NCBI GenBank assembly: GCA_030372965.1
Contig: JAUCQC010000275.1
Coordinates: forward strand, 1 to 60,984
DNA length: 60,984 bases
Direction: 5' to 3'
Source: a bacterium
Lineage (GTDB): Bacteria; Zhuqueibacterota; QNDG01; DTFT01
The notes under the pieces are model-generated. The model worked only from the letters and a program-made list of their open reading frames with translations, ran no database searches and had not been told where the DNA came from. The first letter of the stretch is position 1. Every line of letters begins with the position of its first letter. Below are positions 1 to 60,984 of this stretch, piece by piece. A program made the position numbers and the translations under genes.

Positions 1-23
1 CGTCAGATGTGTATAAGAGACAG
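1..23 (+). other. Nextera/Tn5 mosaic-end sequencing adapter (artefact, not genomic)
   Basis: CGTCAGATGTGTATAAGAGACAG is the 3' part of the Nextera transposase adapter. It produces the spurious peptides MCIRDS, MYKRQ and ...LSLIHI in the ORF track. Confidence 0.97.
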
Positions 24-1001
24 CGACAGGGTCGGCAGCATGCGGGAAAGGGCCGCGTCCGCCGCGGCCGATGCCGCGCGGCCCGCAGCGCGGACGGCCT
101 GCAGGTCCGGTCTCGCGGCGAGCGCCAGGGTGACCAGACTGTCCACAGTCCGGCCGGCGCCCGGAACCGGCGGACCCGGATCGACCGCGCCGATGTCCTG
201 AAACGCGTTGGCCGGAAATCCCATGGCGGTCGCGAGACCGCCCCGGGTGATCCGGACCTGGCCCTCCGCTTCCAGAACCGCGAGCCGCGCCTCCGAGTGC
301 GCGGTCCTGGCCTGAAGCGCGTCCGCGAGCGTGGCGAGGCCCACACGGTGCTTTTCCTCAGCCGCCCGAAAATGCTGCTCCGCTTCCGCCAGGGAAGTCC
401 GGTTGGCCTCGAGCAGGGATCTGCTGGCGCAGTAGTTGAAGAACGCGGTTTCGGTTTTTAGAACGGCGTTCTGAATGGCCTGGTTGTGCGTCCAGTCCGC
501 GGCCAGCAGGGCCTCCCGGGCCATGGCCGTTGACGAGGCCCTGCCCCCGAAATCGAAGAGCAGAAAGGAAAGCCCGGCTTCAGCCCGGGTGACGGTCAGA
601 GAATCCCTCGCCTGCCGGCTGTCGAAACCGTCCGGGAAGGACCACAGGCGGGTCGCGGCCGCGTTCAGAGTGACATTCGGCAGCCAGAGCGAACCGAGCG
701 TCCCGGCCCGGCTCGCCGCCTCGGAACGGGCCGCCGCCCAGGCCGCCCGCGTGTCCGGGTCGTTCTCCAGCGCGAGAGCCACGGCGTCCGCGAGCGTGAG
801 GCCGGCCATTTTATCACGCGTGGTATCCGGGACCGCGGGAGGGATCATCCGGGCCGCTTCCTTACGGTCCGGCTTCGGCGGACTCCAGGGGACGGACGCG
901 GACCGCGAAACCGCAGAAACACCGGATACAGGAGGCGACAGATGGCTGCAGCCGAAGAACAGGAGCGACAGGACGGGAATCGGGATCAGATGGGATTTCA
1001 T
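24..1001 (-). CDS. TolC-family outer membrane efflux protein, 3'-truncated at the contig end
   Basis: ATG at 1001 gives MKSHLIP...LFFGC (lipobox-like). OEP motifs 'LTLADAVALALENDP', 'LSFLLFDFGGR', 'GLATLADALQA', 'ALAARPDLQA'. The frame runs into the adapter without a stop. Confidence 0.85.
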
Positions 1002-1311
1002 GAAGTCTTTCCGGTATCGAATGGAATATCCTTGAAAGTTATCCGAACCGGCCGACAATGTCAAGGCTTTTCATGTCATAAATTGTAGGTGGGACGGGAA
1101 CTTCGGAGGTTCGAAGCCCGTACATGGGGAGCTTCCGTTTGGGGCTCGGATGCCCCGATTCGAGGCCCTTCGGGGGAGAAGCAGAGGGGCGGTGCTCGGG
1201 GCGACAGCATGAAACAATTTTACCGGACACTCAGGGAACGGATTCGCGCGTCCTGACCGGGGAACCGGCTCCGGGAGCCGCATGCGCGGAGAGCAACCGC
1301 CCGCGGCAGGT

Positions 1312-2832
1312 CTATTCCGTGATCCGGAACTCCCTGTCCCCGGGCCTCAGTTCATCGTACATTTCCTTCAGGGCCGCGAACGCGGACCGGCTGCCCCTCT
1401 GCATGGCCTTCCGGTAGTACTGCACGCAGAGCGGCACGCTGGCCGCGGTGCCGATGCCGTCCCTGTAACAGGCGCCGAGTATTTCCTGGCTGAGCATGGA
1501 GCCCGCGTCCGACGCTTTTTTCAGGCTGTCGATCAGGGCCGGGTTCGGCGTCGCTCCGGCCAGCGCGAGATCCATCATCCACAGCCGGACCCGCGCTTCC
1601 ACGCTGCCCGCATCCGCGGCCCTGAGGAGCAGAGACTTGCCCCGGTCCGGATCACGGGCCACACCCCGGCCGGACAGGACCATCAGGCCGAATTGAACCG
1701 CGGCCGGAACGTATCCCGCCGAGGCCGCCTCTTCCAGATAGGATACGACGCGGTCCTCCGTCAATTGACGGTCATAACCGTAGGCATTCAGGTTGGCCCA
1801 CGCGAATTTCGCGGCAGGTTCGCCGGTCGCCGCGCGGCTCCTGAGTTCCTCGAAAAACCCCTCTTTCCGGATCAGCTTCCAAAGCAGTTCAGGCGCCCAC
1901 GGGGAATCCGTGCGTATGGCTCTCAGGTACCAGGCGGCCGCGAGCACGCGGTCCCGCGCCGGGCCGTCCAGGGTTTCGTGCCACCGTCCGACCAGAGTCA
2001 GTGCCTCGGGACTGCCCGCCTCGGCCTCGGCCAGAATGCGCCCGATCTCGGCCCGCATTTTCAGGGTTGTCGAATCCCCTGCAGCGGCCCCCGAATGGCC
2101 CGGCAGAAGCGCGTCGACCGGCTCCCGGTTTCCCGGTGTCGTCGCGTCCGCATCGTCCGTTTCCGGGAATTCCCGCGCCTGTCCATGCGTTTTCAGGGAA
2201 TCCGGTTCTGCTGAAACAGGGCCGCCTCCGGCAGGATCCGGTTTCTGTTCCTGCGGGCGCGTGTCCGGCGCCATCCCTCTTCGCCTGAATTCCTCCATGG
2301 CCTCCTTCGCGGGCGCGTATCCCGAATCCGCGGCCAGGCCGACCCATCGGACCGCCTCGTTGAAATCGCGCTCCACGACCAGGCCGTCGGTGAGCAGGAG
2401 CCCGTACACGTACCGGGCCTCCTTCATGCCTTCCCGCGCCGCGTATTGGAAATGCCGGTACGCCTCAAACGGATTCCAGTCCGTTCCCCAGCCGTTGTTG
2501 GCGAGAAGGCCGAGGTTGTACCGGGCTGACAGCACTTTCTTCTCCGCCGCTTTCCGTATCCAGTAGGCGGCCTTGACCGTGTCCGCGGAGAAACCGCGGC
2601 CGGTCAGGAACCGGATGCCGAGTTCGTGCTGGGCCAGGGGATCGCCCGCGTTCGCCTTCTGCAGGAGCACGATGACGTCGCGGAGCGAGGAAAAATAGGG
2701 ATCCGCGGGCGTGAATAGAACCGCCTGAAATGGCGCCGACTTTCGCAGGGCCAGGGTGTTCGGCACGTCCGCCGCGACAAGGCCGGAGGCGAGAAATACG
2801 AATGAAAAAATTCGGCGATTTAGAAAGTTCAT
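1312..2832 (-). CDS. Secreted Sel1-like repeat (SLR/TPR) protein
   Basis: N-terminal signal peptide. Repeated SLR motifs (AQHELGIRFLTGRG..DTVKAAYWIRKAAE; ARYNLGLL..NGWG..AYRHFQYAA; GACYRDGIG..CVQYYRKAMQRG) in two clusters separated by a charged linker. Confidence 0.85.
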   Translation of the reverse strand: MNFLNRRIFSFVFLASGLVAADVPNTLALRKSAPFQAVLFTPADPYFSSLRDVIVLLQKANAGDPLAQHELGIRFLTGRGFSADTVKAAYWIRKAAEKKVLSARYNLGLLANNGWGTDWNPFEAYRHFQYAAREGMKEARYVYGLLLTDGLVVERDFNEAVRWVGLAADSGYAPAKEAMEEFRRRGMAPDTRPQEQKPDPAGGGPVSAEPDSLKTHGQAREFPETDDADATTPGNREPVDALLPGHSGAAAGDSTTLKMRAEIGRILAEAEAGSPEALTLVGRWHETLDGPARDRVLAAAWYLRAIRTDSPWAPELLWKLIRKEGFFEELRSRAATGEPAAKFAWANLNAYGYDRQLTEDRVVSYLEEAASAGYVPAAVQFGLMVLSGRGVARDPDRGKSLLLRAADAGSVEARVRLWMMDLALAGATPNPALIDSLKKASDAGSMLSQEILGACYRDGIGTAASVPLCVQYYRKAMQRGSRSAFAALKEMYDELRPGDREFRITE

Positions 2833-2962
2833 GGTTCATGCCCCATGGCTTCAGCCGTGGGTTCATGAGCAAGTTCCGAGTTCCGGGTTCTGAGTTCCGA
2901 GTTCGGGAAAAAACGTTTAAACGCGTAAACGTTCTCATGTTCCAACGTTCCAACGTCCCAAC
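2827..2962. repeat. Intergenic mosaic: GTTCNNN heptamer runs, a hairpin, and ACGTTCCA-like octamer run
   Basis: gttcatg x2 (2827-2840); hairpin cccatggc-ttca-gccgtggg (2842-2861); gttccga/gttccgg/gttctga/gttccga/gttcggg (2873-2907); six 8-mers acgtttaa...acgtccca (2913-2960). Confidence 0.8.
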
Positions 2963-2988
2963 AGCCCCGCTTCCCCGAAGGAGTCACT

Positions 2989-3798
2989 TCAGAATCCCCC
3001 GAGGATTTTTTTCCGGACCGCTGATTCCGCTTCGTTCTTCGCCCTATCCTTCGCGGCCGAAACCGCTTTTTTCCGGACTTCCGCCAAAGCCCTGCGGCTC
3101 AGTTCACCGATGATCTGCCGGGTGAGTTCCGTGGGCGTCGCCCCGTCCGGCGCACCGAGATTGCGCATGTGCACGGTTGGCAGACGCAAAACCGTTTCCC
3201 TGTCTCCCCCGAACTCGAGTCTGCCGCGAATGACGCCGTTTCTGAACAGAATATTCCGGATGATCAGCAAGGGCTCTTCTTTTGTCACACGTCTCTGATC
3301 CGCTTCCTCCGTGTTCCGCGCTCCTGTTTTCTCCTTCGAAGAAGAAGCGGACCGGGAGAGATTGCCGAGAATCACATTCAGGTTGAAGGTTCTGTCCTCG
3401 TTCATCTCCGCCAGTATTTCGGGTTCGAGGACCATGATGGAGTCGATGATTTTAACGTCCTCCGTGATGGAGCGGACATCAATGGCAGCGCCGATCTCGC
3501 CCAGGGTAAACGCGTTTTTACCGTTGAATCCCCCGGGATTCGCGACGGTCAGCCCGCGGACCGCAGCCCGGCCCTCTTTCAGTCCGATATGCACCGATTT
3601 CACGTGAACAGCCGTTCCGATGGCGCGGGACCCGAATTTTTCGATACCGGACTTCACCACCCTGTCTAGGTTCAAGAAAACGCAAAGCAGCAGAATGACA
3701 ATGAGGAGAACAGGCGCCAGCAGAATCACCGGGCTCCATCGCCTTCTCCCGGATTTTACGGCTTTTCCAGATTGCTTTGCGGATGATTTTCCTCTCAT
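2989..3798 (-). CDS. AsmA/DUF748-like protein (N-terminal TM anchor, chorein-N-like beta region)
   Basis: One TM helix followed by 'VVKSGIEKFGSRAIGTAVHVKSVHIGLKEGRAAVRGLTVANP..F', typical of short AsmA-family proteins. Confidence 0.7.
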   Translation of the reverse strand: MRGKSSAKQSGKAVKSGRRRWSPVILLAPVLLIVILLLCVFLNLDRVVKSGIEKFGSRAIGTAVHVKSVHIGLKEGRAAVRGLTVANPGGFNGKNAFTLGEIGAAIDVRSITEDVKIIDSIMVLEPEILAEMNEDRTFNLNVILGNLSRSASSSKEKTGARNTEEADQRRVTKEEPLLIIRNILFRNGVIRGRLEFGGDRETVLRLPTVHMRNLGAPDGATPTELTRQIIGELSRRALAEVRKKAVSAAKDRAKNEAESAVRKKILGGF

Positions 3799-4005
3799 GA
3801 ATCCCCTCTCCTTTCGACCTTCAGGGTTCAGACTAGCATTGTTCTATTCTTAATGTAAAGATAACATTTCAATATATCAAGCGCAGGATGGAAGCGGAAA
3901 AAATGAGCGGTGACAATTCTGCCGTCACCTGCGGGAAATACCTTACGACTTATATTTATTATAATTATGATTTTATCTGTGGTTGGGATTTTTTTTTAAA
4001 AAGAC

Positions 4006-4034
4006 TTGCATTTTTTGAATAAATCGATTATATT
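4006..4034 (+). promoter_or_regulatory. sigma70-type promoter of the arsR-like operon
   Basis: TTGCAT-17 nt-TATATT, 27 nt upstream of ATG 4062. Confidence 0.6.
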
Positions 4035-4048
4035 TATATGTAAATATA
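4029..4048. promoter_or_regulatory. Putative ArsR/SmtB operator
   Basis: Perfect inverted repeat TATATTTA-tatg-TAAATATA overlapping the -10 box of an ArsR-family gene. Confidence 0.5.
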
Positions 4049-4061
4049 CGGATATTTAATT

Positions 4062-4325
4062 ATGAATCAGCATCAAAAAAGAAAAGCCGAAATTCTCAAG
4101 GCCCTCGGCCACCCGGTGCGTTACTGCATCGTTGAAGGACTTCTCGCCGGAGAACGGAACGTCACGTCCATCATGGACTGCGTGAGCCTCCCCCAGCCGA
4201 CTGTTTCGCGTCATCTGCAGATATTGAAGTCGGCTGGAATACTGGAAGTCCAGCGCATCGGGAATGAAATGCACTATTCCGTGACCAATGATGAGGCCAG
4301 AAAGATCGTTGAATCGCTCAAATGA
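4062..4325 (+). CDS. ArsR/SmtB-family transcriptional regulator
   Basis: 'LKALGHPVR..IV..L', 'QPTVSRHLQILKSAGIL..QRIG..HYSV' winged HTH, 87 aa. Confidence 0.92.
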   Translation: MNQHQKRKAEILKALGHPVRYCIVEGLLAGERNVTSIMDCVSLPQPTVSRHLQILKSAGILEVQRIGNEMHYSVTNDEARKIVESLK

Positions 4326-4391
4326 TTTTTTTGACCGATTTATCCGAATATCGACATATTCATTTATTGATATAGCGAAAGGGATCGATTC

Positions 4392-4565
4392 ATGACCATC
4401 AGACTGTTGATCGGAATTGCCGTAGGCGCGGCAGCCGGGTACGCCTATTACCGTTTCATCGGCTGTTCGACCGGAGCCTGTCCATTGACCAGCCATCCGG
4501 TTCGGAGCACAATATACGGAGCCGTCATGGGCGCGCTGATATCGGGTGGCTTCAACAAGCAGTGA
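4392..4565 (+). CDS. Small membrane protein, DUF6132-like (57 aa; absent from the ORF track)
   Basis: My translation: MTIRLLIGIAVGAAAGYAYYRFIGCSTGACPLTSHPVRSTIYGAVMGALISGGFNKQ*. Two hydrophobic segments flank a GCxxGxCPxTSxP motif. Confidence 0.75.
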   Translation: MTIRLLIGIAVGAAAGYAYYRFIGCSTGACPLTSHPVRSTIYGAVMGALISGGFNKQ

Positions 4566-4591
4566 TCGACTCATCCAGGAAAGAACCCGTC

Positions 4592-4804
4592 ATGAACAAA
4601 ACACTCGAAGTAAGAAAAAACTTCTGTCCACAGAATCATCCCTGCCCGGCGGTGCGGGTGTGCCCGACCGGCGCGCTGACCCAGAGGGGATATGCCGCGC
4701 CTGAAGTGAACCCCGAACTGTGCACCGGGTGCGGCAAATGCGTGCGCCAGTGCTTTCCCGGCGCGCTCAGGCTGGTGGACGCGGCCCGTTCAAACAAGGC
4801 ATGA
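4592..4804 (+). CDS. Small 4Fe-4S dicluster ferredoxin-like protein
   Basis: CPQNHPCPAVRVCPTGAL and CTGCGKCVRQCFPGAL. Start moved to the second ATG (MNKTLEV). Confidence 0.8.
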   Translation: MNKTLEVRKNFCPQNHPCPAVRVCPTGALTQRGYAAPEVNPELCTGCGKCVRQCFPGALRLVDAARSNKA

Positions 4805-4885
4805 AATATCGCGATACGACCGTATGCGGCCGCGCGACCGGCGGCAATCAACCCTAAGAATCATTCAATCCAGAGGAGAATTGAA

Positions 4886-5194
4886 ATGGATATTCAGACG
4901 ACAGACGCGACTTTCTCGGAAGACGTTCTGAAAGGGGATCTTCCCGTGCTGGTTGATTTCTGGGCGCCCTGGTGCGGTCCCTGCCGCATGGCCGGGCCCA
5001 TCATTGAATCCGTCGCGAAGAAGACGGAGGGCAAGGCGAAGGTTTACAAGCTGAACGTGGACGAGAATCCGAAATCCGCGGCCGAATACGGAATCACTGG
5101 CATTCCGACGGTCCTGATCTTCCGGAATGGAAAGGTTGACAAGGAACTGGTCGGCGTGCAGTCCGAAGCGGCATATTTGGAGGCGCTGAAGTAA
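4886..5194 (+). CDS. trxA: Thioredoxin
   Basis: VLVDFWAPWCGPC active site, 'GIPT' cis-Pro loop, RBS GAGGAG. Confidence 0.95.
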   Translation: MDIQTTDATFSEDVLKGDLPVLVDFWAPWCGPCRMAGPIIESVAKKTEGKAKVYKLNVDENPKSAAEYGITGIPTVLIFRNGKVDKELVGVQSEAAYLEALK

Positions 5195-5216
5195 CCGGGC
5201 TTCTCCCTTTTCAATA

Positions 5217-5250
5217 AAAAACCTCCTGCGTTTTTCTGCAGGAGGTTTTT
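5217..5250. terminator. Bidirectional intrinsic terminator
   Basis: AAAAACCTCCTGC-8 nt-GCAGGAGGTTTTT between convergent trxA and the esterase gene. Confidence 0.8.
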
Positions 5251-5251
5251 C

Positions 5252-5337
5252 AGTTCAAGGTTCAAAGTTCAATGTTCAAAGAAAAAAACAGCGTGTTCCA
5301 ATCTGTTCATTGAACTTTGAACCTTGAACTTTGAACT
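5252..5337. repeat. Inverted pair of heptamer arrays (GTTCAAN x4 / TTGAACN x4)
   Basis: gttcaag gttcaaa gttcaat gttcaaa (5253-5280) and ttgaact ttgaacc ttgaact ttgaact (5310-5337). 5252-5274 is the exact reverse complement of 5308-5330. Confidence 0.85.
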
Positions 5338-5340
5338 GGT

Positions 5341-6528
5341 TTACTGTTTAAACAGTCTCTGCGCGAACACGTTCAGATACTCCCTCCAGTTGATCCACGT
5401 GTGACCGCCCCCGGTCTCCGTGTACTCCACGGCGAATCCGTGTTTCTTCAGCATGTCCACGGTGTCACGGGACGTCTGCAGGAGGAAATCCTCGTTTCCG
5501 GTCGCGAACCACACGAGCCGGAGGCCCTTTTTCAAGGCCGGATCATCGAGCGCGGCCCTGTGATTTTCCTCCCAGGTGGGTCCTTCCTGCCGGCCGAAGG
5601 CGCCGGGCGAAGTGCTGAACGCGCCCGAGCTGAACACGCCGATCCAGGCGAAACGGTCCAGTCGGCTGAAACCGATGGCCAGCGTGTGCGCGCCGCCCAT
5701 GGACAGGCCCGCGATGGCCCGGTTTTGCCTCCCCGGCAGGACGCGGTAGCGGCTCTCGACCAGGGGCACGATGTCGTCCGTGAAATCCGCCAGGAACGGA
5801 TCCGCGGCAGGCTGAGACGGCCCGCCCGCCGCACCGAAACGGAACGGCCCGGTGTGTCCGGCGGGCATGACCACGACCATGGGAACGGCCTTCTTCTCCG
5901 CGATGAGATTGTCGAGGATGAATCCGGCCCTGCCCACCGAGCTCCAGGAGTCGTCGCAGTCCCAGGCCCCGTGCAGGAGATAGAAAACCGGGTATTTCCC
6001 CTTCCCTTTCTCGTACCCGGGCGGCGTGTACACGTGCATGCGCCTCACCCGGTTGAGCGACTTCGATTGGTAGTAGACCTCGGACACCGCGCCGTGCGGA
6101 ACGTCCCGCGCGTCCATGTAAGCCGCGCCCGGCACATGGAACAGGCTCCAGGTGTTGGCGTTGGATTCGCTGGTCGCCGGGTTGCGGGGATCGACGGTTG
6201 AAACGCCGTTCACAATGAACGTGTACCGGTACGAGCCCGGCGGAACCGGACCGACCGTGGTTTGCCAAACGCCGTTCTCCAGCCGGCGCATGGCGGACGA
6301 AGGCCCCAGGTTCGGGATGTCCGTCCCACCCAGGCTGACGGCCGAGGCTTCAGGCGCGTAAACACTGAACAGCGCCGATCCGTCCGGCCGAACGCGGGCG
6401 GTTGTGAATGTGTCGCCGGGCGCGGGTTCCGGCCGGTTCTGGGCTGTTGCTTCTCCGGACCAGGCGAGAACCGCCAAAAGGACAGCCGCGAGGCCGGCTT
6501 TCGCGTGCGATTGAATGGCATCTGTCAT
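5341..6528 (-). CDS. Secreted CE1-type esterase (CBM48/E-set domain + alpha/beta hydrolase); feruloyl/acetyl-xylan esterase-like
   Basis: Signal peptide; 'FSVYAPEAS.VSL' and 'YRYTFIVNGV..VDPRNP' E-set domain; 'YPVFYLLHG', GLSMGG nucleophile, 'GGGHTW'. Start 6528 follows an AGGAG RBS. Confidence 0.85.
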   Translation of the reverse strand: MTDAIQSHAKAGLAAVLLAVLAWSGEATAQNRPEPAPGDTFTTARVRPDGSALFSVYAPEASAVSLGGTDIPNLGPSSAMRRLENGVWQTTVGPVPPGSYRYTFIVNGVSTVDPRNPATSESNANTWSLFHVPGAAYMDARDVPHGAVSEVYYQSKSLNRVRRMHVYTPPGYEKGKGKYPVFYLLHGAWDCDDSWSSVGRAGFILDNLIAEKKAVPMVVVMPAGHTGPFRFGAAGGPSQPAADPFLADFTDDIVPLVESRYRVLPGRQNRAIAGLSMGGAHTLAIGFSRLDRFAWIGVFSSGAFSTSPGAFGRQEGPTWEENHRAALDDPALKKGLRLVWFATGNEDFLLQTSRDTVDMLKKHGFAVEYTETGGGHTWINWREYLNVFAQRLFKQ

Positions 6529-6646
6529 GTCGGGACTCCTGTTCAAGATGGTTCATTTGTGGATGATCCGCTCGGCCACGGATTTTGGATCGACCGGAGC
6601 AAATCCTCCGGCGGTCTTCGGAAGCCCGCGGAAGGATGAACCGACT

Positions 6647-7384
6647 CTACCGGATTTCCTCCGGAACCCCCACGGTCTGGGCCCAGAGCACCTTTTTCGT
6701 ATCCGGCAGATTCAGGGCCTCGGCCAGTCCTTCCTTGTTCGTGCCATGGAACCAGGCGGCCAGCCCCTCTGAGGCGCAGAACAGGTACACGTTCTGACCG
6801 ATAAACCCAGTGTCCACCTCGCCGAAGCCGGGAATTCCGCCGGAAGGCGGTCCCTGCGGCGGTGGCCCCTGGGGCGTTCCCTGCGGCGCCGATCCCTGCT
6901 GTTGCGGGGGTGCTCCCGGAGGCGGTCCCGGTTTCTTCTCCGTGTCGATGACGTAGATCAGCATCACGGGCGCCTTGGCCGCCTCGGGGCGCCGGTTCGC
7001 CAGGGAGCGGACGTCCTTCGCGACCACCGGTTTCAGACTGTGCGGGACGGGTTCGTACAGATAGACGCCCTCGGGCATGGCGACATAGATTTCTATTTCC
7101 TGAAGGTTCATGGCCGATGGCGCGGTGCGGCCGGCCTTGCCGCGCGGGCCCTTATCCCGGTTCACGCCGAAAGCGGCCCAGAGCAGATTGGAGAGGGTCT
7201 GTGTTTCCAGTTTCTGACCGGATATGGCGCGGATGGTCTGCCGCTTGTCCAGCGCCTCCATCAGCGGCATGCCTCCGGTTCTGGCCGGAGGCGGAAGGGT
7301 CAGGAAGGTCAGATCCTGACCCAGCACCGCCGAGATGCCGAGTATGGCGAGGGCCGTCACATTCCGGAACAACCGATTCATCAT
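6647..7384 (-). CDS. SagB/ThcOx-like nitroreductase-family protein with signal peptide
   Basis: 'LMEALDKRQTIR', 'LSNLLWAAFGVNR', 'RTAPSAMN', 'GFIGQNVYLFCASEGL'. Contains a Pro/Gln-rich insertion. Confidence 0.85.
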   Translation of the reverse strand: MMNRLFRNVTALAILGISAVLGQDLTFLTLPPPARTGGMPLMEALDKRQTIRAISGQKLETQTLSNLLWAAFGVNRDKGPRGKAGRTAPSAMNLQEIEIYVAMPEGVYLYEPVPHSLKPVVAKDVRSLANRRPEAAKAPVMLIYVIDTEKKPGPPPGAPPQQQGSAPQGTPQGPPPQGPPSGGIPGFGEVDTGFIGQNVYLFCASEGLAAWFHGTNKEGLAEALNLPDTKKVLWAQTVGVPEEIR

Positions 7385-7415
7385 GAAGACCTCCGTTTTT
7401 TATACCGTGAATCGA

Positions 7416-8744
7416 TCACAACCGCTTTTCCCAAAGCGTATTCCGGGTCTCTCGGACAATCACGCCGTTCAGGACCAGCAGGGAGATCAGGTTCGGAATC
7501 GCCATGCACCCGTTGGCGATGTCCGCGAAGGACCAGACCATGGGCATGGTCGCCACCGACCCGGCCATGACAAGAGCCGTCCAGACGATCCTGTAGGGAA
7601 GGACGATTTTCCCTCCCAGGAGGTATTCCGCCGCCTTCTCGCCGTAGTACGACCAGCCCAGTATTGTGGAAAAGACGAAAGTCAACAGCCCGACCGTCAG
7701 GATGACCGGACCGACGACCGGGATGTCCGAAAAAGCGGCTTTCGTCAGGCGCGCGCCGTTCAGCCCGTTCATCCACTCCCCCGAATTGACCACGACAATG
7801 CCGGTCATGGCGCACACGACCACGGTGTCCCAGAACGTGCCCGTGGAGGAAACCAGCGCCTGACGCACGGGGTTTCTCGTCTGCGCCGCGGCAGCGACTA
7901 TGGGCGCGCTGCCCAGGCCCGACTCGTTCGAGAACAGGCCTCGCGCGATGCCGTAGCGCATCGCCTCCCGCGCCGCCGCGCCGAGGAACCCACCGGCCGC
8001 GGCGTGGCCGGAGAACGCGCTCCGGAAGATCAGCCGGACCGTTTCCGGCACGGCGCCCGCGTGCATCAGCAGCAGCACCAGGCAGCCGAGGATGTAGAAC
8101 GCGGCCATGAAGGGCACGAGGCGCTCGCAAACCCGGGCGATGCTCTTGATTCCTCCAAGGATGACCACCGCGGTGAAGAGCGTCAGCACGATCCCCGTCG
8201 CCCACGCCGGGATCCGGAACGAATCGTGCACCAGCGTCGCGATCGAATTTGCCTGAACCATGTTGCCGATGCCGAAGGCCGTGACCGCGGTGAGCGCCGC
8301 GAAGATGACCGCCAGCCATTTCGTCCCCATGCCCCGTTCGAGCACATACATCGGCCCGCCGGCCATGGTGCCGTTCGGCGCGGTGACGCGGTACTTCACG
8401 GACAGCACCGCCTCCGCGTACTTGGTGGCGATTCCGAACACGCCCGTGAGCCACATCCAGAGCACGGCGCCCGGTCCCCCCGCCGCGACAGCCGTCGCCA
8501 CGCCCACGATGTTGCCGGTGCCGATGGTGGCGGCAAGCGCCGTTGTCAGGGCGCCGAAGTGGCTGATGTCGCCGGTCCCCTCGCGCTCGCGGCTGAAGGA
8601 CAGCCGGATGGCCGATCCAAGGTACCGCTGGATGAAGCGGAGCCGCACCGTCAGAAACAGGTGGGTTCCGAACAGCAGCACGAGAAGGGGGATGCCCCAG
8701 ACCCGGTCAGCGGCGGCCGCGAGGGCTTGTTCGATGGCATGCAT
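7416..8744 (-). CDS. Sodium:alanine/glycine symporter (AGCS family)
   Basis: 'TALAATIGTGNIVGVATA...GGPGAVLWMW', 'GGPMY', 'GIARGLFSNESGLGSAP', 'FWDTVVVC'. Start moved to MHAIEQ. Confidence 0.93.
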   Translation of the reverse strand: MHAIEQALAAAADRVWGIPLLVLLFGTHLFLTVRLRFIQRYLGSAIRLSFSREREGTGDISHFGALTTALAATIGTGNIVGVATAVAAGGPGAVLWMWLTGVFGIATKYAEAVLSVKYRVTAPNGTMAGGPMYVLERGMGTKWLAVIFAALTAVTAFGIGNMVQANSIATLVHDSFRIPAWATGIVLTLFTAVVILGGIKSIARVCERLVPFMAAFYILGCLVLLLMHAGAVPETVRLIFRSAFSGHAAAGGFLGAAAREAMRYGIARGLFSNESGLGSAPIVAAAAQTRNPVRQALVSSTGTFWDTVVVCAMTGIVVVNSGEWMNGLNGARLTKAAFSDIPVVGPVILTVGLLTFVFSTILGWSYYGEKAAEYLLGGKIVLPYRIVWTALVMAGSVATMPMVWSFADIANGCMAIPNLISLLVLNGVIVRETRNTLWEKRL

Positions 8745-8745
8745 G

Positions 8746-11700
8746 TCAAACCTTTCTCCGGGCGGGTTTTCTGGATTCCTGCGACGCCTCGGCCGAGGGA
8801 AAAGTGACCGTGAAGGTCGCGCCCTTCGCCCGGCGGACCTGAAGCCTGCCATCGAGCTGTTCCGTCAGGATCCGGATCAGCTCCATGCCGAACCCCTCGG
8901 ATCCCGGTCCGTTCTTTCCGCGGGGCAGACCCACACCGTCATCCGAAACGGCCATCCGCCAGAAACGCCGCCGGTAGGAGCGAAAATCCACTCGGAGCGT
9001 CCCCTCCCGGTCGGCCGGAAAGGCGTGCTTGAGCGCGTTCGTCACCAGCTCGCTCAGGATGAGGCCGACGGGGATCGCGGTCTCGATGTCCAGCTGAATC
9101 GGCCGCATGCAGATTTTAACGCCGACGCGGCTCCCCATGTCATAATGAATCATCATCTCGCGGATCATGGTCCTCGCGTATTCGCTGAAATCGACGGAGG
9201 TCAGCGACTTGGACCGGTACAGCTTCTCGTGCACCAGGCCGATCGAGTGAACCCGGTTGCGGCACGACTGGAAAACCGCCTGGATTTCCGGGTCCGCGAT
9301 CGACTTCGACTGAAGCGCCAGCATGCTGCTGATCACCTGCAGGTTGTTCTTCACCCGGTGGTGGATTTCCTTGAGCAGGATCTCCTTCTCCCGGAGGTCG
9401 GCCTGTATCCGTTCCTCGGCGAGCTTGCGTTCCGTGACGTCCTGAATCGTCCCGAAGAACTGCACCGGGTTTCCAACCGCGTCGATTTCGACATGGCCGA
9501 TGACCTGCACCCACAGGATCTTCCGGCTCTTCGGCCTCCGGACACGGCAGAGCGTGTCGAATGAACGGAGCTCCCGCATGCCGGCCGGCGTCAGGCTGTC
9601 CCGGAACCGGGCACGGTCTTCCGGATGCACCAGGCCGAGCCAGCCTTCCAGGGTATGGGGATACCGGGCGTCGATTCCCAGGACCTCCTCCAGGGTTCTG
9701 GACACGGTGACGCTGTCCGTCCCGATGTCCCAGATGAAGTGTCCCATGCGCGCCGTCTTCTGCGACGCCTGCAGTAGGGCCTCGCTCTGCATGAGCTCGT
9801 TCTCCATCCGCTTCCGGTCCGTGATGTCCCGCGCCGAGGACAGCGCGCCGGTCACCCTGCCGTCCGCGTCCTTGAGCGACCGGCACCACCAGGCCAGCAG
9901 GCGCTTTTCGCCGTCCTTCCGTTTCTGCCACGATTCCACATAGACGGTCTCCTCCCGGCCTTCGAAGACCGCGCGCACACTCCGGTAAACGTCCTGCTCC
10001 CCGACAAAATATTCCGATGCTTCCTTCCCGACCACATCCTCTCCGAAAAACTCCAGGCCCGCCCGGTTGGCCCAGGTATAGATCTTGCGATTGTCAACTT
10101 CCATGACAATGTCCGGAATCGCGGCGAGAAGGGCTTCGTTGCGCATGTGGGCGAGCCGGAGTTCGGTCTCGGCGCGTTTCCGTTCGGTGATGACCTCGGT
10201 GTAGACGATCAGCCCGCCGATGGATCCGTCGGCCTCGTACCAGGGGCGGCATTCCCATCGGGTCCAGTCCACGGACCCGTCCTCCCGGACATAGGGATCG
10301 TCCTCTGCGCTCTCCACCGCGCCCTGCAATACCCGCTGATGGACGTCGCGCCATTTCTGCGGCAGATCGGGGAACACATCGTAGTGATGCTTCCCGATCA
10401 CATCCTGTTCCTTGACCTTGTAGTCGTCGAGGTAACGCTGGCTGACGTAGATGTATTTCATCTCCCGGTTGTGGACCGCCACCGCGCTTCGGTTGTGCTC
10501 GATGATGTACCGCATCAGGTCGTGCGAGTGGGCCAGCGCCTTTTCCGCCTCCTTGCGCTCGGTGATGTCGCGGAAATTGACCACCAGGGCGGACACGGCC
10601 GGTTCGCCGATCAGGTTGTTGGCCACGCCCTCGATCCAGCGCCAGGTTCCGTCCGCGTGCCGCACCCGGACCGGCGGCACCGGCACCCGGCCGCCGTCGC
10701 GGAGAATGCCGGCCAGTAGTTCCGAGACCCGGGGCCTGTCCTCCGGATGGATCAGATCGAACGTGCTCTTTCCGGCCCGCTCGTCCGCGCGGTACCCCAT
10801 GACCCGCTCGTACGACGGGCTGTGGTACAGGACGATGCCCGCAGAATCGATCAGGGCGATGGCGTCCGAACTGTTTTCGATCAGCGCGCGGAACCGTCGC
10901 TCGCTGCTCTGCAGGGCCTGCTCGGCCCTGACGCGTCCCGTGATCTCGTGAGCGATGAGCCCCAGGCCGTCCCCCGCCTTGAAGGCCTTCACGATGAAAT
11001 ACATGTCTCCGAAGACCGGGTGGGCGACGAAATCCTCGGTTTCGAACGGTTCGCCCGTGCGGATCACCTCCAGGTGCCGCGTGTAACGCCATGACTCCCT
11101 GTGTTCGGGCAGCAGGTCGGCGAGGTTTTTCCCGATGATCTGCTCCCGTTTCAGGTTCAGGATCTCCAGGCCGCGCCGGTTGACGTCGACGAAATTGAGG
11201 TCCGCGTCCAGAAGGTAGATGCTTTCGGCGGCCGAATCCATGAAACCCGACAGGCGGGTCTGTGCCTGTTTCAAGGCCTCTTCGGTCCGCACCCGGACGG
11301 TGATGTCCTCCGCGACCCCGTCGTAGAACAGGGGCCGGCCGTCCTCCCCGCGGATCAGCCGCGCCGATTCGCGCACGTGCATTTCGGTTCCGTCCTTGCG
11401 TTTCCAGACGGATTCCAGTCCCTCGACCGTGCCGTCACGCTCCATCCGGTCCTGAAACTCGCGGCGGCTGTACGCCGGCTCGAAATCCGGATCCTTCAGG
11501 TTCCGGCCGGCCAGCTCCTGGAAGCCCGAGTACCCGAGCATCCGGACCAGGGCCGGATTGGCGAGAAGGATGCGGCCGTCCGGCGTGGTGCGGTAAATGC
11601 CGATTGTCGCGTTCTCGTAAAGGCTGCGAAAGCGCTCCTCGCTCGCCTTCAGGGCCTGTTCCGTCCGCTTCCAGCCCGAGATATCCCGCATGCTTCCCTG

Positions 11701-12426
11701 AAAACCCGTGATGCGTCCGGTTTCGTCGCGTATCACCGAGGCGTTCACCAGCACGTCGATGGTCGTGCCGTCCTTTCTGCGGCCGCGGATTTCGTGATTT
11801 TCGATATACCCCCGTGACATCAGCTTTTCGAGCAGAACCTTCCTGTCCTCGGGCCGGTGGTACAGGTCGGCCATGCGGAGGCGCTTCAACTCTTCCGCCG
11901 AGTATCCCGATAGCGCGGTGGCCGCCGGGTTGATCTCCAGAATCCGGCCCTCCGGATCGGAGATAAACAGAAAGTCACGCGAATTCTCGAAGAGACGACG
12001 GAACCGCTCATCCCCTCCGGCCCACGGCGAAACCTCGGTTTCTGGCCGGGAGATTTCAACCGCGGACACCAGCAGATTCGAACGCGGCCCGTCCACGCGG
12101 GAGAGCCGTATTTCGACACGGCCGTCACGTCCGTCTTCACGCGGAAAACGAGCCTCCATGTCCGAATCTTCGGATCCGCCGGACCGGACCCGGTCCGCGG
12201 CTTCTCTGAAACGCGGGATGTCCTCAGGGGATAAAAATTCCGTCAGGGGCCGGCCGGACAATTGATCTGCGGCGAGTCCGGTTATTTTCAGGAAGGCGGC
12301 GTTGAACCGGACAAGGCCGAGATCAGGGCCGAGAACAGCCAGCCCGAATCGCGCTTTTTCGAAAATCCGGAGCAGATCGTCGCTGTTTGCCGCATGGCTG
12401 CTGTTATCGAATGCAACGGGTGCCAT
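8746..12426 (-). CDS. Cytoplasmic multi-PAS sensor histidine kinase (HisKA_2 type)
   Basis: About eight PAS/PAC repeats ending in 'DIT.RK..E', then 'LLKEIHHRVKNNLQVISSML', 'ELVTNALKHAF', 'VSDDGVG', 'GFGM'. No TM segment and no receiver domain. Confidence 0.92.
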   Translation of the reverse strand: MAPVAFDNSSHAANSDDLLRIFEKARFGLAVLGPDLGLVRFNAAFLKITGLAADQLSGRPLTEFLSPEDIPRFREAADRVRSGGSEDSDMEARFPREDGRDGRVEIRLSRVDGPRSNLLVSAVEISRPETEVSPWAGGDERFRRLFENSRDFLFISDPEGRILEINPAATALSGYSAEELKRLRMADLYHRPEDRKVLLEKLMSRGYIENHEIRGRRKDGTTIDVLVNASVIRDETGRITGFQGSMRDISGWKRTEQALKASEERFRSLYENATIGIYRTTPDGRILLANPALVRMLGYSGFQELAGRNLKDPDFEPAYSRREFQDRMERDGTVEGLESVWKRKDGTEMHVRESARLIRGEDGRPLFYDGVAEDITVRVRTEEALKQAQTRLSGFMDSAAESIYLLDADLNFVDVNRRGLEILNLKREQIIGKNLADLLPEHRESWRYTRHLEVIRTGEPFETEDFVAHPVFGDMYFIVKAFKAGDGLGLIAHEITGRVRAEQALQSSERRFRALIENSSDAIALIDSAGIVLYHSPSYERVMGYRADERAGKSTFDLIHPEDRPRVSELLAGILRDGGRVPVPPVRVRHADGTWRWIEGVANNLIGEPAVSALVVNFRDITERKEAEKALAHSHDLMRYIIEHNRSAVAVHNREMKYIYVSQRYLDDYKVKEQDVIGKHHYDVFPDLPQKWRDVHQRVLQGAVESAEDDPYVREDGSVDWTRWECRPWYEADGSIGGLIVYTEVITERKRAETELRLAHMRNEALLAAIPDIVMEVDNRKIYTWANRAGLEFFGEDVVGKEASEYFVGEQDVYRSVRAVFEGREETVYVESWQKRKDGEKRLLAWWCRSLKDADGRVTGALSSARDITDRKRMENELMQSEALLQASQKTARMGHFIWDIGTDSVTVSRTLEEVLGIDARYPHTLEGWLGLVHPEDRARFRDSLTPAGMRELRSFDTLCRVRRPKSRKILWVQVIGHVEIDAVGNPVQFFGTIQDVTERKLAEERIQADLREKEILLKEIHHRVKNNLQVISSMLALQSKSIADPEIQAVFQSCRNRVHSIGLVHEKLYRSKSLTSVDFSEYARTMIREMMIHYDMGSRVGVKICMRPIQLDIETAIPVGLILSELVTNALKHAFPADREGTLRVDFRSYRRRFWRMAVSDDGVGLPRGKNGPGSEGFGMELIRILTEQLDGRLQVRRAKGATFTVTFPSAEASQESRKPARRKV

Positions 12427-12981
12427 CCCTGCTCTCCAGACGGTTTCAACTATCGAATGTAACTCCGAATCGGAAATTTTTCAACAGGAAACCGGCGGCG
12501 CCGGAGGCAGAATAAAGAGAAGTATTCGGTATCTCATCTCATCCTCCCTTCCCTCCGTACGTGGTCAGACTCCTGACGGAGAACACGATTGAACTTCTTC
12601 CTAAAAGGATGCTCTCTATGCCGGCCAGGGATCGGAACTGACGCGAAAATCCATGCTCCGATTCCGTCAAAAGGCTTGGACTGAACAAGAAAAGGCTGTA
12701 TGGCAACCTGCTTCAATTTACGTGTTAAACGGATATTTATCAACGGAAAAGTGCTGGAGGATCGACGCGCATCGCTCCAGATAGGCAGCATGTCCCGTCC
12801 TGTCCGATACAACCAGTCCCGGTTTGCAGGCGCCGCCTTGACATTTTTTTACGAAATCATCACAATTTTGCTTGTTTTTCCGATTGGACGCCCTAAATTT
12901 GAAGGTTAAACGTTTCGAGGCCGGCGCTTGCCCCATTTCCTCTCCCTCCTCCGGCCGGGGCTGACCGAAAAGGCGGAATCC

Positions 12982-14571
12982 ATGTTCCATTTGAGTATGG
13001 TCAACGACCTGCTCTATCCGCGGGCCGTGTTGATGGGCATCCTTTTTCTCGGGCTCTGCTGCCTGATCGGCCTGGCCTGGAGCGCTTTCCGGAATGCGCC
13101 CCGCTTCCGGAGGGTTTTTCCGATTCTCGCGGGGTTCTCCGCCGCGGCCTGTTTTTCGCTGTTTTTATTCGCTTTTCCACCGGACCACGACGAGATCGAG
13201 CACATCAGCGCCGCCTGGCATGTCTCGCAGGGACTTCTTCCCTACAATGATTTCTTTCAGCATCACAGCCCCATGCTGTACATCCTCTACGCGCCGCTTT
13301 TCCGGATCCCGGCAGTGGCCTCCCATCCCGCGGAAAGCGCCAGGCTCCTCTCCGGCCTCATCAGCCTCGGCATTCTCGGCCTCCTCATCCGCATGGCGAA
13401 AACAGTCTGGAAGGACAACCTCGCGGCGTGGCCGGTCACGGTCCTCTTCCTGGGCAATTTCCTGAATCTCCAGCTTTTCAACATGAGGCCCGACCTGCCG
13501 GCCGTTCTGTGCAATCTGGCGGGACTCTGGATTCTGCTGCGCCGCGGGACAGTTCCGGATTTCGGCCTGGCCGGACTGCTCCTGGGCCTGGGGCTCTCAT
13601 TCTCGCCGAAATACGCGCCCTTCCTCCTGCTGGCACCCGCATGGATGATCCTAGACCGGCAGGGTTGGAAGCCGGCCCTCCGGCGGATAGCGGCGCACGC
13701 GGCGGGGATCGCGGCCGGACTGGCGCCGCTGTTCCTCTGGCTGTCCGCGAACGGGCTTCTCGGCTTGTTCCGGCTCTGGGTTTTCGGCTTCAACGCGCAC
13801 CGGATCACAACGGGCGCCTCCGTGTTCGGCGGAAGCGTTCAGGCGATCCCCGCGTTTTTCTGCGCGTGGGGCTGCCTGCGCCTGCTCCGATCCGTCCGCG
13901 AACCGGACCGGGCGGCTGGCCGCCTGCTGGCCGTGTTCGCCGCGCTGTCCGCGCTCGTTTACCTGAAACCGGCCCGGACGCATTACGAATACTATCAGCA
14001 GATGTTCGTGCTGACCGCTCTCGTCGCGGCCGCGGGCCCGCTCGCGTCGCTGACGCGGAAATGGTCCCGGGACCGGCGCGCCGTCCTGCCGGCCCTTCTC
14101 GCGGGCGTCATCCTGTGGGGCGGCGTGCACACCGCGCAGCGCTACGTCCGCCTCGGGCTCTACGGGGAGGTGGCCGGAAGCATCCGGACGCTGAAGACGC
14201 TCGCGGGCGACGACCCGGTGATCTGCACGACGCCCGAACATCCGGTCACGAACCGGAACGCCTCGTACATCAGCACCGGGTGGCAGTACGTGTTCTGCCT
14301 GGGGGATCCGCTGATCCGGGGCCGGCTCGCGGGCATCGGCGCGGACATCCGGAACCGCAAACCGTCCGTGATCATCAACCGCTTTCTCGTCTGGCCGGAG
14401 GGGGGGGACTTCACGGAGCGCCTCAGGCGGCGGGGCGTGCTGCCGGACGACGAGGCCGCGGACCTGAGGCGGTATCTGGAATCGCGTTACACCCTCGTCC
14501 CGGTCCGGCAGATCGAATACTGGGTGCGGAACGACCGCGTGCGGGCCGCCGCGCGGAACGAAAGGCGCTGA
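12982..14571 (+). CDS. Polytopic membrane glycosyltransferase (GT-C; ArnT/PMT-like)
   Basis: Many TM helices with an acidic 'DHDEIEH' motif in the first loop, 'PYNDFFQHHSP', 'MRPD'. Start placed at MFHLSM (uncertain). Confidence 0.65.
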   Translation: MFHLSMVNDLLYPRAVLMGILFLGLCCLIGLAWSAFRNAPRFRRVFPILAGFSAAACFSLFLFAFPPDHDEIEHISAAWHVSQGLLPYNDFFQHHSPMLYILYAPLFRIPAVASHPAESARLLSGLISLGILGLLIRMAKTVWKDNLAAWPVTVLFLGNFLNLQLFNMRPDLPAVLCNLAGLWILLRRGTVPDFGLAGLLLGLGLSFSPKYAPFLLLAPAWMILDRQGWKPALRRIAAHAAGIAAGLAPLFLWLSANGLLGLFRLWVFGFNAHRITTGASVFGGSVQAIPAFFCAWGCLRLLRSVREPDRAAGRLLAVFAALSALVYLKPARTHYEYYQQMFVLTALVAAAGPLASLTRKWSRDRRAVLPALLAGVILWGGVHTAQRYVRLGLYGEVAGSIRTLKTLAGDDPVICTTPEHPVTNRNASYISTGWQYVFCLGDPLIRGRLAGIGADIRNRKPSVIINRFLVWPEGGDFTERLRRRGVLPDDEAADLRRYLESRYTLVPVRQIEYWVRNDRVRAAARNERR

Positions 14572-15888
14572 ATGGTCCGGTTCGATTTATCCGATTTCTT
14601 TTCCCTGCACCGGCTCCTGTACTGGCGGGGCATCCTCTGGAGAAGCCAGTACTGGCCCATCGAGAGACAGCAAAATCTGAAGTGGAAACTGCTGTCAGGG
14701 CTTCTGGACCACTGTTATTCCAGGGTCCCCTATTACCGGGAGACATGGCGGCTATTGGGCCTGAACCGGGCCGATCTGCGGTCCATGGAGGATCTCCGCC
14801 GCCTGCCCGTGCTGTCCAAGGACGTTGTGATCGACCGGATGGAATCGCTCCGGGCGGACAATTTCCAACAGGTCCGGGCCAAGCCCATCCGAACCGCCGG
14901 AACCACGGGAACTCCCATGCAGGTGTACTGGGACCTGGACAGCAACATTCTGGAACTGACGTGCAACTGGCGCCATTATTCCTGGTTCGGGTACAGGCTC
15001 GGAACCCCGTTTCTGGACATCCGGAATTTCCGGCGGCATCTCGAGGACAAATGGGCGTGGAACTGGAAATGCCGCGGCCTCGAAACGTCCAGCTTGTTCT
15101 GGGACGAGTCCAACATCGGGGAATGCCGCGACATGCTGAAACGGCGTCGGATCCGCATGTGGCGGGGCCACCCCACCGCGATCGGCCATCTGTGCCGGCT
15201 TTTCCGGAAAGCGGGCATCGACGACGTCAGGCCCGACATCGTCGTGTCCGTCGCCGAAACCCTTCCGAAACACGAGAGGTCCGTCATCGAGGACTGGACG
15301 GGCCGGCCCGTGGGGGACAGCTACGGGCTGATCGAACACACCGCGTTGATCTGCCAGTGCCCGGCGGGCGGGTATCACATCGCGCCGGAGTACGGCGTCG
15401 TGGAAATACTGAAGGGGGACGGGACACCGGCCGGGCCCGGGGAGGAGGGGAGAATCGTGGCCACGGGCCTGCACAACCGCGCGTTTCCGCTGCTCCGGTA
15501 CGACACCGGCGACTTCGCGGTGGCCTCCGGTGAAACCTGCGCCTGCGGCCGGACGCTTCCGCTTGTGAAGACGCTGCGGGGACGCGTCGTGGACCGCATA
15601 CTCGACGCCAAAGGCAACTGGGTGTCGGGCGTGCACGGACTGTTCAAATACTACGACGGTATCCGGGCGTCGCAGGTGGTGCAGTTCGAAGCCGGCGGCC
15701 TCGACGTGTACCTCGTACCGGCCCGGAATTACGACGACGGCCTGCGGACCCTCGTTGCGTCGGACATCCGCCGGGAACTGGGAGAGGACATGACGATCCG
15801 CGCGCATGTCGTGGACGAAGTGCCTTTCCCTTCGACCAACAAGTTCAGATTCGTCGTCAACCGGATCGGAAAGTCCGCCGCGGAATGA
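14572..15888 (+). CDS. Phenylacetate-CoA ligase-family (CapK-like) adenylate-forming protein
   Basis: 'HCYSRVPYYR', 'LPVLSKD', 'TAGTTGTP', 'YGLIE', 'GRIVATGLHNRAFPLLRYDTGD', 'GRVVD'. Confidence 0.85.
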   Translation: MVRFDLSDFFSLHRLLYWRGILWRSQYWPIERQQNLKWKLLSGLLDHCYSRVPYYRETWRLLGLNRADLRSMEDLRRLPVLSKDVVIDRMESLRADNFQQVRAKPIRTAGTTGTPMQVYWDLDSNILELTCNWRHYSWFGYRLGTPFLDIRNFRRHLEDKWAWNWKCRGLETSSLFWDESNIGECRDMLKRRRIRMWRGHPTAIGHLCRLFRKAGIDDVRPDIVVSVAETLPKHERSVIEDWTGRPVGDSYGLIEHTALICQCPAGGYHIAPEYGVVEILKGDGTPAGPGEEGRIVATGLHNRAFPLLRYDTGDFAVASGETCACGRTLPLVKTLRGRVVDRILDAKGNWVSGVHGLFKYYDGIRASQVVQFEAGGLDVYLVPARNYDDGLRTLVASDIRRELGEDMTIRAHVVDEVPFPSTNKFRFVVNRIGKSAAE

Positions 15889-16874
15889 GACGACCCGCCG
15901 TTCGAATCGCCCTTCGCATACTCGTCACGGCCGTCACGCTGGCCTGGTTCATCCGGGGTCTGCGCTTGGAGTCGCTTCCGGACCGCCTGGCGTCCGTCCG
16001 CTGGGGCATGGTGGTTCCGGCTTTTATGTTGAACGCCCTGTGGGTGGCGCCCTCCGCTTTGCGCTGGCGGGGCATTGCCGCCCTGGCGGGCTTTCGCCTG
16101 CGGTTCAGGGACGCGGTCCGTTTTTTTCTCGTCGGATCCTTCTTCAACGCCTTCCTGCCCACTGGCCACGGCGGGGACGTGGTCCGGGGGGTTCTGGCGT
16201 CGCGGAAAACCGGCCATCCCGCGGGCGGCATGCTGGGAACCATTCTGGCCGAGCGGCTGATCGGCATGGCGGTAGCCGCGTCCTTTGTCGCGTTCGGGGG
16301 CCTGGCGTTCTGGGCGGACTCCCGGGTGCCTGCGAACGTGTCCTTGTCCGCAGCGGTCCTTCTGGCCGGAATGACCGCGGCGGCCGCGCTTCTGGTGTCC
16401 CGCAGGTTCCGGTCCGCGCTCAAGTCCGGCCTGCGGATCGTGCCCTCGGCCGCTTTTCACGACGGCGCCCGCCAGGCCGGCCGGGTTCTCGACGCCTGCC
16501 GCAGGCATCCCGGAGCCCTGGCCGGGGCCGTTGGCTGGAGCGCCGCGAACCAGCTCGTGCCGATTTTCAGCGGCTGGATGCTGACCTTCGCGATCCCCGG
16601 CCTGGAGGCGCCCTTTCGCGCCTTCACGGTCGTGATTCCATTGAGCTTCGTTTCCGTTCTGCTGCCGTCAATCGGAGGGTACGGCGTTCGGGAGGCGGGA
16701 TTCATCCTTTTCCTCGGATGGTTCGGCGTCGCGGCGGGTCCGGCCGCTATGTTCGGTGTGGTCCGGCTCCTGTTCCTCTGGGCGTTCGCGCTCGCCGGCG
16801 CGTGTGTGTATATTTCAGGGTGGCATGCGAGAGAACGGGCTTCGGTCCGTTCCGCGATTCGAAGGAGAACATGA
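15885..16874 (+). CDS. LPG-synthase-TM / flippase-like membrane protein (UPF0104)
   Basis: 'ALRW', 'GSFFNAFLPT..GGDVVR', 'ERLIG', 'LPSIGGYGVREAG'. ATGA overlap with the upstream gene. Confidence 0.8.
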   Translation: MRRPAVRIALRILVTAVTLAWFIRGLRLESLPDRLASVRWGMVVPAFMLNALWVAPSALRWRGIAALAGFRLRFRDAVRFFLVGSFFNAFLPTGHGGDVVRGVLASRKTGHPAGGMLGTILAERLIGMAVAASFVAFGGLAFWADSRVPANVSLSAAVLLAGMTAAAALLVSRRFRSALKSGLRIVPSAAFHDGARQAGRVLDACRRHPGALAGAVGWSAANQLVPIFSGWMLTFAIPGLEAPFRAFTVVIPLSFVSVLLPSIGGYGVREAGFILFLGWFGVAAGPAAMFGVVRLLFLWAFALAGACVYISGWHARERASVRSAIRRRT

Positions 16875-18232
16875 AACACAGAAAACATGCAGGCCGGCCC
16901 CCCGGCCGCATCACGATACTCGGAGGCGGGGCGGCTGGACTGGCCGCGGGGTATTATGCCGCGTCCGCCGGGCTGGATTTCACGGTTTTAGAGGCGGAAG
17001 AAAGCGCCGGGGGCATGTGCCGCACCCGCTCCTGCGGCGACTTCCGCTTCGACCTGGGCGCGCATCGGTTCCACGACCAGGACAGCCGGCTGACGCAGGA
17101 GATGAAGGATCTTCTCGGCGAAAGACTGCCGGTCATCGAAATCGGAAGTCAGATTTATTCCGAAGGCCGGCTGATCGACTTTCCCCTGTCCCCCTTCAAC
17201 CTGATCCGGAACATCGGCCCGCTTGGCGCGATGAACGCCGGGCTCCACCTGATCTCCGCCCGGCTCGGGGGCCGCGGGCGGGACGCGGATAATTTCGAGC
17301 GGTTCGCCGTGCACAAGTACGGCCGGCCCATCGCGAAACGGTTCCTGCTGAACTATTCCGAAAAGCTGTGGGGTCTCCCCTGCGGCCGGCTGTCCCTGGA
17401 CGTGTCCGGAAAGCGGCTCAAGGGGCTGTCGCTCACCACCTTTTTGCTCGAGGCTTTCACCTCCGGACGGATCAAGACACGCCACCTGGACGGCGCCTTT
17501 TACTATCCGGAGGGGGGATTCGGCGGCATCATCGATGGATTGACCGGATTCATCGGGCCCGGCCGCATCCGGACGGACAGCCGTGTCACCCGAGTCCTGC
17601 ATCGCGAAGGCCGCGTCACCGCCGTGGAATTGAACGGACGCGAAACCGTGGAAACGGACCGCGTGATCAGCACCCTTCCCCTTCCGCTCTTCATCTCCAT
17701 GATGGACCCCGCCTGCCCCCCGCAAATCGCGTCTCTGGCCGCGAGCCTCTCGTACCGGAGCCTGATTCTGGTCATGCTGATGATCGACCGCGAATCGGTC
17801 ACGCGGTCCGGAACCGTCTATTTTCCCGATCCCGAATTCCCGTTCAACCGGGTGTCCGAACCCAGGAACCGGAGCGGCCGCATGTCTCCGGCCGGGAAAA
17901 CCTCGCTTCTGGCCGAAATCCCCTGCGGCGGCAAGGGCGCGGCCTGCCCGGACGACGAGGCCGGCGCGGTCCGGTCCGTGGTCGACAGCCTGGCGCGGAT
18001 CGGATGGATCCGGGAGGCCGACGTCATCGGAAAACGGGTCGAGCGGCTGGAGCACGCCTACCCGATTCTCGAGACCGGACACGCGGTCAAAGTCGGCCGC
18101 ATTCTGAAATACCTGGAATCATTCCGCAACCTGAGGCTCATCGGCCGAAACAGCCTGTTCAAATACACACATTTTCACAACATGATGCGCCAGGGGCAGG
18201 CGGTCATCGAGGAAGGGTTCAAGGCTCGATAA
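16871..18232 (+). CDS. FAD-dependent oxidoreductase (protoporphyrinogen oxidase / UDP-galactopyranose mutase-like)
   Basis: 'ILGGGAAGLAAG', 'VLEAEESAGGMCRT', 'FDLGAHRFH', 'FYYPEGGFG', 'GRNSLFKY'. The real start is ATG 16871 (GGAG RBS, ATGA overlap), not 15806. Confidence 0.8.
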   Translation: MKHRKHAGRPPGRITILGGGAAGLAAGYYAASAGLDFTVLEAEESAGGMCRTRSCGDFRFDLGAHRFHDQDSRLTQEMKDLLGERLPVIEIGSQIYSEGRLIDFPLSPFNLIRNIGPLGAMNAGLHLISARLGGRGRDADNFERFAVHKYGRPIAKRFLLNYSEKLWGLPCGRLSLDVSGKRLKGLSLTTFLLEAFTSGRIKTRHLDGAFYYPEGGFGGIIDGLTGFIGPGRIRTDSRVTRVLHREGRVTAVELNGRETVETDRVISTLPLPLFISMMDPACPPQIASLAASLSYRSLILVMLMIDRESVTRSGTVYFPDPEFPFNRVSEPRNRSGRMSPAGKTSLLAEIPCGGKGAACPDDEAGAVRSVVDSLARIGWIREADVIGKRVERLEHAYPILETGHAVKVGRILKYLESFRNLRLIGRNSLFKYTHFHNMMRQGQAVIEEGFKAR

Positions 18233-18357
18233 ACACGAGATGCAGCGCGCCTCGCAGTCGGGTCAAGCGTTCGATCTGATCTTTCCGTGACGGGGAATAC
18301 CGCGCATCGTCGATTCCCCTCGTTTTTCAGAAGTCCATTTTCATGCTTTCCGGTGCG

Positions 18358-18392
18358 AAAAAAGGGAGCCCTCTTTCGGAAGGCTCCCTTTT
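18358..18392. terminator. Bidirectional intrinsic terminator
   Basis: AAAAGGGAGCC-11 nt-GGCTCCCTTTT between convergent genes. Confidence 0.7.
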
Positions 18393-18444
18393 CCCGGTTC
18401 CGGCGAAACGCCGCCGGGCCGCCCGACCCGTTCCGGGCGTCCCG

Positions 18445-19053
18445 TTACGGAACCGCCGCCCGCCACTGCTCCAGCCCGTTGAGCACCATCTGCGCCCCGA
18501 TCGTCATGACGATGAGACCCGTGATCCGGATGAGGGCGCTGAGCAGGTCCAGCTTCTTCAGCAAGGCCGCAATCGGCACGGAGAAACGCATGAACACCGC
18601 ATTCACCAGTATCGCAAGGAGCACGGCGACCGAGGGGCCCCAGAACCCTTCCCGGCCGACCAGGGCGATGGACGAGGCGATAGTCGCGGGACCCGCGATC
18701 ATCGGACAGGCCAGCGGCACGATAGCGAGGTCGGCCGCGGATTCCGGAGTGTCCTCCTCGAAAAACACGCCTTTCCGCAAGGCGTCGAAACCCGCCCAGA
18801 ACAGGACCACACCGCCCGCGATCAGCAGGGCCTGCAATTCCACCCGGAAGATCCGGTTCAGAATGAAATCCCCGAACAGCATCAGGCCCAGGAGGATGCC
18901 CGCGGCCGTGAAGCTCGCCTTGCGGATGATGGCGGGCAGTTGAACCGGATGATCCGACGCCTGCAGTCCGGACAAAACCGCGATCTTGCTCATGGGATTG
19001 ATGAAGGCCAGGAGATACAGGGCGTCGATGAATACGGATCGGATGATTTCCAT
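18445..19053 (-). CDS. MarC-family integral membrane protein
   Basis: 'INPMSKIA', 'IAGGVVLF', 'AIVPLACPMIAGPATIAS', 'ITGLIVMTIGAQMVLNGL'. Start MEIIRS. Confidence 0.88.
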   Translation of the reverse strand: MEIIRSVFIDALYLLAFINPMSKIAVLSGLQASDHPVQLPAIIRKASFTAAGILLGLMLFGDFILNRIFRVELQALLIAGGVVLFWAGFDALRKGVFFEEDTPESAADLAIVPLACPMIAGPATIASSIALVGREGFWGPSVAVLLAILVNAVFMRFSVPIAALLKKLDLLSALIRITGLIVMTIGAQMVLNGLEQWRAAVP

Positions 19054-19289
19054 GGCGATACCCGGCTGGTTCGATGGCCATCGGGAACGCGCCGCCCGGA
19101 TGACCGGCTGAACGCGTTCCGAAGCCACAGTATACAGATATTTTTTCAAAAAAACCATACGGAAAAAACGTGGAACCGGAAAGGCCCTCCGGCTCTTTCG
19201 GGTCTGGAAACGTTGCGGCCTTTTGTTGAAATGCTTATATTGCAGGCCTGGATCAGTCCGCCCACCCCATTCATGACGGAGACGACACG

Positions 19290-19841
19290 ATGCCTTCGGA
19301 CCGGATATCCGGACGCCGGAAATCCCCGGTGCCGGCACTGACCGCTGCCGCGGGGATCGCCCTGTGCCTTTTTGGATCCGCGTTGGGCCGGGATTGCCCG
19401 CCCGCGACGGCCGGGAATGGAACCAGGGCCCTGATCCGGAAGACGCCGGACATGACCCGCCCGGCGGTTGCCCCCTTTTCCATTTCACTGATGCCCAGGG
19501 ACGCTACCGGCACCCGATCCGCCGAGCCCGGCGCTCCTGACCGGCCGGCCTGGAGGTGGGCGCGGGACTCGTTCTTCAAGCCCTCGGGCAGACTCCGCAA
19601 GGACAAGATCGAGCACTTCGCGGCCTCCGCCTGCCTGTATTCGATCCTGCGTGTTTACGAGGCGGAGGAAGGACCCTCGGCATCCGCCGTGTTTTCAACG
19701 GGCGTCCTCTGGGAGGGGAAGGACGCGGTTGTTCCGTGGGAGCGTTTCGGCTTCTGGGGCGGGGACGGGTTCAGCTGGCGGGACCTGGCAGCCGACGGCC
19801 TCGGCATCGCGGCCGCTGTCCTGGTGTGGCGAGGACCCTGA
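19290..19841 (+). CDS. YfiM/DUF2279-like hypothetical protein
   Basis: C-terminal 'DKIEHFAASA', 'GVLWEGKD', 'GFSWRDLAADGLG'. N-terminal extent uncertain. Confidence 0.55.
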   Translation: MPSDRISGRRKSPVPALTAAAGIALCLFGSALGRDCPPATAGNGTRALIRKTPDMTRPAVAPFSISLMPRDATGTRSAEPGAPDRPAWRWARDSFFKPSGRLRKDKIEHFAASACLYSILRVYEAEEGPSASAVFSTGVLWEGKDAVVPWERFGFWGGDGFSWRDLAADGLGIAAAVLVWRGP

Positions 19842-19863
19842 GTGTCGGCGGATGCGGCTCTCT

Positions 19864-20067
19864 TCAGCCCGCGTCGCGCGGGTTCAGCCGCAACGCCCGC
19901 GCCCGGTCCATGACCGTACTGCGCTCTTCAGGTGCGGATGCGGCCAGGCGCTTTGCCAGATTCTGCATGCGGCGGACGCATTCCGGGTCTTCCCCGTCAA
20001 AATAAATGTAATTACTGGAATAATCCTCGGATTCGAACTGTCCATCGTCCATAAACAGGTGGGCCAT
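19864..20067 (-). CDS. Small hypothetical protein (67 aa)
   Basis: ATG preceded by an AGGAGG RBS; acidic/aromatic N-half. No family recognised. Confidence 0.45.
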   Translation of the reverse strand: MAHLFMDDGQFESEDYSSNYIYFDGEDPECVRRMQNLAKRLAASAPEERSTVMDRARALRLNPRDAG

Positions 20068-20165
20068 GTGTCCTCCTGTGGTCTTGAACCAGCGGCGGCT
20101 TGGTGAACCACCGCTCTCAGGAGAACAATGTAACCGTCGTTTGTTAGGAAAAGATGAGGATTGTG

Positions 20166-21464
20166 TCAGTTTTTCCCATGCTCTCTTTTGGTCCGGCCCC
20201 CAGTCGTCTTCTTTTCTCCGAATATCTCAGGGTACAGTCTTTCGGCGCACTCCGGGCAGATGCCGTGGCTGAAATCCGCCTCTGAATGTTCGCTGATGTA
20301 CAATTCGATATGCTCCCAGTATCCCCTGTCGTTTCGGATTTTTTTGCATGAAGCGCAGATCGGCAGCAGGCCGCTGAGCGTTTTAACCTTCGACAGCGCC
20401 TGGTACAGGTCGTGGATGAGGGTTTCCCGCTCGGTTTCGGCCCGCTTCCGCTCGCTGATGTCATTGATGGTGGAAATCAGCACTTTCTGACCGTGCAGGA
20501 TCATCGGCTCTGTCGTGAACAGGGCCGTCAGGATTCCGCCCGTCGCGGTCTTGAATTGAAACTCCCTGTTGAGGACCATTCCCTTTTCGGACAGTTCCCG
20601 GAGGACTGATTCCCGATCGGATTCATTCACCCAGACCCCCAGGCCCAGCGTCGTTTTGCCGATCACTTCCGAAGAACGGTACCCGGACATCCTCTCAAAA
20701 CCTTCATTGACTTCGAAAATCAAGCCGTCTGAGAGGCGGGTCAGCATGATTCCGTAGGGGGCCGAATGAAAGGCCTTGGAAAATTTCTCCTCCTGCTTTT
20801 CGACGTCTTCCTGCAGGCGGGTCTGCACCATGAGCATCAGGGTGTACAGAAACAGAATGGAGATCAGCTGATAACCGAACAGGACAGCCGAGTTGAAAGT
20901 TCCGGAAGTGAACAGATCCTGCCCCGTCTCCCGGCTTACGAAGAACTGAATGATCCTGACCATGTGGATCAGGCAGAATAATCCGAACACCATCCCAACT
21001 CCGCGCGTCATGCCCCGCATCGGGGCATCGACCCGCCGCATGAGGAGCAGGACGCCTTGAAGCCCGATGATGAGCCAGACGATGGAGAGATTCAGATCGC
21101 GGGCCGCCAGATCGGGCCGGGCATAGGTGAACCAGACGTGCACGACCGAAAAAACGCCGATCAGCAGGACATTATGAGTCTGGCGGCTTCGCTTTCCGGT
21201 GAAAACCTCCAGCCCGATGTAAAGCAGAAGGGTTCCGCTCAGCGCCAGAACATTCGACAGCACCACGGAGGCCCAGTCCGGAATCCAGCCGCGCAAGACG
21301 ACCAGAAAAAGGGCCACCGCCTCCAGGAGGAAATTCATCACCCAGAAAAACAGGCCCGGATATCGTTTCCGGTTTCTCCGCCACTGCAGGGCGATGAGCC
21401 AGACACAGATGCTTTCAATGACCAGCGTCGTTAAAAGGATGGTGCGGATATCGGGGAAGTGCAA
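20166..21464 (-). CDS. Multi-TM sensor + PAS domain + C-terminal CxxC...HGICPEC module
   Basis: About seven TM helices; PAS 'EEKFSKAFHSAP...DISERKRAE'; tail 'LPICASCKKIR..YWEHIELYISEHSEADFSHGICPECAERLYP'. TTG start at 21464 after GGAGG. Confidence 0.75.
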   Translation of the reverse strand: MHFPDIRTILLTTLVIESICVWLIALQWRRNRKRYPGLFFWVMNFLLEAVALFLVVLRGWIPDWASVVLSNVLALSGTLLLYIGLEVFTGKRSRQTHNVLLIGVFSVVHVWFTYARPDLAARDLNLSIVWLIIGLQGVLLLMRRVDAPMRGMTRGVGMVFGLFCLIHMVRIIQFFVSRETGQDLFTSGTFNSAVLFGYQLISILFLYTLMLMVQTRLQEDVEKQEEKFSKAFHSAPYGIMLTRLSDGLIFEVNEGFERMSGYRSSEVIGKTTLGLGVWVNESDRESVLRELSEKGMVLNREFQFKTATGGILTALFTTEPMILHGQKVLISTINDISERKRAETERETLIHDLYQALSKVKTLSGLLPICASCKKIRNDRGYWEHIELYISEHSEADFSHGICPECAERLYPEIFGEKKTTGGRTKREHGKN

Positions 21465-21590
21465 GGGCCCTCCGCATAAAACAGCAGGTTTATTACAACT
21501 CTTTAAATTAGAAAACAGTTCCGTGATTGTCAAGCGGCAATTTGCAGACAGCGAACAAACACCCTTGATGTTTCAGGCCGTCCGCCGCGT

Positions 21591-21625
21591 AAAAAAGGCC
21601 ATCCGGGTTGCGCCTCGGATGGCCT
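21591..21625 (-). terminator. Intrinsic terminator downstream of pal
   Basis: Stem AGGCCATCCG/CGGATGGCCT followed by T6 on the minus strand. Confidence 0.7.
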
Positions 21626-21673
21626 GCCAAAAGGTGAAGAGGTGATGATGTTGAAGAAAAACCGCCCCGGTTG

Positions 21674-22183
21674 TCACGGGGTGACGATGAACACCGCCCG
21701 CCGGTTCAGAGCCCAGGCCTGCTCGTTGTGCCCCGGGTCCGCGGGACGCTCCTTGCCGTAACTGATGGTCGAGATGCGCCGCTCATCCACGCCGGCGTCG
21801 ACGAGATAACGCTTTACGGAAACAGCCCGACGCTCGCCGAGGGCCAGGTTGTATTCGATGGTGCCGCGTTCGTCGCAATGCCCCTCGATCCGCACGCGCA
21901 CGCCCGGGTTCTCCCTGAGCGTGCGGCTGTGCCCGGCCAGCACGCCGCGCGCCTGGGATGACAGCGCGTGCTGGTCGTAGTCGAAATACACGTTGTCCAG
22001 GACGATCGCGGCGGCGCTTCTTTCGGGCCTCGGTTCCACCTTCCGTTCCTGGCGCGGCTCCGCGGGCGTCTGAACCCTTTCCTCCGTGATGCTGCCCTCG
22101 CCCTCAGGATTTTTCTGAACCTGTTTGCTGCATCCGGCCAGCACGACCGACACGGCAAAAATAACCGGAATCCAGTTTTTCAT
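21674..22183 (-). CDS. pal: Peptidoglycan-associated lipoprotein Pal
   Basis: Lipobox VLAGC; 'VYFDYD', 'RIEGHCDERGTIEYNLALGERRA', 'ISYGKERP', 'LNRRA'. Confidence 0.93.
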   Translation of the reverse strand: MKNWIPVIFAVSVVLAGCSKQVQKNPEGEGSITEERVQTPAEPRQERKVEPRPERSAAAIVLDNVYFDYDQHALSSQARGVLAGHSRTLRENPGVRVRIEGHCDERGTIEYNLALGERRAVSVKRYLVDAGVDERRISTISYGKERPADPGHNEQAWALNRRAVFIVTP

Positions 22184-22214
22184 CTGACCACCCTCGCTGC
22201 TTCTGTCCGATTGT

Positions 22215-22727
22215 TCAATTGGAAACCAGCGAATCGATCACGGAAACCAGGGCGGAAAACCGATCTGTTCCCCGCTTCAATGTGCGGATATCCTTCTCCA
22301 GGTCTTCCGTATCCGTCAACAGAGGATCGATGCCCCGGATATTCCGACCGGTCATTTTTGACCGGACATCCAGCAGAATCAGCCGCACGCTTGTCATTTC
22401 GGCCTCAGCGCCGGCCGCATCCTTCAGGGCATGGCGTCTCGCCGCCTGGGCGATCCGGATTTTCGCGTTTTCCAACGGCAGATAGAAATGATGGAAAACA
22501 TAATACTCATCCCTCGCCTGACGCCAGTTTCTGGCCGCGGCCGCCGTGTTTCCGTTCCGCTCATGCCGCAATGCCCCGTCAAGCAGGGACTGGATGCGCA
22601 AGGATTTACCCATAACCGCATCGAGGGAGCAGTCATCCAGAATCGGATTCAACGGTTCAGGCTTTTGGCCGCAAGCGCAGTTGAGGCCCACGAGAACGGT
22701 CAGAATGAGAAGGGAAAACCGGTTCAT
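22215..22727 (-). CDS. Hypothetical alpha-helical lipoprotein
   Basis: MNRFSLLILTVLVGLNCACG signal/lipobox; predicted helical; ends 31 nt before pal. Confidence 0.65.
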   Translation of the reverse strand: MNRFSLLILTVLVGLNCACGQKPEPLNPILDDCSLDAVMGKSLRIQSLLDGALRHERNGNTAAAARNWRQARDEYYVFHHFYLPLENAKIRIAQAARRHALKDAAGAEAEMTSVRLILLDVRSKMTGRNIRGIDPLLTDTEDLEKDIRTLKRGTDRFSALVSVIDSLVSN

Positions 22728-22775
22728 ATCGCCTTTCCATGCTCCAGGAGCTGAATCCATTATAGGAAAAGCAGG

Positions 22776-22790
22776 ACAATTCCTGTGCCG
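22776..22790 (-). promoter_or_regulatory. Candidate sigma54 (-24/-12) promoter, variant -12
   Basis: Minus strand CGGCAC-AGGAA-TTGT (GG-N10-GT instead of GC), 48 nt upstream of ATG 22727. ATTGT-N11-ACAAT at 22886-22906 could be an activator site. Confidence 0.35.
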
Positions 22791-22913
22791 AAGTCCGGCA
22801 TTGCCCGTAAATATAGAATTAATATGTTTTTATCTTGAAAAGAGGCGAAGGGGAATCTCAGGAGAAACGTCTAAAACATTTACAAATTGTCCATTATGTA
22901 TACAATCAGATGG

Positions 22914-24326
22914 TCAATCCTCCATGCCGTATTTCCTGATTTTTTTTCGCAGGGTCATGCGGGAAATGCCCAGAATTTTAGCCGCCCGCACCTGGTTGCC
23001 TCTGGTTTCTTTTAAAACACGCGAGATCAGGCTTTTCTCCGTCCTGGACATGACCGCCTCGTAAAGGGTGATTCCGTCCGGTCGGGATCCTCCCTCCGCT
23101 GTTTCATCGGCCCCGTCCACGCCCCGATTCTCCTCATCGGGACGATCGGCCCGGTGCTCCATTTCCTCCAAAACGAGTTCCTTCGGAATGACGCTGGTCT
23201 TGCTGAGCAGGACCGCCCGTTTCAGGACATTCTCCAGTTCCCGGATGTTGCCGGGCCATGAATACTTGCGCATCTCCTCCAGAAGACCCGGAGCGGGCTT
23301 CATGGCTTCATTCCGGTATGCGTTACCGTATTTGTCCAGAAAATAGGCGGTCAGTTCCTCCAGGTCCTGAATCCGTTCGCGCAGGGGGGGCAGGTGGATG
23401 GACACCACCTTGATGCGGTAATACAGATCCTCCCTGAACCGGCCTTCCCGGATTCCCTTCTCCAGGTTCCGGTTCGTCGCCGCGATGAGGCGCACGTCGA
23501 CCTGAACCGTTTTCTCACTCCCCAGCGGCTCGAATCGTCCCTCCTGGAGCACACGGAGTATCTTGGCCTGTGTGGAGAGGGACATGTCGCCGATTTCGTC
23601 CAGGAAGAGCGTGCCCCGGTCGGCTTGTTCGAATTTGCCGATTCTGCGGCGAACCGCCCCGGTGAACGCGCCCTTTTCATAACCGAACAGTTCGCTCTCG
23701 AGAAGGGTCTCCGGAATGGCCGCGCAGTTCACGGCGAGAAAAGGCTTGTCCATTCTCCCGCTGTGCTGGTAAACGGCCCTGGCGATCAGTTCCTTTCCGG
23801 TTCCGCTCTCCCCCCTTAACAGGACACTGACATTGCTGTCCGCCACCTTCCCGATGATCTTGTAAACGTTCTGCATGGGCGCGGACCGGCCGATGATGCG
23901 GTCCGCGCCGGCCTCCGCCGCCGACTCCTGCGCCCTGAACGTCACTTTTCTACGCATGAAATAGTTGTTCTTCAGGCCGCTGCGGATGAGACTCTCCATG
24001 GCCGGCATGTCGAAGGGCTTGAGCACATAGTCGTAGGCGCCGTATTTGGTGGCCTGTATGGCCGTGTCCGTCGTGCCGAAGGCTGTCATGACGATGACCG
24101 TCGCCTTGGGGTCCTTCTCCCGGATATCCCGGAGCACATCGAGACCGGACCGGTCGGGCAGTTTGACATCCAGGAAGATGAGGTCGAAAATACGTCCGTC
24201 GCACCGGCTCAGCGCTTCCTCTCCGCTGGCCGCCTCGACCACATCGAAGGGCTGGTCCTGCAGAAAACGCATGAAGGAATACCGGACACTTTCCTCGTCG
24301 TCGACAATGAGTATCTGGCTTTTCAT
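22914..24326 (-). CDS. sigma54-dependent response regulator (NtrC/AtoC family: REC-AAA+-HTH)
   Basis: 'ILIVDDE', 'FLDVKLPD', 'GESGTGKE', 'GAFTGA', 'LFLDEIGD', 'WPGNIRELEN', 'GNQVRAAKILGISR.TLRKK'. Start MKSQIL. Confidence 0.95.
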   Translation of the reverse strand: MKSQILIVDDEESVRYSFMRFLQDQPFDVVEAASGEEALSRCDGRIFDLIFLDVKLPDRSGLDVLRDIREKDPKATVIVMTAFGTTDTAIQATKYGAYDYVLKPFDMPAMESLIRSGLKNNYFMRRKVTFRAQESAAEAGADRIIGRSAPMQNVYKIIGKVADSNVSVLLRGESGTGKELIARAVYQHSGRMDKPFLAVNCAAIPETLLESELFGYEKGAFTGAVRRRIGKFEQADRGTLFLDEIGDMSLSTQAKILRVLQEGRFEPLGSEKTVQVDVRLIAATNRNLEKGIREGRFREDLYYRIKVVSIHLPPLRERIQDLEELTAYFLDKYGNAYRNEAMKPAPGLLEEMRKYSWPGNIRELENVLKRAVLLSKTSVIPKELVLEEMEHRADRPDEENRGVDGADETAEGGSRPDGITLYEAVMSRTEKSLISRVLKETRGNQVRAAKILGISRMTLRKKIRKYGMED

Positions 24327-25810
24327 CCGAAGGGCCTTTCCGCGTACGGCAGTTGGACAACGAATCGGGCGCCGCGGGGCCGGATGTTTTCGACACGCAC
24401 GATTCCCCCGTGATTCTTGACAATCTGCTGGCTGATCGCCAGGCCGAGACCGGTGCCGTTTTCTTTGGTTGTGTTGAAGGGCTCGAAAACGGACGGCAGG
24501 AGCGCCTCCGGGATACCGGGACCGCTGTCCGAAATCCGGATTTCGGCCTGACTGTCCGGCCCTCCGGTCACGGCGGTTTCGATCCACAGCCGGCCGCCGC
24601 CGGCCATCGCCTGTACGGCGTTGAGAACAAGATTGACCACGACTTGCTTCAGCTGGCCCGGATCCGCGCGGACGACCGGATCCGGCGCGGCCCATGCGGT
24701 TTTCAGCCGGACGCGGGCGGCCTCAATCTGCGGCCGCATCAGGTGCAGGGCCTGATCGAGCGTCTCTTTGAGACGGACCTCCTTGAATTCCGGCTCCGGC
24801 GGACGCGCAAAATCGAGAAAATTCTGCAGGAAGGACTCCATGCGCGTGATCTGCCGGAGCATCACCTCGTAATCGCGGCTGGTCTGGGAATGCCCCCCCG
24901 CCTTGTCCCGAAGCGAATAGATCAGCATCTTGATGGATGTCAGCGGGTTGCGTAACTCGTGCGCGAGTCCCGCGGCCACAGATCCGAGCATGGCCAGTTT
25001 CTCCGAGTGGATGAGCAGGCGCCGGCTCTGGATCAAATCGCGGTTCGTCCGGTGGATCCGGTCGATCAGCACGCGGATGTGCTTGTCCAGTTTGTCGAAC
25101 TCCGACTCATCCGGTATTTCCATCTCCTCGAGCACATTCTCGCCCGTCGCGCCCTTGACGTTCACGATCAGCCGGTACAGGGGCTGAGTGATGCTCCTCG
25201 CGATCAGAATCCCGAAGACGAGTCCCAGCAGGACGCTCCCGGCCGCGAAAACGATCATGACGGCCTTGATGATGCGGTTCTCTCGCACCAGCTGTTCGCT
25301 GGTCCGGTGCATGATCTTTTCATTGATGAAGAGGTAATTCTCGCATTTCTCGTAGATCGCGCTGAACGTGTCGCGCATGGGTCCGTTCAGAATCAGGCGC
25401 GCGGCCTCGGCATCGCCCTCCTGATGGAGCCTTCGCATGGTCCGGTACAGGCTCTGATAGCGGCCGAACAGCGCTTCCGTATCGGACAGGAGCTGTCTCT
25501 CCTCCTCGGTGCGGGCCTGCGCCCACGCCACGCCGAACCACCTGCGGAATATCCTGTCCTTTTCCCTGAAGATGTTCAGCCACTGCGACTGCCCGTCCAG
25601 CAGATAATTCGCCGCGATCCCCTTCATGTCGAGAAGCGCGATTTCAAGCTCTTCCGCGGCCTTCAGGCTTGAAACATTCTCCTTGAGCATATCCCGGGTC
25701 TTGGCCAGCATGCGGTCTGTATACAAGATGGCCACAGCGCTGAACAGGATGAACAGCACGCTCATGCTGACAAAACCGGCGATCATCCTGGGCCTGATGT
25801 TCCACTTCAC
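24323..25810 (-). CDS. Membrane sensor histidine kinase with four-helix-bundle periplasmic domain
   Basis: Two TMs around a helical domain; 'AHELRNPLTSI', 'NLVLNAVQAM', 'DSGPGI', 'FNTTKENGTGLGL'. GTG start; overlaps the regulator start. Confidence 0.92.
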   Translation of the reverse strand: MKWNIRPRMIAGFVSMSVLFILFSAVAILYTDRMLAKTRDMLKENVSSLKAAEELEIALLDMKGIAANYLLDGQSQWLNIFREKDRIFRRWFGVAWAQARTEEERQLLSDTEALFGRYQSLYRTMRRLHQEGDAEAARLILNGPMRDTFSAIYEKCENYLFINEKIMHRTSEQLVRENRIIKAVMIVFAAGSVLLGLVFGILIARSITQPLYRLIVNVKGATGENVLEEMEIPDESEFDKLDKHIRVLIDRIHRTNRDLIQSRRLLIHSEKLAMLGSVAAGLAHELRNPLTSIKMLIYSLRDKAGGHSQTSRDYEVMLRQITRMESFLQNFLDFARPPEPEFKEVRLKETLDQALHLMRPQIEAARVRLKTAWAAPDPVVRADPGQLKQVVVNLVLNAVQAMAGGGRLWIETAVTGGPDSQAEIRISDSGPGIPEALLPSVFEPFNTTKENGTGLGLAISQQIVKNHGGIVRVENIRPRGARFVVQLPYAERPFG

Positions 25811-25914
25811 GGGATATCCCTTTGAATATTCATGAAATTATCGTATTTTTATTCCAGCCGGAAGATAACCACTTATACGGAAAAATTCAACCGTTTCCGG
25901 CGGGTTTGGAAGAG

Positions 25915-25929
25915 TGGCATTTCATTTGC
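25915..25929 (+). promoter_or_regulatory. Candidate sigma54 (-24/-12) promoter of tolQRAB
   Basis: TGGCAT-TTCAT-TTGC: GG-N10-GC spacing exact, 52 nt upstream of ATG 25982. Confidence 0.55.
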
Positions 25930-25981
25930 CCTTTTCTGTCGCAAGTCCCATTCCTATCAATCGTCCGGAGGTTCCTCTTTC

Positions 25982-26659
25982 ATGGGAAATATCGTAGGCC
26001 TCATCCTGAATACGGGCTGGGTTGCGAGATCGGTTCTGATCCTGCTGGGCGTTCTGTCCATCGTCTCCTGGGCGGTCATTCTGGAGAAGCTCATCCTGTT
26101 CAGAAGAATCCGCGGCCAGTCGAAAGCGTTCGACGCGTTGGTCCGAAAGAACCCAGGAAACGCGGACCTGTACAGGCTGAGCAGGGATTATCCGCATTGC
26201 GCCCCGGCGGTTTTCTACATGCGGGCGTACCGGGAATATCACGCGTTCAGGCAGAAACGGCAGGCGGCCGGCCTGGATCGGGCCGCGGTCTCCGTGGCCG
26301 CTCCGGACCTCGCGCTCCTGGTACGGTCCACGCTCTCCGAGACGCTGGAACAGCCTTCCAGAAACCTGACGCTTCTCTCCACCATCGTGGGCATCAGCCC
26401 CTTTCTCGGCCTGTTCGGCACGGTCTGGGGCGTGATGGAATCGTTCATCCAGATCGGCCTCCAGGGAACCGCGGATCTCTCGGCCGTCGGCCCGGGCATC
26501 GCCGAGGCCCTCATCACCACGGCCGCGGGACTGGCTGTGGCCATACCGGCGCTCGCGGCCCACAACTGGGCGGCCGCGGAACTCAGAAAAATCGAGGACC
26601 GGCTCGACCTTTTCTCGGACGAATCACGAAAACGGTTCGACGGGGAAAGCGCGGCATGA
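25982..26659 (+). CDS. tolQ: TolQ/ExbB proton channel protein
   Basis: 'VSWAVILEK', 'ISPFLGLFGTVWGVM.SF', 'VGPGIAEALITTAAGLAVAIPA'. Start placed at MGNIVG. Confidence 0.88.
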   Translation: MGNIVGLILNTGWVARSVLILLGVLSIVSWAVILEKLILFRRIRGQSKAFDALVRKNPGNADLYRLSRDYPHCAPAVFYMRAYREYHAFRQKRQAAGLDRAAVSVAAPDLALLVRSTLSETLEQPSRNLTLLSTIVGISPFLGLFGTVWGVMESFIQIGLQGTADLSAVGPGIAEALITTAAGLAVAIPALAAHNWAAAELRKIEDRLDLFSDESRKRFDGESAA

Positions 26660-27057
26660 GACGGGAGCGTTTTGCGCCGATCGCCGACATCAATGTCACC
26701 AATCTGGTCGACGTGGCGCTGGTTCTGCTGATTGTCTTCATCATCGCGGCGCCCGCGTTTAAGGGCGGCATTCCAGTCCGCCTGCCGAGGGCCTCGGCTC
26801 CGCCCGTTCCGGCCGCAAACCCGGTCATCGTGGCCCTCGACGCGGAAGGGAACCTGTTCGTGGACGGAAGCCCGGTGCCGCCGGACGATCTGAGACCCGC
26901 TCTCGTACGGAGCCGCCTCGAGTCTCCGGGCCGGCCGGTTCTGCTCGAAGCGGACAAGGAACTGCCGTACGGCCGGGTCATCGAGGTGATGGACCGCATC
27001 CGCCAGGCCGGCATCGCGGACGTGGGACTCGTGGTTTCGCCCGGACCCGCGCCATGA
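26656..27057 (+). CDS. tolR: TolR/ExbD biopolymer transport protein
   Basis: MRRERFAPIADINVTNLVDVALVLLIVFII (conserved TM Asp), 'ADKELPYGRVIEVMD.IRQAGI'. ATGA overlap with tolQ. Confidence 0.88.
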   Translation: MRRERFAPIADINVTNLVDVALVLLIVFIIAAPAFKGGIPVRLPRASAPPVPAANPVIVALDAEGNLFVDGSPVPPDDLRPALVRSRLESPGRPVLLEADKELPYGRVIEVMDRIRQAGIADVGLVVSPGPAP

Positions 27058-27680
27058 AACGGTGGCTGACGGTTTCCTTCGGCCTGCACGCCTTTCTGTT
27101 CGGATTGCTCTTCGTCGGCCGCCGGGCGCCCGCACTTCCGGAACCCGGCCTGATCCTGCGCGTTTCACTTCATGCGGCTCCCGCTCCGGCGCGGGAAACG
27201 GGACCGGAACTGGAGGCGGTGCCTGCCGCTGCCCTCGTCGTAAAACCGGACGAAGCGGAACCCGAGAATGGTCGGCCTGTGGAGAAACCGTCGGAACCGC
27301 CCGCTGATCGCGAAGAGCGCAAACCGGCCCCGCGCGAGGAGCATGTGCCGGGGACGGCCACCGGCCCGGCTGTCCGCGTGGAGGGAGGGGCGTTTCCCTA
27401 TTCCTATTATCTGAACCTCATCCAGCTCAGGATACAGGAAAACTGGTCCCCGCCCTACAGGCGGACCGGGGGCAGGGAGTCGCGGACGGCCCAGGTCGGG
27501 TTCATCATCCACCGGGACGGCCGCGTATCGGACGTGGAACTGGAGGCCGGAACGGAGTTCTATCTGTTCGATCAGGCCGCGCTCAGGGCGGTCATGAACG
27601 CGGGACGGTTTCCGCCCCCGCCCGGCGGCATGACGCAGGATTACCTGAAAATACACGTCACATTCGAGGCGCTTCCGTGA
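27054..27680 (+). CDS. tolA: TolA/TonB-type energy transducer
   Basis: TM with SxxLH motif, Pro/Glu-rich linker, C-terminal 'YLNLIQLRIQENWSPP...FDQAALRAV..FPPPP'. Located between tolR and tolB. Confidence 0.72.
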   Translation: MKRWLTVSFGLHAFLFGLLFVGRRAPALPEPGLILRVSLHAAPAPARETGPELEAVPAAALVVKPDEAEPENGRPVEKPSEPPADREERKPAPREEHVPGTATGPAVRVEGGAFPYSYYLNLIQLRIQENWSPPYRRTGGRESRTAQVGFIIHRDGRVSDVELEAGTEFYLFDQAALRAVMNAGRFPPPPGGMTQDYLKIHVTFEALP

Positions 27681-28945
27681 AAAACCGCGTTCTCCTCCTG
27701 ATCTGCGCCGCCTGCCTGCTCCCCGCCTGGACCGGCCCGGCCGCGGCCGGCCAGAAGGAATACCACCTGAAGGTGCAGACCGGCGCGTTCACCGCGATTC
27801 CGGTCGCGATCCCCCCGTTCGAATCCGTCCGCGACGCCGCATGGATCCCGCGGATGCGGGACATCCTGATCGCCGATCTGGACTTCACCGGCCTGATCCG
27901 CGTTCTGCCCGCGCCGTCCGGCGCCGTGCCGCGGGAGGCGGCCGCCTTCATCGAAACCCGCTGTTCCGCGAGGGACGGTGGCGTGGAAATCCGCGCCAGG
28001 CTGAAGGACGCCTCGACGAAATCCGTGATCCTCGAGAGCGCGGTCCGCGTCACCGAAACGGATTTCCGCGTGCGGGCGCACGAATGGGCGGACGCCGTGC
28101 TCCTGCATCTCACCGGCGAGCGTGGAATCGCCTCGACCCGCATCGCCTACATCATCAAGCGCGGCCGCGCCGGCACGGTCACGGTTTCGGACATCGACGG
28201 CGCGGACGTGCGCCGCGTGTCGCCGGACGATTCGCTGAACCTGTCGCCCTCCTGGTCCCCGGACGGAAGACGGCTCTGCTACACCAGTTACGCCTCCGGC
28301 CGGCCCAGGCTGGCGGTGTTCGACCTGGAAGCCGGGCGCGCGGCCCGGTTCGCCGCGGCCGGCGGCATGCAGACCTCGCCGGCCTGGTCTCCGGACGGGA
28401 AATGGATCGCGTTCACGCTCACCACCAACGGGAACTCGGACCTCTTCTGCTCGGACGAAACCGGCGGCGCGCTCCGCAGGCTCACCGACAGCCCGGCCAT
28501 CGACTGCTCGCCCGCCTGGTCTCCGGACGGGCGAGAGATCGCCTTCACCTCGGACCGCGGCGGCTCCCCCCAGATCTACCTGATGGACGCCTCGGGCGGG
28601 AACGTGCGGCGGCTGACCTGGGAGGGCGGTTACAATGATTCGCCCGCGTGGTCGCCGAAAGGGGACCGCATCGCCTACGTGACCCGCGACCGCACCGGTT
28701 TTCAGGTGTGTGTCATCGACGTCAACGGCGAGAACCGGATTCAGCTGACGGACGACCCATACTCGCATGAGGACCCCTGCTGGTCCCCGAACGGCCTGCA
28801 CCTCGCGTTCTCGTCGAACCCGGGGGGACGCTGGGACATTTTCATCATGCGGCAGGACGGGACGGGCCTCTTCCAGGTCACCCGCGGGGGCGGGAATCTG
28901 TCGCCCGCCTGGTCGCCCTTCCCCTCCGGCCCATCAGCGGAATGA
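27677..28945 (+). CDS. tolB: TolB beta-propeller protein
   Basis: 'VAIPPF', 'ADLDFTG' N-domain and repeated PD40 'SPAWSPDG' blades. Confidence 0.9.
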   Translation: MKNRVLLLICAACLLPAWTGPAAAGQKEYHLKVQTGAFTAIPVAIPPFESVRDAAWIPRMRDILIADLDFTGLIRVLPAPSGAVPREAAAFIETRCSARDGGVEIRARLKDASTKSVILESAVRVTETDFRVRAHEWADAVLLHLTGERGIASTRIAYIIKRGRAGTVTVSDIDGADVRRVSPDDSLNLSPSWSPDGRRLCYTSYASGRPRLAVFDLEAGRAARFAAAGGMQTSPAWSPDGKWIAFTLTTNGNSDLFCSDETGGALRRLTDSPAIDCSPAWSPDGREIAFTSDRGGSPQIYLMDASGGNVRRLTWEGGYNDSPAWSPKGDRIAYVTRDRTGFQVCVIDVNGENRIQLTDDPYSHEDPCWSPNGLHLAFSSNPGGRWDIFIMRQDGTGLFQVTRGGGNLSPAWSPFPSGPSAE

Positions 28946-29066
28946 GGGACCCCGCCGCAAGCAGCGGGGTATCACAAGAAACTTGGATGATGGACGCCGC
29001 CCCTCTGCGCGGGACAAAGCGATCATATGTCTTCTGGTTGAAGGCAAGCGGCGGGGAATCAGACCC
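28946..29066. mobile_element. Possible non-autonomous IS200/IS605-type palindromic remnant (PATE/MITE-like)
   Basis: Hairpin ACCCCGC-CGCAAGCA-GCGGGGT (28949-28970) and a partial second copy GCAAGCGGCGGGGAAT (29044-29059). The resemblance to IS200/605 subterminal hairpins is from memory; no transposase is present. Confidence 0.4.
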
Positions 29067-29143
29067 GTCGGAGCGGCCAGAAGCCCAATTTGCGATCAAC
29101 CAGAAATATTGGAACCGGAATGAACAGGCTTCCGTACGCCCGA

Positions 29144-29172
29144 TTGATTCAGAACCCGCGTTTCATTATATT
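29144..29172 (+). promoter_or_regulatory. sigma70-type promoter for cpoB-tamB-tamA
   Basis: TTGATT-17 nt-TATATT just upstream of ATG 29187. Confidence 0.45.
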
Positions 29173-29186
29173 ACCATAATCCGGAG

Positions 29187-29951
29187 ATGACCTTGAAAGA
29201 CCAGATCGGTTTATTCCCGATTCTTCTGCTCGTCGCGTGCCTGGCCGCGGGCTGCGCCTCGCGGAAGGAAATCGTCCGCTTTCAGGAGGACACGGCCGCC
29301 ATCCAGGACCGTCTCGCCGGCCTGCAGAAGGACAACGAGCAAATGCGGGAACAGCTCAGGGAGATCAACCGCTCCATCCAGTCCCTGCGGGAATCGAACG
29401 CCTCGGTGAAGGCCGACCTGATCTCCGAGATGTCGTCCCTCCGAGAGGAAACCGCCTATCTGCGCAATCTGCTCGACGACACCGGGAGCCGGATGTCGCG
29501 GATGATGCAGAATTTCGACCGGCCGGCCGGAGCCGGGGACGCGGCCGCCGCGGAATCCGGGGCCCCGCCGTCTCCGGAGAGCGCCAAGGCGCTGTACGAC
29601 GCGGCCTATCTCGACCTTTCGAGAAAAAACTACGACCTCGCCGCAGGCGAGTTCCGAGAATACATCCGGCTGTATCCGGGGAGCGACTACGCGGGCAACG
29701 CGCAGTACTGGATCGCGGAGATCGCCTACGCGAAAAAGGATTACACGGCCGCGCTCGCCGAGTTCCGGAAAGTCGTCACGGACTACCCGAAGAGCGGCAA
29801 GGTGCGCGCGGCCCATCTCAAGGCGGCCTATTGCCGCATCCATCTCGGCGACACGGCCGGCGCCCGCTCCGACCTGGAGAGAATCGTCCTGCAATTCCCC
29901 GGTACGGAAGAGGCGCGTCTCGCGGCCGGAAGACTGAAGGAAATCCGGTGA
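29187..29951 (+). CDS. cpoB: Tol-Pal system protein CpoB/YbgF (coiled coil + TPR)
   Basis: Lipobox LAAGC, heptad coiled coil, TPR 'LYDAAY...YPGSDYAGNAQYWIAE...YPKSGKV..A.LK'. Confidence 0.88.
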   Translation: MTLKDQIGLFPILLLVACLAAGCASRKEIVRFQEDTAAIQDRLAGLQKDNEQMREQLREINRSIQSLRESNASVKADLISEMSSLREETAYLRNLLDDTGSRMSRMMQNFDRPAGAGDAAAAESGAPPSPESAKALYDAAYLDLSRKNYDLAAGEFREYIRLYPGSDYAGNAQYWIAEIAYAKKDYTAALAEFRKVVTDYPKSGKVRAAHLKAAYCRIHLGDTAGARSDLERIVLQFPGTEEARLAAGRLKEIR

Positions 29952-30024
29952 AAACCCGGCGCCGGACAACCCGCGGAGCCCGGCCATCCGGAAGAACGGG
30001 CCGGACCGCGACCGTCCGCACGCC

Positions 30025-33000
30025 GTGATTTCCAGACCGGTCAGAATCCTCCTGCTTTCCGCCTCCCTGCTGATCGCCGCTTTCACCGCGTATTGTGTGA
30101 TGACGCGCACCGCCTCCGGATGGCTCGAAAAACGCATCGCCTCTGCCGTGGCCGGGACCGCCGGAGCCGACTGTTCGATCGGACGTGTGCGCGTCGGATT
30201 ATTCCTTGGAATCCGAATGGAATCCGTCCGGGTCGCGGAAACAGGATCGGATTCCGGACCGGTGCTCGCGATCTCCCGGGTCCGGATTCATTCTCCCCTG
30301 CCGGAATGGGCGCGGAGAGGCCGCCTGTTTCTCTCCATTCAGGCCGACACGATCTCCATCGACGCCCGCCGGTTCGGCCGTCTGGGAGGCAAAGGAAACC
30401 ATGGGGAATCCGGGCCGTCCCTGCCGGCCGCCGGCGGCCGACTCCCGTGGAGGGGAGAGATCCGTTCCCGTCTGATAACCGTTCATCAGGGCAGGCCTGA
30501 TTCTGCCGTGGCCTCGATTGGCGGAATGGTTCTGGCCGTGGCCAGGCCCGCTCAGAGTGCCTCCGTCTCTTTTCTGGCCTCCGCGGATTCGGTCCGGTCC
30601 TTTTTGGAAGATGCGACCGTCGATTTTTACGGGCCGGCCCTGGCCGGGGTTCTCGATTCCGCGGCAATCACGATACGGTCCTTCGAATCGGGCATTCCCG
30701 GCGGCCGCGTGACCGGAGACGGCCGGATCGAGCCTCATGGCCGTGACTGGCGCATCCGGGGCGGCCTCGAGTTCCGTACGGCCGTCGAATCCTGGCCGGC
30801 CCGGGTGTTTGAAAGATCGGGTACGCCGGTTCCAGCCTCCGGCAACGTGCAGGGCCGTCTGAACGCGGATGGCCCACTGAAACGACCTTCCGTGACCTGG
30901 GACGTGGATGTCCGGGACCTCGTTTTTCAGACCGCGACGATACGGAAGGCGCGGAGCTCAGGCGCCTGGGCCGGAGAAACCGTCGCTCTGCGCGCATTTT
31001 CCATGACCGTCGGCGACGGGTCCATTTCAGGATCCGGTTCCTGGACTTTCCACGGCACCCGGCGGGCCCGGCTCTCCGCCTCCTTCAGCCGGTTGGACAT
31101 CCCGTCTCTCTCAGGATGGATCCTGCCTTCGGACGTTCCGGTCCGGGGCGCGCTTTCAGGCGATATCCGGATCGACGCGTTCCCCGATGACCCCGGCCGG
31201 TTCTCCGCGGCGTCGAAGGTCGCGGCCGAAGACCTGAAAATCAAAGGCAAACCGCTCGATCCCGTGCGGCTCGATCTGAACATCGAAAACGGCGGGGCGG
31301 ATGTCCGGATAACGGGCAGCGGCCTCACCGCAGAAATTGAAGGCGACTGGCCGCCCGGTTCCGCCGGATCCTCCGGATTTTCAGGCGGCGCGTTCTCCGT
31401 CCGGCTGGATGATCCTTTCCGCGGTGTTTTTCTGCCGGAAGGATGGCACGCCGCGGGGCCCACCGGTGCCACGGGTCATTACCGGGTTCACGGGGGAACC
31501 GCTGAAGCGGACGCCGATCTCTTTCTCTCCGGCATCCGGACGGCCGACTGGGCCCTCGACTCCCTGGCCGGCCCCTTTGCCGTCCGCCTGGATCTGCAAA
31601 GACGGTCTGTGTCAATGCAGGGCGGTGACATACTCTGCGCGGCCCGGGCCTTCCGGCCGGAGGACACGCTGGGGATCGACGGGCGCATCCGCCTGTCCGC
31701 GTCCTTGAATCCGGAAAACGGCCATCCCTCGGGGGCGCTGGCGATGACGGTACGCCCGCTTTCCATCGAAGGGGTGACCGTCGATTCCGCGGCTCTGGAA
31801 GCGGAGCTGGAAGGCCTGGATCTCCGGATCCGCCGCTTGTCCTTCACGCAGGAATCGAATTCGGTTCTGCTGGCCGGATCGATCCCGGTCAGCCGGGACC
31901 CGAACGGTTCATGGAAACCGGACGGAGCCAGGCCCTTTGACCTGCGCCTTTCCGGAGAGGACATCCGCCTGGATGTGTTGCGGCCTTTCCTGGCGGGATC
32001 CGGGTCGATCGGCGGCCGGTCGACTTTCGACCTGCGGATGACGGGCACACCCGGCCATTCCAGCATCGACGGACATTGGAGCGTGTCCGGCGGTTCGATG
32101 CGACAAACCGGGATGCCGGACATCGATTCGGTTTCCTGGAACGCGGCGTTCCTGGATTCCACCATACGCATCGAAAGCCTGTCCGGCCGCGTCAGAGGCC
32201 TCCCCCTGATGATCGCATCGGACATCGGGTACAGGCTCGGGGAAGATTACCGCGTTCAGGGAACGGCCCTTTTTCTGCGTCCGGCCGGAATACGCGCCGG
32301 TTTTTTTCTCGCGGCCGATTCCATGCATGGTTCCCTGACCGTGGATTCGCTCCGGCTGGCGCTTCTGGATTCCCTGCTCCCCGGATCCTTCCCTCTGAAG
32401 AACATGAGCGGGGTCGTCCGGGCCGATCTGGCCGTGTCCGGCCGCCCGGGTTCTCCGCTGTTGACGGGCCTTCTGCACGGCGACCGCGTGAATTTCTCAG
32501 CGGCCGGGATGGATCTGGGTTCCGGGAACGGCCGGTTCGATCTCTCTTTCGACAGGGAAAGCATTTCAATCGACACCCTGTCCCTTCCCGTGCTGGGCGG
32601 ATTCCTGGACGTCCGGGGCGGTCTCAGCCATGAGAACGGCAGGATCCGGTCCTGGGATTTGGACGCGGACATCCGGAACGTCCGTGTCCGGGAGCCCGGC
32701 CGATGGACGATCTCCCTGGACAGGAGCCGGCTGAAACTGTTCCGCGACGGAGACTCGAACCGGCTGACGGGCGAGGTCGTTCTGGGCGAGAGCCGTTACC
32801 TGCAGAACATGAAAGCGACCGACTTCCTGTCCCTGACCCGCCCCCCGGCCCGGTCCTCCCCCCGGCTTCCGGATGAGTTGGCGGACATGGAGCTGAACAT
32901 CCGCGTCACCGGCGGCCGGGACGTCTGGATCGACAACAACCTCGCACGGGTCCGATTCCAGCCGGAAATGGCGGTGTCCGGCCGCGTCACGGCCCCGGAG

Positions 33001-33663
33001 CTCACCGGCCGCCTGACCACGCTCGAGGGGACGGTGCAGTATCTGGATCACGGTTTCACGGTGAAGAAAGGCATCGCGGATTTCACCGTTCCCGGCAGGG
33101 TCAACCCCATTCTGGACATCGAAGCAGAAACCCGGCTGAAGAATTATCAGACGTATTCGGGCAAACCCTACACCGTGTCCCTGACGCTTCAGGGCCCGAT
33201 GGACCAGGCGGCTTTCAATCTCGCCTCCGTGCCCCAGGCGTCCAGGACGGACATCCTGTCCCTTCTCACGTTCGGGGCCACCCGGGACGAACTCAACCGG
33301 ACCCTTCCCGCGTCCGATCGGAACGGGGGCATGTCCGATATTCTCATCGACAGGGCCAAATCGCTCTCCAGCCGGCGCGTCGCCTCCACGGCTGAAAATT
33401 ACATGGGCACCCTCTTCCGGCTCGATTCCATGTCCATCGAGGGGAACCTGTTCAGGTTCGACAGGGAGTGGGGCCCGCGCCTCCAGGCCTCGAAACGGGT
33501 GTCCCGGAACGTCGCCCTTAATTATTCCACGACCGTCGGGCACATGAACGAGGAATCCGTGCGCCTGAATGTGCGCATCGACCGCCGTTTTTCGCTTGAA
33601 GGCCAGGTCGACCGCATCGGCCGCTCGGGGATCGATCTGAAATACAAGGTCCGGTTCAAATGA
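30025..33663 (+). CDS. tamB: TamB/DUF490 (AsmA-like) translocation and assembly module protein
   Basis: N-terminal TM, long beta-strand repeats, C-terminal DUF490 'G.LTTLEGTVQYLDH.FTV.KG..DF...NPILDIEA', 'L.S.P...DILSLLTFG'. Confidence 0.85.
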   Translation: MISRPVRILLLSASLLIAAFTAYCVMTRTASGWLEKRIASAVAGTAGADCSIGRVRVGLFLGIRMESVRVAETGSDSGPVLAISRVRIHSPLPEWARRGRLFLSIQADTISIDARRFGRLGGKGNHGESGPSLPAAGGRLPWRGEIRSRLITVHQGRPDSAVASIGGMVLAVARPAQSASVSFLASADSVRSFLEDATVDFYGPALAGVLDSAAITIRSFESGIPGGRVTGDGRIEPHGRDWRIRGGLEFRTAVESWPARVFERSGTPVPASGNVQGRLNADGPLKRPSVTWDVDVRDLVFQTATIRKARSSGAWAGETVALRAFSMTVGDGSISGSGSWTFHGTRRARLSASFSRLDIPSLSGWILPSDVPVRGALSGDIRIDAFPDDPGRFSAASKVAAEDLKIKGKPLDPVRLDLNIENGGADVRITGSGLTAEIEGDWPPGSAGSSGFSGGAFSVRLDDPFRGVFLPEGWHAAGPTGATGHYRVHGGTAEADADLFLSGIRTADWALDSLAGPFAVRLDLQRRSVSMQGGDILCAARAFRPEDTLGIDGRIRLSASLNPENGHPSGALAMTVRPLSIEGVTVDSAALEAELEGLDLRIRRLSFTQESNSVLLAGSIPVSRDPNGSWKPDGARPFDLRLSGEDIRLDVLRPFLAGSGSIGGRSTFDLRMTGTPGHSSIDGHWSVSGGSMRQTGMPDIDSVSWNAAFLDSTIRIESLSGRVRGLPLMIASDIGYRLGEDYRVQGTALFLRPAGIRAGFFLAADSMHGSLTVDSLRLALLDSLLPGSFPLKNMSGVVRADLAVSGRPGSPLLTGLLHGDRVNFSAAGMDLGSGNGRFDLSFDRESISIDTLSLPVLGGFLDVRGGLSHENGRIRSWDLDADIRNVRVREPGRWTISLDRSRLKLFRDGDSNRLTGEVVLGESRYLQNMKATDFLSLTRPPARSSPRLPDELADMELNIRVTGGRDVWIDNNLARVRFQPEMAVSGRVTAPELTGRLTTLEGTVQYLDHGFTVKKGIADFTVPGRVNPILDIEAETRLKNYQTYSGKPYTVSLTLQGPMDQAAFNLASVPQASRTDILSLLTFGATRDELNRTLPASDRNGGMSDILIDRAKSLSSRRVASTAENYMGTLFRLDSMSIEGNLFRFDREWGPRLQASKRVSRNVALNYSTTVGHMNEESVRLNVRIDRRFSLEGQVDRIGRSGIDLKYKVRFK

Positions 33664-35495
33664 CGGCCCCGCTGTTCCGGAGTGTTTCACGAATGGGGCC
33701 GGCCCGCGCTCTTTTTTTCGCCGTGTGCGTCTGGATGCCGATCCGGCTGTCCGCTTCCCCGGACGCGCTCCCGGACACGCCCCGCGGGTATTCGGTGGCG
33801 GCTCTCGAGATCACCGGCGCCGGGGCTGTTCCGGAGTCGAAACTCAGAAAGTGCATGATCACCCGGCCCTCCTCCCGTTTTAAAAAGGCCCCGTACGTCT
33901 CCCGGATACTCGAGAGCGACCTCCGGAGCCTGCTGGACTGCTACCGCGACCACGGGTACTGGGAGGCCGCGGTCGTAGCGACAGACGTCACGATCGACAC
34001 CCTGAAGAAGAGCGTCCGCATCGCGATCCGGGTTTCGGAGGGACGTCCTTCGCGCGTCGCCATGATCGCGCTCGCCGGAAACGCGGCATTCCCCAACTCC
34101 CAGATCATCTCGTGGCTCCCGATCGCGCGGGGCGGTTTGCTGAAACGGCACCTGCTCGACGAGTCGCGCGCCGCGGTCCTCCGGAACCTTTCGGACCGCG
34201 GCTACATCGACGGGAACGCGGACATCGAGTTCCAGATCAACGCTGAAACGGCTGAAGCCTTCGTGCGCGTCCGCATCGAAGAGAATCTTCCGGCCCTTGT
34301 GGGCGCCGTCCGGCTTTCCCCCCTCCGGAAAACCCGTCCTTCCGTGGTGCTCCGCGAACTGACCTTTCATAAGCGCGATACGGTGCGCTTCGGCCGACTC
34401 CTGGAATCGCAGAGAAAACTGTACCTGACCGGCCTGTTTGAAAGCGTTTTCGTCCGGCCGTCCGACACGCTCTCATCGCGCGGACCGGAAAGGGACATCC
34501 TCCTGGAATTGAAGGAGAAGAAATCCGGTGAGTTCAACGTGTCCGTCGGGTACGGATACTGGGAAAAAGTCAGGGGCGGCATTGAACTGTTGAACACCAA
34601 TGCGGCGGGAACCGCGAGAAAGGTGGGCGTCTCCCTGAAGGGCAGCTTCAAGTATTGGGGTTCAGAGTTCTCGTTTTCCGAACCCTGGACATTCGGGCGG
34701 CCCTTCCGCACCGACCTGATCGTCCGGGCCGACCGGACGGAGGAGCCCGGGTACGGCGTCGAACGCTTCGGCGGCCGCGTGACCCTGGGAAAGCAATGGC
34801 CGGCCGGAATCCGGCTGTCCGGACAGTACATCAACGAAGCCACCCGGCTGGTCCGCGTCCGCCTCGATCCCGTTCCCGTCAACCTGACCAGCTACATCCA
34901 CAGCATCGGGTTGACCGTCGGCCGCGACACCCGCGACAATCCCTTCAACCCGGGCCGGGGCTCCACTGTCGAACTCCGGAACGAACTCGCGGGCGGGTTG
35001 TCGAAGCGGTCGGCTTCCTTCAGCCGGTCGAACCTGATCGCGAGAGTCTACATCCCGGCGGCCGGCCGCGCGGTGCTCGCTTCCGCCGTGGAAGTCGGAT
35101 GGATCCGGGCGTTTCGCTCGGGGCGGGAACTCCCGTTGAACGAGCGGTTCTACGCCGGAGACGCGTCCGCTCTCCGCGGTTTTCCGTACAGGACCGCCGG
35201 CCCCCTGGACGCCAAGCGCGTCCCCCTGGGCGGAAGGTTCAAGTTCGTCTGGAATGCGGCCGAGTGCCGCGTGCCGGTGTATAAAATGATGTCCGCCGCG
35301 TTTTTCTGGGATGTCGGCAATGTCTGGACTGATCCGGCCTCCGCGAGCCTCGCGGGCCTGCGGCACACGGCCGGCTTCGGCGCCAGAGCGGCGACGCCCG
35401 TGGGCGTTCTGAGGCTGGACCTCGGCTTCATTCTGGACCGCAGGGCCCGCGAACCGGGCATGCAGGTGATATTCAACATGGGGCAGGCGTTCTGA
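33660..35495 (+). CDS. tamA: Omp85/TamA-like outer membrane protein (POTRA domains + barrel)
   Basis: About three POTRA repeats, 'LNERFYAGD..LRGF', 'TPVGVLRLDLG', terminal Phe; 611 aa; ATGA-coupled to tamB. Confidence 0.75.
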   Translation: MTAPLFRSVSRMGPARALFFAVCVWMPIRLSASPDALPDTPRGYSVAALEITGAGAVPESKLRKCMITRPSSRFKKAPYVSRILESDLRSLLDCYRDHGYWEAAVVATDVTIDTLKKSVRIAIRVSEGRPSRVAMIALAGNAAFPNSQIISWLPIARGGLLKRHLLDESRAAVLRNLSDRGYIDGNADIEFQINAETAEAFVRVRIEENLPALVGAVRLSPLRKTRPSVVLRELTFHKRDTVRFGRLLESQRKLYLTGLFESVFVRPSDTLSSRGPERDILLELKEKKSGEFNVSVGYGYWEKVRGGIELLNTNAAGTARKVGVSLKGSFKYWGSEFSFSEPWTFGRPFRTDLIVRADRTEEPGYGVERFGGRVTLGKQWPAGIRLSGQYINEATRLVRVRLDPVPVNLTSYIHSIGLTVGRDTRDNPFNPGRGSTVELRNELAGGLSKRSASFSRSNLIARVYIPAAGRAVLASAVEVGWIRAFRSGRELPLNERFYAGDASALRGFPYRTAGPLDAKRVPLGGRFKFVWNAAECRVPVYKMMSAAFFWDVGNVWTDPASASLAGLRHTAGFGARAATPVGVLRLDLGFILDRRAREPGMQVIFNMGQAF

Positions 35496-35511
35496 GAGGC
35501 GGGGTTTATTC

Positions 35512-35955
35512 TTACACTGCTCCTTGATCCGACAGATTCTCCGGCATCCCTTCCACGAAAGCCCTGATTTCGTCCCTCACCCGCATGTAATGGCCCAGCG
35601 CCTCCGCTTCCGTGGCCGCTGATTTCGCGAGCCTGGGCGGGTCATCGAAGCCTTTGTGTATTCGAACGGTTTTTCCGGGAAAGAACGGGCATGATTCATT
35701 CGCCGCGTCGCACACGGTGATCACGTAATCGAACATTTGATCCTTCAGTTCGTTCAGATGCTTGGACCTGTGGCCGGATATGTCAACGCCCGCCTCCGCC
35801 ATAACCTTGACAGCGAGCGGGTTCAAACCGTGCGTTTCGATGCCCGCCGAGTAGGGCTCTATTTGATCGCCCTTCAGATGCCTCGCCCACCCCTCGGCCA
35901 TCTGGCTCCTGCAGGAGTTGCCCGTGCAGAGAAAGAGGATTTTCTTCTTATCCAT
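35512..35955 (-). CDS. arsC: Thioredoxin-coupled arsenate reductase (LMW-PTP fold)
   Basis: CTGNSCR P-loop plus 'TVCDAANESCP' resolving cysteines; adjacent to acr3. Confidence 0.9.
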   Translation of the reverse strand: MDKKKILFLCTGNSCRSQMAEGWARHLKGDQIEPYSAGIETHGLNPLAVKVMAEAGVDISGHRSKHLNELKDQMFDYVITVCDAANESCPFFPGKTVRIHKGFDDPPRLAKSAATEAEALGHYMRVRDEIRAFVEGMPENLSDQGAV

Positions 35956-36018
35956 GTGGCCCTCATTGCCGTGGATTGAATCCCAGCCAATCGCGGACGA
36001 TCCCGCCGCCCCGAACCT

Positions 36019-37062
36019 TCATCCCGTAAATTTCTTTTTCAACCGCAATGCCATATTGACCAGCATGATCAGAACAGGCACCTCGAGAAGCGGGCCGATC
36101 ACGGTGGCGAACGCCTGCATGGATTGGATGCCGAAAATGGCCACAGCCACGGCAATGGCCAGTTCGAAGTCGTTGCTCGCGGCCGTGAACGAAACCGCCG
36201 TGGTTTCCCCGTAATTGGCGCCGGTTTTCTTCGCGATGACGAACGTCGCGAACCACATCAGAATGAAATAGATCAGGAGCGGAACCGCCACCAAGACGAC
36301 ATCCATCGGTTTTTGAAGAATGAGGTCCCCTTTCAGCGAAAACATCACCACGATGGTGAAAAGCAGGGCGATCAGGGTCAGGGGACTGATGGCCGGTGAG
36401 AAGACACGGGTGTACCAGTCTTCTCCCCTGCTCCGGATCAGGACCGTTCGCGTCACCAGGCCCGCCAGGAACGGTATTCCCAGATACACCAAAACGGTTT
36501 CCCCCGCCTCAAAAATGGAAATCCTCACGTCCAAACCGGGCGCCAGATTGAACCAGTTGAGAAAGAGTGTAATGAACACGTAGATGTAGACCGCGTACAA
36601 CAGAACCTGGAATATGGCGTTGAACGCAACCAGGCCGACGGCCAGCTCCCGGTCGCCTCCGGCCAGATCGTTCCACACGAGAACCATGGCGATGCACCTC
36701 GCCAGGCCCACCAATATGACGCCGATCATGTAGTCCGGATGGTGGCGCAGAAACAGAACCGCGAGGCCGAACATGAGCAGTGGGCCGATCACCCAGTTCT
36801 GAATCAGGGAGAGCGTCAGCAGTTTTCTGTTCCGAAACACCTTGCCCAATTTGCCGTAATTCACCTTGGCCAGAGGCGGGTACATCATGAGAATCAGGCC
36901 GACTGCGATCGGAATGGATGTGGCGCCGATCTGGAGGCGGGTGATGAACCCCGTCACGGATGGGGCAATTGCCCCGAGCAGGATCCCGAATCCCATGGCC
37001 AGAAAGATCCATAACGTCAGGTAACGATCAAGCCAGGAGAGGCTTTTCGTCGCTTGGTTCAT
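36019..37062 (-). CDS. acr3: Arsenite efflux transporter Acr3
   Basis: '[12 protein letters not shown]', 'MMYPPLAKV', 'GLARCIAMV', '[12 protein letters not shown]', '[10 protein letters not shown]'. Start MNQATK. Confidence 0.95.
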
Positions 37063-37143
37063 GGTCGTCTCCTCCGGATGCGCACCGGTCGCGCCCGATG
37101 CCAATCCGTTCGATGCATCGCTTTTCGGACGGTTTTCTGCCGA

Positions 37144-37845
37144 TCAGAACGTTGTCCAGATCAGATAGACGCCGCCCAGAATCACCAGAACCCCGCAAAT
37201 CCGCTTGAGGATCATCGGACCCTTCGAGCGTTCGTTCCAGTGCAGGTATTTCTGCACCATGCTGGTGAACGTGCCTGCCAGAACGATCACCGAACAGTGC
37301 CCGACTGCGTAGAGCAGAATCAGGGAAACGGCAAAGGGCAGGTTCGCGGAAGCGGTCTGAAACGCGATCCCCAGCATGGGCGCCATGTAGGCGAACGTGC
37401 AGGGCCCCAAAGCCACCCCGAACAGCAGACCGATCACGAAAGCGGCCAGGGCGCCCTTCCGTCTCAGCTTCGGCTGTCCGGAGACGCCCAGAAACGGAAT
37501 ATGGATGAGGTCCAGCAGGTGCAGGCCGATGACGAAGAAAATGACGGCCACGAAATAATTGCCGGCTTTTCCGACATCGCCCATGATGCGTCCCATCAGG
37601 CCCGTGATCAGTCCGATGACCCCGATGGTGATCAGGATGCCGGCCGAAAACAGTCCGGCCAGGACAAAGGCGCGTTTCTTTGTGACGATTCCCTGGCCGC
37701 CGATGAATCCGACGATCAGTGGGATGGAGGACAGATGGCACGGGCTGAGCAGGATGCTCAGAATACCCCAGATGAAGGAGGCGGTCAAAGCCAGCCAGGC
37801 CGAGCCGGTCAGGCTTCGAGTGAGCCAGACAAACAGGTTTTCCAT
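37144..37845 (-). CDS. ccdA: CcdA/DsbD-type transmembrane electron transporter
   Basis: 'GILSILLSPCHLSSIPL' and 'GPCTFAYMAP' conserved Cys pair. Confidence 0.85.
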   Translation of the reverse strand: MENLFVWLTRSLTGSAWLALTASFIWGILSILLSPCHLSSIPLIVGFIGGQGIVTKKRAFVLAGLFSAGILITIGVIGLITGLMGRIMGDVGKAGNYFVAVIFFVIGLHLLDLIHIPFLGVSGQPKLRRKGALAAFVIGLLFGVALGPCTFAYMAPMLGIAFQTASANLPFAVSLILLYAVGHCSVIVLAGTFTSMVQKYLHWNERSKGPMILKRICGVLVILGGVYLIWTTF

Positions 37846-37951
37846 TCAGAAGTCCCGGATGGATTTAATGATTTCGAAGGTTGTTGCCGTACACTTTCGT
37901 CCCCTTTTCGGTCCGGCGACGCGGTAATCGCACAGTCCGACCGGACGGCGC

Positions 37952-38359
37952 TCACTGCACGCCTTTCATTTTCAGTATCTTGACCAGTTCTTCTTTCGGG
38001 AAAAATCCCTGGTGGCGGTGATATTCCGCCCCGTTTTCGTCCAGGAAGATCTGGGTCGGGATGGCGCGTATGCCGTATTTTTCCGCGTAAGGCCGGCCCG
38101 CGTCGGTCCACACGTCGTAAAAAACCACATCCACTTGATCGCCGTACTCCTTCTCGATATCCGCCATGATCGGCTGCATCATTTTACAGGGAATGCACTT
38201 GACCGATCCAAGCTCCACGAATGTGACTTTCTTTTTCACGGCCGGTGAGGAGACCGGTTTCAGGTTCCCGATGTTTTGTTTCGAGTCGTCACCGGAACAA
38301 CCATTCGCCGCCACGACCAGCAGTCCTACGAAAAGAATTGCGCGAATGATCCTCGTCAT
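37952..38359 (-). CDS. Exported thioredoxin-family protein
   Basis: Signal/lipobox (VAANGC), 'ELGSVKCIPCKMM', 'IRAIPTQIF'. Start MTRIIR. Confidence 0.85.
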   Translation of the reverse strand: MTRIIRAILFVGLLVVAANGCSGDDSKQNIGNLKPVSSPAVKKKVTFVELGSVKCIPCKMMQPIMADIEKEYGDQVDVVFYDVWTDAGRPYAEKYGIRAIPTQIFLDENGAEYHRHQGFFPKEELVKILKMKGVQ

Positions 38360-38427
38360 CTGATCCTCCTGTTCATTCCTTGTATCCGGATGATCCCGGC
38401 GATCCGACCGGATGGTCGTTTCGGTTC

Positions 38428-39324
38428 TCAAATAAACCTTTTTGTTTTGCACTTGTCGCATTCGAATTGAAGAGTCGTGTGGGTGACCCCGAACCGGGCT
38501 CGAAGCGTCTTCTCGATTTGCTCCTGCATCTTCTCGGTTCGGCTCACCGGCATGTCTTCCACATCGACATGGGCCTCGAAATGGACATCCGCGTCGCTGA
38601 GCTTCCACAGATGGCCGTGGTGGACGTTCCTGACACCTGGCACGGATTCGATGGAACGCCGGACCTCCGCCATATCGATCTCGGCCGGAGAAGTCATGAG
38701 GACCATGTCCGCGGATTCTTTCAGAATTCCGACGGTTTCCTTCAGGATGTACAGGGAGATGAGAATGGTCAGAACCGGATCGATCCATGTGACGCGGAGG
38801 AGCATGATCGCAATCGCGCCCGCGATGACAGCCAGGCTGGAAACCGCGTCGCCCATCAGATGGACATAGGCGGATCGAACGTTGATGTTTTTCCCGGAAT
38901 CCCGTCTCAGCAGGGCCATGCCCGCGAAATTCGCCAGAAAACCCGCCGCCGCCACCGCGAGCATGAGGTCCCCCGCGATCGGGTTCGGGTCCGAAAACCT
39001 CGCCACCGCTTCGCGGATCAGGAAGACGCAGATCACCACCAGAACGGTCGCATTGATGAGGGCCGCCAGCAGTTCCGCGCGCTTCCATCCGAAGGTGTGT
39101 TTCGGAGTCTTGGGCCTTCTGCTCATCCGCACCGCGGCCGCGCTGAGAATCAGCGCGAGGCTGTCGCCAAGGTTGTGAACAGCGTCGGAAAGGAGCGCCA
39201 GGCTTCCCGAAACGATTCCTCCGGCGATCTGAACGAGCGTGATGAACAGGTTCAGGCCGATCGTCAGGATCAGCTTCTTCTCAACGCTGTTTCCGGAGAC
39301 CGGCCGCGGATGCTCATGCGCCAT
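38428..39324 (-). CDS. Cation diffusion facilitator (CzcD/ZitB-like)
   Basis: 'SLALLSDAVHNLGD', 'HTFGWKRAE', 'SAYVHLMGDAVSS', C-terminal 'H.TLQFE'. Confidence 0.92.
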   Translation of the reverse strand: MAHEHPRPVSGNSVEKKLILTIGLNLFITLVQIAGGIVSGSLALLSDAVHNLGDSLALILSAAAVRMSRRPKTPKHTFGWKRAELLAALINATVLVVICVFLIREAVARFSDPNPIAGDLMLAVAAAGFLANFAGMALLRRDSGKNINVRSAYVHLMGDAVSSLAVIAGAIAIMLLRVTWIDPVLTILISLYILKETVGILKESADMVLMTSPAEIDMAEVRRSIESVPGVRNVHHGHLWKLSDADVHFEAHVDVEDMPVSRTEKMQEQIEKTLRARFGVTHTTLQFECDKCKTKRFI

Positions 39325-39339
39325 ATCGGACTCTTCCCC

Positions 39340-39615
39340 TCAGGACGATCCGCCGAGAAACGGCTTCAGCACGGACAGCGGCGGAAAGGAGATCGCTTCG
39401 GCTCCGCACTGATTCTTGCACGAACTGCACCCGACCACGCACTGAAACGGTTCGGCCACAACGGGCTTGTCCGTTTCATCGTTCCACGCGTACACACCGT
39501 GACCGCAAAATTCATAACAGGCCCTGCAGCCCACGCATTTCTCTTCATCCACGGTCGGGTTCCAGGGAATTTTCTCCCTGGCCGTGCCTTTCCAGAATCC
39601 GTATTCCTTCGGCAT
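39340..39615 (-). CDS. 2x[4Fe-4S] ferredoxin-family protein
   Basis: CVGCRACYEFC and CVVGCSSCKNQC motifs. Confidence 0.85.
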   Translation of the reverse strand: MPKEYGFWKGTAREKIPWNPTVDEEKCVGCRACYEFCGHGVYAWNDETDKPVVAEPFQCVVGCSSCKNQCGAEAISFPPLSVLKPFLGGSS

Positions 39616-39618
39616 GAT

Positions 39619-39858
39619 TCAGGCTCCTTTTTCGATCCATTCCCTGATCTGACCGACATTGGGCATTTTGCCCTGGACCATGAGCTTGCCGTCCAGGATC
39701 AGGGCGGGCGTGGACATGACGCCGCGCTCGATCATAGCATTGATGTCCGTCACTTTCACGACTTCGGCCGTACGGCCGAGCTCTTCCAGCGCCTTTTTCA
39801 CGTTTTCAACCGTGGCGTTGCATTTCGGGCATCCGGGGCCCAGGACTTCGATTTTCAT
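39619..39858 (-). CDS. Small redox-active disulfide protein (thioredoxin-like, MTH895/TM0996 type)
   Basis: 'MKIEVLGPGCPKC', 'GVMSTPALILDGK'. Confidence 0.9.
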   Translation of the reverse strand: MKIEVLGPGCPKCNATVENVKKALEELGRTAEVVKVTDINAMIERGVMSTPALILDGKLMVQGKMPNVGQIREWIEKGA

Positions 39859-39919
39859 CTTAATTCCTCCTGCTTTTTCCGCGCGGGCTGAAGCCCGCGA
39901 TCCCCCTGATCATCACGGA

Positions 39920-41218
39920 TCAAAACAGCCATCCATAGATCAAACCGGTGATCGTGGCCATCACCACGACCAGAGACACAAAAACAATCATTTTCTTTGT
40001 ACCCATGATACTGCGGATGACCAGCATGCTGGGCAGGGACAGCGCGGGCCCGGCCAGAAGCAGGGCGAGCGCCGGGCCCTTGCCCATGCCGTTCGCCATC
40101 AGGCCCTGCAGAATGGGCACTTCGGTCAGGGTGGCGAAATACATGAAAGCGCCGGCGATGGACGCGAAGAAATTCGCGAACAGGGAATTTCCGCCCACGG
40201 CCGAGCTGATCCATCGGGACGGAATGATACCCTCGTGCCCCACACGGCCGAGCAGAATGCCCGCCACCAGAACACCGCCCAGGAGGAGCGGGAGTATCTG
40301 TTTCAGAAATCCCCAGGTGGCGACAAACCAGTCCCCGGATTCTCCCTTGTCCGTGGCTGTGATCACGCCGAGACCGATGGCGCCCGCCGCGAAAGCCAGT
40401 ATGGGACTTCCGGGGTTCAGGACAGCCAACAATACGGCAGGAATTGCGGCGGCAGTCACCTTCCACCAGGCCAGACCGAACCAGATAACCAGGGTCAGGC
40501 CGAGGCCGGCCGCGAAAAGGGACGTGATCAGCCATTTGACCGAATAGACGGCATACCAGAACCCGGCTGGATTCAGAGGCTTGCCCCAGTTGGCGAAAAC
40601 CAGAATACCGACCATGGACGCGAAGTAAATCGCGGTTTTCCAGAGCGGCCTGGCCTCCTTTGATTGCGCAACCAGCTGGGCTTTCATCTGACGATTCGCT
40701 TCTTCCTTCCGGAAAATAAGATGCATCAGCAGTCCGATGATCACGCTGAACGCGATCGCGCCAACCGCCCGGGCGATTCCCATTTCCATGCCCAGAATTC
40801 GGGCCGTCAGAATGATGGCCAGCACGTTAATCGCGGGTCCCGAATACAGAAAGGCCGAAGCCGGACCCAGGCCCGCGCCCATCCGGTAAATGCCCGCGAA
40901 CAGCGGAAGCACGGTGCAGGAGCACACGGCCAGAATCGTTCCGGACACGGAAGCCACGCCGTACGCGAGAACCTTTTTCGCTCCCGCGCCCAGGTATTTC
41001 ATCACCGATTCCTGGCGGACGAACACGCCGATGGCGCCCGCGATGAAGAAAGCCGGGATCAGGCAGAGGACCACATGTTCCCGGGCGTACCACTTGACCA
41101 GGTGGAGCGACTCCATCACCGCGTTGTCAAAACGGGGCAAGCCGACCGGCAGGTGATAGACGCCGATAAACGCGGCCAGTATAAAAAGCAGCGTTTTCCA
41201 CTCATTCTTCCAGTTCAT
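39920..41218 (-). CDS. ArsP/DUF318-family permease
   Basis: 'EHVVLCLIPAFFIAG', 'LAVCSCTVLPLF', 'FLYSGPAIN', 'MYFATLTEVPI', 'GPALSLPSM'. Confidence 0.88.
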   Translation of the reverse strand: MNWKNEWKTLLFILAAFIGVYHLPVGLPRFDNAVMESLHLVKWYAREHVVLCLIPAFFIAGAIGVFVRQESVMKYLGAGAKKVLAYGVASVSGTILAVCSCTVLPLFAGIYRMGAGLGPASAFLYSGPAINVLAIILTARILGMEMGIARAVGAIAFSVIIGLLMHLIFRKEEANRQMKAQLVAQSKEARPLWKTAIYFASMVGILVFANWGKPLNPAGFWYAVYSVKWLITSLFAAGLGLTLVIWFGLAWWKVTAAAIPAVLLAVLNPGSPILAFAAGAIGLGVITATDKGESGDWFVATWGFLKQILPLLLGGVLVAGILLGRVGHEGIIPSRWISSAVGGNSLFANFFASIAGAFMYFATLTEVPILQGLMANGMGKGPALALLLAGPALSLPSMLVIRSIMGTKKMIVFVSLVVVMATITGLIYGWLF

Positions 41219-41239
41219 GCTGTTCTCCAGGGGGCTGGT

Positions 41240-41566
41240 TCATTGTTTCCGGATGGCTTTGATTTGTTCGGCCAGGCTGGCCTCCATCACCTCTCTCGAG
41301 CATCGCAGAAAATTCAAGGCGCACGGGATTTTCAGGGTATAATAGACATTCGTCCCCCGCTTCTCGATTCCGACGATTCCCGCGTTCTTCAGCAGAGATA
41401 AATGCTTGGACACGGTGGACGTATCCGCGCCGATCATTTGAGTCAATTCGCAGACGCAGTGTTCCTTTTTGCCCAGCGCGTCCACGATGAACAGCCGTGT
41501 GGGATGCGCCAGCGCCTTCAGTATTTTCGCGTGCAGGGCGTACTTACTCGAATCCAGTTTTTCCAA
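41240..41566 (-). CDS. arsR: ArsR-family metalloregulator
   Basis: 'LKALAHPTRL', CVC metal site ('EHCVCEL'), 'STVSKHLSLLKNAG'. TTG start after GAGG; heads the ars cluster. Confidence 0.85.
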   Translation of the reverse strand: MEKLDSSKYALHAKILKALAHPTRLFIVDALGKKEHCVCELTQMIGADTSTVSKHLSLLKNAGIVGIEKRGTNVYYTLKIPCALNFLRCSREVMEASLAEQIKAIRKQ

Positions 41567-41591
41567 AGGAACGCCTCTTCGATGTTGGTTA

Positions 41592-41626
41592 TTTGGCAAT
41601 ATAGCCAAAGATAAAAACAAAGTCAA
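41592..41626 (-). promoter_or_regulatory. sigma70 promoter with overlapping ArsR operator
   Basis: Minus strand TTGACT-17 nt-TATATT. Inverted repeat TTTGGC-AATATA-GCCAAA (41592-41609) covers the -10 box. Confidence 0.65.
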
Positions 41627-41691
41627 TAAAAAAACCTCCCGCGAGTCGGCAAAAACCCGTGTAAGGTTGTGCCGAAAGAAAACAGGCCTGA

Positions 41692-41724
41692 AACTACGAC
41701 GCACTTGACAGGTGCGTCACAGTT
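41692..41724. repeat. REP-like palindrome, family A copy 1 (degenerate)
   Basis: aactacgacgcacttg-a-caggtgcgtcacagtt; core GACGCACYTGWCARGTGCGTC. Confidence 0.7.
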
Positions 41725-41734
41725 ATGCAATCAT

Positions 41735-42886
41735 TCACCTCTCGTACATCACCGCGTTCCCCGTGAACCGCCAGGGAGGTCCGGCCGCCGGATCCTGCCG
41801 TTCGATCTTGAGATGCCCCGCATCCGTCATCTGAACGAGGAGAACGTCCCGGACGATCGCCGGGCCATCGCACAGGGTCCGGATGCCGTATCGGTACAAC
41901 TTTCCGTCCGGCTTCACGCGATAAAACAGCCTGTCCACGGTTCCCGTGTCCGCAGGAGTGAACGTGTACGAACCGGGGTTCAGCCCGATCAGCGAAACGC
42001 CGACCGAAAAAACCGGTATATCCGGATCCGCATTGTGATACACGAGCGCGATGTGGGGATCCTCGGGGAACGTTGGAGCCCCGGTCCTGAACCAGAGCCC
42101 CTGGGCCGTTCCTGCGCTGTCATATCCCACGGTTCCGCCAATGGGAGGCTTGGTCCTGAAGCCCAGTCTGCCGCACATGAATTCGCCGCATACCGGGGTC
42201 AGGATGGCGACAATTTCGTCCGTGAAATAGTCCAGCGGCGAGACCGAATGCGGATACAGGTATTCGTCGAAACAGTCGCTGGCGAAATCAACGCTCCGAG
42301 TCTCATCGTAAACGCCGAAGTCCATGCCCAGCTGGCCGGGATTCCCGCCCATCACTGCGATCGTGTCGCCCGCTGAAACAGGTATGTCCGTCCAGTAGAG
42401 GCATTGGCGGTACGTGTCCCCGCCCGTGCTGTATTCCTCGCAATCGGGCTCACCCGCCGTCCGGGCGCGGGTCATGAGGTCCTCGCGAATACGGAACAGG
42501 TGCCCCATGACGATCTGGAAACGGCCGCGGTTCGCGGTCAGCGTCATGGCGTAATCCGTGTACCCCCCGTTCACGTGCTCCGTGGCCGTGATGCGACTGA
42601 TCGTCATGTCCCCCGGGCTGAACACGGGCGTCTGCGCCATGTGGTCGTTCAAATAGAAACCGCCGTGGTCGGACGGGAATGTGTGCCCGGGCTGGTTCAT
42701 GTGCCCCAGATTCACCATGATATAGAAGGCATCTCTGTCGATGGGCAGTACGGTCAGGAATCCCCTGCCGATGTCCATTCCCGGGTCCGTCGTGTTCCTG
42801 CCGGATTTGCAGGATAACAGCGAAATCATGAGGATGAAAAATAACAGATGCCCGAATCGAGGGGTCATTCGGATATGGATTTCCAT
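41735..42886 (-). CDS. Hypothetical lipoprotein with M23/LytM-like segment
   Basis: Lipobox LLSC; 'GHTFPSDH', 'PVFSPGDM', 'MGHL', 'VSAGDTIAVMG'. GGAGG RBS before 42886. Confidence 0.55.
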   Translation of the reverse strand: MEIHIRMTPRFGHLLFFILMISLLSCKSGRNTTDPGMDIGRGFLTVLPIDRDAFYIMVNLGHMNQPGHTFPSDHGGFYLNDHMAQTPVFSPGDMTISRITATEHVNGGYTDYAMTLTANRGRFQIVMGHLFRIREDLMTRARTAGEPDCEEYSTGGDTYRQCLYWTDIPVSAGDTIAVMGGNPGQLGMDFGVYDETRSVDFASDCFDEYLYPHSVSPLDYFTDEIVAILTPVCGEFMCGRLGFRTKPPIGGTVGYDSAGTAQGLWFRTGAPTFPEDPHIALVYHNADPDIPVFSVGVSLIGLNPGSYTFTPADTGTVDRLFYRVKPDGKLYRYGIRTLCDGPAIVRDVLLVQMTDAGHLKIERQDPAAGPPWRFTGNAVMYER

Positions 42887-42931
42887 GATGCGCCTCCGTT
42901 CATACGGTAAGACCGGTCGGTCCTTCGCTTG

Positions 42932-43174
42932 TCAGGGTATGGTGTCATGCAAATCGTCCCGAGTCCACTTTTGATCCCCGACCACGGCTTCTGAGCGGTC
43001 CAGCAGAGCGGACAACTCCGAAATGATTTCTTTCTTTACCGAATCTTCCCTCAGAACGAGTGTTTCCAGATACTCGCGGATCAATCCGGTCACGGTCGTT
43101 TCCTTATCCACCGCTATTTTTCTGACCTTTTTCAGAAGCTGGCTATCAACGGCCACCGTGATGTTTCTTGTCAT
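42932..43174 (-). CDS. Ribbon-helix-helix antitoxin-like protein (DUF6364-like), no adjacent toxin
   Basis: MTRNITVAVDSQLLKKVRKIAVDKETTVTGLIREYL (RHH pattern) and C-terminal 'WTRDDLH'; GGAGG RBS. Confidence 0.65.
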   Translation of the reverse strand: MTRNITVAVDSQLLKKVRKIAVDKETTVTGLIREYLETLVLREDSVKKEIISELSALLDRSEAVVGDQKWTRDDLHDTIP

Positions 43175-43311
43175 ATTTCCTCCAAAATCTCCACCCCTGG
43201 CATGATAAGTATAATACATATTTTATTGAAAATCGAGCGTTTTATTGTATTTAGAACGATTTTCTCCCGCGAGTTTGCGTAAATCTCCGGAAGGTTGTCC
43301 GTTAAAATCAA

Positions 43312-43341
43312 ACCTGAGAGGTCTAAAAAAACCTCTCGGGT
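43312..43341. repeat. REP-like palindrome, family B copy 1
   Basis: ACCTGAGAGGT-ctaaaaaa-ACCTCTCGGGT (one G.T pair). Confidence 0.55.
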
Positions 43342-43445
43342 CTGTCCCCATGGACAATCCCGCATGCATTCCCGGTCCGCAAGTGTTAACTTTTTCAAAT
43401 ATCTAAGACGCATCCAAGAGGCACCAAAGACAAGGATATTATCTA

Positions 43446-43474
43446 TTGACATTTATTTTTTTATTGCATATATT
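43446..43474 (+). promoter_or_regulatory. Near-consensus sigma70 promoter reading into the low-GC island
   Basis: TTGACA-17 nt-TATATT. Confidence 0.55.
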
Positions 43475-43589
43475 ATAACAGTCGAGGGAGATTTCCTTCA
43501 GATTCTACTTCTTGGTGTAACCTCACAAAATCCCTTCTTGGAAATCGGCTGACAGCAGACCTCTATTAAAAACCAATTTGAGGTGTGTT

Positions 43590-43781
43590 ATGCCGTACAG
43601 AATCATAAAGAATTCATTCCATTGATTTTGTCAAGAGACAAGAGCCATTGGTTTCTATCCAGATGGTGATTCTGTTTGGTTTGAACTAAAAGATCAGGCA
43701 GCATTGAAGAATTTGAGTGGAAGAGAACCAGAATACATCAAAGATGTCTTTGAACGATGCAATAGAATTTGGTACGAATAA
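43590..43781 (+). pseudogene. Short frame with an internal TGA (possible gene remnant)
   Basis: GAGGTG RBS, then MPYRIIKNSFH*FCQETRAIGFYPDGDSVWFELKDQAALKNLSGREPEYIKDVFERCNRIWYE*; TGA at 43623-43625. Confidence 0.25.
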
Positions 43782-43887
43782 GCTATCTCTAAAATTGGTC
43801 CGGAATAATTTATGTTTTTACGAGATGATAAATGGTATATTTAAGTTTTCAACAAATACAATTGGATAAATGCGCATAGAGGATTAA

Positions 43888-45477
43888 ATGAGAAAAGTAA
43901 TTTTTTTTCTTTTTCTTACCTATGTCAATGTACTCGCACAGGACACCTTACATCTTATTGCATCGCTGTCGGGAGATAGAAAAGGCGACTGTTTTAGTGT
44001 TGTTTCAGGTTTGAATGACATCAACGGAGACGGTTACGGCGATTTTTTAGTCGGTGCGCCTGGAGGAAATTATGCCAAACTTTATATGGGCGCAGAGCCT
44101 TTTGATACTGTCGCATTTATATGTTTATGCCCACCAGGGAGTGCTGCGTTTGGAGAGACTGTGGCAGGAGGGAGCGACTTGAACGGTGATGGTTATGCAG
44201 ATTTTATCGTCGGAGCACCATATTCCTCTAGCGGTCCGCCCGATTTTTTCGAACAGTCCGGTAAAGTATTTGTTTATTTCGGTGGGCCTCAATTTGATGG
44301 GAATGCCAATTTAATTTTGGAGGGCAGCGGATGGTATTATCACTTCGGAGCATCACTTTCAATCGCGGGGGACGTCAACGGAGATGGTATTAAGGACATT
44401 GTTATTGGAGCACCCAATGACGATATAAATGGCAGAGGAAGAGGTTATATATACTTCGGCGGCGCTAGCATGGATGATACTCCTGATGTTTATCTTGAAG
44501 GCCAGGAAGGCGCGGATGCTTTTGGATGCTCCGTCTCCAGTTGCGGTGATGTGAACAAGGACGGATATGATGATGTTTTAATTGGTGCTAGCCAGCGGGG
44601 TTCAGCGAAGAGTATTGGGAAAGCCTATTTGATTTATGGAGGAAGTGAAATTACTCTTATGCATTCGGTAATATTTATTGGTGATTCAATAAAGCAAGAA
44701 TATGGTCGATTTGTCGCTGGTTTGGGTGATATTAATAATGATGGATTTAAGGACTTTGGTATAATGAGTATGGGTTATGCACGAATTATTTCAGGCAATG
44801 GTTACTCAACGCTCTTTGAAATGAATGGTTTACCTGAAAACGGTGCTTTTATCAATATTTCTGGCGTTGATGATTTCAATAATGACCACTTTGCTGATTT
44901 TGTAATTAGCACTGAAAAATTCAATAATTCATTAACAGGAGGCGTCTTTGTTTTTTTAGGGAAATCAAACACAGGCGCAGTACCTGACATTGGAATTAGT
45001 GGTCCGTTGTTGCCTTCTTGTTTTGGTTCTTCAATATCGTATTCCAGAACCATGAATGGTAAAAATTATATCCTTATAGGAGATGATCAATCGGATGGCT
45101 GGGAAGGGCCGGGCATTGTTTATATATATTCGCACGATAAAGATGATAATGTAGAAGATAATAAATATCATAAGCCGGATCTATTCCACTTAAATCAGAA
45201 TTTCCCCAATCCTTTTAATTCATCCACAATGTTGTCTTATGAAATAAATGCTCCATGCTTTTTAAAAATTGATATTATGAACTGCTATGGGTTCAATATT
45301 AGAAATTTATTTTTTGGTCAAAGAAATGTTGGATATTATTCAACAGAATGGGATGGAACCGATGAATACAACAATCCTGTTTGTAGCGGCATTTATCTTG
45401 CGAAAATATCGGGTAAGGGAGCAGGTAAAAGCTGTTTTCGGGATTTCACTACGATTAAAATCACATTAACACGATGA
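43888..45477 (+). CDS. Secreted FG-GAP/integrin-alpha-like beta-propeller protein with FlgD-Ig/T9SS-like C-terminal domain
   Basis: Signal peptide; six DxNxDG-type repeats (DINGDG, DLNGDG, DVNGDG, DVNKDG, DINNDG, DFNNDH), the first four followed by (I/V)GA; tail 'QNFPNPFNSST...WDGTD...SGIYL'. Confidence 0.9.
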   Translation: MRKVIFFLFLTYVNVLAQDTLHLIASLSGDRKGDCFSVVSGLNDINGDGYGDFLVGAPGGNYAKLYMGAEPFDTVAFICLCPPGSAAFGETVAGGSDLNGDGYADFIVGAPYSSSGPPDFFEQSGKVFVYFGGPQFDGNANLILEGSGWYYHFGASLSIAGDVNGDGIKDIVIGAPNDDINGRGRGYIYFGGASMDDTPDVYLEGQEGADAFGCSVSSCGDVNKDGYDDVLIGASQRGSAKSIGKAYLIYGGSEITLMHSVIFIGDSIKQEYGRFVAGLGDINNDGFKDFGIMSMGYARIISGNGYSTLFEMNGLPENGAFINISGVDDFNNDHFADFVISTEKFNNSLTGGVFVFLGKSNTGAVPDIGISGPLLPSCFGSSISYSRTMNGKNYILIGDDQSDGWEGPGIVYIYSHDKDDNVEDNKYHKPDLFHLNQNFPNPFNSSTMLSYEINAPCFLKIDIMNCYGFNIRNLFFGQRNVGYYSTEWDGTDEYNNPVCSGIYLAKISGKGAGKSCFRDFTTIKITLTR

Positions 45478-45585
45478 CAAAATGACCGAAATAATAGAGT
45501 TTCCTTAGATTAGTATTGTGATATTGTATTTTCATCGTTATTCAATTGTTCTTTTTATATAATAAAAATCAGGAGGGAGTCAGCC

Positions 45586-48500
45586 ATGATAACGAGTACT
45601 GGTTTTATGCGGATCAAATCGTTGCTATCTTTTGCGGAAGCCATTACTATTATTTTCAGCTCTACGATGTTAAACGGCCAAGTTTCCTATTCGGTGGATT
45701 TCTCGACCTCGATGGTTATTTTTGATAAGATATCTACCGAGGATGGGAATATTTACGATAAAGTAGAATATACTACACTTTCTAGATTGGACGAATTGGG
45801 AAAGCCGCTTCTACCCGTAAAATACATAAAACTAATAGTTCCGTCAGATCAAGATGTGGATTCGATCGTATTGAGACATATAAAAAAGGAGGAAATGCCG
45901 GGATCATTTTTCGTGCTTCCAGTTCAACGACCAATTCCTACTTCCATTGATCCACCAAAACAACCATTTATAAAACCCGATCCGGAAGTGTACGATTCTG
46001 ACACGCCCTACCCAAAAGAAATTGCTGCGGTTTCAAATGATGGATTTTTCGATGGCTTAAATCACATTATCACAGTAGCAATTTATCCGATCCAGTACCT
46101 GCCCAAATCGGGCCGATTGACATTTCATTCATTAATTGATTTTGAAATAAAAATGAAACCAAGTGATAAAGTCAGAATGTATAAAGGCATGAGAACTCCT
46201 GAAAATCAGGGTATTTATAATGCAATTTTGAATAAAATTGTGGACAATCCACAAGATATCCCTATTTATCAGAGAAAAGCATCACTTGGCAAGTCAGAAT
46301 CGGTTCAAATTAATCCATTGCCTTCTTACGAGTATGTTATAATAACCAATAACTCTTTGAAGAATTATCTTAATCCGTTTATAAGCTGGAAAAGAAGAAA
46401 AGGTTTGAATATTGGCATTGTAACAATGGAAGAAATCAATGCAAATTATACAACTGATCTTATCTCGGGTATTATCGATCAGGCCGGTGCATTACGGCAA
46501 TACCTCTCAGATTCATATCCCACGACTATGTGGGCACTTTTAGTGGGTGATCACACAATAGTGCCAGTTCGATATGGTGCAGGATTTACAAACTGTAGTT
46601 GGCTTTATTATAGCGAAGATAAAATACCTGCTGATTTATATTATTCTGATTTTAACGGAGATTGGGATGTTGATTCAGAAACACCAAAGAGATATGGTGA
46701 GCCAAGTGGTACGTATGGAGATAGTCCAGATTACAACCCCGAGATCTTCGTTGGTCGTGTATCTTCAACTAACAGCACGGATGTTAATAATTGGATTTAT
46801 AGAATATTAAAATACGAACTTAATCCCGGCAGCGGCAAGGATGCTTACTTACAAAAAGCATTCTGGGTCAGTGCGGACCAAATGATTGATCAACCTGATT
46901 TGGTGAGCTCGTGGTATCCATCCTCTTTTAGTGGCAATCATGAAATGTATAAGGCGAATCATCCAGGAAACGAGGTTGTCCAGGAAATGTCCAATAAATA
47001 TGGTCTTTTGAATTGGTACTGCCATGGGAATGTAAATTCATTTTCTGTATATTCAATAGATCCATCCAGACGGTTTGTTTGGACAACCGACAACAGTTCC
47101 TATTATAATGTATCCGATAATTTAGTAACCAGCGGTATTTCGGGAGACGGTTTGGATAATATGACAAATTTAGATTTCCCCTCTGCGGTTTACTCGATCT
47201 GTTGTTTGACTTGTGCATTCGATGATTTTTGTACGACATCCAGACCCGACACAATACCCGGTCTTTTGAATACTTACCCAATCGGCCAGCGAAGTATGGC
47301 CGAAGGTTTTAATGTGGTCAAAAATCAGCTAGTCAACGGTCCTATTAAATTAGGCAATACAAGAAATGGATGGGTTGATTATTCCTACTTATTACATCAA
47401 CAATTCTGTAATCTTTGGCGGAATGGAACAACCGATACGGAAAGTGGCCAGACATCATATCATGTAGGTGTAGCTGAAGCTATTTCGAAATTGAACTATA
47501 CAAGTGGAATGAATCATTATCTTCGATATTCTCATAATCTTTTCGGATGTCCTGAAACTAACCTCTGGACGGATTCGTTAGCTTCATTTACAAATGTGAG
47601 TATTACCGATAATGGCACATCCATTGCTGTGAACGCGAATGTGAATGGATGCGACATCTGCGCAAGCAGTAGCAATAATGGAACCTCGTATTTTTTGGTT
47701 CAAAAGAATGTTAGCAGTTATACGTTTTCCACTGCCATTAGGCCACTATACATAACCATCACGAAACATAATTATGTACCGTATACAGCGGTTACCGGAG
47801 GTGCATTCAGCAGCAATGAATACTGGTTTGGTGACTTGTATGTGCGCGGGGATATCACCATAGGCAGTGGCTATACTCTGACCGTCATGAAAGGCTCTAA
47901 AATCACCTTTTCCACAACAGACGACCGTTCCGGCGGTGTAGATGCAACAAAATGCGAACTTATTGTAAATGGCACGTTAGATGCCGATTCCACCACATTT
48001 ATTGGGCCAACGAAAGGGAGTTGGTATGGCATTAGATACATGTCATCAAGCACAAACGGTCACCTGATAAATTGTACTATCAAGAACGCCAACTATGCTG
48101 TTTTCATTTACGACAAGAGCCCTTATATTTATCATAATTTTATCGATGATGCTGCCTCGTGTGGAATTTACATACAAGGAAGTACTGCACAGCCGCTAAT
48201 CTCTCACAATTATATTGAAGCCGATTATGCATGTGTAGCTCATTACAGCGGAGGTAATGGTTATTTTAATAACAATAGTTTCAGAAATGCAAAATATGGC
48301 ATATATATATCTTCTGGCTCACCTTCGTATGATTACTATAATACGGGAAGAAATAAGTTCGAAACGTCGGTTTATAAAGATAAAGTTCAGGTCTATTCTG
48401 GGCAGCCAATTTTTAGTCAATACCAATACTTCACAAAACCCACATCGGGATATTATTACATTCGTAACAATACCGCAAATACAATTCTAGCACGATATGA

Positions 48501-49434
48501 TTACTGGATCGATCATCCACCATCAAGTTCATATTTTTACGGGAATGTCGATAGAAGTAATGATCTTGCTTCGCCACCATCCAATCCTCCAGCTGGACCA
48601 GGCTGGACACTTCCTAAGGCTTCTGGGGATGACTTTTATATCGAGTTCGATAGGTCTAGAAAACTGTTTTATGACGAAAGATATCCAGAAGCTAGATCAC
48701 AGTTCAAGAAACTGACGGAAAAATTTTTTAATCTCGAATATTCTTCATACTCCTTGAACTGGTATATGCTTGCAACTGAACAGATTGGAGATATCAGCGG
48801 ACAAGTTGATTATTTAAATTCAATAAAGAAAGACAAATTATATCATACCAATACCAGGTTTTATGCATTAAAATGGCTTCTGCAATATGAAATGAGAAAA
48901 GGCACAATTGAGAAAGCAAAGAAACTCGCCGACGAGACGGAATCAGGCACCCTTTACGATAGGGAAATTTCCCTTGATCTCGCCATGGGGCTTTTTGAAC
49001 TAAAAAACGATAAGCAAGGCGCAGAAGCAGTCCTGAGTAAGCTCTTAGAAAAATTCAAGGATGAGAACACGATTGAGGTTGTTGGATTCATCAAGAAAAA
49101 TTTTATAAAAGATGTCGAACCGAATAAGCCTACCGAAGAAATGCTGGATGTGTCTGGAGATGGTCTATCTGTCGGTGTATTTCCTAATCCTTCCAATGGT
49201 TCTGTGAAAATTTTATATGGATTAGCACATTCCGGGTATATATCGGCTGTGATCTACAACATGATAGGCCAGAAAGTTCTGACGCTTATTGATAAGTATA
49301 TGGAAGCGGGCAAGCATGAAACGGTTTGGGATGGTAAAGATGCATCCGGCCAAGTTGTTCCAAGTGGCATGTATCTTTGCCGGTTCGAAGCAACGGGTAA
49401 GCCTAAAACGATGAAATTATTGATGATAAAATAG
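45586..49434 (+). CDS. Gingipain-like C25 cysteine peptidase: propeptide, catalytic, Ig-like, beta-helix, TPR-like and FlgD-Ig/T9SS-like domains
   Basis: 'GKPLLPV', 'YPIQY' propeptide; 'YVIIT', 'LLVGD', 'DLYYSD', 'PEIFVGR'; catalytic 'CHGN' and 'SICCLTCAFD'; tail 'FPNPSN...WDGKDASG..VPSGMY'. Confidence 0.88.
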   Translation: MITSTGFMRIKSLLSFAEAITIIFSSTMLNGQVSYSVDFSTSMVIFDKISTEDGNIYDKVEYTTLSRLDELGKPLLPVKYIKLIVPSDQDVDSIVLRHIKKEEMPGSFFVLPVQRPIPTSIDPPKQPFIKPDPEVYDSDTPYPKEIAAVSNDGFFDGLNHIITVAIYPIQYLPKSGRLTFHSLIDFEIKMKPSDKVRMYKGMRTPENQGIYNAILNKIVDNPQDIPIYQRKASLGKSESVQINPLPSYEYVIITNNSLKNYLNPFISWKRRKGLNIGIVTMEEINANYTTDLISGIIDQAGALRQYLSDSYPTTMWALLVGDHTIVPVRYGAGFTNCSWLYYSEDKIPADLYYSDFNGDWDVDSETPKRYGEPSGTYGDSPDYNPEIFVGRVSSTNSTDVNNWIYRILKYELNPGSGKDAYLQKAFWVSADQMIDQPDLVSSWYPSSFSGNHEMYKANHPGNEVVQEMSNKYGLLNWYCHGNVNSFSVYSIDPSRRFVWTTDNSSYYNVSDNLVTSGISGDGLDNMTNLDFPSAVYSICCLTCAFDDFCTTSRPDTIPGLLNTYPIGQRSMAEGFNVVKNQLVNGPIKLGNTRNGWVDYSYLLHQQFCNLWRNGTTDTESGQTSYHVGVAEAISKLNYTSGMNHYLRYSHNLFGCPETNLWTDSLASFTNVSITDNGTSIAVNANVNGCDICASSSNNGTSYFLVQKNVSSYTFSTAIRPLYITITKHNYVPYTAVTGGAFSSNEYWFGDLYVRGDITIGSGYTLTVMKGSKITFSTTDDRSGGVDATKCELIVNGTLDADSTTFIGPTKGSWYGIRYMSSSTNGHLINCTIKNANYAVFIYDKSPYIYHNFIDDAASCGIYIQGSTAQPLISHNYIEADYACVAHYSGGNGYFNNNSFRNAKYGIYISSGSPSYDYYNTGRNKFETSVYKDKVQVYSGQPIFSQYQYFTKPTSGYYYIRNNTANTILARYDYWIDHPPSSSYFYGNVDRSNDLASPPSNPPAGPGWTLPKASGDDFYIEFDRSRKLFYDERYPEARSQFKKLTEKFFNLEYSSYSLNWYMLATEQIGDISGQVDYLNSIKKDKLYHTNTRFYALKWLLQYEMRKGTIEKAKKLADETESGTLYDREISLDLAMGLFELKNDKQGAEAVLSKLLEKFKDENTIEVVGFIKKNFIKDVEPNKPTEEMLDVSGDGLSVGVFPNPSNGSVKILYGLAHSGYISAVIYNMIGQKVLTLIDKYMEAGKHETVWDGKDASGQVVPSGMYLCRFEATGKPKTMKLLMIK

Positions 49435-49716
49435 ATTGCGATGGATCAGTAAAAGGGCTTATCACGATTCAATGATTAAATGAACCTCTTAGGATAACCA
49501 CTAGCATCTGTTATCTTTGGCGGTATGATAAAATCCAATTATTCTCATCTGATGGTAGAGGTGCGGGATCAGATCAGTATCCTGAATGCACAGCCGACAA
49601 GTTCGAAGGCGGCGTATCATTATGCCGAATTCAGTCCGGTGTGTTCACGGCTGTGAGCAAGATTGTTCTGATACGCCGCGGAATCGTTCATCCTGTCTTG
49701 GTTAATAGACAACTGA

Positions 49717-52173
49717 ATGACATTCCCCATCGATCCTTGCCTCCCGGCCCTGTCCGCGGCGTTGGAAACGGATGGATGCGCGGTTCTGGCCGCTCCTCCC
49801 GGCGCGGGCAAAACCGTGCGTGTTCCGCTCGCCCTGGCCGGATCCCCCTGGCTCAGCGGGAAGAAAATCATCATGCTCGAGCCCCGCAGGCTCGCGGCCA
49901 GGCGCGCGGCCGAGTTCATGTCCGGCCTGATCGGTCGGAAAACCGGGGAAACCGTCGGCTTTCGGATTCGCGGACAGAGCGCGGTCGGAAAAGACACGGC
50001 CGTCGAGGTCGTCACCGAGGGCATTCTCACCCGCATGCTGCACGACAGGCCGGGCCTGGAGGACGTCGGCCTGCTCATATTCGACGAATTCCACGAGCGC
50101 AGTCTGCACGCGGACCTCGGGCTGGCGTTCTCGCTCGACAGCAGGCGCCACCTGAGGCCGGATCTGCGCATACTGGTCATGTCCGCCACTCTGGACTGTT
50201 CGGCTGTTTCAAATCTTCTGGGAAAAGCGCCGGTCATCATCGGGGAAACGCCATCCTTTCCTGTGGAAACCCGCTACAGTCAATTTCAGGCGGAAAAACC
50301 CCTTCCGGTTCGCGTGGCGGAAGCGGTGCGGCGGAGCCTGGCGCTTTCGGACGGTGACGTCCTGGTGTTTCTCCCGGGTATGCGGGAAATGCGGGCCGTG
50401 GAAAATCTTCTCGCGGAGAAGCCGGAACCTGGCGTGGCCGTGCGCCTTCTGCACGGCGATCTTCCCCCAGCGGTGCAGGAAGCCGTGTTCGCGGCCGCGG
50501 CGCAAGGGACCCGGAAGGTGATTCTCTCCACCAGTATCGCGGAAACCAGCCTGACCATAGACGGCATACGCGTGGTTGTGGATTCCGGTCTGAGCCGCGA
50601 GTCGCGTTTCGACCCGAGACGCGGCATGTCCGGCCTGGTCACCGTGCCTGTGTCCAGGGCAGTCGCGGACCAGCGCAGGGGACGCGCGGGCCGCACGGCC
50701 CCGGGGCTCTGCCTGAGGCTGTGGACCGAGGCGGAACACGACCGCCTTCCGGAAAGACCGCTTCCGGAAATACAGACCGCGGACCTTTCGCATCTGGCCC
50801 TGGATCTTGCGGTGTGGGGCGAGCCCTTTGGCGGCAACCTGTCCTTCCTCGATCCGCCCGATCCGGGCCGACTCGGCCAGGCCAGGGACCTGCTGATCGG
50901 TCTGGGCGGCCTGAAACCGGACGGTTCCCTGGGTCCGCACGGCAGAGCCATGGCCGCGCTTCCCATTCATCCGCGTTTCAGCCACATGATTCTCAGGGCG
51001 GCCGAAAGGGGATGGGGTTGCGCGGCGTGCGAATTGGCCGCTCTGCTGGACGCGGGGGATAAAGCGGCCGGCGGAAAAAAGAACGATCCGGACATCCGTT
51101 CCGGTATGGATAGCCTGAAATCCGGCCGCGGACCGTCCGTTGAAAGGATTCTGGCCCAGAAACAGCGGCTTATGGAAAACGCGGGTGTTACCGGAAGGGA
51201 CAAAAGCGAAGCTTCGATCGGCCTGCTTCTGGCCTGGGCTTATCCGGACCGCATCGGCCGCAGGCTCGCGGATCGTCCCGGCGTTTATCAACTCGCTGCC
51301 GGATTTCCGGCTTCCCTGCCGCCGGGCCCCCTGTCGGCCGGGGAGTTCATCGCTGTCGCGGAAGCGGATGCGGGCGGTTCAAACGCAAGAATTTATCAGG
51401 CCGCCGCGCTGTCGCGGAAGGAATTCGAGGATGAATTCGGAGACCGCATCACCGCGACCGAATCCGTGGAATGGGATGACCGGGCGGCGAGGGTGCTTTC
51501 ACGGAGACAGCGCTGGTTCGACAGATTACTGGTGGACGAAGCGGAAATACCGGGGAATCCGGATAAGGTCGGCCTTGCCCTGTTGAACGGCATCCGGCGG
51601 CTGGGCCTTCATGTTCTGCCGTGGGATTCGGAGGCGGAGCGTTTCAGGAACCGGGTAGCCTGGGCCGGGAGCGTTCTGCCGGACATGCCGGATTTCTCGG
51701 ATCCGGCCCTGCTGGAGAATTTGGAAACCTGGCTTCTGCCGCATCTCAGCGGCCTGTCGCGTATCGACCAGCTGAACCGTCTCGATCTCGCGGAAATTCT
51801 CAAAGCGGGACTGAGTTATGAACAGCGCCGCAGCCTCGACCGCGTGGCTCCTTCCCACATCCAGGTGCCGAGCGGATCGCGGATCGCGATCGATTACGGT
51901 TCCCCGTCCGGCCCGGTGCTGGCCGTCCGGCTGCAGGAGATGTTCGGACTGGCGGACACGCCCCGCGTCGCGGACGGCCGCGTTCCTCTCACCCTCCACC
52001 TGCTTTCCCCGGCATCCAGACCCCTGGCCGTGACCGCCGACCTTTCGAGTTTCTGGAAGAACACCTACGCTTCCATTCGCAGGCAGATGCAGGCGCGGTA
52101 CCCGCGGCACCACTGGTCCGAGGATCCCATGGCCGCGGCGCCGACGAGGCGGGTGAAGAGCCGAAGGTCATAA
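49717..52173 (+). CDS. hrpB: ATP-dependent RNA helicase HrpB (the ORF track labels it '-', but it is on +)
   Basis: Plus strand from 49717 reads ATG ACA TTC CCC ATC GAT = MTFPID, with stop TAA at 52171-52173. Motifs APPGAGKT, DEFHERS, SAT, STSIAETSLTIDG, QRRGRAGR and HrpB C-terminus 'RLQEMFG...RYPRHHWSEDP'. Confidence 0.95.
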   Translation: MTFPIDPCLPALSAALETDGCAVLAAPPGAGKTVRVPLALAGSPWLSGKKIIMLEPRRLAARRAAEFMSGLIGRKTGETVGFRIRGQSAVGKDTAVEVVTEGILTRMLHDRPGLEDVGLLIFDEFHERSLHADLGLAFSLDSRRHLRPDLRILVMSATLDCSAVSNLLGKAPVIIGETPSFPVETRYSQFQAEKPLPVRVAEAVRRSLALSDGDVLVFLPGMREMRAVENLLAEKPEPGVAVRLLHGDLPPAVQEAVFAAAAQGTRKVILSTSIAETSLTIDGIRVVVDSGLSRESRFDPRRGMSGLVTVPVSRAVADQRRGRAGRTAPGLCLRLWTEAEHDRLPERPLPEIQTADLSHLALDLAVWGEPFGGNLSFLDPPDPGRLGQARDLLIGLGGLKPDGSLGPHGRAMAALPIHPRFSHMILRAAERGWGCAACELAALLDAGDKAAGGKKNDPDIRSGMDSLKSGRGPSVERILAQKQRLMENAGVTGRDKSEASIGLLLAWAYPDRIGRRLADRPGVYQLAAGFPASLPPGPLSAGEFIAVAEADAGGSNARIYQAAALSRKEFEDEFGDRITATESVEWDDRAARVLSRRQRWFDRLLVDEAEIPGNPDKVGLALLNGIRRLGLHVLPWDSEAERFRNRVAWAGSVLPDMPDFSDPALLENLETWLLPHLSGLSRIDQLNRLDLAEILKAGLSYEQRRSLDRVAPSHIQVPSGSRIAIDYGSPSGPVLAVRLQEMFGLADTPRVADGRVPLTLHLLSPASRPLAVTADLSSFWKNTYASIRRQMQARYPRHHWSEDPMAAAPTRRVKSRRS

Positions 52174-52206
52174 ATGTGCGACGCACCTGACAGGCGCGTC
52201 GCACAT
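52174..52206. repeat. REP-like palindrome, family A copy 2
   Basis: atgtgcgacgcacctg-a-caggcgcgtcgcacat, starting at the first base after the hrpB stop. Confidence 0.8.
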
Positions 52207-52243
52207 GATCGAACCTCCGTGAAAAGGGCTAATAAAATGAAAA

Positions 52244-52272
52244 ACCTGAACGGTCCGACAGACTGTTCAGGT
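52244..52272. repeat. REP-like palindrome, family B copy 2
   Basis: ACCTGAACGGTC-cgaca-GACTGTTCAGGT (one G.T pair). Confidence 0.55.
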
Positions 52273-52329
52273 CTCAGCTCCTCCGGGCTGCCCGTAGCCT
52301 CCGTGAGGATGTCCGCCTTCGGCAGGCGC

Positions 52330-53157
52330 CTAAAACATCACCGCCAATCCCCACATGTGATACACGTCCGTTCCTTTCGGAAGCTCCAGATATTTGTAAC
52401 GGTACGACAAGGCGAAACGCCGCGTCAGAGCGAGGTTGGCCATGGCGGAGACGGAGAGATAGTCCGAGTCCCCGTTGAACGCGCCGTAGACTTTCCCGTC
52501 CAGCTCCACCAGATGGAACAGGTGACCGCTCAGGTTCAGACCCGCCAGGCCGTAAACGTCGTCCTGGTCGATGCTCTCCGAGACCCGGGTGAGAGGCGCG
52601 GGTCCGGGCGGGTCCACAGCCAGCTTCAGATCGCCCCGCACGCCCTGGTACTGTACGCCCCCCCAGGGCATCACCCCGATCACCAGCGGTTTCGGCCGGA
52701 ATTCGAACCTGTACCCGAAGCGGCCGTACGGGATGAACAGGGTGTTGATGAGGGTGAAGCCACTCAATGCCGGCATGATCTGCGGCGCGATCCGAGGCCC
52801 GGCGTCCATGTCGATACGCAGAGCCTCGACGCCGCCGCCCGCCACCCATTTGCCCCCGGTTCCCGCGCCGAAATAGCGGTCGAGGATGAAATGCCCACCC
52901 CAGAGCGTGCTGTGATTGACATCGGACGATTGGTACACGAAGGCGTTCCACTGGTACCGATTCGGGTCCGCCCATTGGACGAACAGGCCCTTCAGAAACC
53001 CGGTGTCCTCCAGGTCCATGCCCCGGGCCTCGTTCCGGTACGCGTCCGTGACGGTTCCGGCATAGGGGCAGACCAGCCGGATGGTCCGGGCCTGAAGGCA
53101 CTGGGCAGCGGACAGAACAAGCGCAAGTGCGGTTCCAAACACGCGGTTTGATCTCAT
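52330..53157 (-). CDS. Hypothetical outer-membrane beta-barrel protein
   Basis: Signal peptide (MRSNRVFGTALALVLSAAQCLQA), alternating amphipathic strands, C-terminal 'WGLAVMF'. Confidence 0.6.
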   Translation of the reverse strand: MRSNRVFGTALALVLSAAQCLQARTIRLVCPYAGTVTDAYRNEARGMDLEDTGFLKGLFVQWADPNRYQWNAFVYQSSDVNHSTLWGGHFILDRYFGAGTGGKWVAGGGVEALRIDMDAGPRIAPQIMPALSGFTLINTLFIPYGRFGYRFEFRPKPLVIGVMPWGGVQYQGVRGDLKLAVDPPGPAPLTRVSESIDQDDVYGLAGLNLSGHLFHLVELDGKVYGAFNGDSDYLSVSAMANLALTRRFALSYRYKYLELPKGTDVYHMWGLAVMF

Positions 53158-53439
53158 CCATCCTCCATTTCGATGGATTGCTCCTGTGAGTTCGATTCCC
53201 GGACAGGATGCGGTTCGGGTTCGGGGTTCCACCGGTCTACCGATTGATGGAGAGCGTGAATTCGAACGGATAAATTAGCGATTATCGACATCAATGTCAA
53301 CGGAAAGCCTTCAGCCGGCCGATGCTCATCCTTACGCGTGAAGGTTCGCGCGGGAAAAAACCCCTCCCGGGTATCCTGCCGAAAGGATGGCAGGACAGGA
53401 GCGCGACCGGAGCTGAAAAAGCCGCCCGTCCGCATCATG

Positions 53440-53471
53440 AAAATCGCCCCGGGCTTTCGGCCCGGGGCGAT
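53440..53471 (-). terminator. Intrinsic terminator downstream of the xylanase gene
   Basis: Perfect 12-bp stem ATCGCCCCGGGC/GCCCGGGGCGAT, followed by TTT on the minus strand. Confidence 0.6.
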
Positions 53472-53561
53472 CCTGCCGCGATGCGCCATGCGGGTCGGGC
53501 CAGATGCTGTCCGGATTGATATCCGGACAGCATCCGTATCCCGCCTGCTTTGAATACGCGG

Positions 53562-55238
<1,677 letters not shown>

Positions 55239-55515
55239 TCAGGCAATGGAGGATGAAAATCTGGGGATGTCGATATGCTTCTGCGCCGAGAAACCGGTCC
55301 GCAAATAAAGTGGCTCGCATGGACGCCATCCTTTCGCTGCACCGTGAGACACGACAGGCGCTTCAACCCGGATGGTCACGGACAAATGATCGCGTCGGAC
55401 TGGATAAGTCCGACGGGCGATCACTCATCGGTTGTGTTGCGAGTGATCTCTATCTTCTCAGAAGTGGTTCGAACGAACCGTAATTGTTTTACGAAATTCC
55501 GCAAGACGAGGATGA

Positions 55516-55527
55516 GTGAACGTTCAC
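55516..55527. promoter_or_regulatory. Candidate LacI-type operator upstream of the xylanase
   Basis: Perfect palindrome GTGAACGTTCAC with a central CG. Confidence 0.3.
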
Positions 55528-55804
55528 GCAAAATATGGAACCAATACTTATCTGTCAAGAAAAACGATACATCTTCTTGATTTTATTTAAATTAACCTAT
55601 AAGGTAGGAATGCCGTTCCAATAGTTAAAATATAGACAGAATTACAGTCATTGTCAACGGTATTCGGTCAATGATGAGTGAACATTCCGCGGTGCCGTCA
55701 GTGGATCAGTTCGGAGCGCGGACCGCATACTCCATCATCAGACATCAATCCGCCATCAGGCCGCTGGATTCCCGACAGCCGCTGAGACAAATCCATCGGT
55801 CCGC

Positions 55805-56164
55805 TCATTGCGCCAGCCACTCCTTCGCCTCGTCCAGGGTGTCGAACGGCTTGATGTCCTGTCCGGTAAAGGCGATCACCGCTCTCAGCAGTATCTTTTT
55901 ATATCCCGGGACGCCCACCACGGCCATTTTTTTGATATACGGTTTCGTCCGTACGGCCGCATTCTTGAGATATTCCACAATCTCCTGAGTGCCCATCGTG
56001 TCCGTGACATTGACCAGAGAAAGGACGGAATAGGGCGGTTCCTTGAGGGTTTCCCCGCTGGCGTATTCCACTTCCGCCTTGAGTGCTTCCAGATCCGAAT
56101 GGAATCCGGAATAATCCGCGTATTGAATCCGAGCGCCGTTGTGCTTCAGCCACGTGGATTTCAT
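55805..56164 (-). CDS. SpoIIAA-like / STAS-SEC14 small protein
   Basis: 'LSLVNVTD', 'KKMAVVG', 'FDTLDEAKEWL' pattern. Confidence 0.65.
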   Translation of the reverse strand: MKSTWLKHNGARIQYADYSGFHSDLEALKAEVEYASGETLKEPPYSVLSLVNVTDTMGTQEIVEYLKNAAVRTKPYIKKMAVVGVPGYKKILLRAVIAFTGQDIKPFDTLDEAKEWLAQ

Positions 56165-56239
56165 CGTCCCTCCTAAGAGTGGTCCGGAATTATGCTCCGG
56201 GAGGTTCGCAACCTCCGGAGCGTGATATCGCTGATGCGG

Positions 56240-58168
56240 TCACTTTCCCTCCGCCGCCTGCCCCAGTCTGCGAACCGCCTCCCGGTTCCGGCTGTTGAAC
56301 GGATCCTTGCCTTCGGCCGTGTAGAGATGGTCAAGCCGCTTCTGGTGATGCTGAATGATTTTCCACCGGACCATTTTCATCGTGGAATTGATGAATCCGT
56401 TCGCCTCGGTGAAGGGTTCGTCCAGAAGCGCGAACGCGGCGGGCAGCCACACGCTCGGGAACAGGTCCTTGAGGCCGGGATCGGTGAAATACCGGCGGAT
56501 CGCCCCGGCGAAGAGCCCGATGGCGGCCCTCTGCCCCTCCTCCGAATCCGTCGTCAAACCGGACGACTTGAGCTTCGCGATCACCGCGGCCGGGTCCGGG
56601 ACAATCAGCGCCGTGGTGTAGGGCTTCTGGCTGTTGAACAGCATGATCTGCTTGATGAACGGACAGCCCGTGTTCAGGCTTTCTTCGATGCCCTCGGGGC
56701 TGAATTTCTCGCCGATGTCCGAGATGAGCAGGCTCTTGAACCGGCCGAGCACGACCAGGTATCCATCCTCATCGACGAATCCCATGTCCCCCGTGTACAG
56801 CCACCCGTCGCGGATCGTCGAAGCCGTGGCCTCGGGATTCCGCCAGTATCCCTGCATCACGTTTTCGCCCTTGACCACGATCTCGCCCTTCTGACCCCGC
56901 GGCAGGACGGTCCCGTCGTCGTCGCAAATCCTCACTTCGAGGTTCGGCAGAATCCGGCCGGAAGTGCCCATTTTCATGTGACCGGGCCGGTTGGCCGAGA
57001 TCACGGGAGCGGCTTCGGTGAGCCCGTATCCCTGGTACACCGGGATGCCGATGGCCGCGAAGAACCGCTGGTATCCGATGTCGAGCAGGGCTCCGCCGCC
57101 GACGAAATATTCCAGTCTGCCGCCGAATCCCTCGCGGATCTTCGAGAAGAGGATCCGGTCGAAGATCGCGTGCAGCGGCCTTCTCAGGGGATTCCCCTTC
57201 CACCGGCCGTTGACGCATCCGTCGCCGTGCCAGGCATAGGCGTTTTGAAGCCCCTTTTTCAGGAGCGCGGACGCGACCCTTCCCTTGGCCGCGATCTGTC
57301 GCTCGATGTTGCTCTTGAAATTTTCGGACAGGGCGGGCACGCTCAGCAGCAGAGTCGGCCGGATCTCCTTGATGTTTTTTCCGATGTTCCGCATGGTCGC
57401 GATCGCGGTGTCCCCGGTCTCCACGGACGCCATGCTCGCGCCGCCCGAGATGAGCGCGAACACGCCGCAGGTGTGCGCGAATGAATGGTCCCAGGGAAGG
57501 ATGAGGAGGGAGATAAAACGCTCTGGAAGCTCGAAGAAGGCCCGGGCCTGCTCCACGTTGGCCGTGTAATTGCGGTGCGTGAGCACGATGCCCTTGGGGT
57601 CCGCGGTCGTGCCCGATGTGTAGCAGATGTTGGCCGGATCGCTCTCCATGACGGACTGTTCGCGCTCGGACAGCCGGCCGGGTTCCCGGTCGAGAAGCGC
57701 CCACCCCTTCCGGCGGACGTCGGCCATGGTCATGCACTTTTCTTCACGGGCGCCTTCCTCGTCCAGGACGATGATCTTTTCCAGTTCGGGAAGGTCCTTG
57801 CGGAGGGGCAGTATTTTGGGCAGCTGGCGTCCGGATACGATCACGAATTTGGAGCCGGAATGCTGGATGCGGAACCGGATCTCGGCAGGCTCCTGCAGTT
57901 TGATCGACAGGGGCACGTCCACACCGCCGGCGAACAGGATGCCCAGCTCGGAAAAAACCCAGTCGTTCCGGCCCTCGGAAAGGAGCGTGACCCGGTCCCC
58001 CTTCCCGAGTCCGAGTTGGATCAGGCCCGCGGCCGTTTCCTCCACGAGCCGCAGGGCCGTCCGGTAGTCGGTCGCTTTGTATTCGCCGCCTGATTTCTCC
58101 CACATCATCGGGTTCGCGGGGAACCGCTCGACGCTGTTGCGGAACAGCCGGTTGATGGTGCGCTGCAT
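56240..58168 (-). CDS. Long-chain-fatty-acid-CoA ligase (AMP-binding, FadD/ACSL-like)
   Basis: 'ICYTSGTTADPKGIVLTH', 'YQGYGLTEAAP', 'GENVMQGYW', 'WLYTGDMG', 'GEKFSPEGIE'. Confidence 0.92.
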   Translation of the reverse strand: MQRTINRLFRNSVERFPANPMMWEKSGGEYKATDYRTALRLVEETAAGLIQLGLGKGDRVTLLSEGRNDWVFSELGILFAGGVDVPLSIKLQEPAEIRFRIQHSGSKFVIVSGRQLPKILPLRKDLPELEKIIVLDEEGAREEKCMTMADVRRKGWALLDREPGRLSEREQSVMESDPANICYTSGTTADPKGIVLTHRNYTANVEQARAFFELPERFISLLILPWDHSFAHTCGVFALISGGASMASVETGDTAIATMRNIGKNIKEIRPTLLLSVPALSENFKSNIERQIAAKGRVASALLKKGLQNAYAWHGDGCVNGRWKGNPLRRPLHAIFDRILFSKIREGFGGRLEYFVGGGALLDIGYQRFFAAIGIPVYQGYGLTEAAPVISANRPGHMKMGTSGRILPNLEVRICDDDGTVLPRGQKGEIVVKGENVMQGYWRNPEATASTIRDGWLYTGDMGFVDEDGYLVVLGRFKSLLISDIGEKFSPEGIEESLNTGCPFIKQIMLFNSQKPYTTALIVPDPAAVIAKLKSSGLTTDSEEGQRAAIGLFAGAIRRYFTDPGLKDLFPSVWLPAAFALLDEPFTEANGFINSTMKMVRWKIIQHHQKRLDHLYTAEGKDPFNSRNREAVRRLGQAAEGK

Positions 58169-58258
58169 GGAAATTCCTTTCCGTCCGGGGGTCTTCGGGA
58201 AGGTAAAAAAAGGAGGGTTTTAATACAAGCGGAATTTTAGGTTCGGAAGGGTAAAATC

Positions 58259-58291
58259 AGGCCTGAAAGGTCTTCCAGACCTTTCAGGCCT
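58259..58291. repeat. REP-like palindrome, family B copy 3
   Basis: Perfect 15-bp arms AGGCCTGAAAGGTCT-tcc-AGACCTTTCAGGCCT. Confidence 0.7.
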
Positions 58292-58322
58292 TGCCTTCAG
58301 CCATTTCAATGGTTTCCGACAA

Positions 58323-58350
58323 TTGTAAAAAATGATGCAATTTTTTACAA
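58323..58350. promoter_or_regulatory. Operator-like AT-rich inverted repeat between divergent ligase and GH43 units
   Basis: TTGTAAAAAAT-gatgca-ATTTTTTACAA, perfect 11-bp arms. Confidence 0.4.
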
Positions 58351-58442
58351 GGACATTTGAAAATTACTTCTTATTTTAGCTTCTGCGGGACAAAATCCTT
58401 ATCCCCGGTCATCCAATCCCCCACATTCGCGGAGGATCCGTC

Positions 58443-59147
58443 ATGAAACTGTTTCACTGCATCGTCCTACCGGCCTGCATCATCCTCGCATCCGGAGTGT
58501 CTCAGGCCCGGCCCCCGGCGGCTGCGGACTCCGTCCGCAGTCTCGCGCCGTATTTCGCGCCAGCCGCTCCCGGATCCCTGTCCCCGGACGCGGACGGCTT
58601 TCTCCGGCGCTGGCTGCTTCTCGAACCGATCGTCAAGCCGAACCGGAGCAATACCGTGTTCACCGACAGCTACATCCGGAACGTTTTCAATACCGAGTTT
58701 TTCCCGGGCCAGTTCACCGTGGTCCCGAATGACGGCGACACGGTGACCGCGGACAGCTTACGGCTCGCCTGGCACGCCCTGGACGCGTCGGGGTTCAATG
58801 TCAAGCTGTTCCGCTTCGCCTGGGGCCTGAACAAGCCGATTTACGGGGTCTTGTTCTGGGCCGTGACCGTCGTGGAGAGCCCGAAGGAGATCCGGAATGT
58901 GCGCATGGCCGTGGGCTCCAATTCCGCGTCCATGTGGTGGCTCAACGGAAAGGAGGCGGTCATCCTTTCGGGCGACCGCCGCATGAAAATGGATGACTGC
59001 GTCTCCAAACGCCTCACGCTCAACAAGGGCCGCAACGTCATTCGCGGCGCGGTCATCAACGGCCCCGGAATGAGCGATTTCTGCGTGCGCTTCATCGACG
59101 AGAGAGGAGAGCCTGTCAGGGATCTCTCGTTGAAACTCGGGAAGTGA
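58443..59147 (+). CDS. Secreted hypothetical protein, probable beta-sandwich, GH43-associated
   Basis: Signal peptide; 'FLRRWLLLEP', 'AWHALD', 'VGSNSASMWWLNG', 'LTLNKGRNVI..AVING..DFCVRF'. No GxSxG motif. Confidence 0.6.
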   Translation: MKLFHCIVLPACIILASGVSQARPPAAADSVRSLAPYFAPAAPGSLSPDADGFLRRWLLLEPIVKPNRSNTVFTDSYIRNVFNTEFFPGQFTVVPNDGDTVTADSLRLAWHALDASGFNVKLFRFAWGLNKPIYGVLFWAVTVVESPKEIRNVRMAVGSNSASMWWLNGKEAVILSGDRRMKMDDCVSKRLTLNKGRNVIRGAVINGPGMSDFCVRFIDERGEPVRDLSLKLGK

Positions 59148-59196
59148 GTCCGACCGGACGTTCCGATTCCACCCATCCCCTTTTTCGGGAGGTTTT

Positions 59197-60648
59197 ATGA
59201 AATTCCGCGTTCCTGTGGTGACTGTTCTGACCATCCTCTCGCTCCGTCTGCCTGTTCAGGCCGCGGCTTTGGACGGTAAACCCTACATCCACGACCCTTC
59301 GACCATCATGCTGTGCGACGGCAAGTTTTACACTTTCGGAACGGGCGGCGGCGGGCTGATCTCCGAAGACGGCTGGACCTGGAACGGCGGGGCCGAGCGT
59401 CCCGGGGGCGGTGTGGCCCCGGACGTCATTCACATCGGCGACCGCTACTACATGACCTACGCGGCCGGTGGCGGCGGACTGGCGGGCGGACACGCCAGCA
59501 ACGTCTATGTGATGTGGACCAAAACCCTCGACCCCAAATCCCCCGACTTCGGATTCAACGACAAGACCGTGGTCGCCATGTCCGACGGCGTCGAGGACTG
59601 TGACGCCATCGATTCCGCGTTCCTGCTCGATCCGGCCGACGGCCGTCTGTGGCTGACCTACGGCACCTACTTCGGTTTTATCCGGATCGTCGAGCTCGAT
59701 CCCAAAACAGGACACCGCGTCCCCGGTAACCAGCCCGTGAACATCGCGATCGACTGTGAAGCCACGGCCATGATGGTCCGGGACGGCTGGTACTACCTTC
59801 TGGGAACGCACGGCACCTGCTGTGACGGCGCCAACTCCACCTACAACATTCGCGTGGGCCGCTCCAGAAAAGTGACCGGCCCCTTTTTGGACAACATGGG
59901 CGTGGACATGCTCCGGGGCGGAGGCAAGCTCGTCGTGGCCGCCAGCGGCCGCTTCGTCGGTCCCGGGCATTTCGGACTGCTGGACCTTGGAGACGGGGTT
60001 CAGAAATTCTCCTGCCATTACGAGGCCGACCTGGACCGTAGCGGCCGAAGCGTGCTGGACATCCGTCCCCTGCTCTGGAAAGACGGCTGGCCCGTGGCCG
60101 GCGACAACTTCAGGGAGGGCACATTCGAGATCCAGTCCGAGCGCAGCGGTTACGCGCTGGAATTGACCGTGGATTTCACGCGCATGGCCGGCGGCATGCG
60201 AGGCTTCAGGCGTCCCCCGGACGAGCCGGTGAAACCGGTTCCGTTCCAGGAACTCTCGGAAGTGATCGGGGGCTGGCCGGCAGGGGACATCGGCGTGCGC
60301 CTCGGCGATTTCATGTTCCGGCCCCATCAGAAGTGGACCGTCACTCCGGTCTCCGGAGTCGGCGGATATCCGGGCTCGCCCTTTTTCAAGATCACCATCG
60401 CGGGCACGGACCGCGCCCTGGCCGCGACATCGGACGCCGAAGTCATAACGGTTCCGGCTTTCACCGGCGCCCCGGAACAACTGTGGCGCATCGACCAGCT
60501 GACCGACGGCACGTACCGCATCATGCCCAAGGCCGTTCCGGGCCATCCGGAACCCCTGGCATTGACCGCGGTCGGCGCGAGCACGCCGTCATTGGTCAAA
60601 TTCGACCCTTCGAGCGATATCGCGAGATGGAACTTCAGGGAGCCGTGA
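59197..60648 (+). CDS. GH43 glycoside hydrolase (arabinanase/xylosidase-like) with C-terminal beta-trefoil-like domain
   Basis: 'IHDPS' (base), 'APDV', 'AIDS' (pKa modulator), 'CEA' (acid), 'GPGHFG'; C-terminal 'QKWTV', 'QLWRID...GTYRI'. Confidence 0.88.
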   Translation: MKFRVPVVTVLTILSLRLPVQAAALDGKPYIHDPSTIMLCDGKFYTFGTGGGGLISEDGWTWNGGAERPGGGVAPDVIHIGDRYYMTYAAGGGGLAGGHASNVYVMWTKTLDPKSPDFGFNDKTVVAMSDGVEDCDAIDSAFLLDPADGRLWLTYGTYFGFIRIVELDPKTGHRVPGNQPVNIAIDCEATAMMVRDGWYYLLGTHGTCCDGANSTYNIRVGRSRKVTGPFLDNMGVDMLRGGGKLVVAASGRFVGPGHFGLLDLGDGVQKFSCHYEADLDRSGRSVLDIRPLLWKDGWPVAGDNFREGTFEIQSERSGYALELTVDFTRMAGGMRGFRRPPDEPVKPVPFQELSEVIGGWPAGDIGVRLGDFMFRPHQKWTVTPVSGVGGYPGSPFFKITIAGTDRALAATSDAEVITVPAFTGAPEQLWRIDQLTDGTYRIMPKAVPGHPEPLALTAVGASTPSLVKFDPSSDIARWNFREP

Positions 60649-60652
60649 GTTC

Positions 60653-60685
60653 ATGTGCGACGCACTTGTCAAGTGCGTCGCACAT
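60653..60685. repeat. REP-like palindrome, family A copy 3 (perfect)
   Basis: ATGTGCGACGCACTTG-t-CAAGTGCGTCGCACAT, 16-bp perfect arms, 4 nt after the GH43 stop. Confidence 0.85.
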
Positions 60686-60730
60686 CGGCTCAGCGCACAG
60701 CTTCAGCCGTGGGTAAGCGGGACGCCTCCG

Positions 60731-60934
60731 CCCGGAGATCCGGGCCGAGGCAGGAATCGAGAACGATCCGATCAGGCCACGTCATGAAAAAAGCCCGTAT
60801 CTCCCCAGGCGCCTCCCTCCCTGCATTTAGAGATTATAGAAGCCGTGCTAAACTGACGATTTCACGACAAGCAAGCAGGGTATGCAGGACGGTTTGCCCC
60901 GGAGATCCGGGGGAAACCAGGAATCGGGAACGAT
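60731..60934. repeat. Two imperfect 37-bp direct repeats
   Basis: CCCGGAGATCCGGG-N6-CAGGAATCG-N-GAACGAT at 60731-60767 and 60898-60934. Confidence 0.7.
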
Positions 60935-60953
60935 TGTTCGGACCAAAACGCGA

Positions 60954-60984
60954 CGACCCCATCCCGTAGTACGGGATGGGGTCG
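60954..60984. repeat. Perfect 14-bp hairpin at the window end
   Basis: CGACCCCATCCCGT-agt-ACGGGATGGGGTCG. Confidence 0.75.

Follow-up and report, generated by a model that had tools for sequence, protein, structure and literature searches.

A two-component pair beside tolQRAB in an uncultured bacterium and its probable sigma-54-type target, a lipoprotein-pal unit

The 60,984-nucleotide stretch of DNA analysed here (the window) belongs to the genome of an uncultured wastewater bacterium (G000; 85% complete). In it, a small lipoprotein gene and pal probably form a sigma-54 unit controlled by the adjoining two-component pair. The original prediction was that this pair switches on both halves of the Tol-Pal system. 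For lipoprotein-pal the claim is upheld by a promoter, an enhancer and a link to pal that are all conserved, whereas for tolQRAB a conserved promoter was found without this enhancer, so that the claim is supported in part. Judged by its sequence the circuit is of the NtrC type, and its predicted target is Pal or Tol-Pal together with a helical lipoprotein of a rare family. The literature consulted yielded no paper that connects sigma-54 with tol or pal.

Genes and proteins of the locus

The gene order and motif positions of the prediction were all found where it had placed them. The features are the following:

21665-21681, minus strand: terminator-like hairpin and T run, directly 3' of pal
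21674-22183, minus strand: pal, with lipobox LAGC (TIGR02802, 139.5 bits; cut-off 125.35)
22215-22727, minus strand: gene of a 170-aa probable lipoprotein
22776-22790, minus strand: candidate sigma-54-type promoter of lipoprotein-pal, CGGCACaggaaTTGT, with T at -12 (cross-family conservation)
22868-22904, minus strand: candidate enhancer (UAS) of two TGT-N11-AC(A/G) dyads spaced by 20 bp, its centre 97 nt upstream of the GG of the promoter
22914-24326, minus strand: activator gene, an NtrC-family response regulator (REC, Sigma54_activat, HTH_8)
24323-25810, minus strand: sensor histidine kinase gene (4HB_MCP between two membrane helices, then HisKA and HATPase)
25864-25890, plus strand: two conserved blocks, GATAA-N4-TTAT and AAATTCAA, upstream of the tolQ promoter
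25915-25929, plus strand: sigma-54-type promoter of tolQRAB, TGGCATttcatTTGC (matrix score, conservation)
25982-26659, plus strand: tolQ (best family TIGR02796)
26656-27057, plus strand: tolR (best family TIGR02801)
27054-27680, plus strand: TolA-like gene (membrane anchor, Pro/Glu-rich linker, TonB_C-type C-terminal domain)
27677-28945, plus strand: tolB (TIGR02800, 361 bits; cut-off 343)
29187-29951, plus strand: ybgF/cpoB (TIGR02795)

TolB, Pal and CpoB/YbgF all score above their NCBIfam equivalog cut-offs. TolQ, TolR and the TolA-like protein have tolQ, tolR and tolA_full as their best families and stay below the cut-offs (170 against 221, 94 against 127 and 44 against 59 bits, respectively). 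The canonical one-strand order tolQRA-tolB-pal-cpoB is absent: pal is encoded 5.5 kb off, on the other strand, and the gene that follows tolB is ybgF. A single match to pal, the sole one detected, was obtained in the 85%-complete genome. The lipoprotein gene lies only 31 nt upstream of pal and the two are therefore probably co-transcribed. The gene ybgF/cpoB begins 240 nt past tolB, has a sigma-70-like site before it (29144-29172) and may have its own promoter.

The translation of the activator contains a Walker A motif (GESGTGKE), the receiver Asp in DVKLPD and the GAFTGA loop, which had been described as intact and is so. Its REC, AAA+ and HTH_8 domains were recognized by Pfam with E-values of 9.9e-29, 2.2e-74 and 5.4e-15, respectively, and the protein falls below every named equivalog cut-off (NtrC 478 against 559, AtoC 463 against 714 and ZraR 364 against 760 bits; NifA likewise). 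The genome encodes about 15 sigma-54 activators and, on contig C274, rpoN itself (TIGR02395, 429.7 bits; cut-off 277). Orthologues of the sensor domain of the kinase were found in 14 genomes from at least six families.

The 170-aa protein matched no Pfam or NCBIfam family and had only 10 relatives among 5.8 billion proteins; on this evidence it is a rare, lineage-restricted family. Its AlphaFold2 model is an all-helical bundle (pLDDT 86.7) for which no match below E 0.1 was found in the PDB. The N-terminus is hydrophobic with a nearly invariant Cys17, and the residues preceding this cysteine (L-N, V-S, M-S or L-S) fit only loosely the lipobox rule used here (signal peptide ending [LVI][ASTVI][GAS]C).

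Promoter and enhancer of the lipoprotein-pal unit

Sigma-54 promoters were sought by the consensus TGGCAC-N5-TTGC, in which ten bases separate the GG at -24 from the GC at -12, and were scored with a matrix trained on the genome's own sequence; upstream of genes, sites of at least 16.5 bits are over-represented in the sense orientation (43 against 10). Both sites of the locus had been put forward as -24/-12 motifs, and the matrix separates them: the tolQ site is strong (16.5 bits) whereas the lipoprotein-pal site is poor (4.1 bits, a score reached by about 21% of upstream regions). The latter, CGGCAC-aggaa-TTGT at 22790-22776 on the minus strand and 48 nt from the lipoprotein ATG, has the GG and the TTG, and the C at -12 is replaced by T. 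Moreover, TTGT-type sites show no enrichment upstream of genes genome-wide. By score alone the site is thus not significant and comparative evidence is needed.

This evidence comes from the relatives that have the sensor pair. The motif GGYAY-N5-TTG[T/G/A] follows the orthologous activator in nearly all of them, and they span five or more families of the phylum. Outside the genus, 9 of 11 loci have GGYAY-N5-TTGK on the same strand within 400 nt past the activator stop (binomial tail 7e-13; with one locus per family, 4/4 and 7e-7), and two further loci have TTGA variants. Within the genus of G000 the motif is invariant and its flanks are variable. None of the 17 promoters beside activator orthologues has C at -12. 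The deviation at this position, which had been a worry, can thus be explained as a conserved signature of the regulon, with a precedent in E. coli pspA.

The enhancer is conserved as well. The dyad ATTGT-N11-ACAAT noticed earlier is present at 22906-22886 on the minus strand, and a tandem TGT-N11-ACA enhancer was found in 11 of the 12 orthologous regions, 97-118 nt from the GG, as well as in two additional metagenomic relatives; in G058 no clear enhancer was seen. With a matrix built from other genomes only, G000 being excluded, the enhancer of the window is the top-ranked site of the whole G000 genome (27.4 against 16.5 bits). This co-occurrence suggests that the adjacent activator binds the tandem dyads.

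The unit downstream of the activator nearly always includes pal:

G000 and its relatives G001, G003 and L058: lipoprotein-pal
G058: tolA-tolB-lipoprotein-pal-ybgF
G022: unknown protein-REC-tolQRAB-x-pal-ybgF
G026: unknown protein-REC-pal
G152, G161 and G166: pal2 or REC-pal2

Promoter, tandem enhancer and pal linkage are therefore conserved across families of the phylum. The chance recent juxtaposition with tolQRAB that had been considered a possible refutation is rejected: the layout is old, since a relative whose TolQ is only 58% identical has the same divergent arrangement of sensor pair and tolQRAB, and in G022, which belongs to another family, tolQRAB lies within the downstream unit of the activator.

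A sequence of events can be proposed from these parts. The kinase would sense a periplasmic cue through its four-helix-bundle module and phosphorylate the receiver Asp of the activator, as the domain content suggests. The activator would bind the tandem enhancer, a step to which conservation points, and, if it follows the mechanism of its family, would form an AAA+ ring, loop over the AT-rich stretch to the sigma-54 holoenzyme at the CGGCAC-N5-TTGT site and open the promoter with its GAFTGA loop. The product would be a lipoprotein-pal transcript ending at the hairpin past pal. On the other side, tolQRAB and perhaps ybgF too would start at the second, separately conserved sigma-54 promoter.

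The tolQRAB promoter and alternative explanations

The tolQ site TGGCATTTCATTTGC (TGGCAT-ttcat-TTGC at 25915-25929 on the plus strand, 52 nt from the tolQ ATG) has GG at -24 and GC at -12, and only 77 of 6.5 million positions score as high. The 15-mer is identical in G001, in G003 and in the relative with 58% TolQ identity, where the intergenic region has otherwise diverged. In one relative it has decayed to TTTC, losing the G at -13, beside a truncated tolQ remnant. The AAATTCAA block upstream of the promoter resembles an IHF site.

It is possible, and we hold this tentatively, that the tolQ promoter is fired by the same adjacent activator. Control may instead be split, a serious possibility held with similar reserve, in which the adjacent activator drives lipoprotein-pal only and the tolQRAB promoter is fired by one of the roughly 14 other activators of the genome, via the GATAA-N4-TTAT and AAATTCAA blocks or another site. 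As the original prediction had itself cautioned, no matching activator site precedes tolQ: no enhancer of the adjacent activator was recognisable within 260 nt upstream of the promoter, the best places having 7-8 of 12 key positions and not being conserved, and the TGT-N11-ACA enhancer is absent there in G000, G001 and G003. A dyad-like 17-mer at 25718-25734 was considered as a tolQ enhancer and rejected; the kinase of G022 has the same 17-mer, so it is explained by kinase codons. Split control is also favoured by the different conserved blocks and by the canonical C at -12 of the tolQ promoter, which the activator-adjacent promoters lack. Against it, the 61-kb window holds no second activator gene besides the one adjoining the kinase, and the enhancer is merely 3 kb from the tolQ promoter; NtrC-type enhancers can act over kilobases. 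Moreover, sigma-54 control sites accompany tolQ only where the sensor pair adjoins it (as a promoter of its own in the genus of G000 and in L061, and inside the activator unit in G022), and 11 relatives with tolQ away from the sensor pair have no such motif before it.

It is rather unlikely that the pair mainly regulates the helical lipoprotein, which would then assist the sensor or feed back on it as ZraP does for ZraSR, pal being a passenger. This would agree with L059, which keeps kinase, activator, enhancer, promoter and lipoprotein although its pal is reduced to 35 codons and its tolQ is truncated, and with G098, where the lipoprotein is intact and pal is a remnant. However, most sensor-pair families (G022, G026, G152, G161 and G166) keep pal in the unit without the lipoprotein, so pal is the more constant partner.

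That the motifs are not working promoters, a housekeeping sigma transcribing both units, read-through feeding lipoprotein-pal and the activator having its target elsewhere, would suit the poor score of the lipoprotein-pal site, the usually constitutive expression of the envelope protein Pal and the lack of a clear terminator between the activator and lipoprotein genes, because of which read-through from kinase-activator could also feed lipoprotein-pal; it is nevertheless very improbable, given that promoter and enhancer are kept at fixed spacing across families, that the enhancer is the single best site of the genome, that the tolQ 15-mer is kept in a diverged spacer and decayed beside a pseudogene, and that no sigma-70-like site was found on the correct strand upstream of lipoprotein-pal, a TATAAT of G000 not being conserved within the genus.

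Returning to control of lipoprotein-pal by the adjacent pair, a closed loop of envelope homeostasis can be imagined, although as a whole it is a long shot. The kinase bundle would read the tethering of outer membrane to peptidoglycan, possibly via the lipoprotein as an outer-membrane-anchored co-sensor or feedback partner (compare RcsF, NlpE and ZraP), and would use sigma-54 to set the dose of the sole Pal and, in this family, of the whole Tol motor too. The lack of C at -12, being conserved, would then be a tuned trait that lends a promoter class otherwise kept tightly shut the basal leak required for an indispensable envelope gene.

Significance and comparison with known systems

Constriction of the outer membrane and integrity of the envelope depend on Tol-Pal as a core machine, and what is known of its regulation comes mostly from a handful of Proteobacteria, in which housekeeping promoters drive it. 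Here pal is linked genetically, throughout a whole uncultured phylum, to a dedicated sensor kinase and its sigma-54 activator; in several lineages the linked gene is the only pal, and tolQRAB is linked too. If the reading is true, the dosage of Pal or Tol-Pal would be a signal-controlled variable and not a constant. Open to direct testing are the enhancer now delimited, the class of promoters in which a non-consensus base at -12 is conserved, and the rare helical lipoprotein partner, and every part required to rebuild the circuit in E. coli is at hand, so that the source organism need not be cultured.

Compared with Tol-Pal of E. coli and other Proteobacteria (ybgC-tolQRA, tolB-pal-cpoB), TolB, Pal and CpoB/YbgF are present together with probable TolQ, TolR and TolA-like proteins. 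However, pal does not follow tolB but comes after an additional lipoprotein gene in a unit of the opposite strand, and a two-component pair is inserted. The E. coli cluster is transcribed from housekeeping promoters; here tolQRAB has a sigma-54-type promoter and lipoprotein-pal a candidate one.

The ZraS/ZraR/ZraP system of E. coli and Salmonella, which responds to envelope stress, likewise has a kinase with a periplasmic domain, a REC-AAA+-HTH_8 activator and an adjoining small helical periplasmic protein. The ZraS and ZraR models match here (E 1.4e-52 for the kinase and 1.3e-108 for the activator), although their equivalog cut-offs are far from reached (179 against 479 bits for the kinase; the activator as given above). 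The sensor module is here a 4HB_MCP bundle, the helical protein is probably lipid-anchored and showed no resemblance to ZraP, CpxP or Spy in the searches made, and the output includes pal, inside Tol-Pal.

The tandem dyads resemble those of NtrB/NtrC-glnA and of NifA enhancers, whose distance upstream of their -24/-12 promoter is about 100-140 nt. The NifA site, TGT-N10-ACA, is similar to the dyad described here, which has N11; those regulons are nitrogen-related whereas this one is envelope-related.

The E. coli pspA promoter, TGGCACgcaaaTTGT, is a sigma-54 promoter with TTGT, thus with T at -12 like the lipoprotein-pal site. The PspF-pspA system combines an enhancer with a site for DNA bending, its output concerns the envelope, and its activator gene adjoins its target, as it does here. 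PspF differs in having no receiver domain and in being controlled by PspA binding, where here there is a kinase; moreover its target is an inner-membrane stress effector, and the one described here is an outer-membrane tether.

Gene layout and candidate sigma-54 sites

The ORF map and family scans bore out the layout proposed in the original prediction, in which a sensor kinase gene and a sigma-54 activator gene (the sensor pair) stand between pal with its preceding lipoprotein gene and the divergent tolQRAB genes. Both sigma-54 motifs and the ATTGT-N11-ACAAT repeat were also found at the positions first proposed for them.

Features of the locus (window coordinates)
21674-22183, minus: pal, over the TIGR02802 cut-off
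22215-22727, minus: gene for a 170-aa protein without a family (the lipoprotein)
22790-22776, minus: lipoprotein-pal sigma-54 motif, CGGCACaggaaTTGT; lipoprotein ATG 48 nt further on
22906-22886, minus: ATTGT-N11-ACAAT
22914-24326, minus: NtrC-type activator with REC, an AAA+ domain with GAFTGA, and HTH_8
24323-25810, minus: sensor kinase with a 4HB_MCP module between two membrane helices (periplasmic domain at residues about 31-180), then HisKA and HATPase
25915-25929, plus: tolQ sigma-54 motif, TGGCATttcatTTGC; tolQ ATG 52 nt further on
25982-26659, plus: tolQ, divergent from the kinase gene, followed on the plus strand by tolR, a TolA-like gene, tolB (over the TIGR02800 cut-off) and, after a gap of 240 nt, ybgF/cpoB (over the TIGR02795 cut-off)

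The window is contig C275 of a metagenome-assembled genome (85% complete, 3.28 Mb) that encodes about 15 sigma-54 activators as well as rpoN, on whose presence the proposal depended. Sequence matches came only from DNA metagenomes (industrial waste, activated sludge, bioreactor, biogas and digester samples) and from no RNA run; run X1 contained 98% of the sampled words. Directly after ybgF lie a 1212-aa TamB-like protein and another long ORF (30025-35495), and the neighbourhood is therefore an extended envelope-biogenesis cluster. Just downstream of pal there is a membrane protein (20166-21533, minus) with a PAS domain, a Cys-rich C-terminal tail (CASCKK...HGICPEC) and no recognised output domain.

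A sigma-54 matrix, seeded with the textbook consensus, was retrained on 47 intergenic hits with the Tol-Pal locus left out, using roughly called genes. High-scoring sites lay overwhelmingly 20-120 nt before genes, and -12 was C in 37 of the 53 upstream matches predicted as promoters. Matrix scoring favoured only one of the two proposed sites. The tolQ site reached 16.5 bits, a value attained by only 77 of 6.5 million positions and enriched upstream of genes in the sense orientation (43 sites versus 10), whereas the lipoprotein site scored 4.1 bits, which about 21% of upstream regions meet in either orientation. Across the genome, TTGT-type sites showed no enrichment in front of genes and did no better there than TTGA-type sites. 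The lipoprotein-pal motif by itself is therefore no evidence of a promoter, and the case for one has to come entirely from comparison among relatives. Roughly 40-60 good promoter candidates occur in the whole genome, and strong sites precede a small heat-shock gene of the Hsp20 type (contig C53, 612-627, minus) and a single-domain REC gene (contig C227, 9398-9413, plus). A low-GC island of the window (about 43000-50000; 39-43% against about 62%) also holds a strong sigma-54-type site, TGGCACATCCATTGCT, at 47613-47628 (17.6 bits with the seed matrix).

The predicted lipoprotein-pal promoter and its probable enhancer

Two other species of the genus share this layout, and in them both motifs stay unchanged amid varying neighbouring bases; a TATAAT overlapping the leader in the window's genome is not conserved in the genus. 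Of the phylum's 167 genomes, 14, belonging to at least six families, encode an orthologue of the kinase sensor domain. Outside the genus, GGYAY-N5-TTG[G/T] occurs on the same strand within 400 nt past the activator stop in nine of 11 loci, against a background of 0.029 per window in the same loci (binomial tail 7e-13; 4/4 and 7e-7 with one locus per family). The motif is conserved within the genus and across families of the phylum. Two further loci carry TGGTAT-N5-TTGA and TGGCAT-N5-TTGA.

The deviation at -12, noted at the outset as a caveat, is real, yet it would be a conserved signature of the sensor-pair regulon, as C never stands at -12 in the 17 collected promoters (T 12, G 3, A 2) versus 37 of 53 in the genome at large. 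A search permitting C at this position made no additions. In the pspF-pspA intergenic region of E. coli K-12, taken as a control, the classical pspA promoter TTGGCACGCAAATTGTA has T at -12, as does the lipoprotein-pal promoter. Within the spacer of the latter, CAGGA-ATTG-TCCTG forms an inverted repeat with CTTTTCC behind it (22772-22785, minus). This repeat is in the list of the terminator scan and only partly conserved among relatives, and it might damp transcription running on from the activator gene.

Alignment of the 260 nt upstream of activator-linked promoters revealed a shared element of two TGT-N11-ACA dyads with starts 20 bp apart, for example TGTAAGCGATTCATACA-GAA-TATAAAAATTTTTTACA; 11 of 12 loci match it at 10-12 of the 12 key positions. 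The element is centred upstream of the GG at a fixed distance, which is 97-99 nt in G026 and the family of the window's genome and 113-118 nt in the remaining loci. The ATTGT-N11-ACAAT seen originally is the first dyad, the second being TGTAAATGTTTTAGACG. With a matrix built from ten sites, all from other genomes, 22868-22904 ranked first in the entire genome with 27.4 bits, the next-best site reaching 16.5. Two more relatives, both metagenomic, have the same dyad pair behind the activator gene. Because this element travels with the activator gene, and its architecture matches that classical for NtrC-family enhancers, we infer that it is the binding site of the adjacent activator.

Cargo of the unit

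The unit following the predicted promoter varies by lineage, pal lying almost always inside it.

Genes after the sensor pair's predicted promoter
Window's genome, two other species of its genus (G001, G003) and locus L058: lipoprotein-pal
G058: tolA-tolB-lipoprotein-pal-ybgF
G022: unknown 341-aa protein, single-domain REC, tolQRAB, secreted protein, pal, ybgF
G026: unknown protein-REC-pal
G152: pal2
G161: pal2-like gene, below the TIGR02802 cut-off
G166: REC-pal2
G123: small membrane protein, followed at some distance by a peptidoglycan transglycosylase

No pal other than the sensor-linked one was detected in the window's genome, G001, G022 and G058. The large genomes G152, G161 and G166 encode a second, canonical tolQRAB-pal cluster elsewhere. 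Two pal genes were observed in the large genomes of one family (G166, G152, G161 and G160; loci L033, L038, L035 and L041-L044), that of the canonical tolQRAB-pal-ybgF cluster having no sigma-54 motif and the other following the sensor pair's sigma-54 promoter. G166 also has a second enhancer-plus-promoter set before another single-domain REC gene (L033, about 16990-17139). A Pal tree of about 100 conserved residues did not resolve which paralogue, tolB-linked or sensor-linked, gave rise to the window's pal. The activator's unit opens, in two genomes of one family, with a gene for a secreted protein of 330-340 aa without a Pfam family (L031 6611-7636; L030 1819-2820), and a single-domain receiver gene comes next; the secreted protein may be an outer-membrane protein because its C-terminus looks beta-rich. 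Of the order's 31 genomes only 10 have a TolQ orthologue at E below 1e-30, and TolB over its family cut-off was not found in G098 and G123; Tol-Pal may be patchy in this lineage.

A search of 5.8 billion proteins yielded only 10 relatives of the lipoprotein, which belongs to no Pfam or NCBIfam family; two members gave weak matches to the Pfam family YfdX (E 0.0038), and a profile search of genome contigs matched only two MAGs of the same genus. AlphaFold2 models the protein with confidence (pLDDT 86.7) as a bundle made entirely of helices, for which the PDB gave no match below E 0.26. The N-terminus is hydrophobic and one Cys hardly varies, which suggests lipid anchoring, although the lipobox is loose. 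The gene precedes pal, and in G058 tolB stands on its other side.

Possible activation of tolQ and relation to known systems

The 15-mer of the tolQ promoter is identical in both other species of the genus and in the metagenomic locus L061, where TolQ is only 58% identical, the rest of the intergenic region is rewritten and the divergent kinase-activator and tolQRAB layout is kept. L061 overlaps L058 by 15 bases, which points to one organism with the full set of pal, lipoprotein, promoter, enhancer, activator, kinase and divergent tolQRAB. In L059, a 103-kb ENA metagenome contig, tolQ is a 178-aa remnant (4246-4782) and pal is reduced to 35 codons (8546-8653); the tolQ motif reads TTTC with the critical -13 G lost, and the kinase, activator, enhancer, promoter and lipoprotein are all intact. 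The right-hand junction of L059 recurs in an independent Logan assembly, L060. A metagenome search with TolQ gave no matches. Retention of the 15-mer and of the divergent layout in L061, and decay of the motif beside the tolQ remnant, argue that the predicted tolQ promoter is functional and that its juxtaposition with the sensor pair is old, and not the recent event that synteny might have revealed.

The proposal that the sensor pair switches on both halves of Tol-Pal fared well for lipoprotein-pal, with its conserved promoter and enhancer, but less well for tolQ, upstream of which neither the two-dyad nor a single-dyad matrix found an enhancer, as had been cautioned. This lack, together with the canonical C at -12, speaks for another activator firing the tolQ promoter. 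However, the motif precedes tolQ only where tolQ adjoins the sensor pair, and none was found before tolQ genes away from it, whether in the order (six genomes) or in other families (five). This correlation with adjacency speaks for the adjacent activator, and it is possible, if somewhat doubtful, that it also fires the tolQ promoter.

Other candidate elements near tolQ were rejected. The 17-mer TGTATACAAGATGGCCA (25718-25734) matches the real enhancer site at 14 of 17 positions; it represents the A-I-L-Y-T codons of the kinase and recurs in the G022 kinase with no promoter facing it, as a by-product of coding. A CGGAAA-N10-TTTCCG dyad has no repeats near other sigma-54 sites, and the near-identical promoter CGGCATTTCATTTGCC on contig C168 shares no upstream element with tolQ. 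Conserved blocks upstream of the tolQ promoter are AAATTCAA and GATAA-N4-TTAT, the latter with too few occurrences to serve as a motif (four in the genome, two of them beside the sigma-54 sites of the small heat-shock and REC genes). A second GG-N10-GC motif, AGGAATgggacTTGC (25940-25955, minus; 9.1 bits), faces the kinase gene; it lies across the tolQ leader, head-on to the tolQ promoter, and its counterparts in G001 and G003 read TGGAAT and TGGAAC. The motif could serve as a sigma-54 promoter for autoregulation of the kinase-activator operon, or it could simply be conserved leader sequence.

The evidence throughout is computational and the organism uncultured. The domain make-up of the pair, rpoN, a predicted promoter and enhancer at fixed spacing beside the activator gene and pal as constant cargo can be read from the DNA and its comparison with relatives, and the steps of the mechanism follow known NtrC-family behaviour. 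The kinase would pass phosphate to the receiver of the activator, whose ring would assemble on the dyads and, through DNA looping, drive ATP-dependent opening of the sigma-54 closed complex, the transcript presumably ending at the hairpin after pal.

No report linking sigma-54 to tol or pal was found in the full texts searched, beyond which papers may exist, and a comparative survey of sigma-54 regulons mentions neither (PMC3162934). The circuit would work like ZraSR-ZraP and NtrBC, but the pair falls below every equivalog cut-off of these families, so that it appears to be a separate member of the NtrC class. The regulatory device is standard; its target is unreported and the Tol-Pal cluster rearranged.
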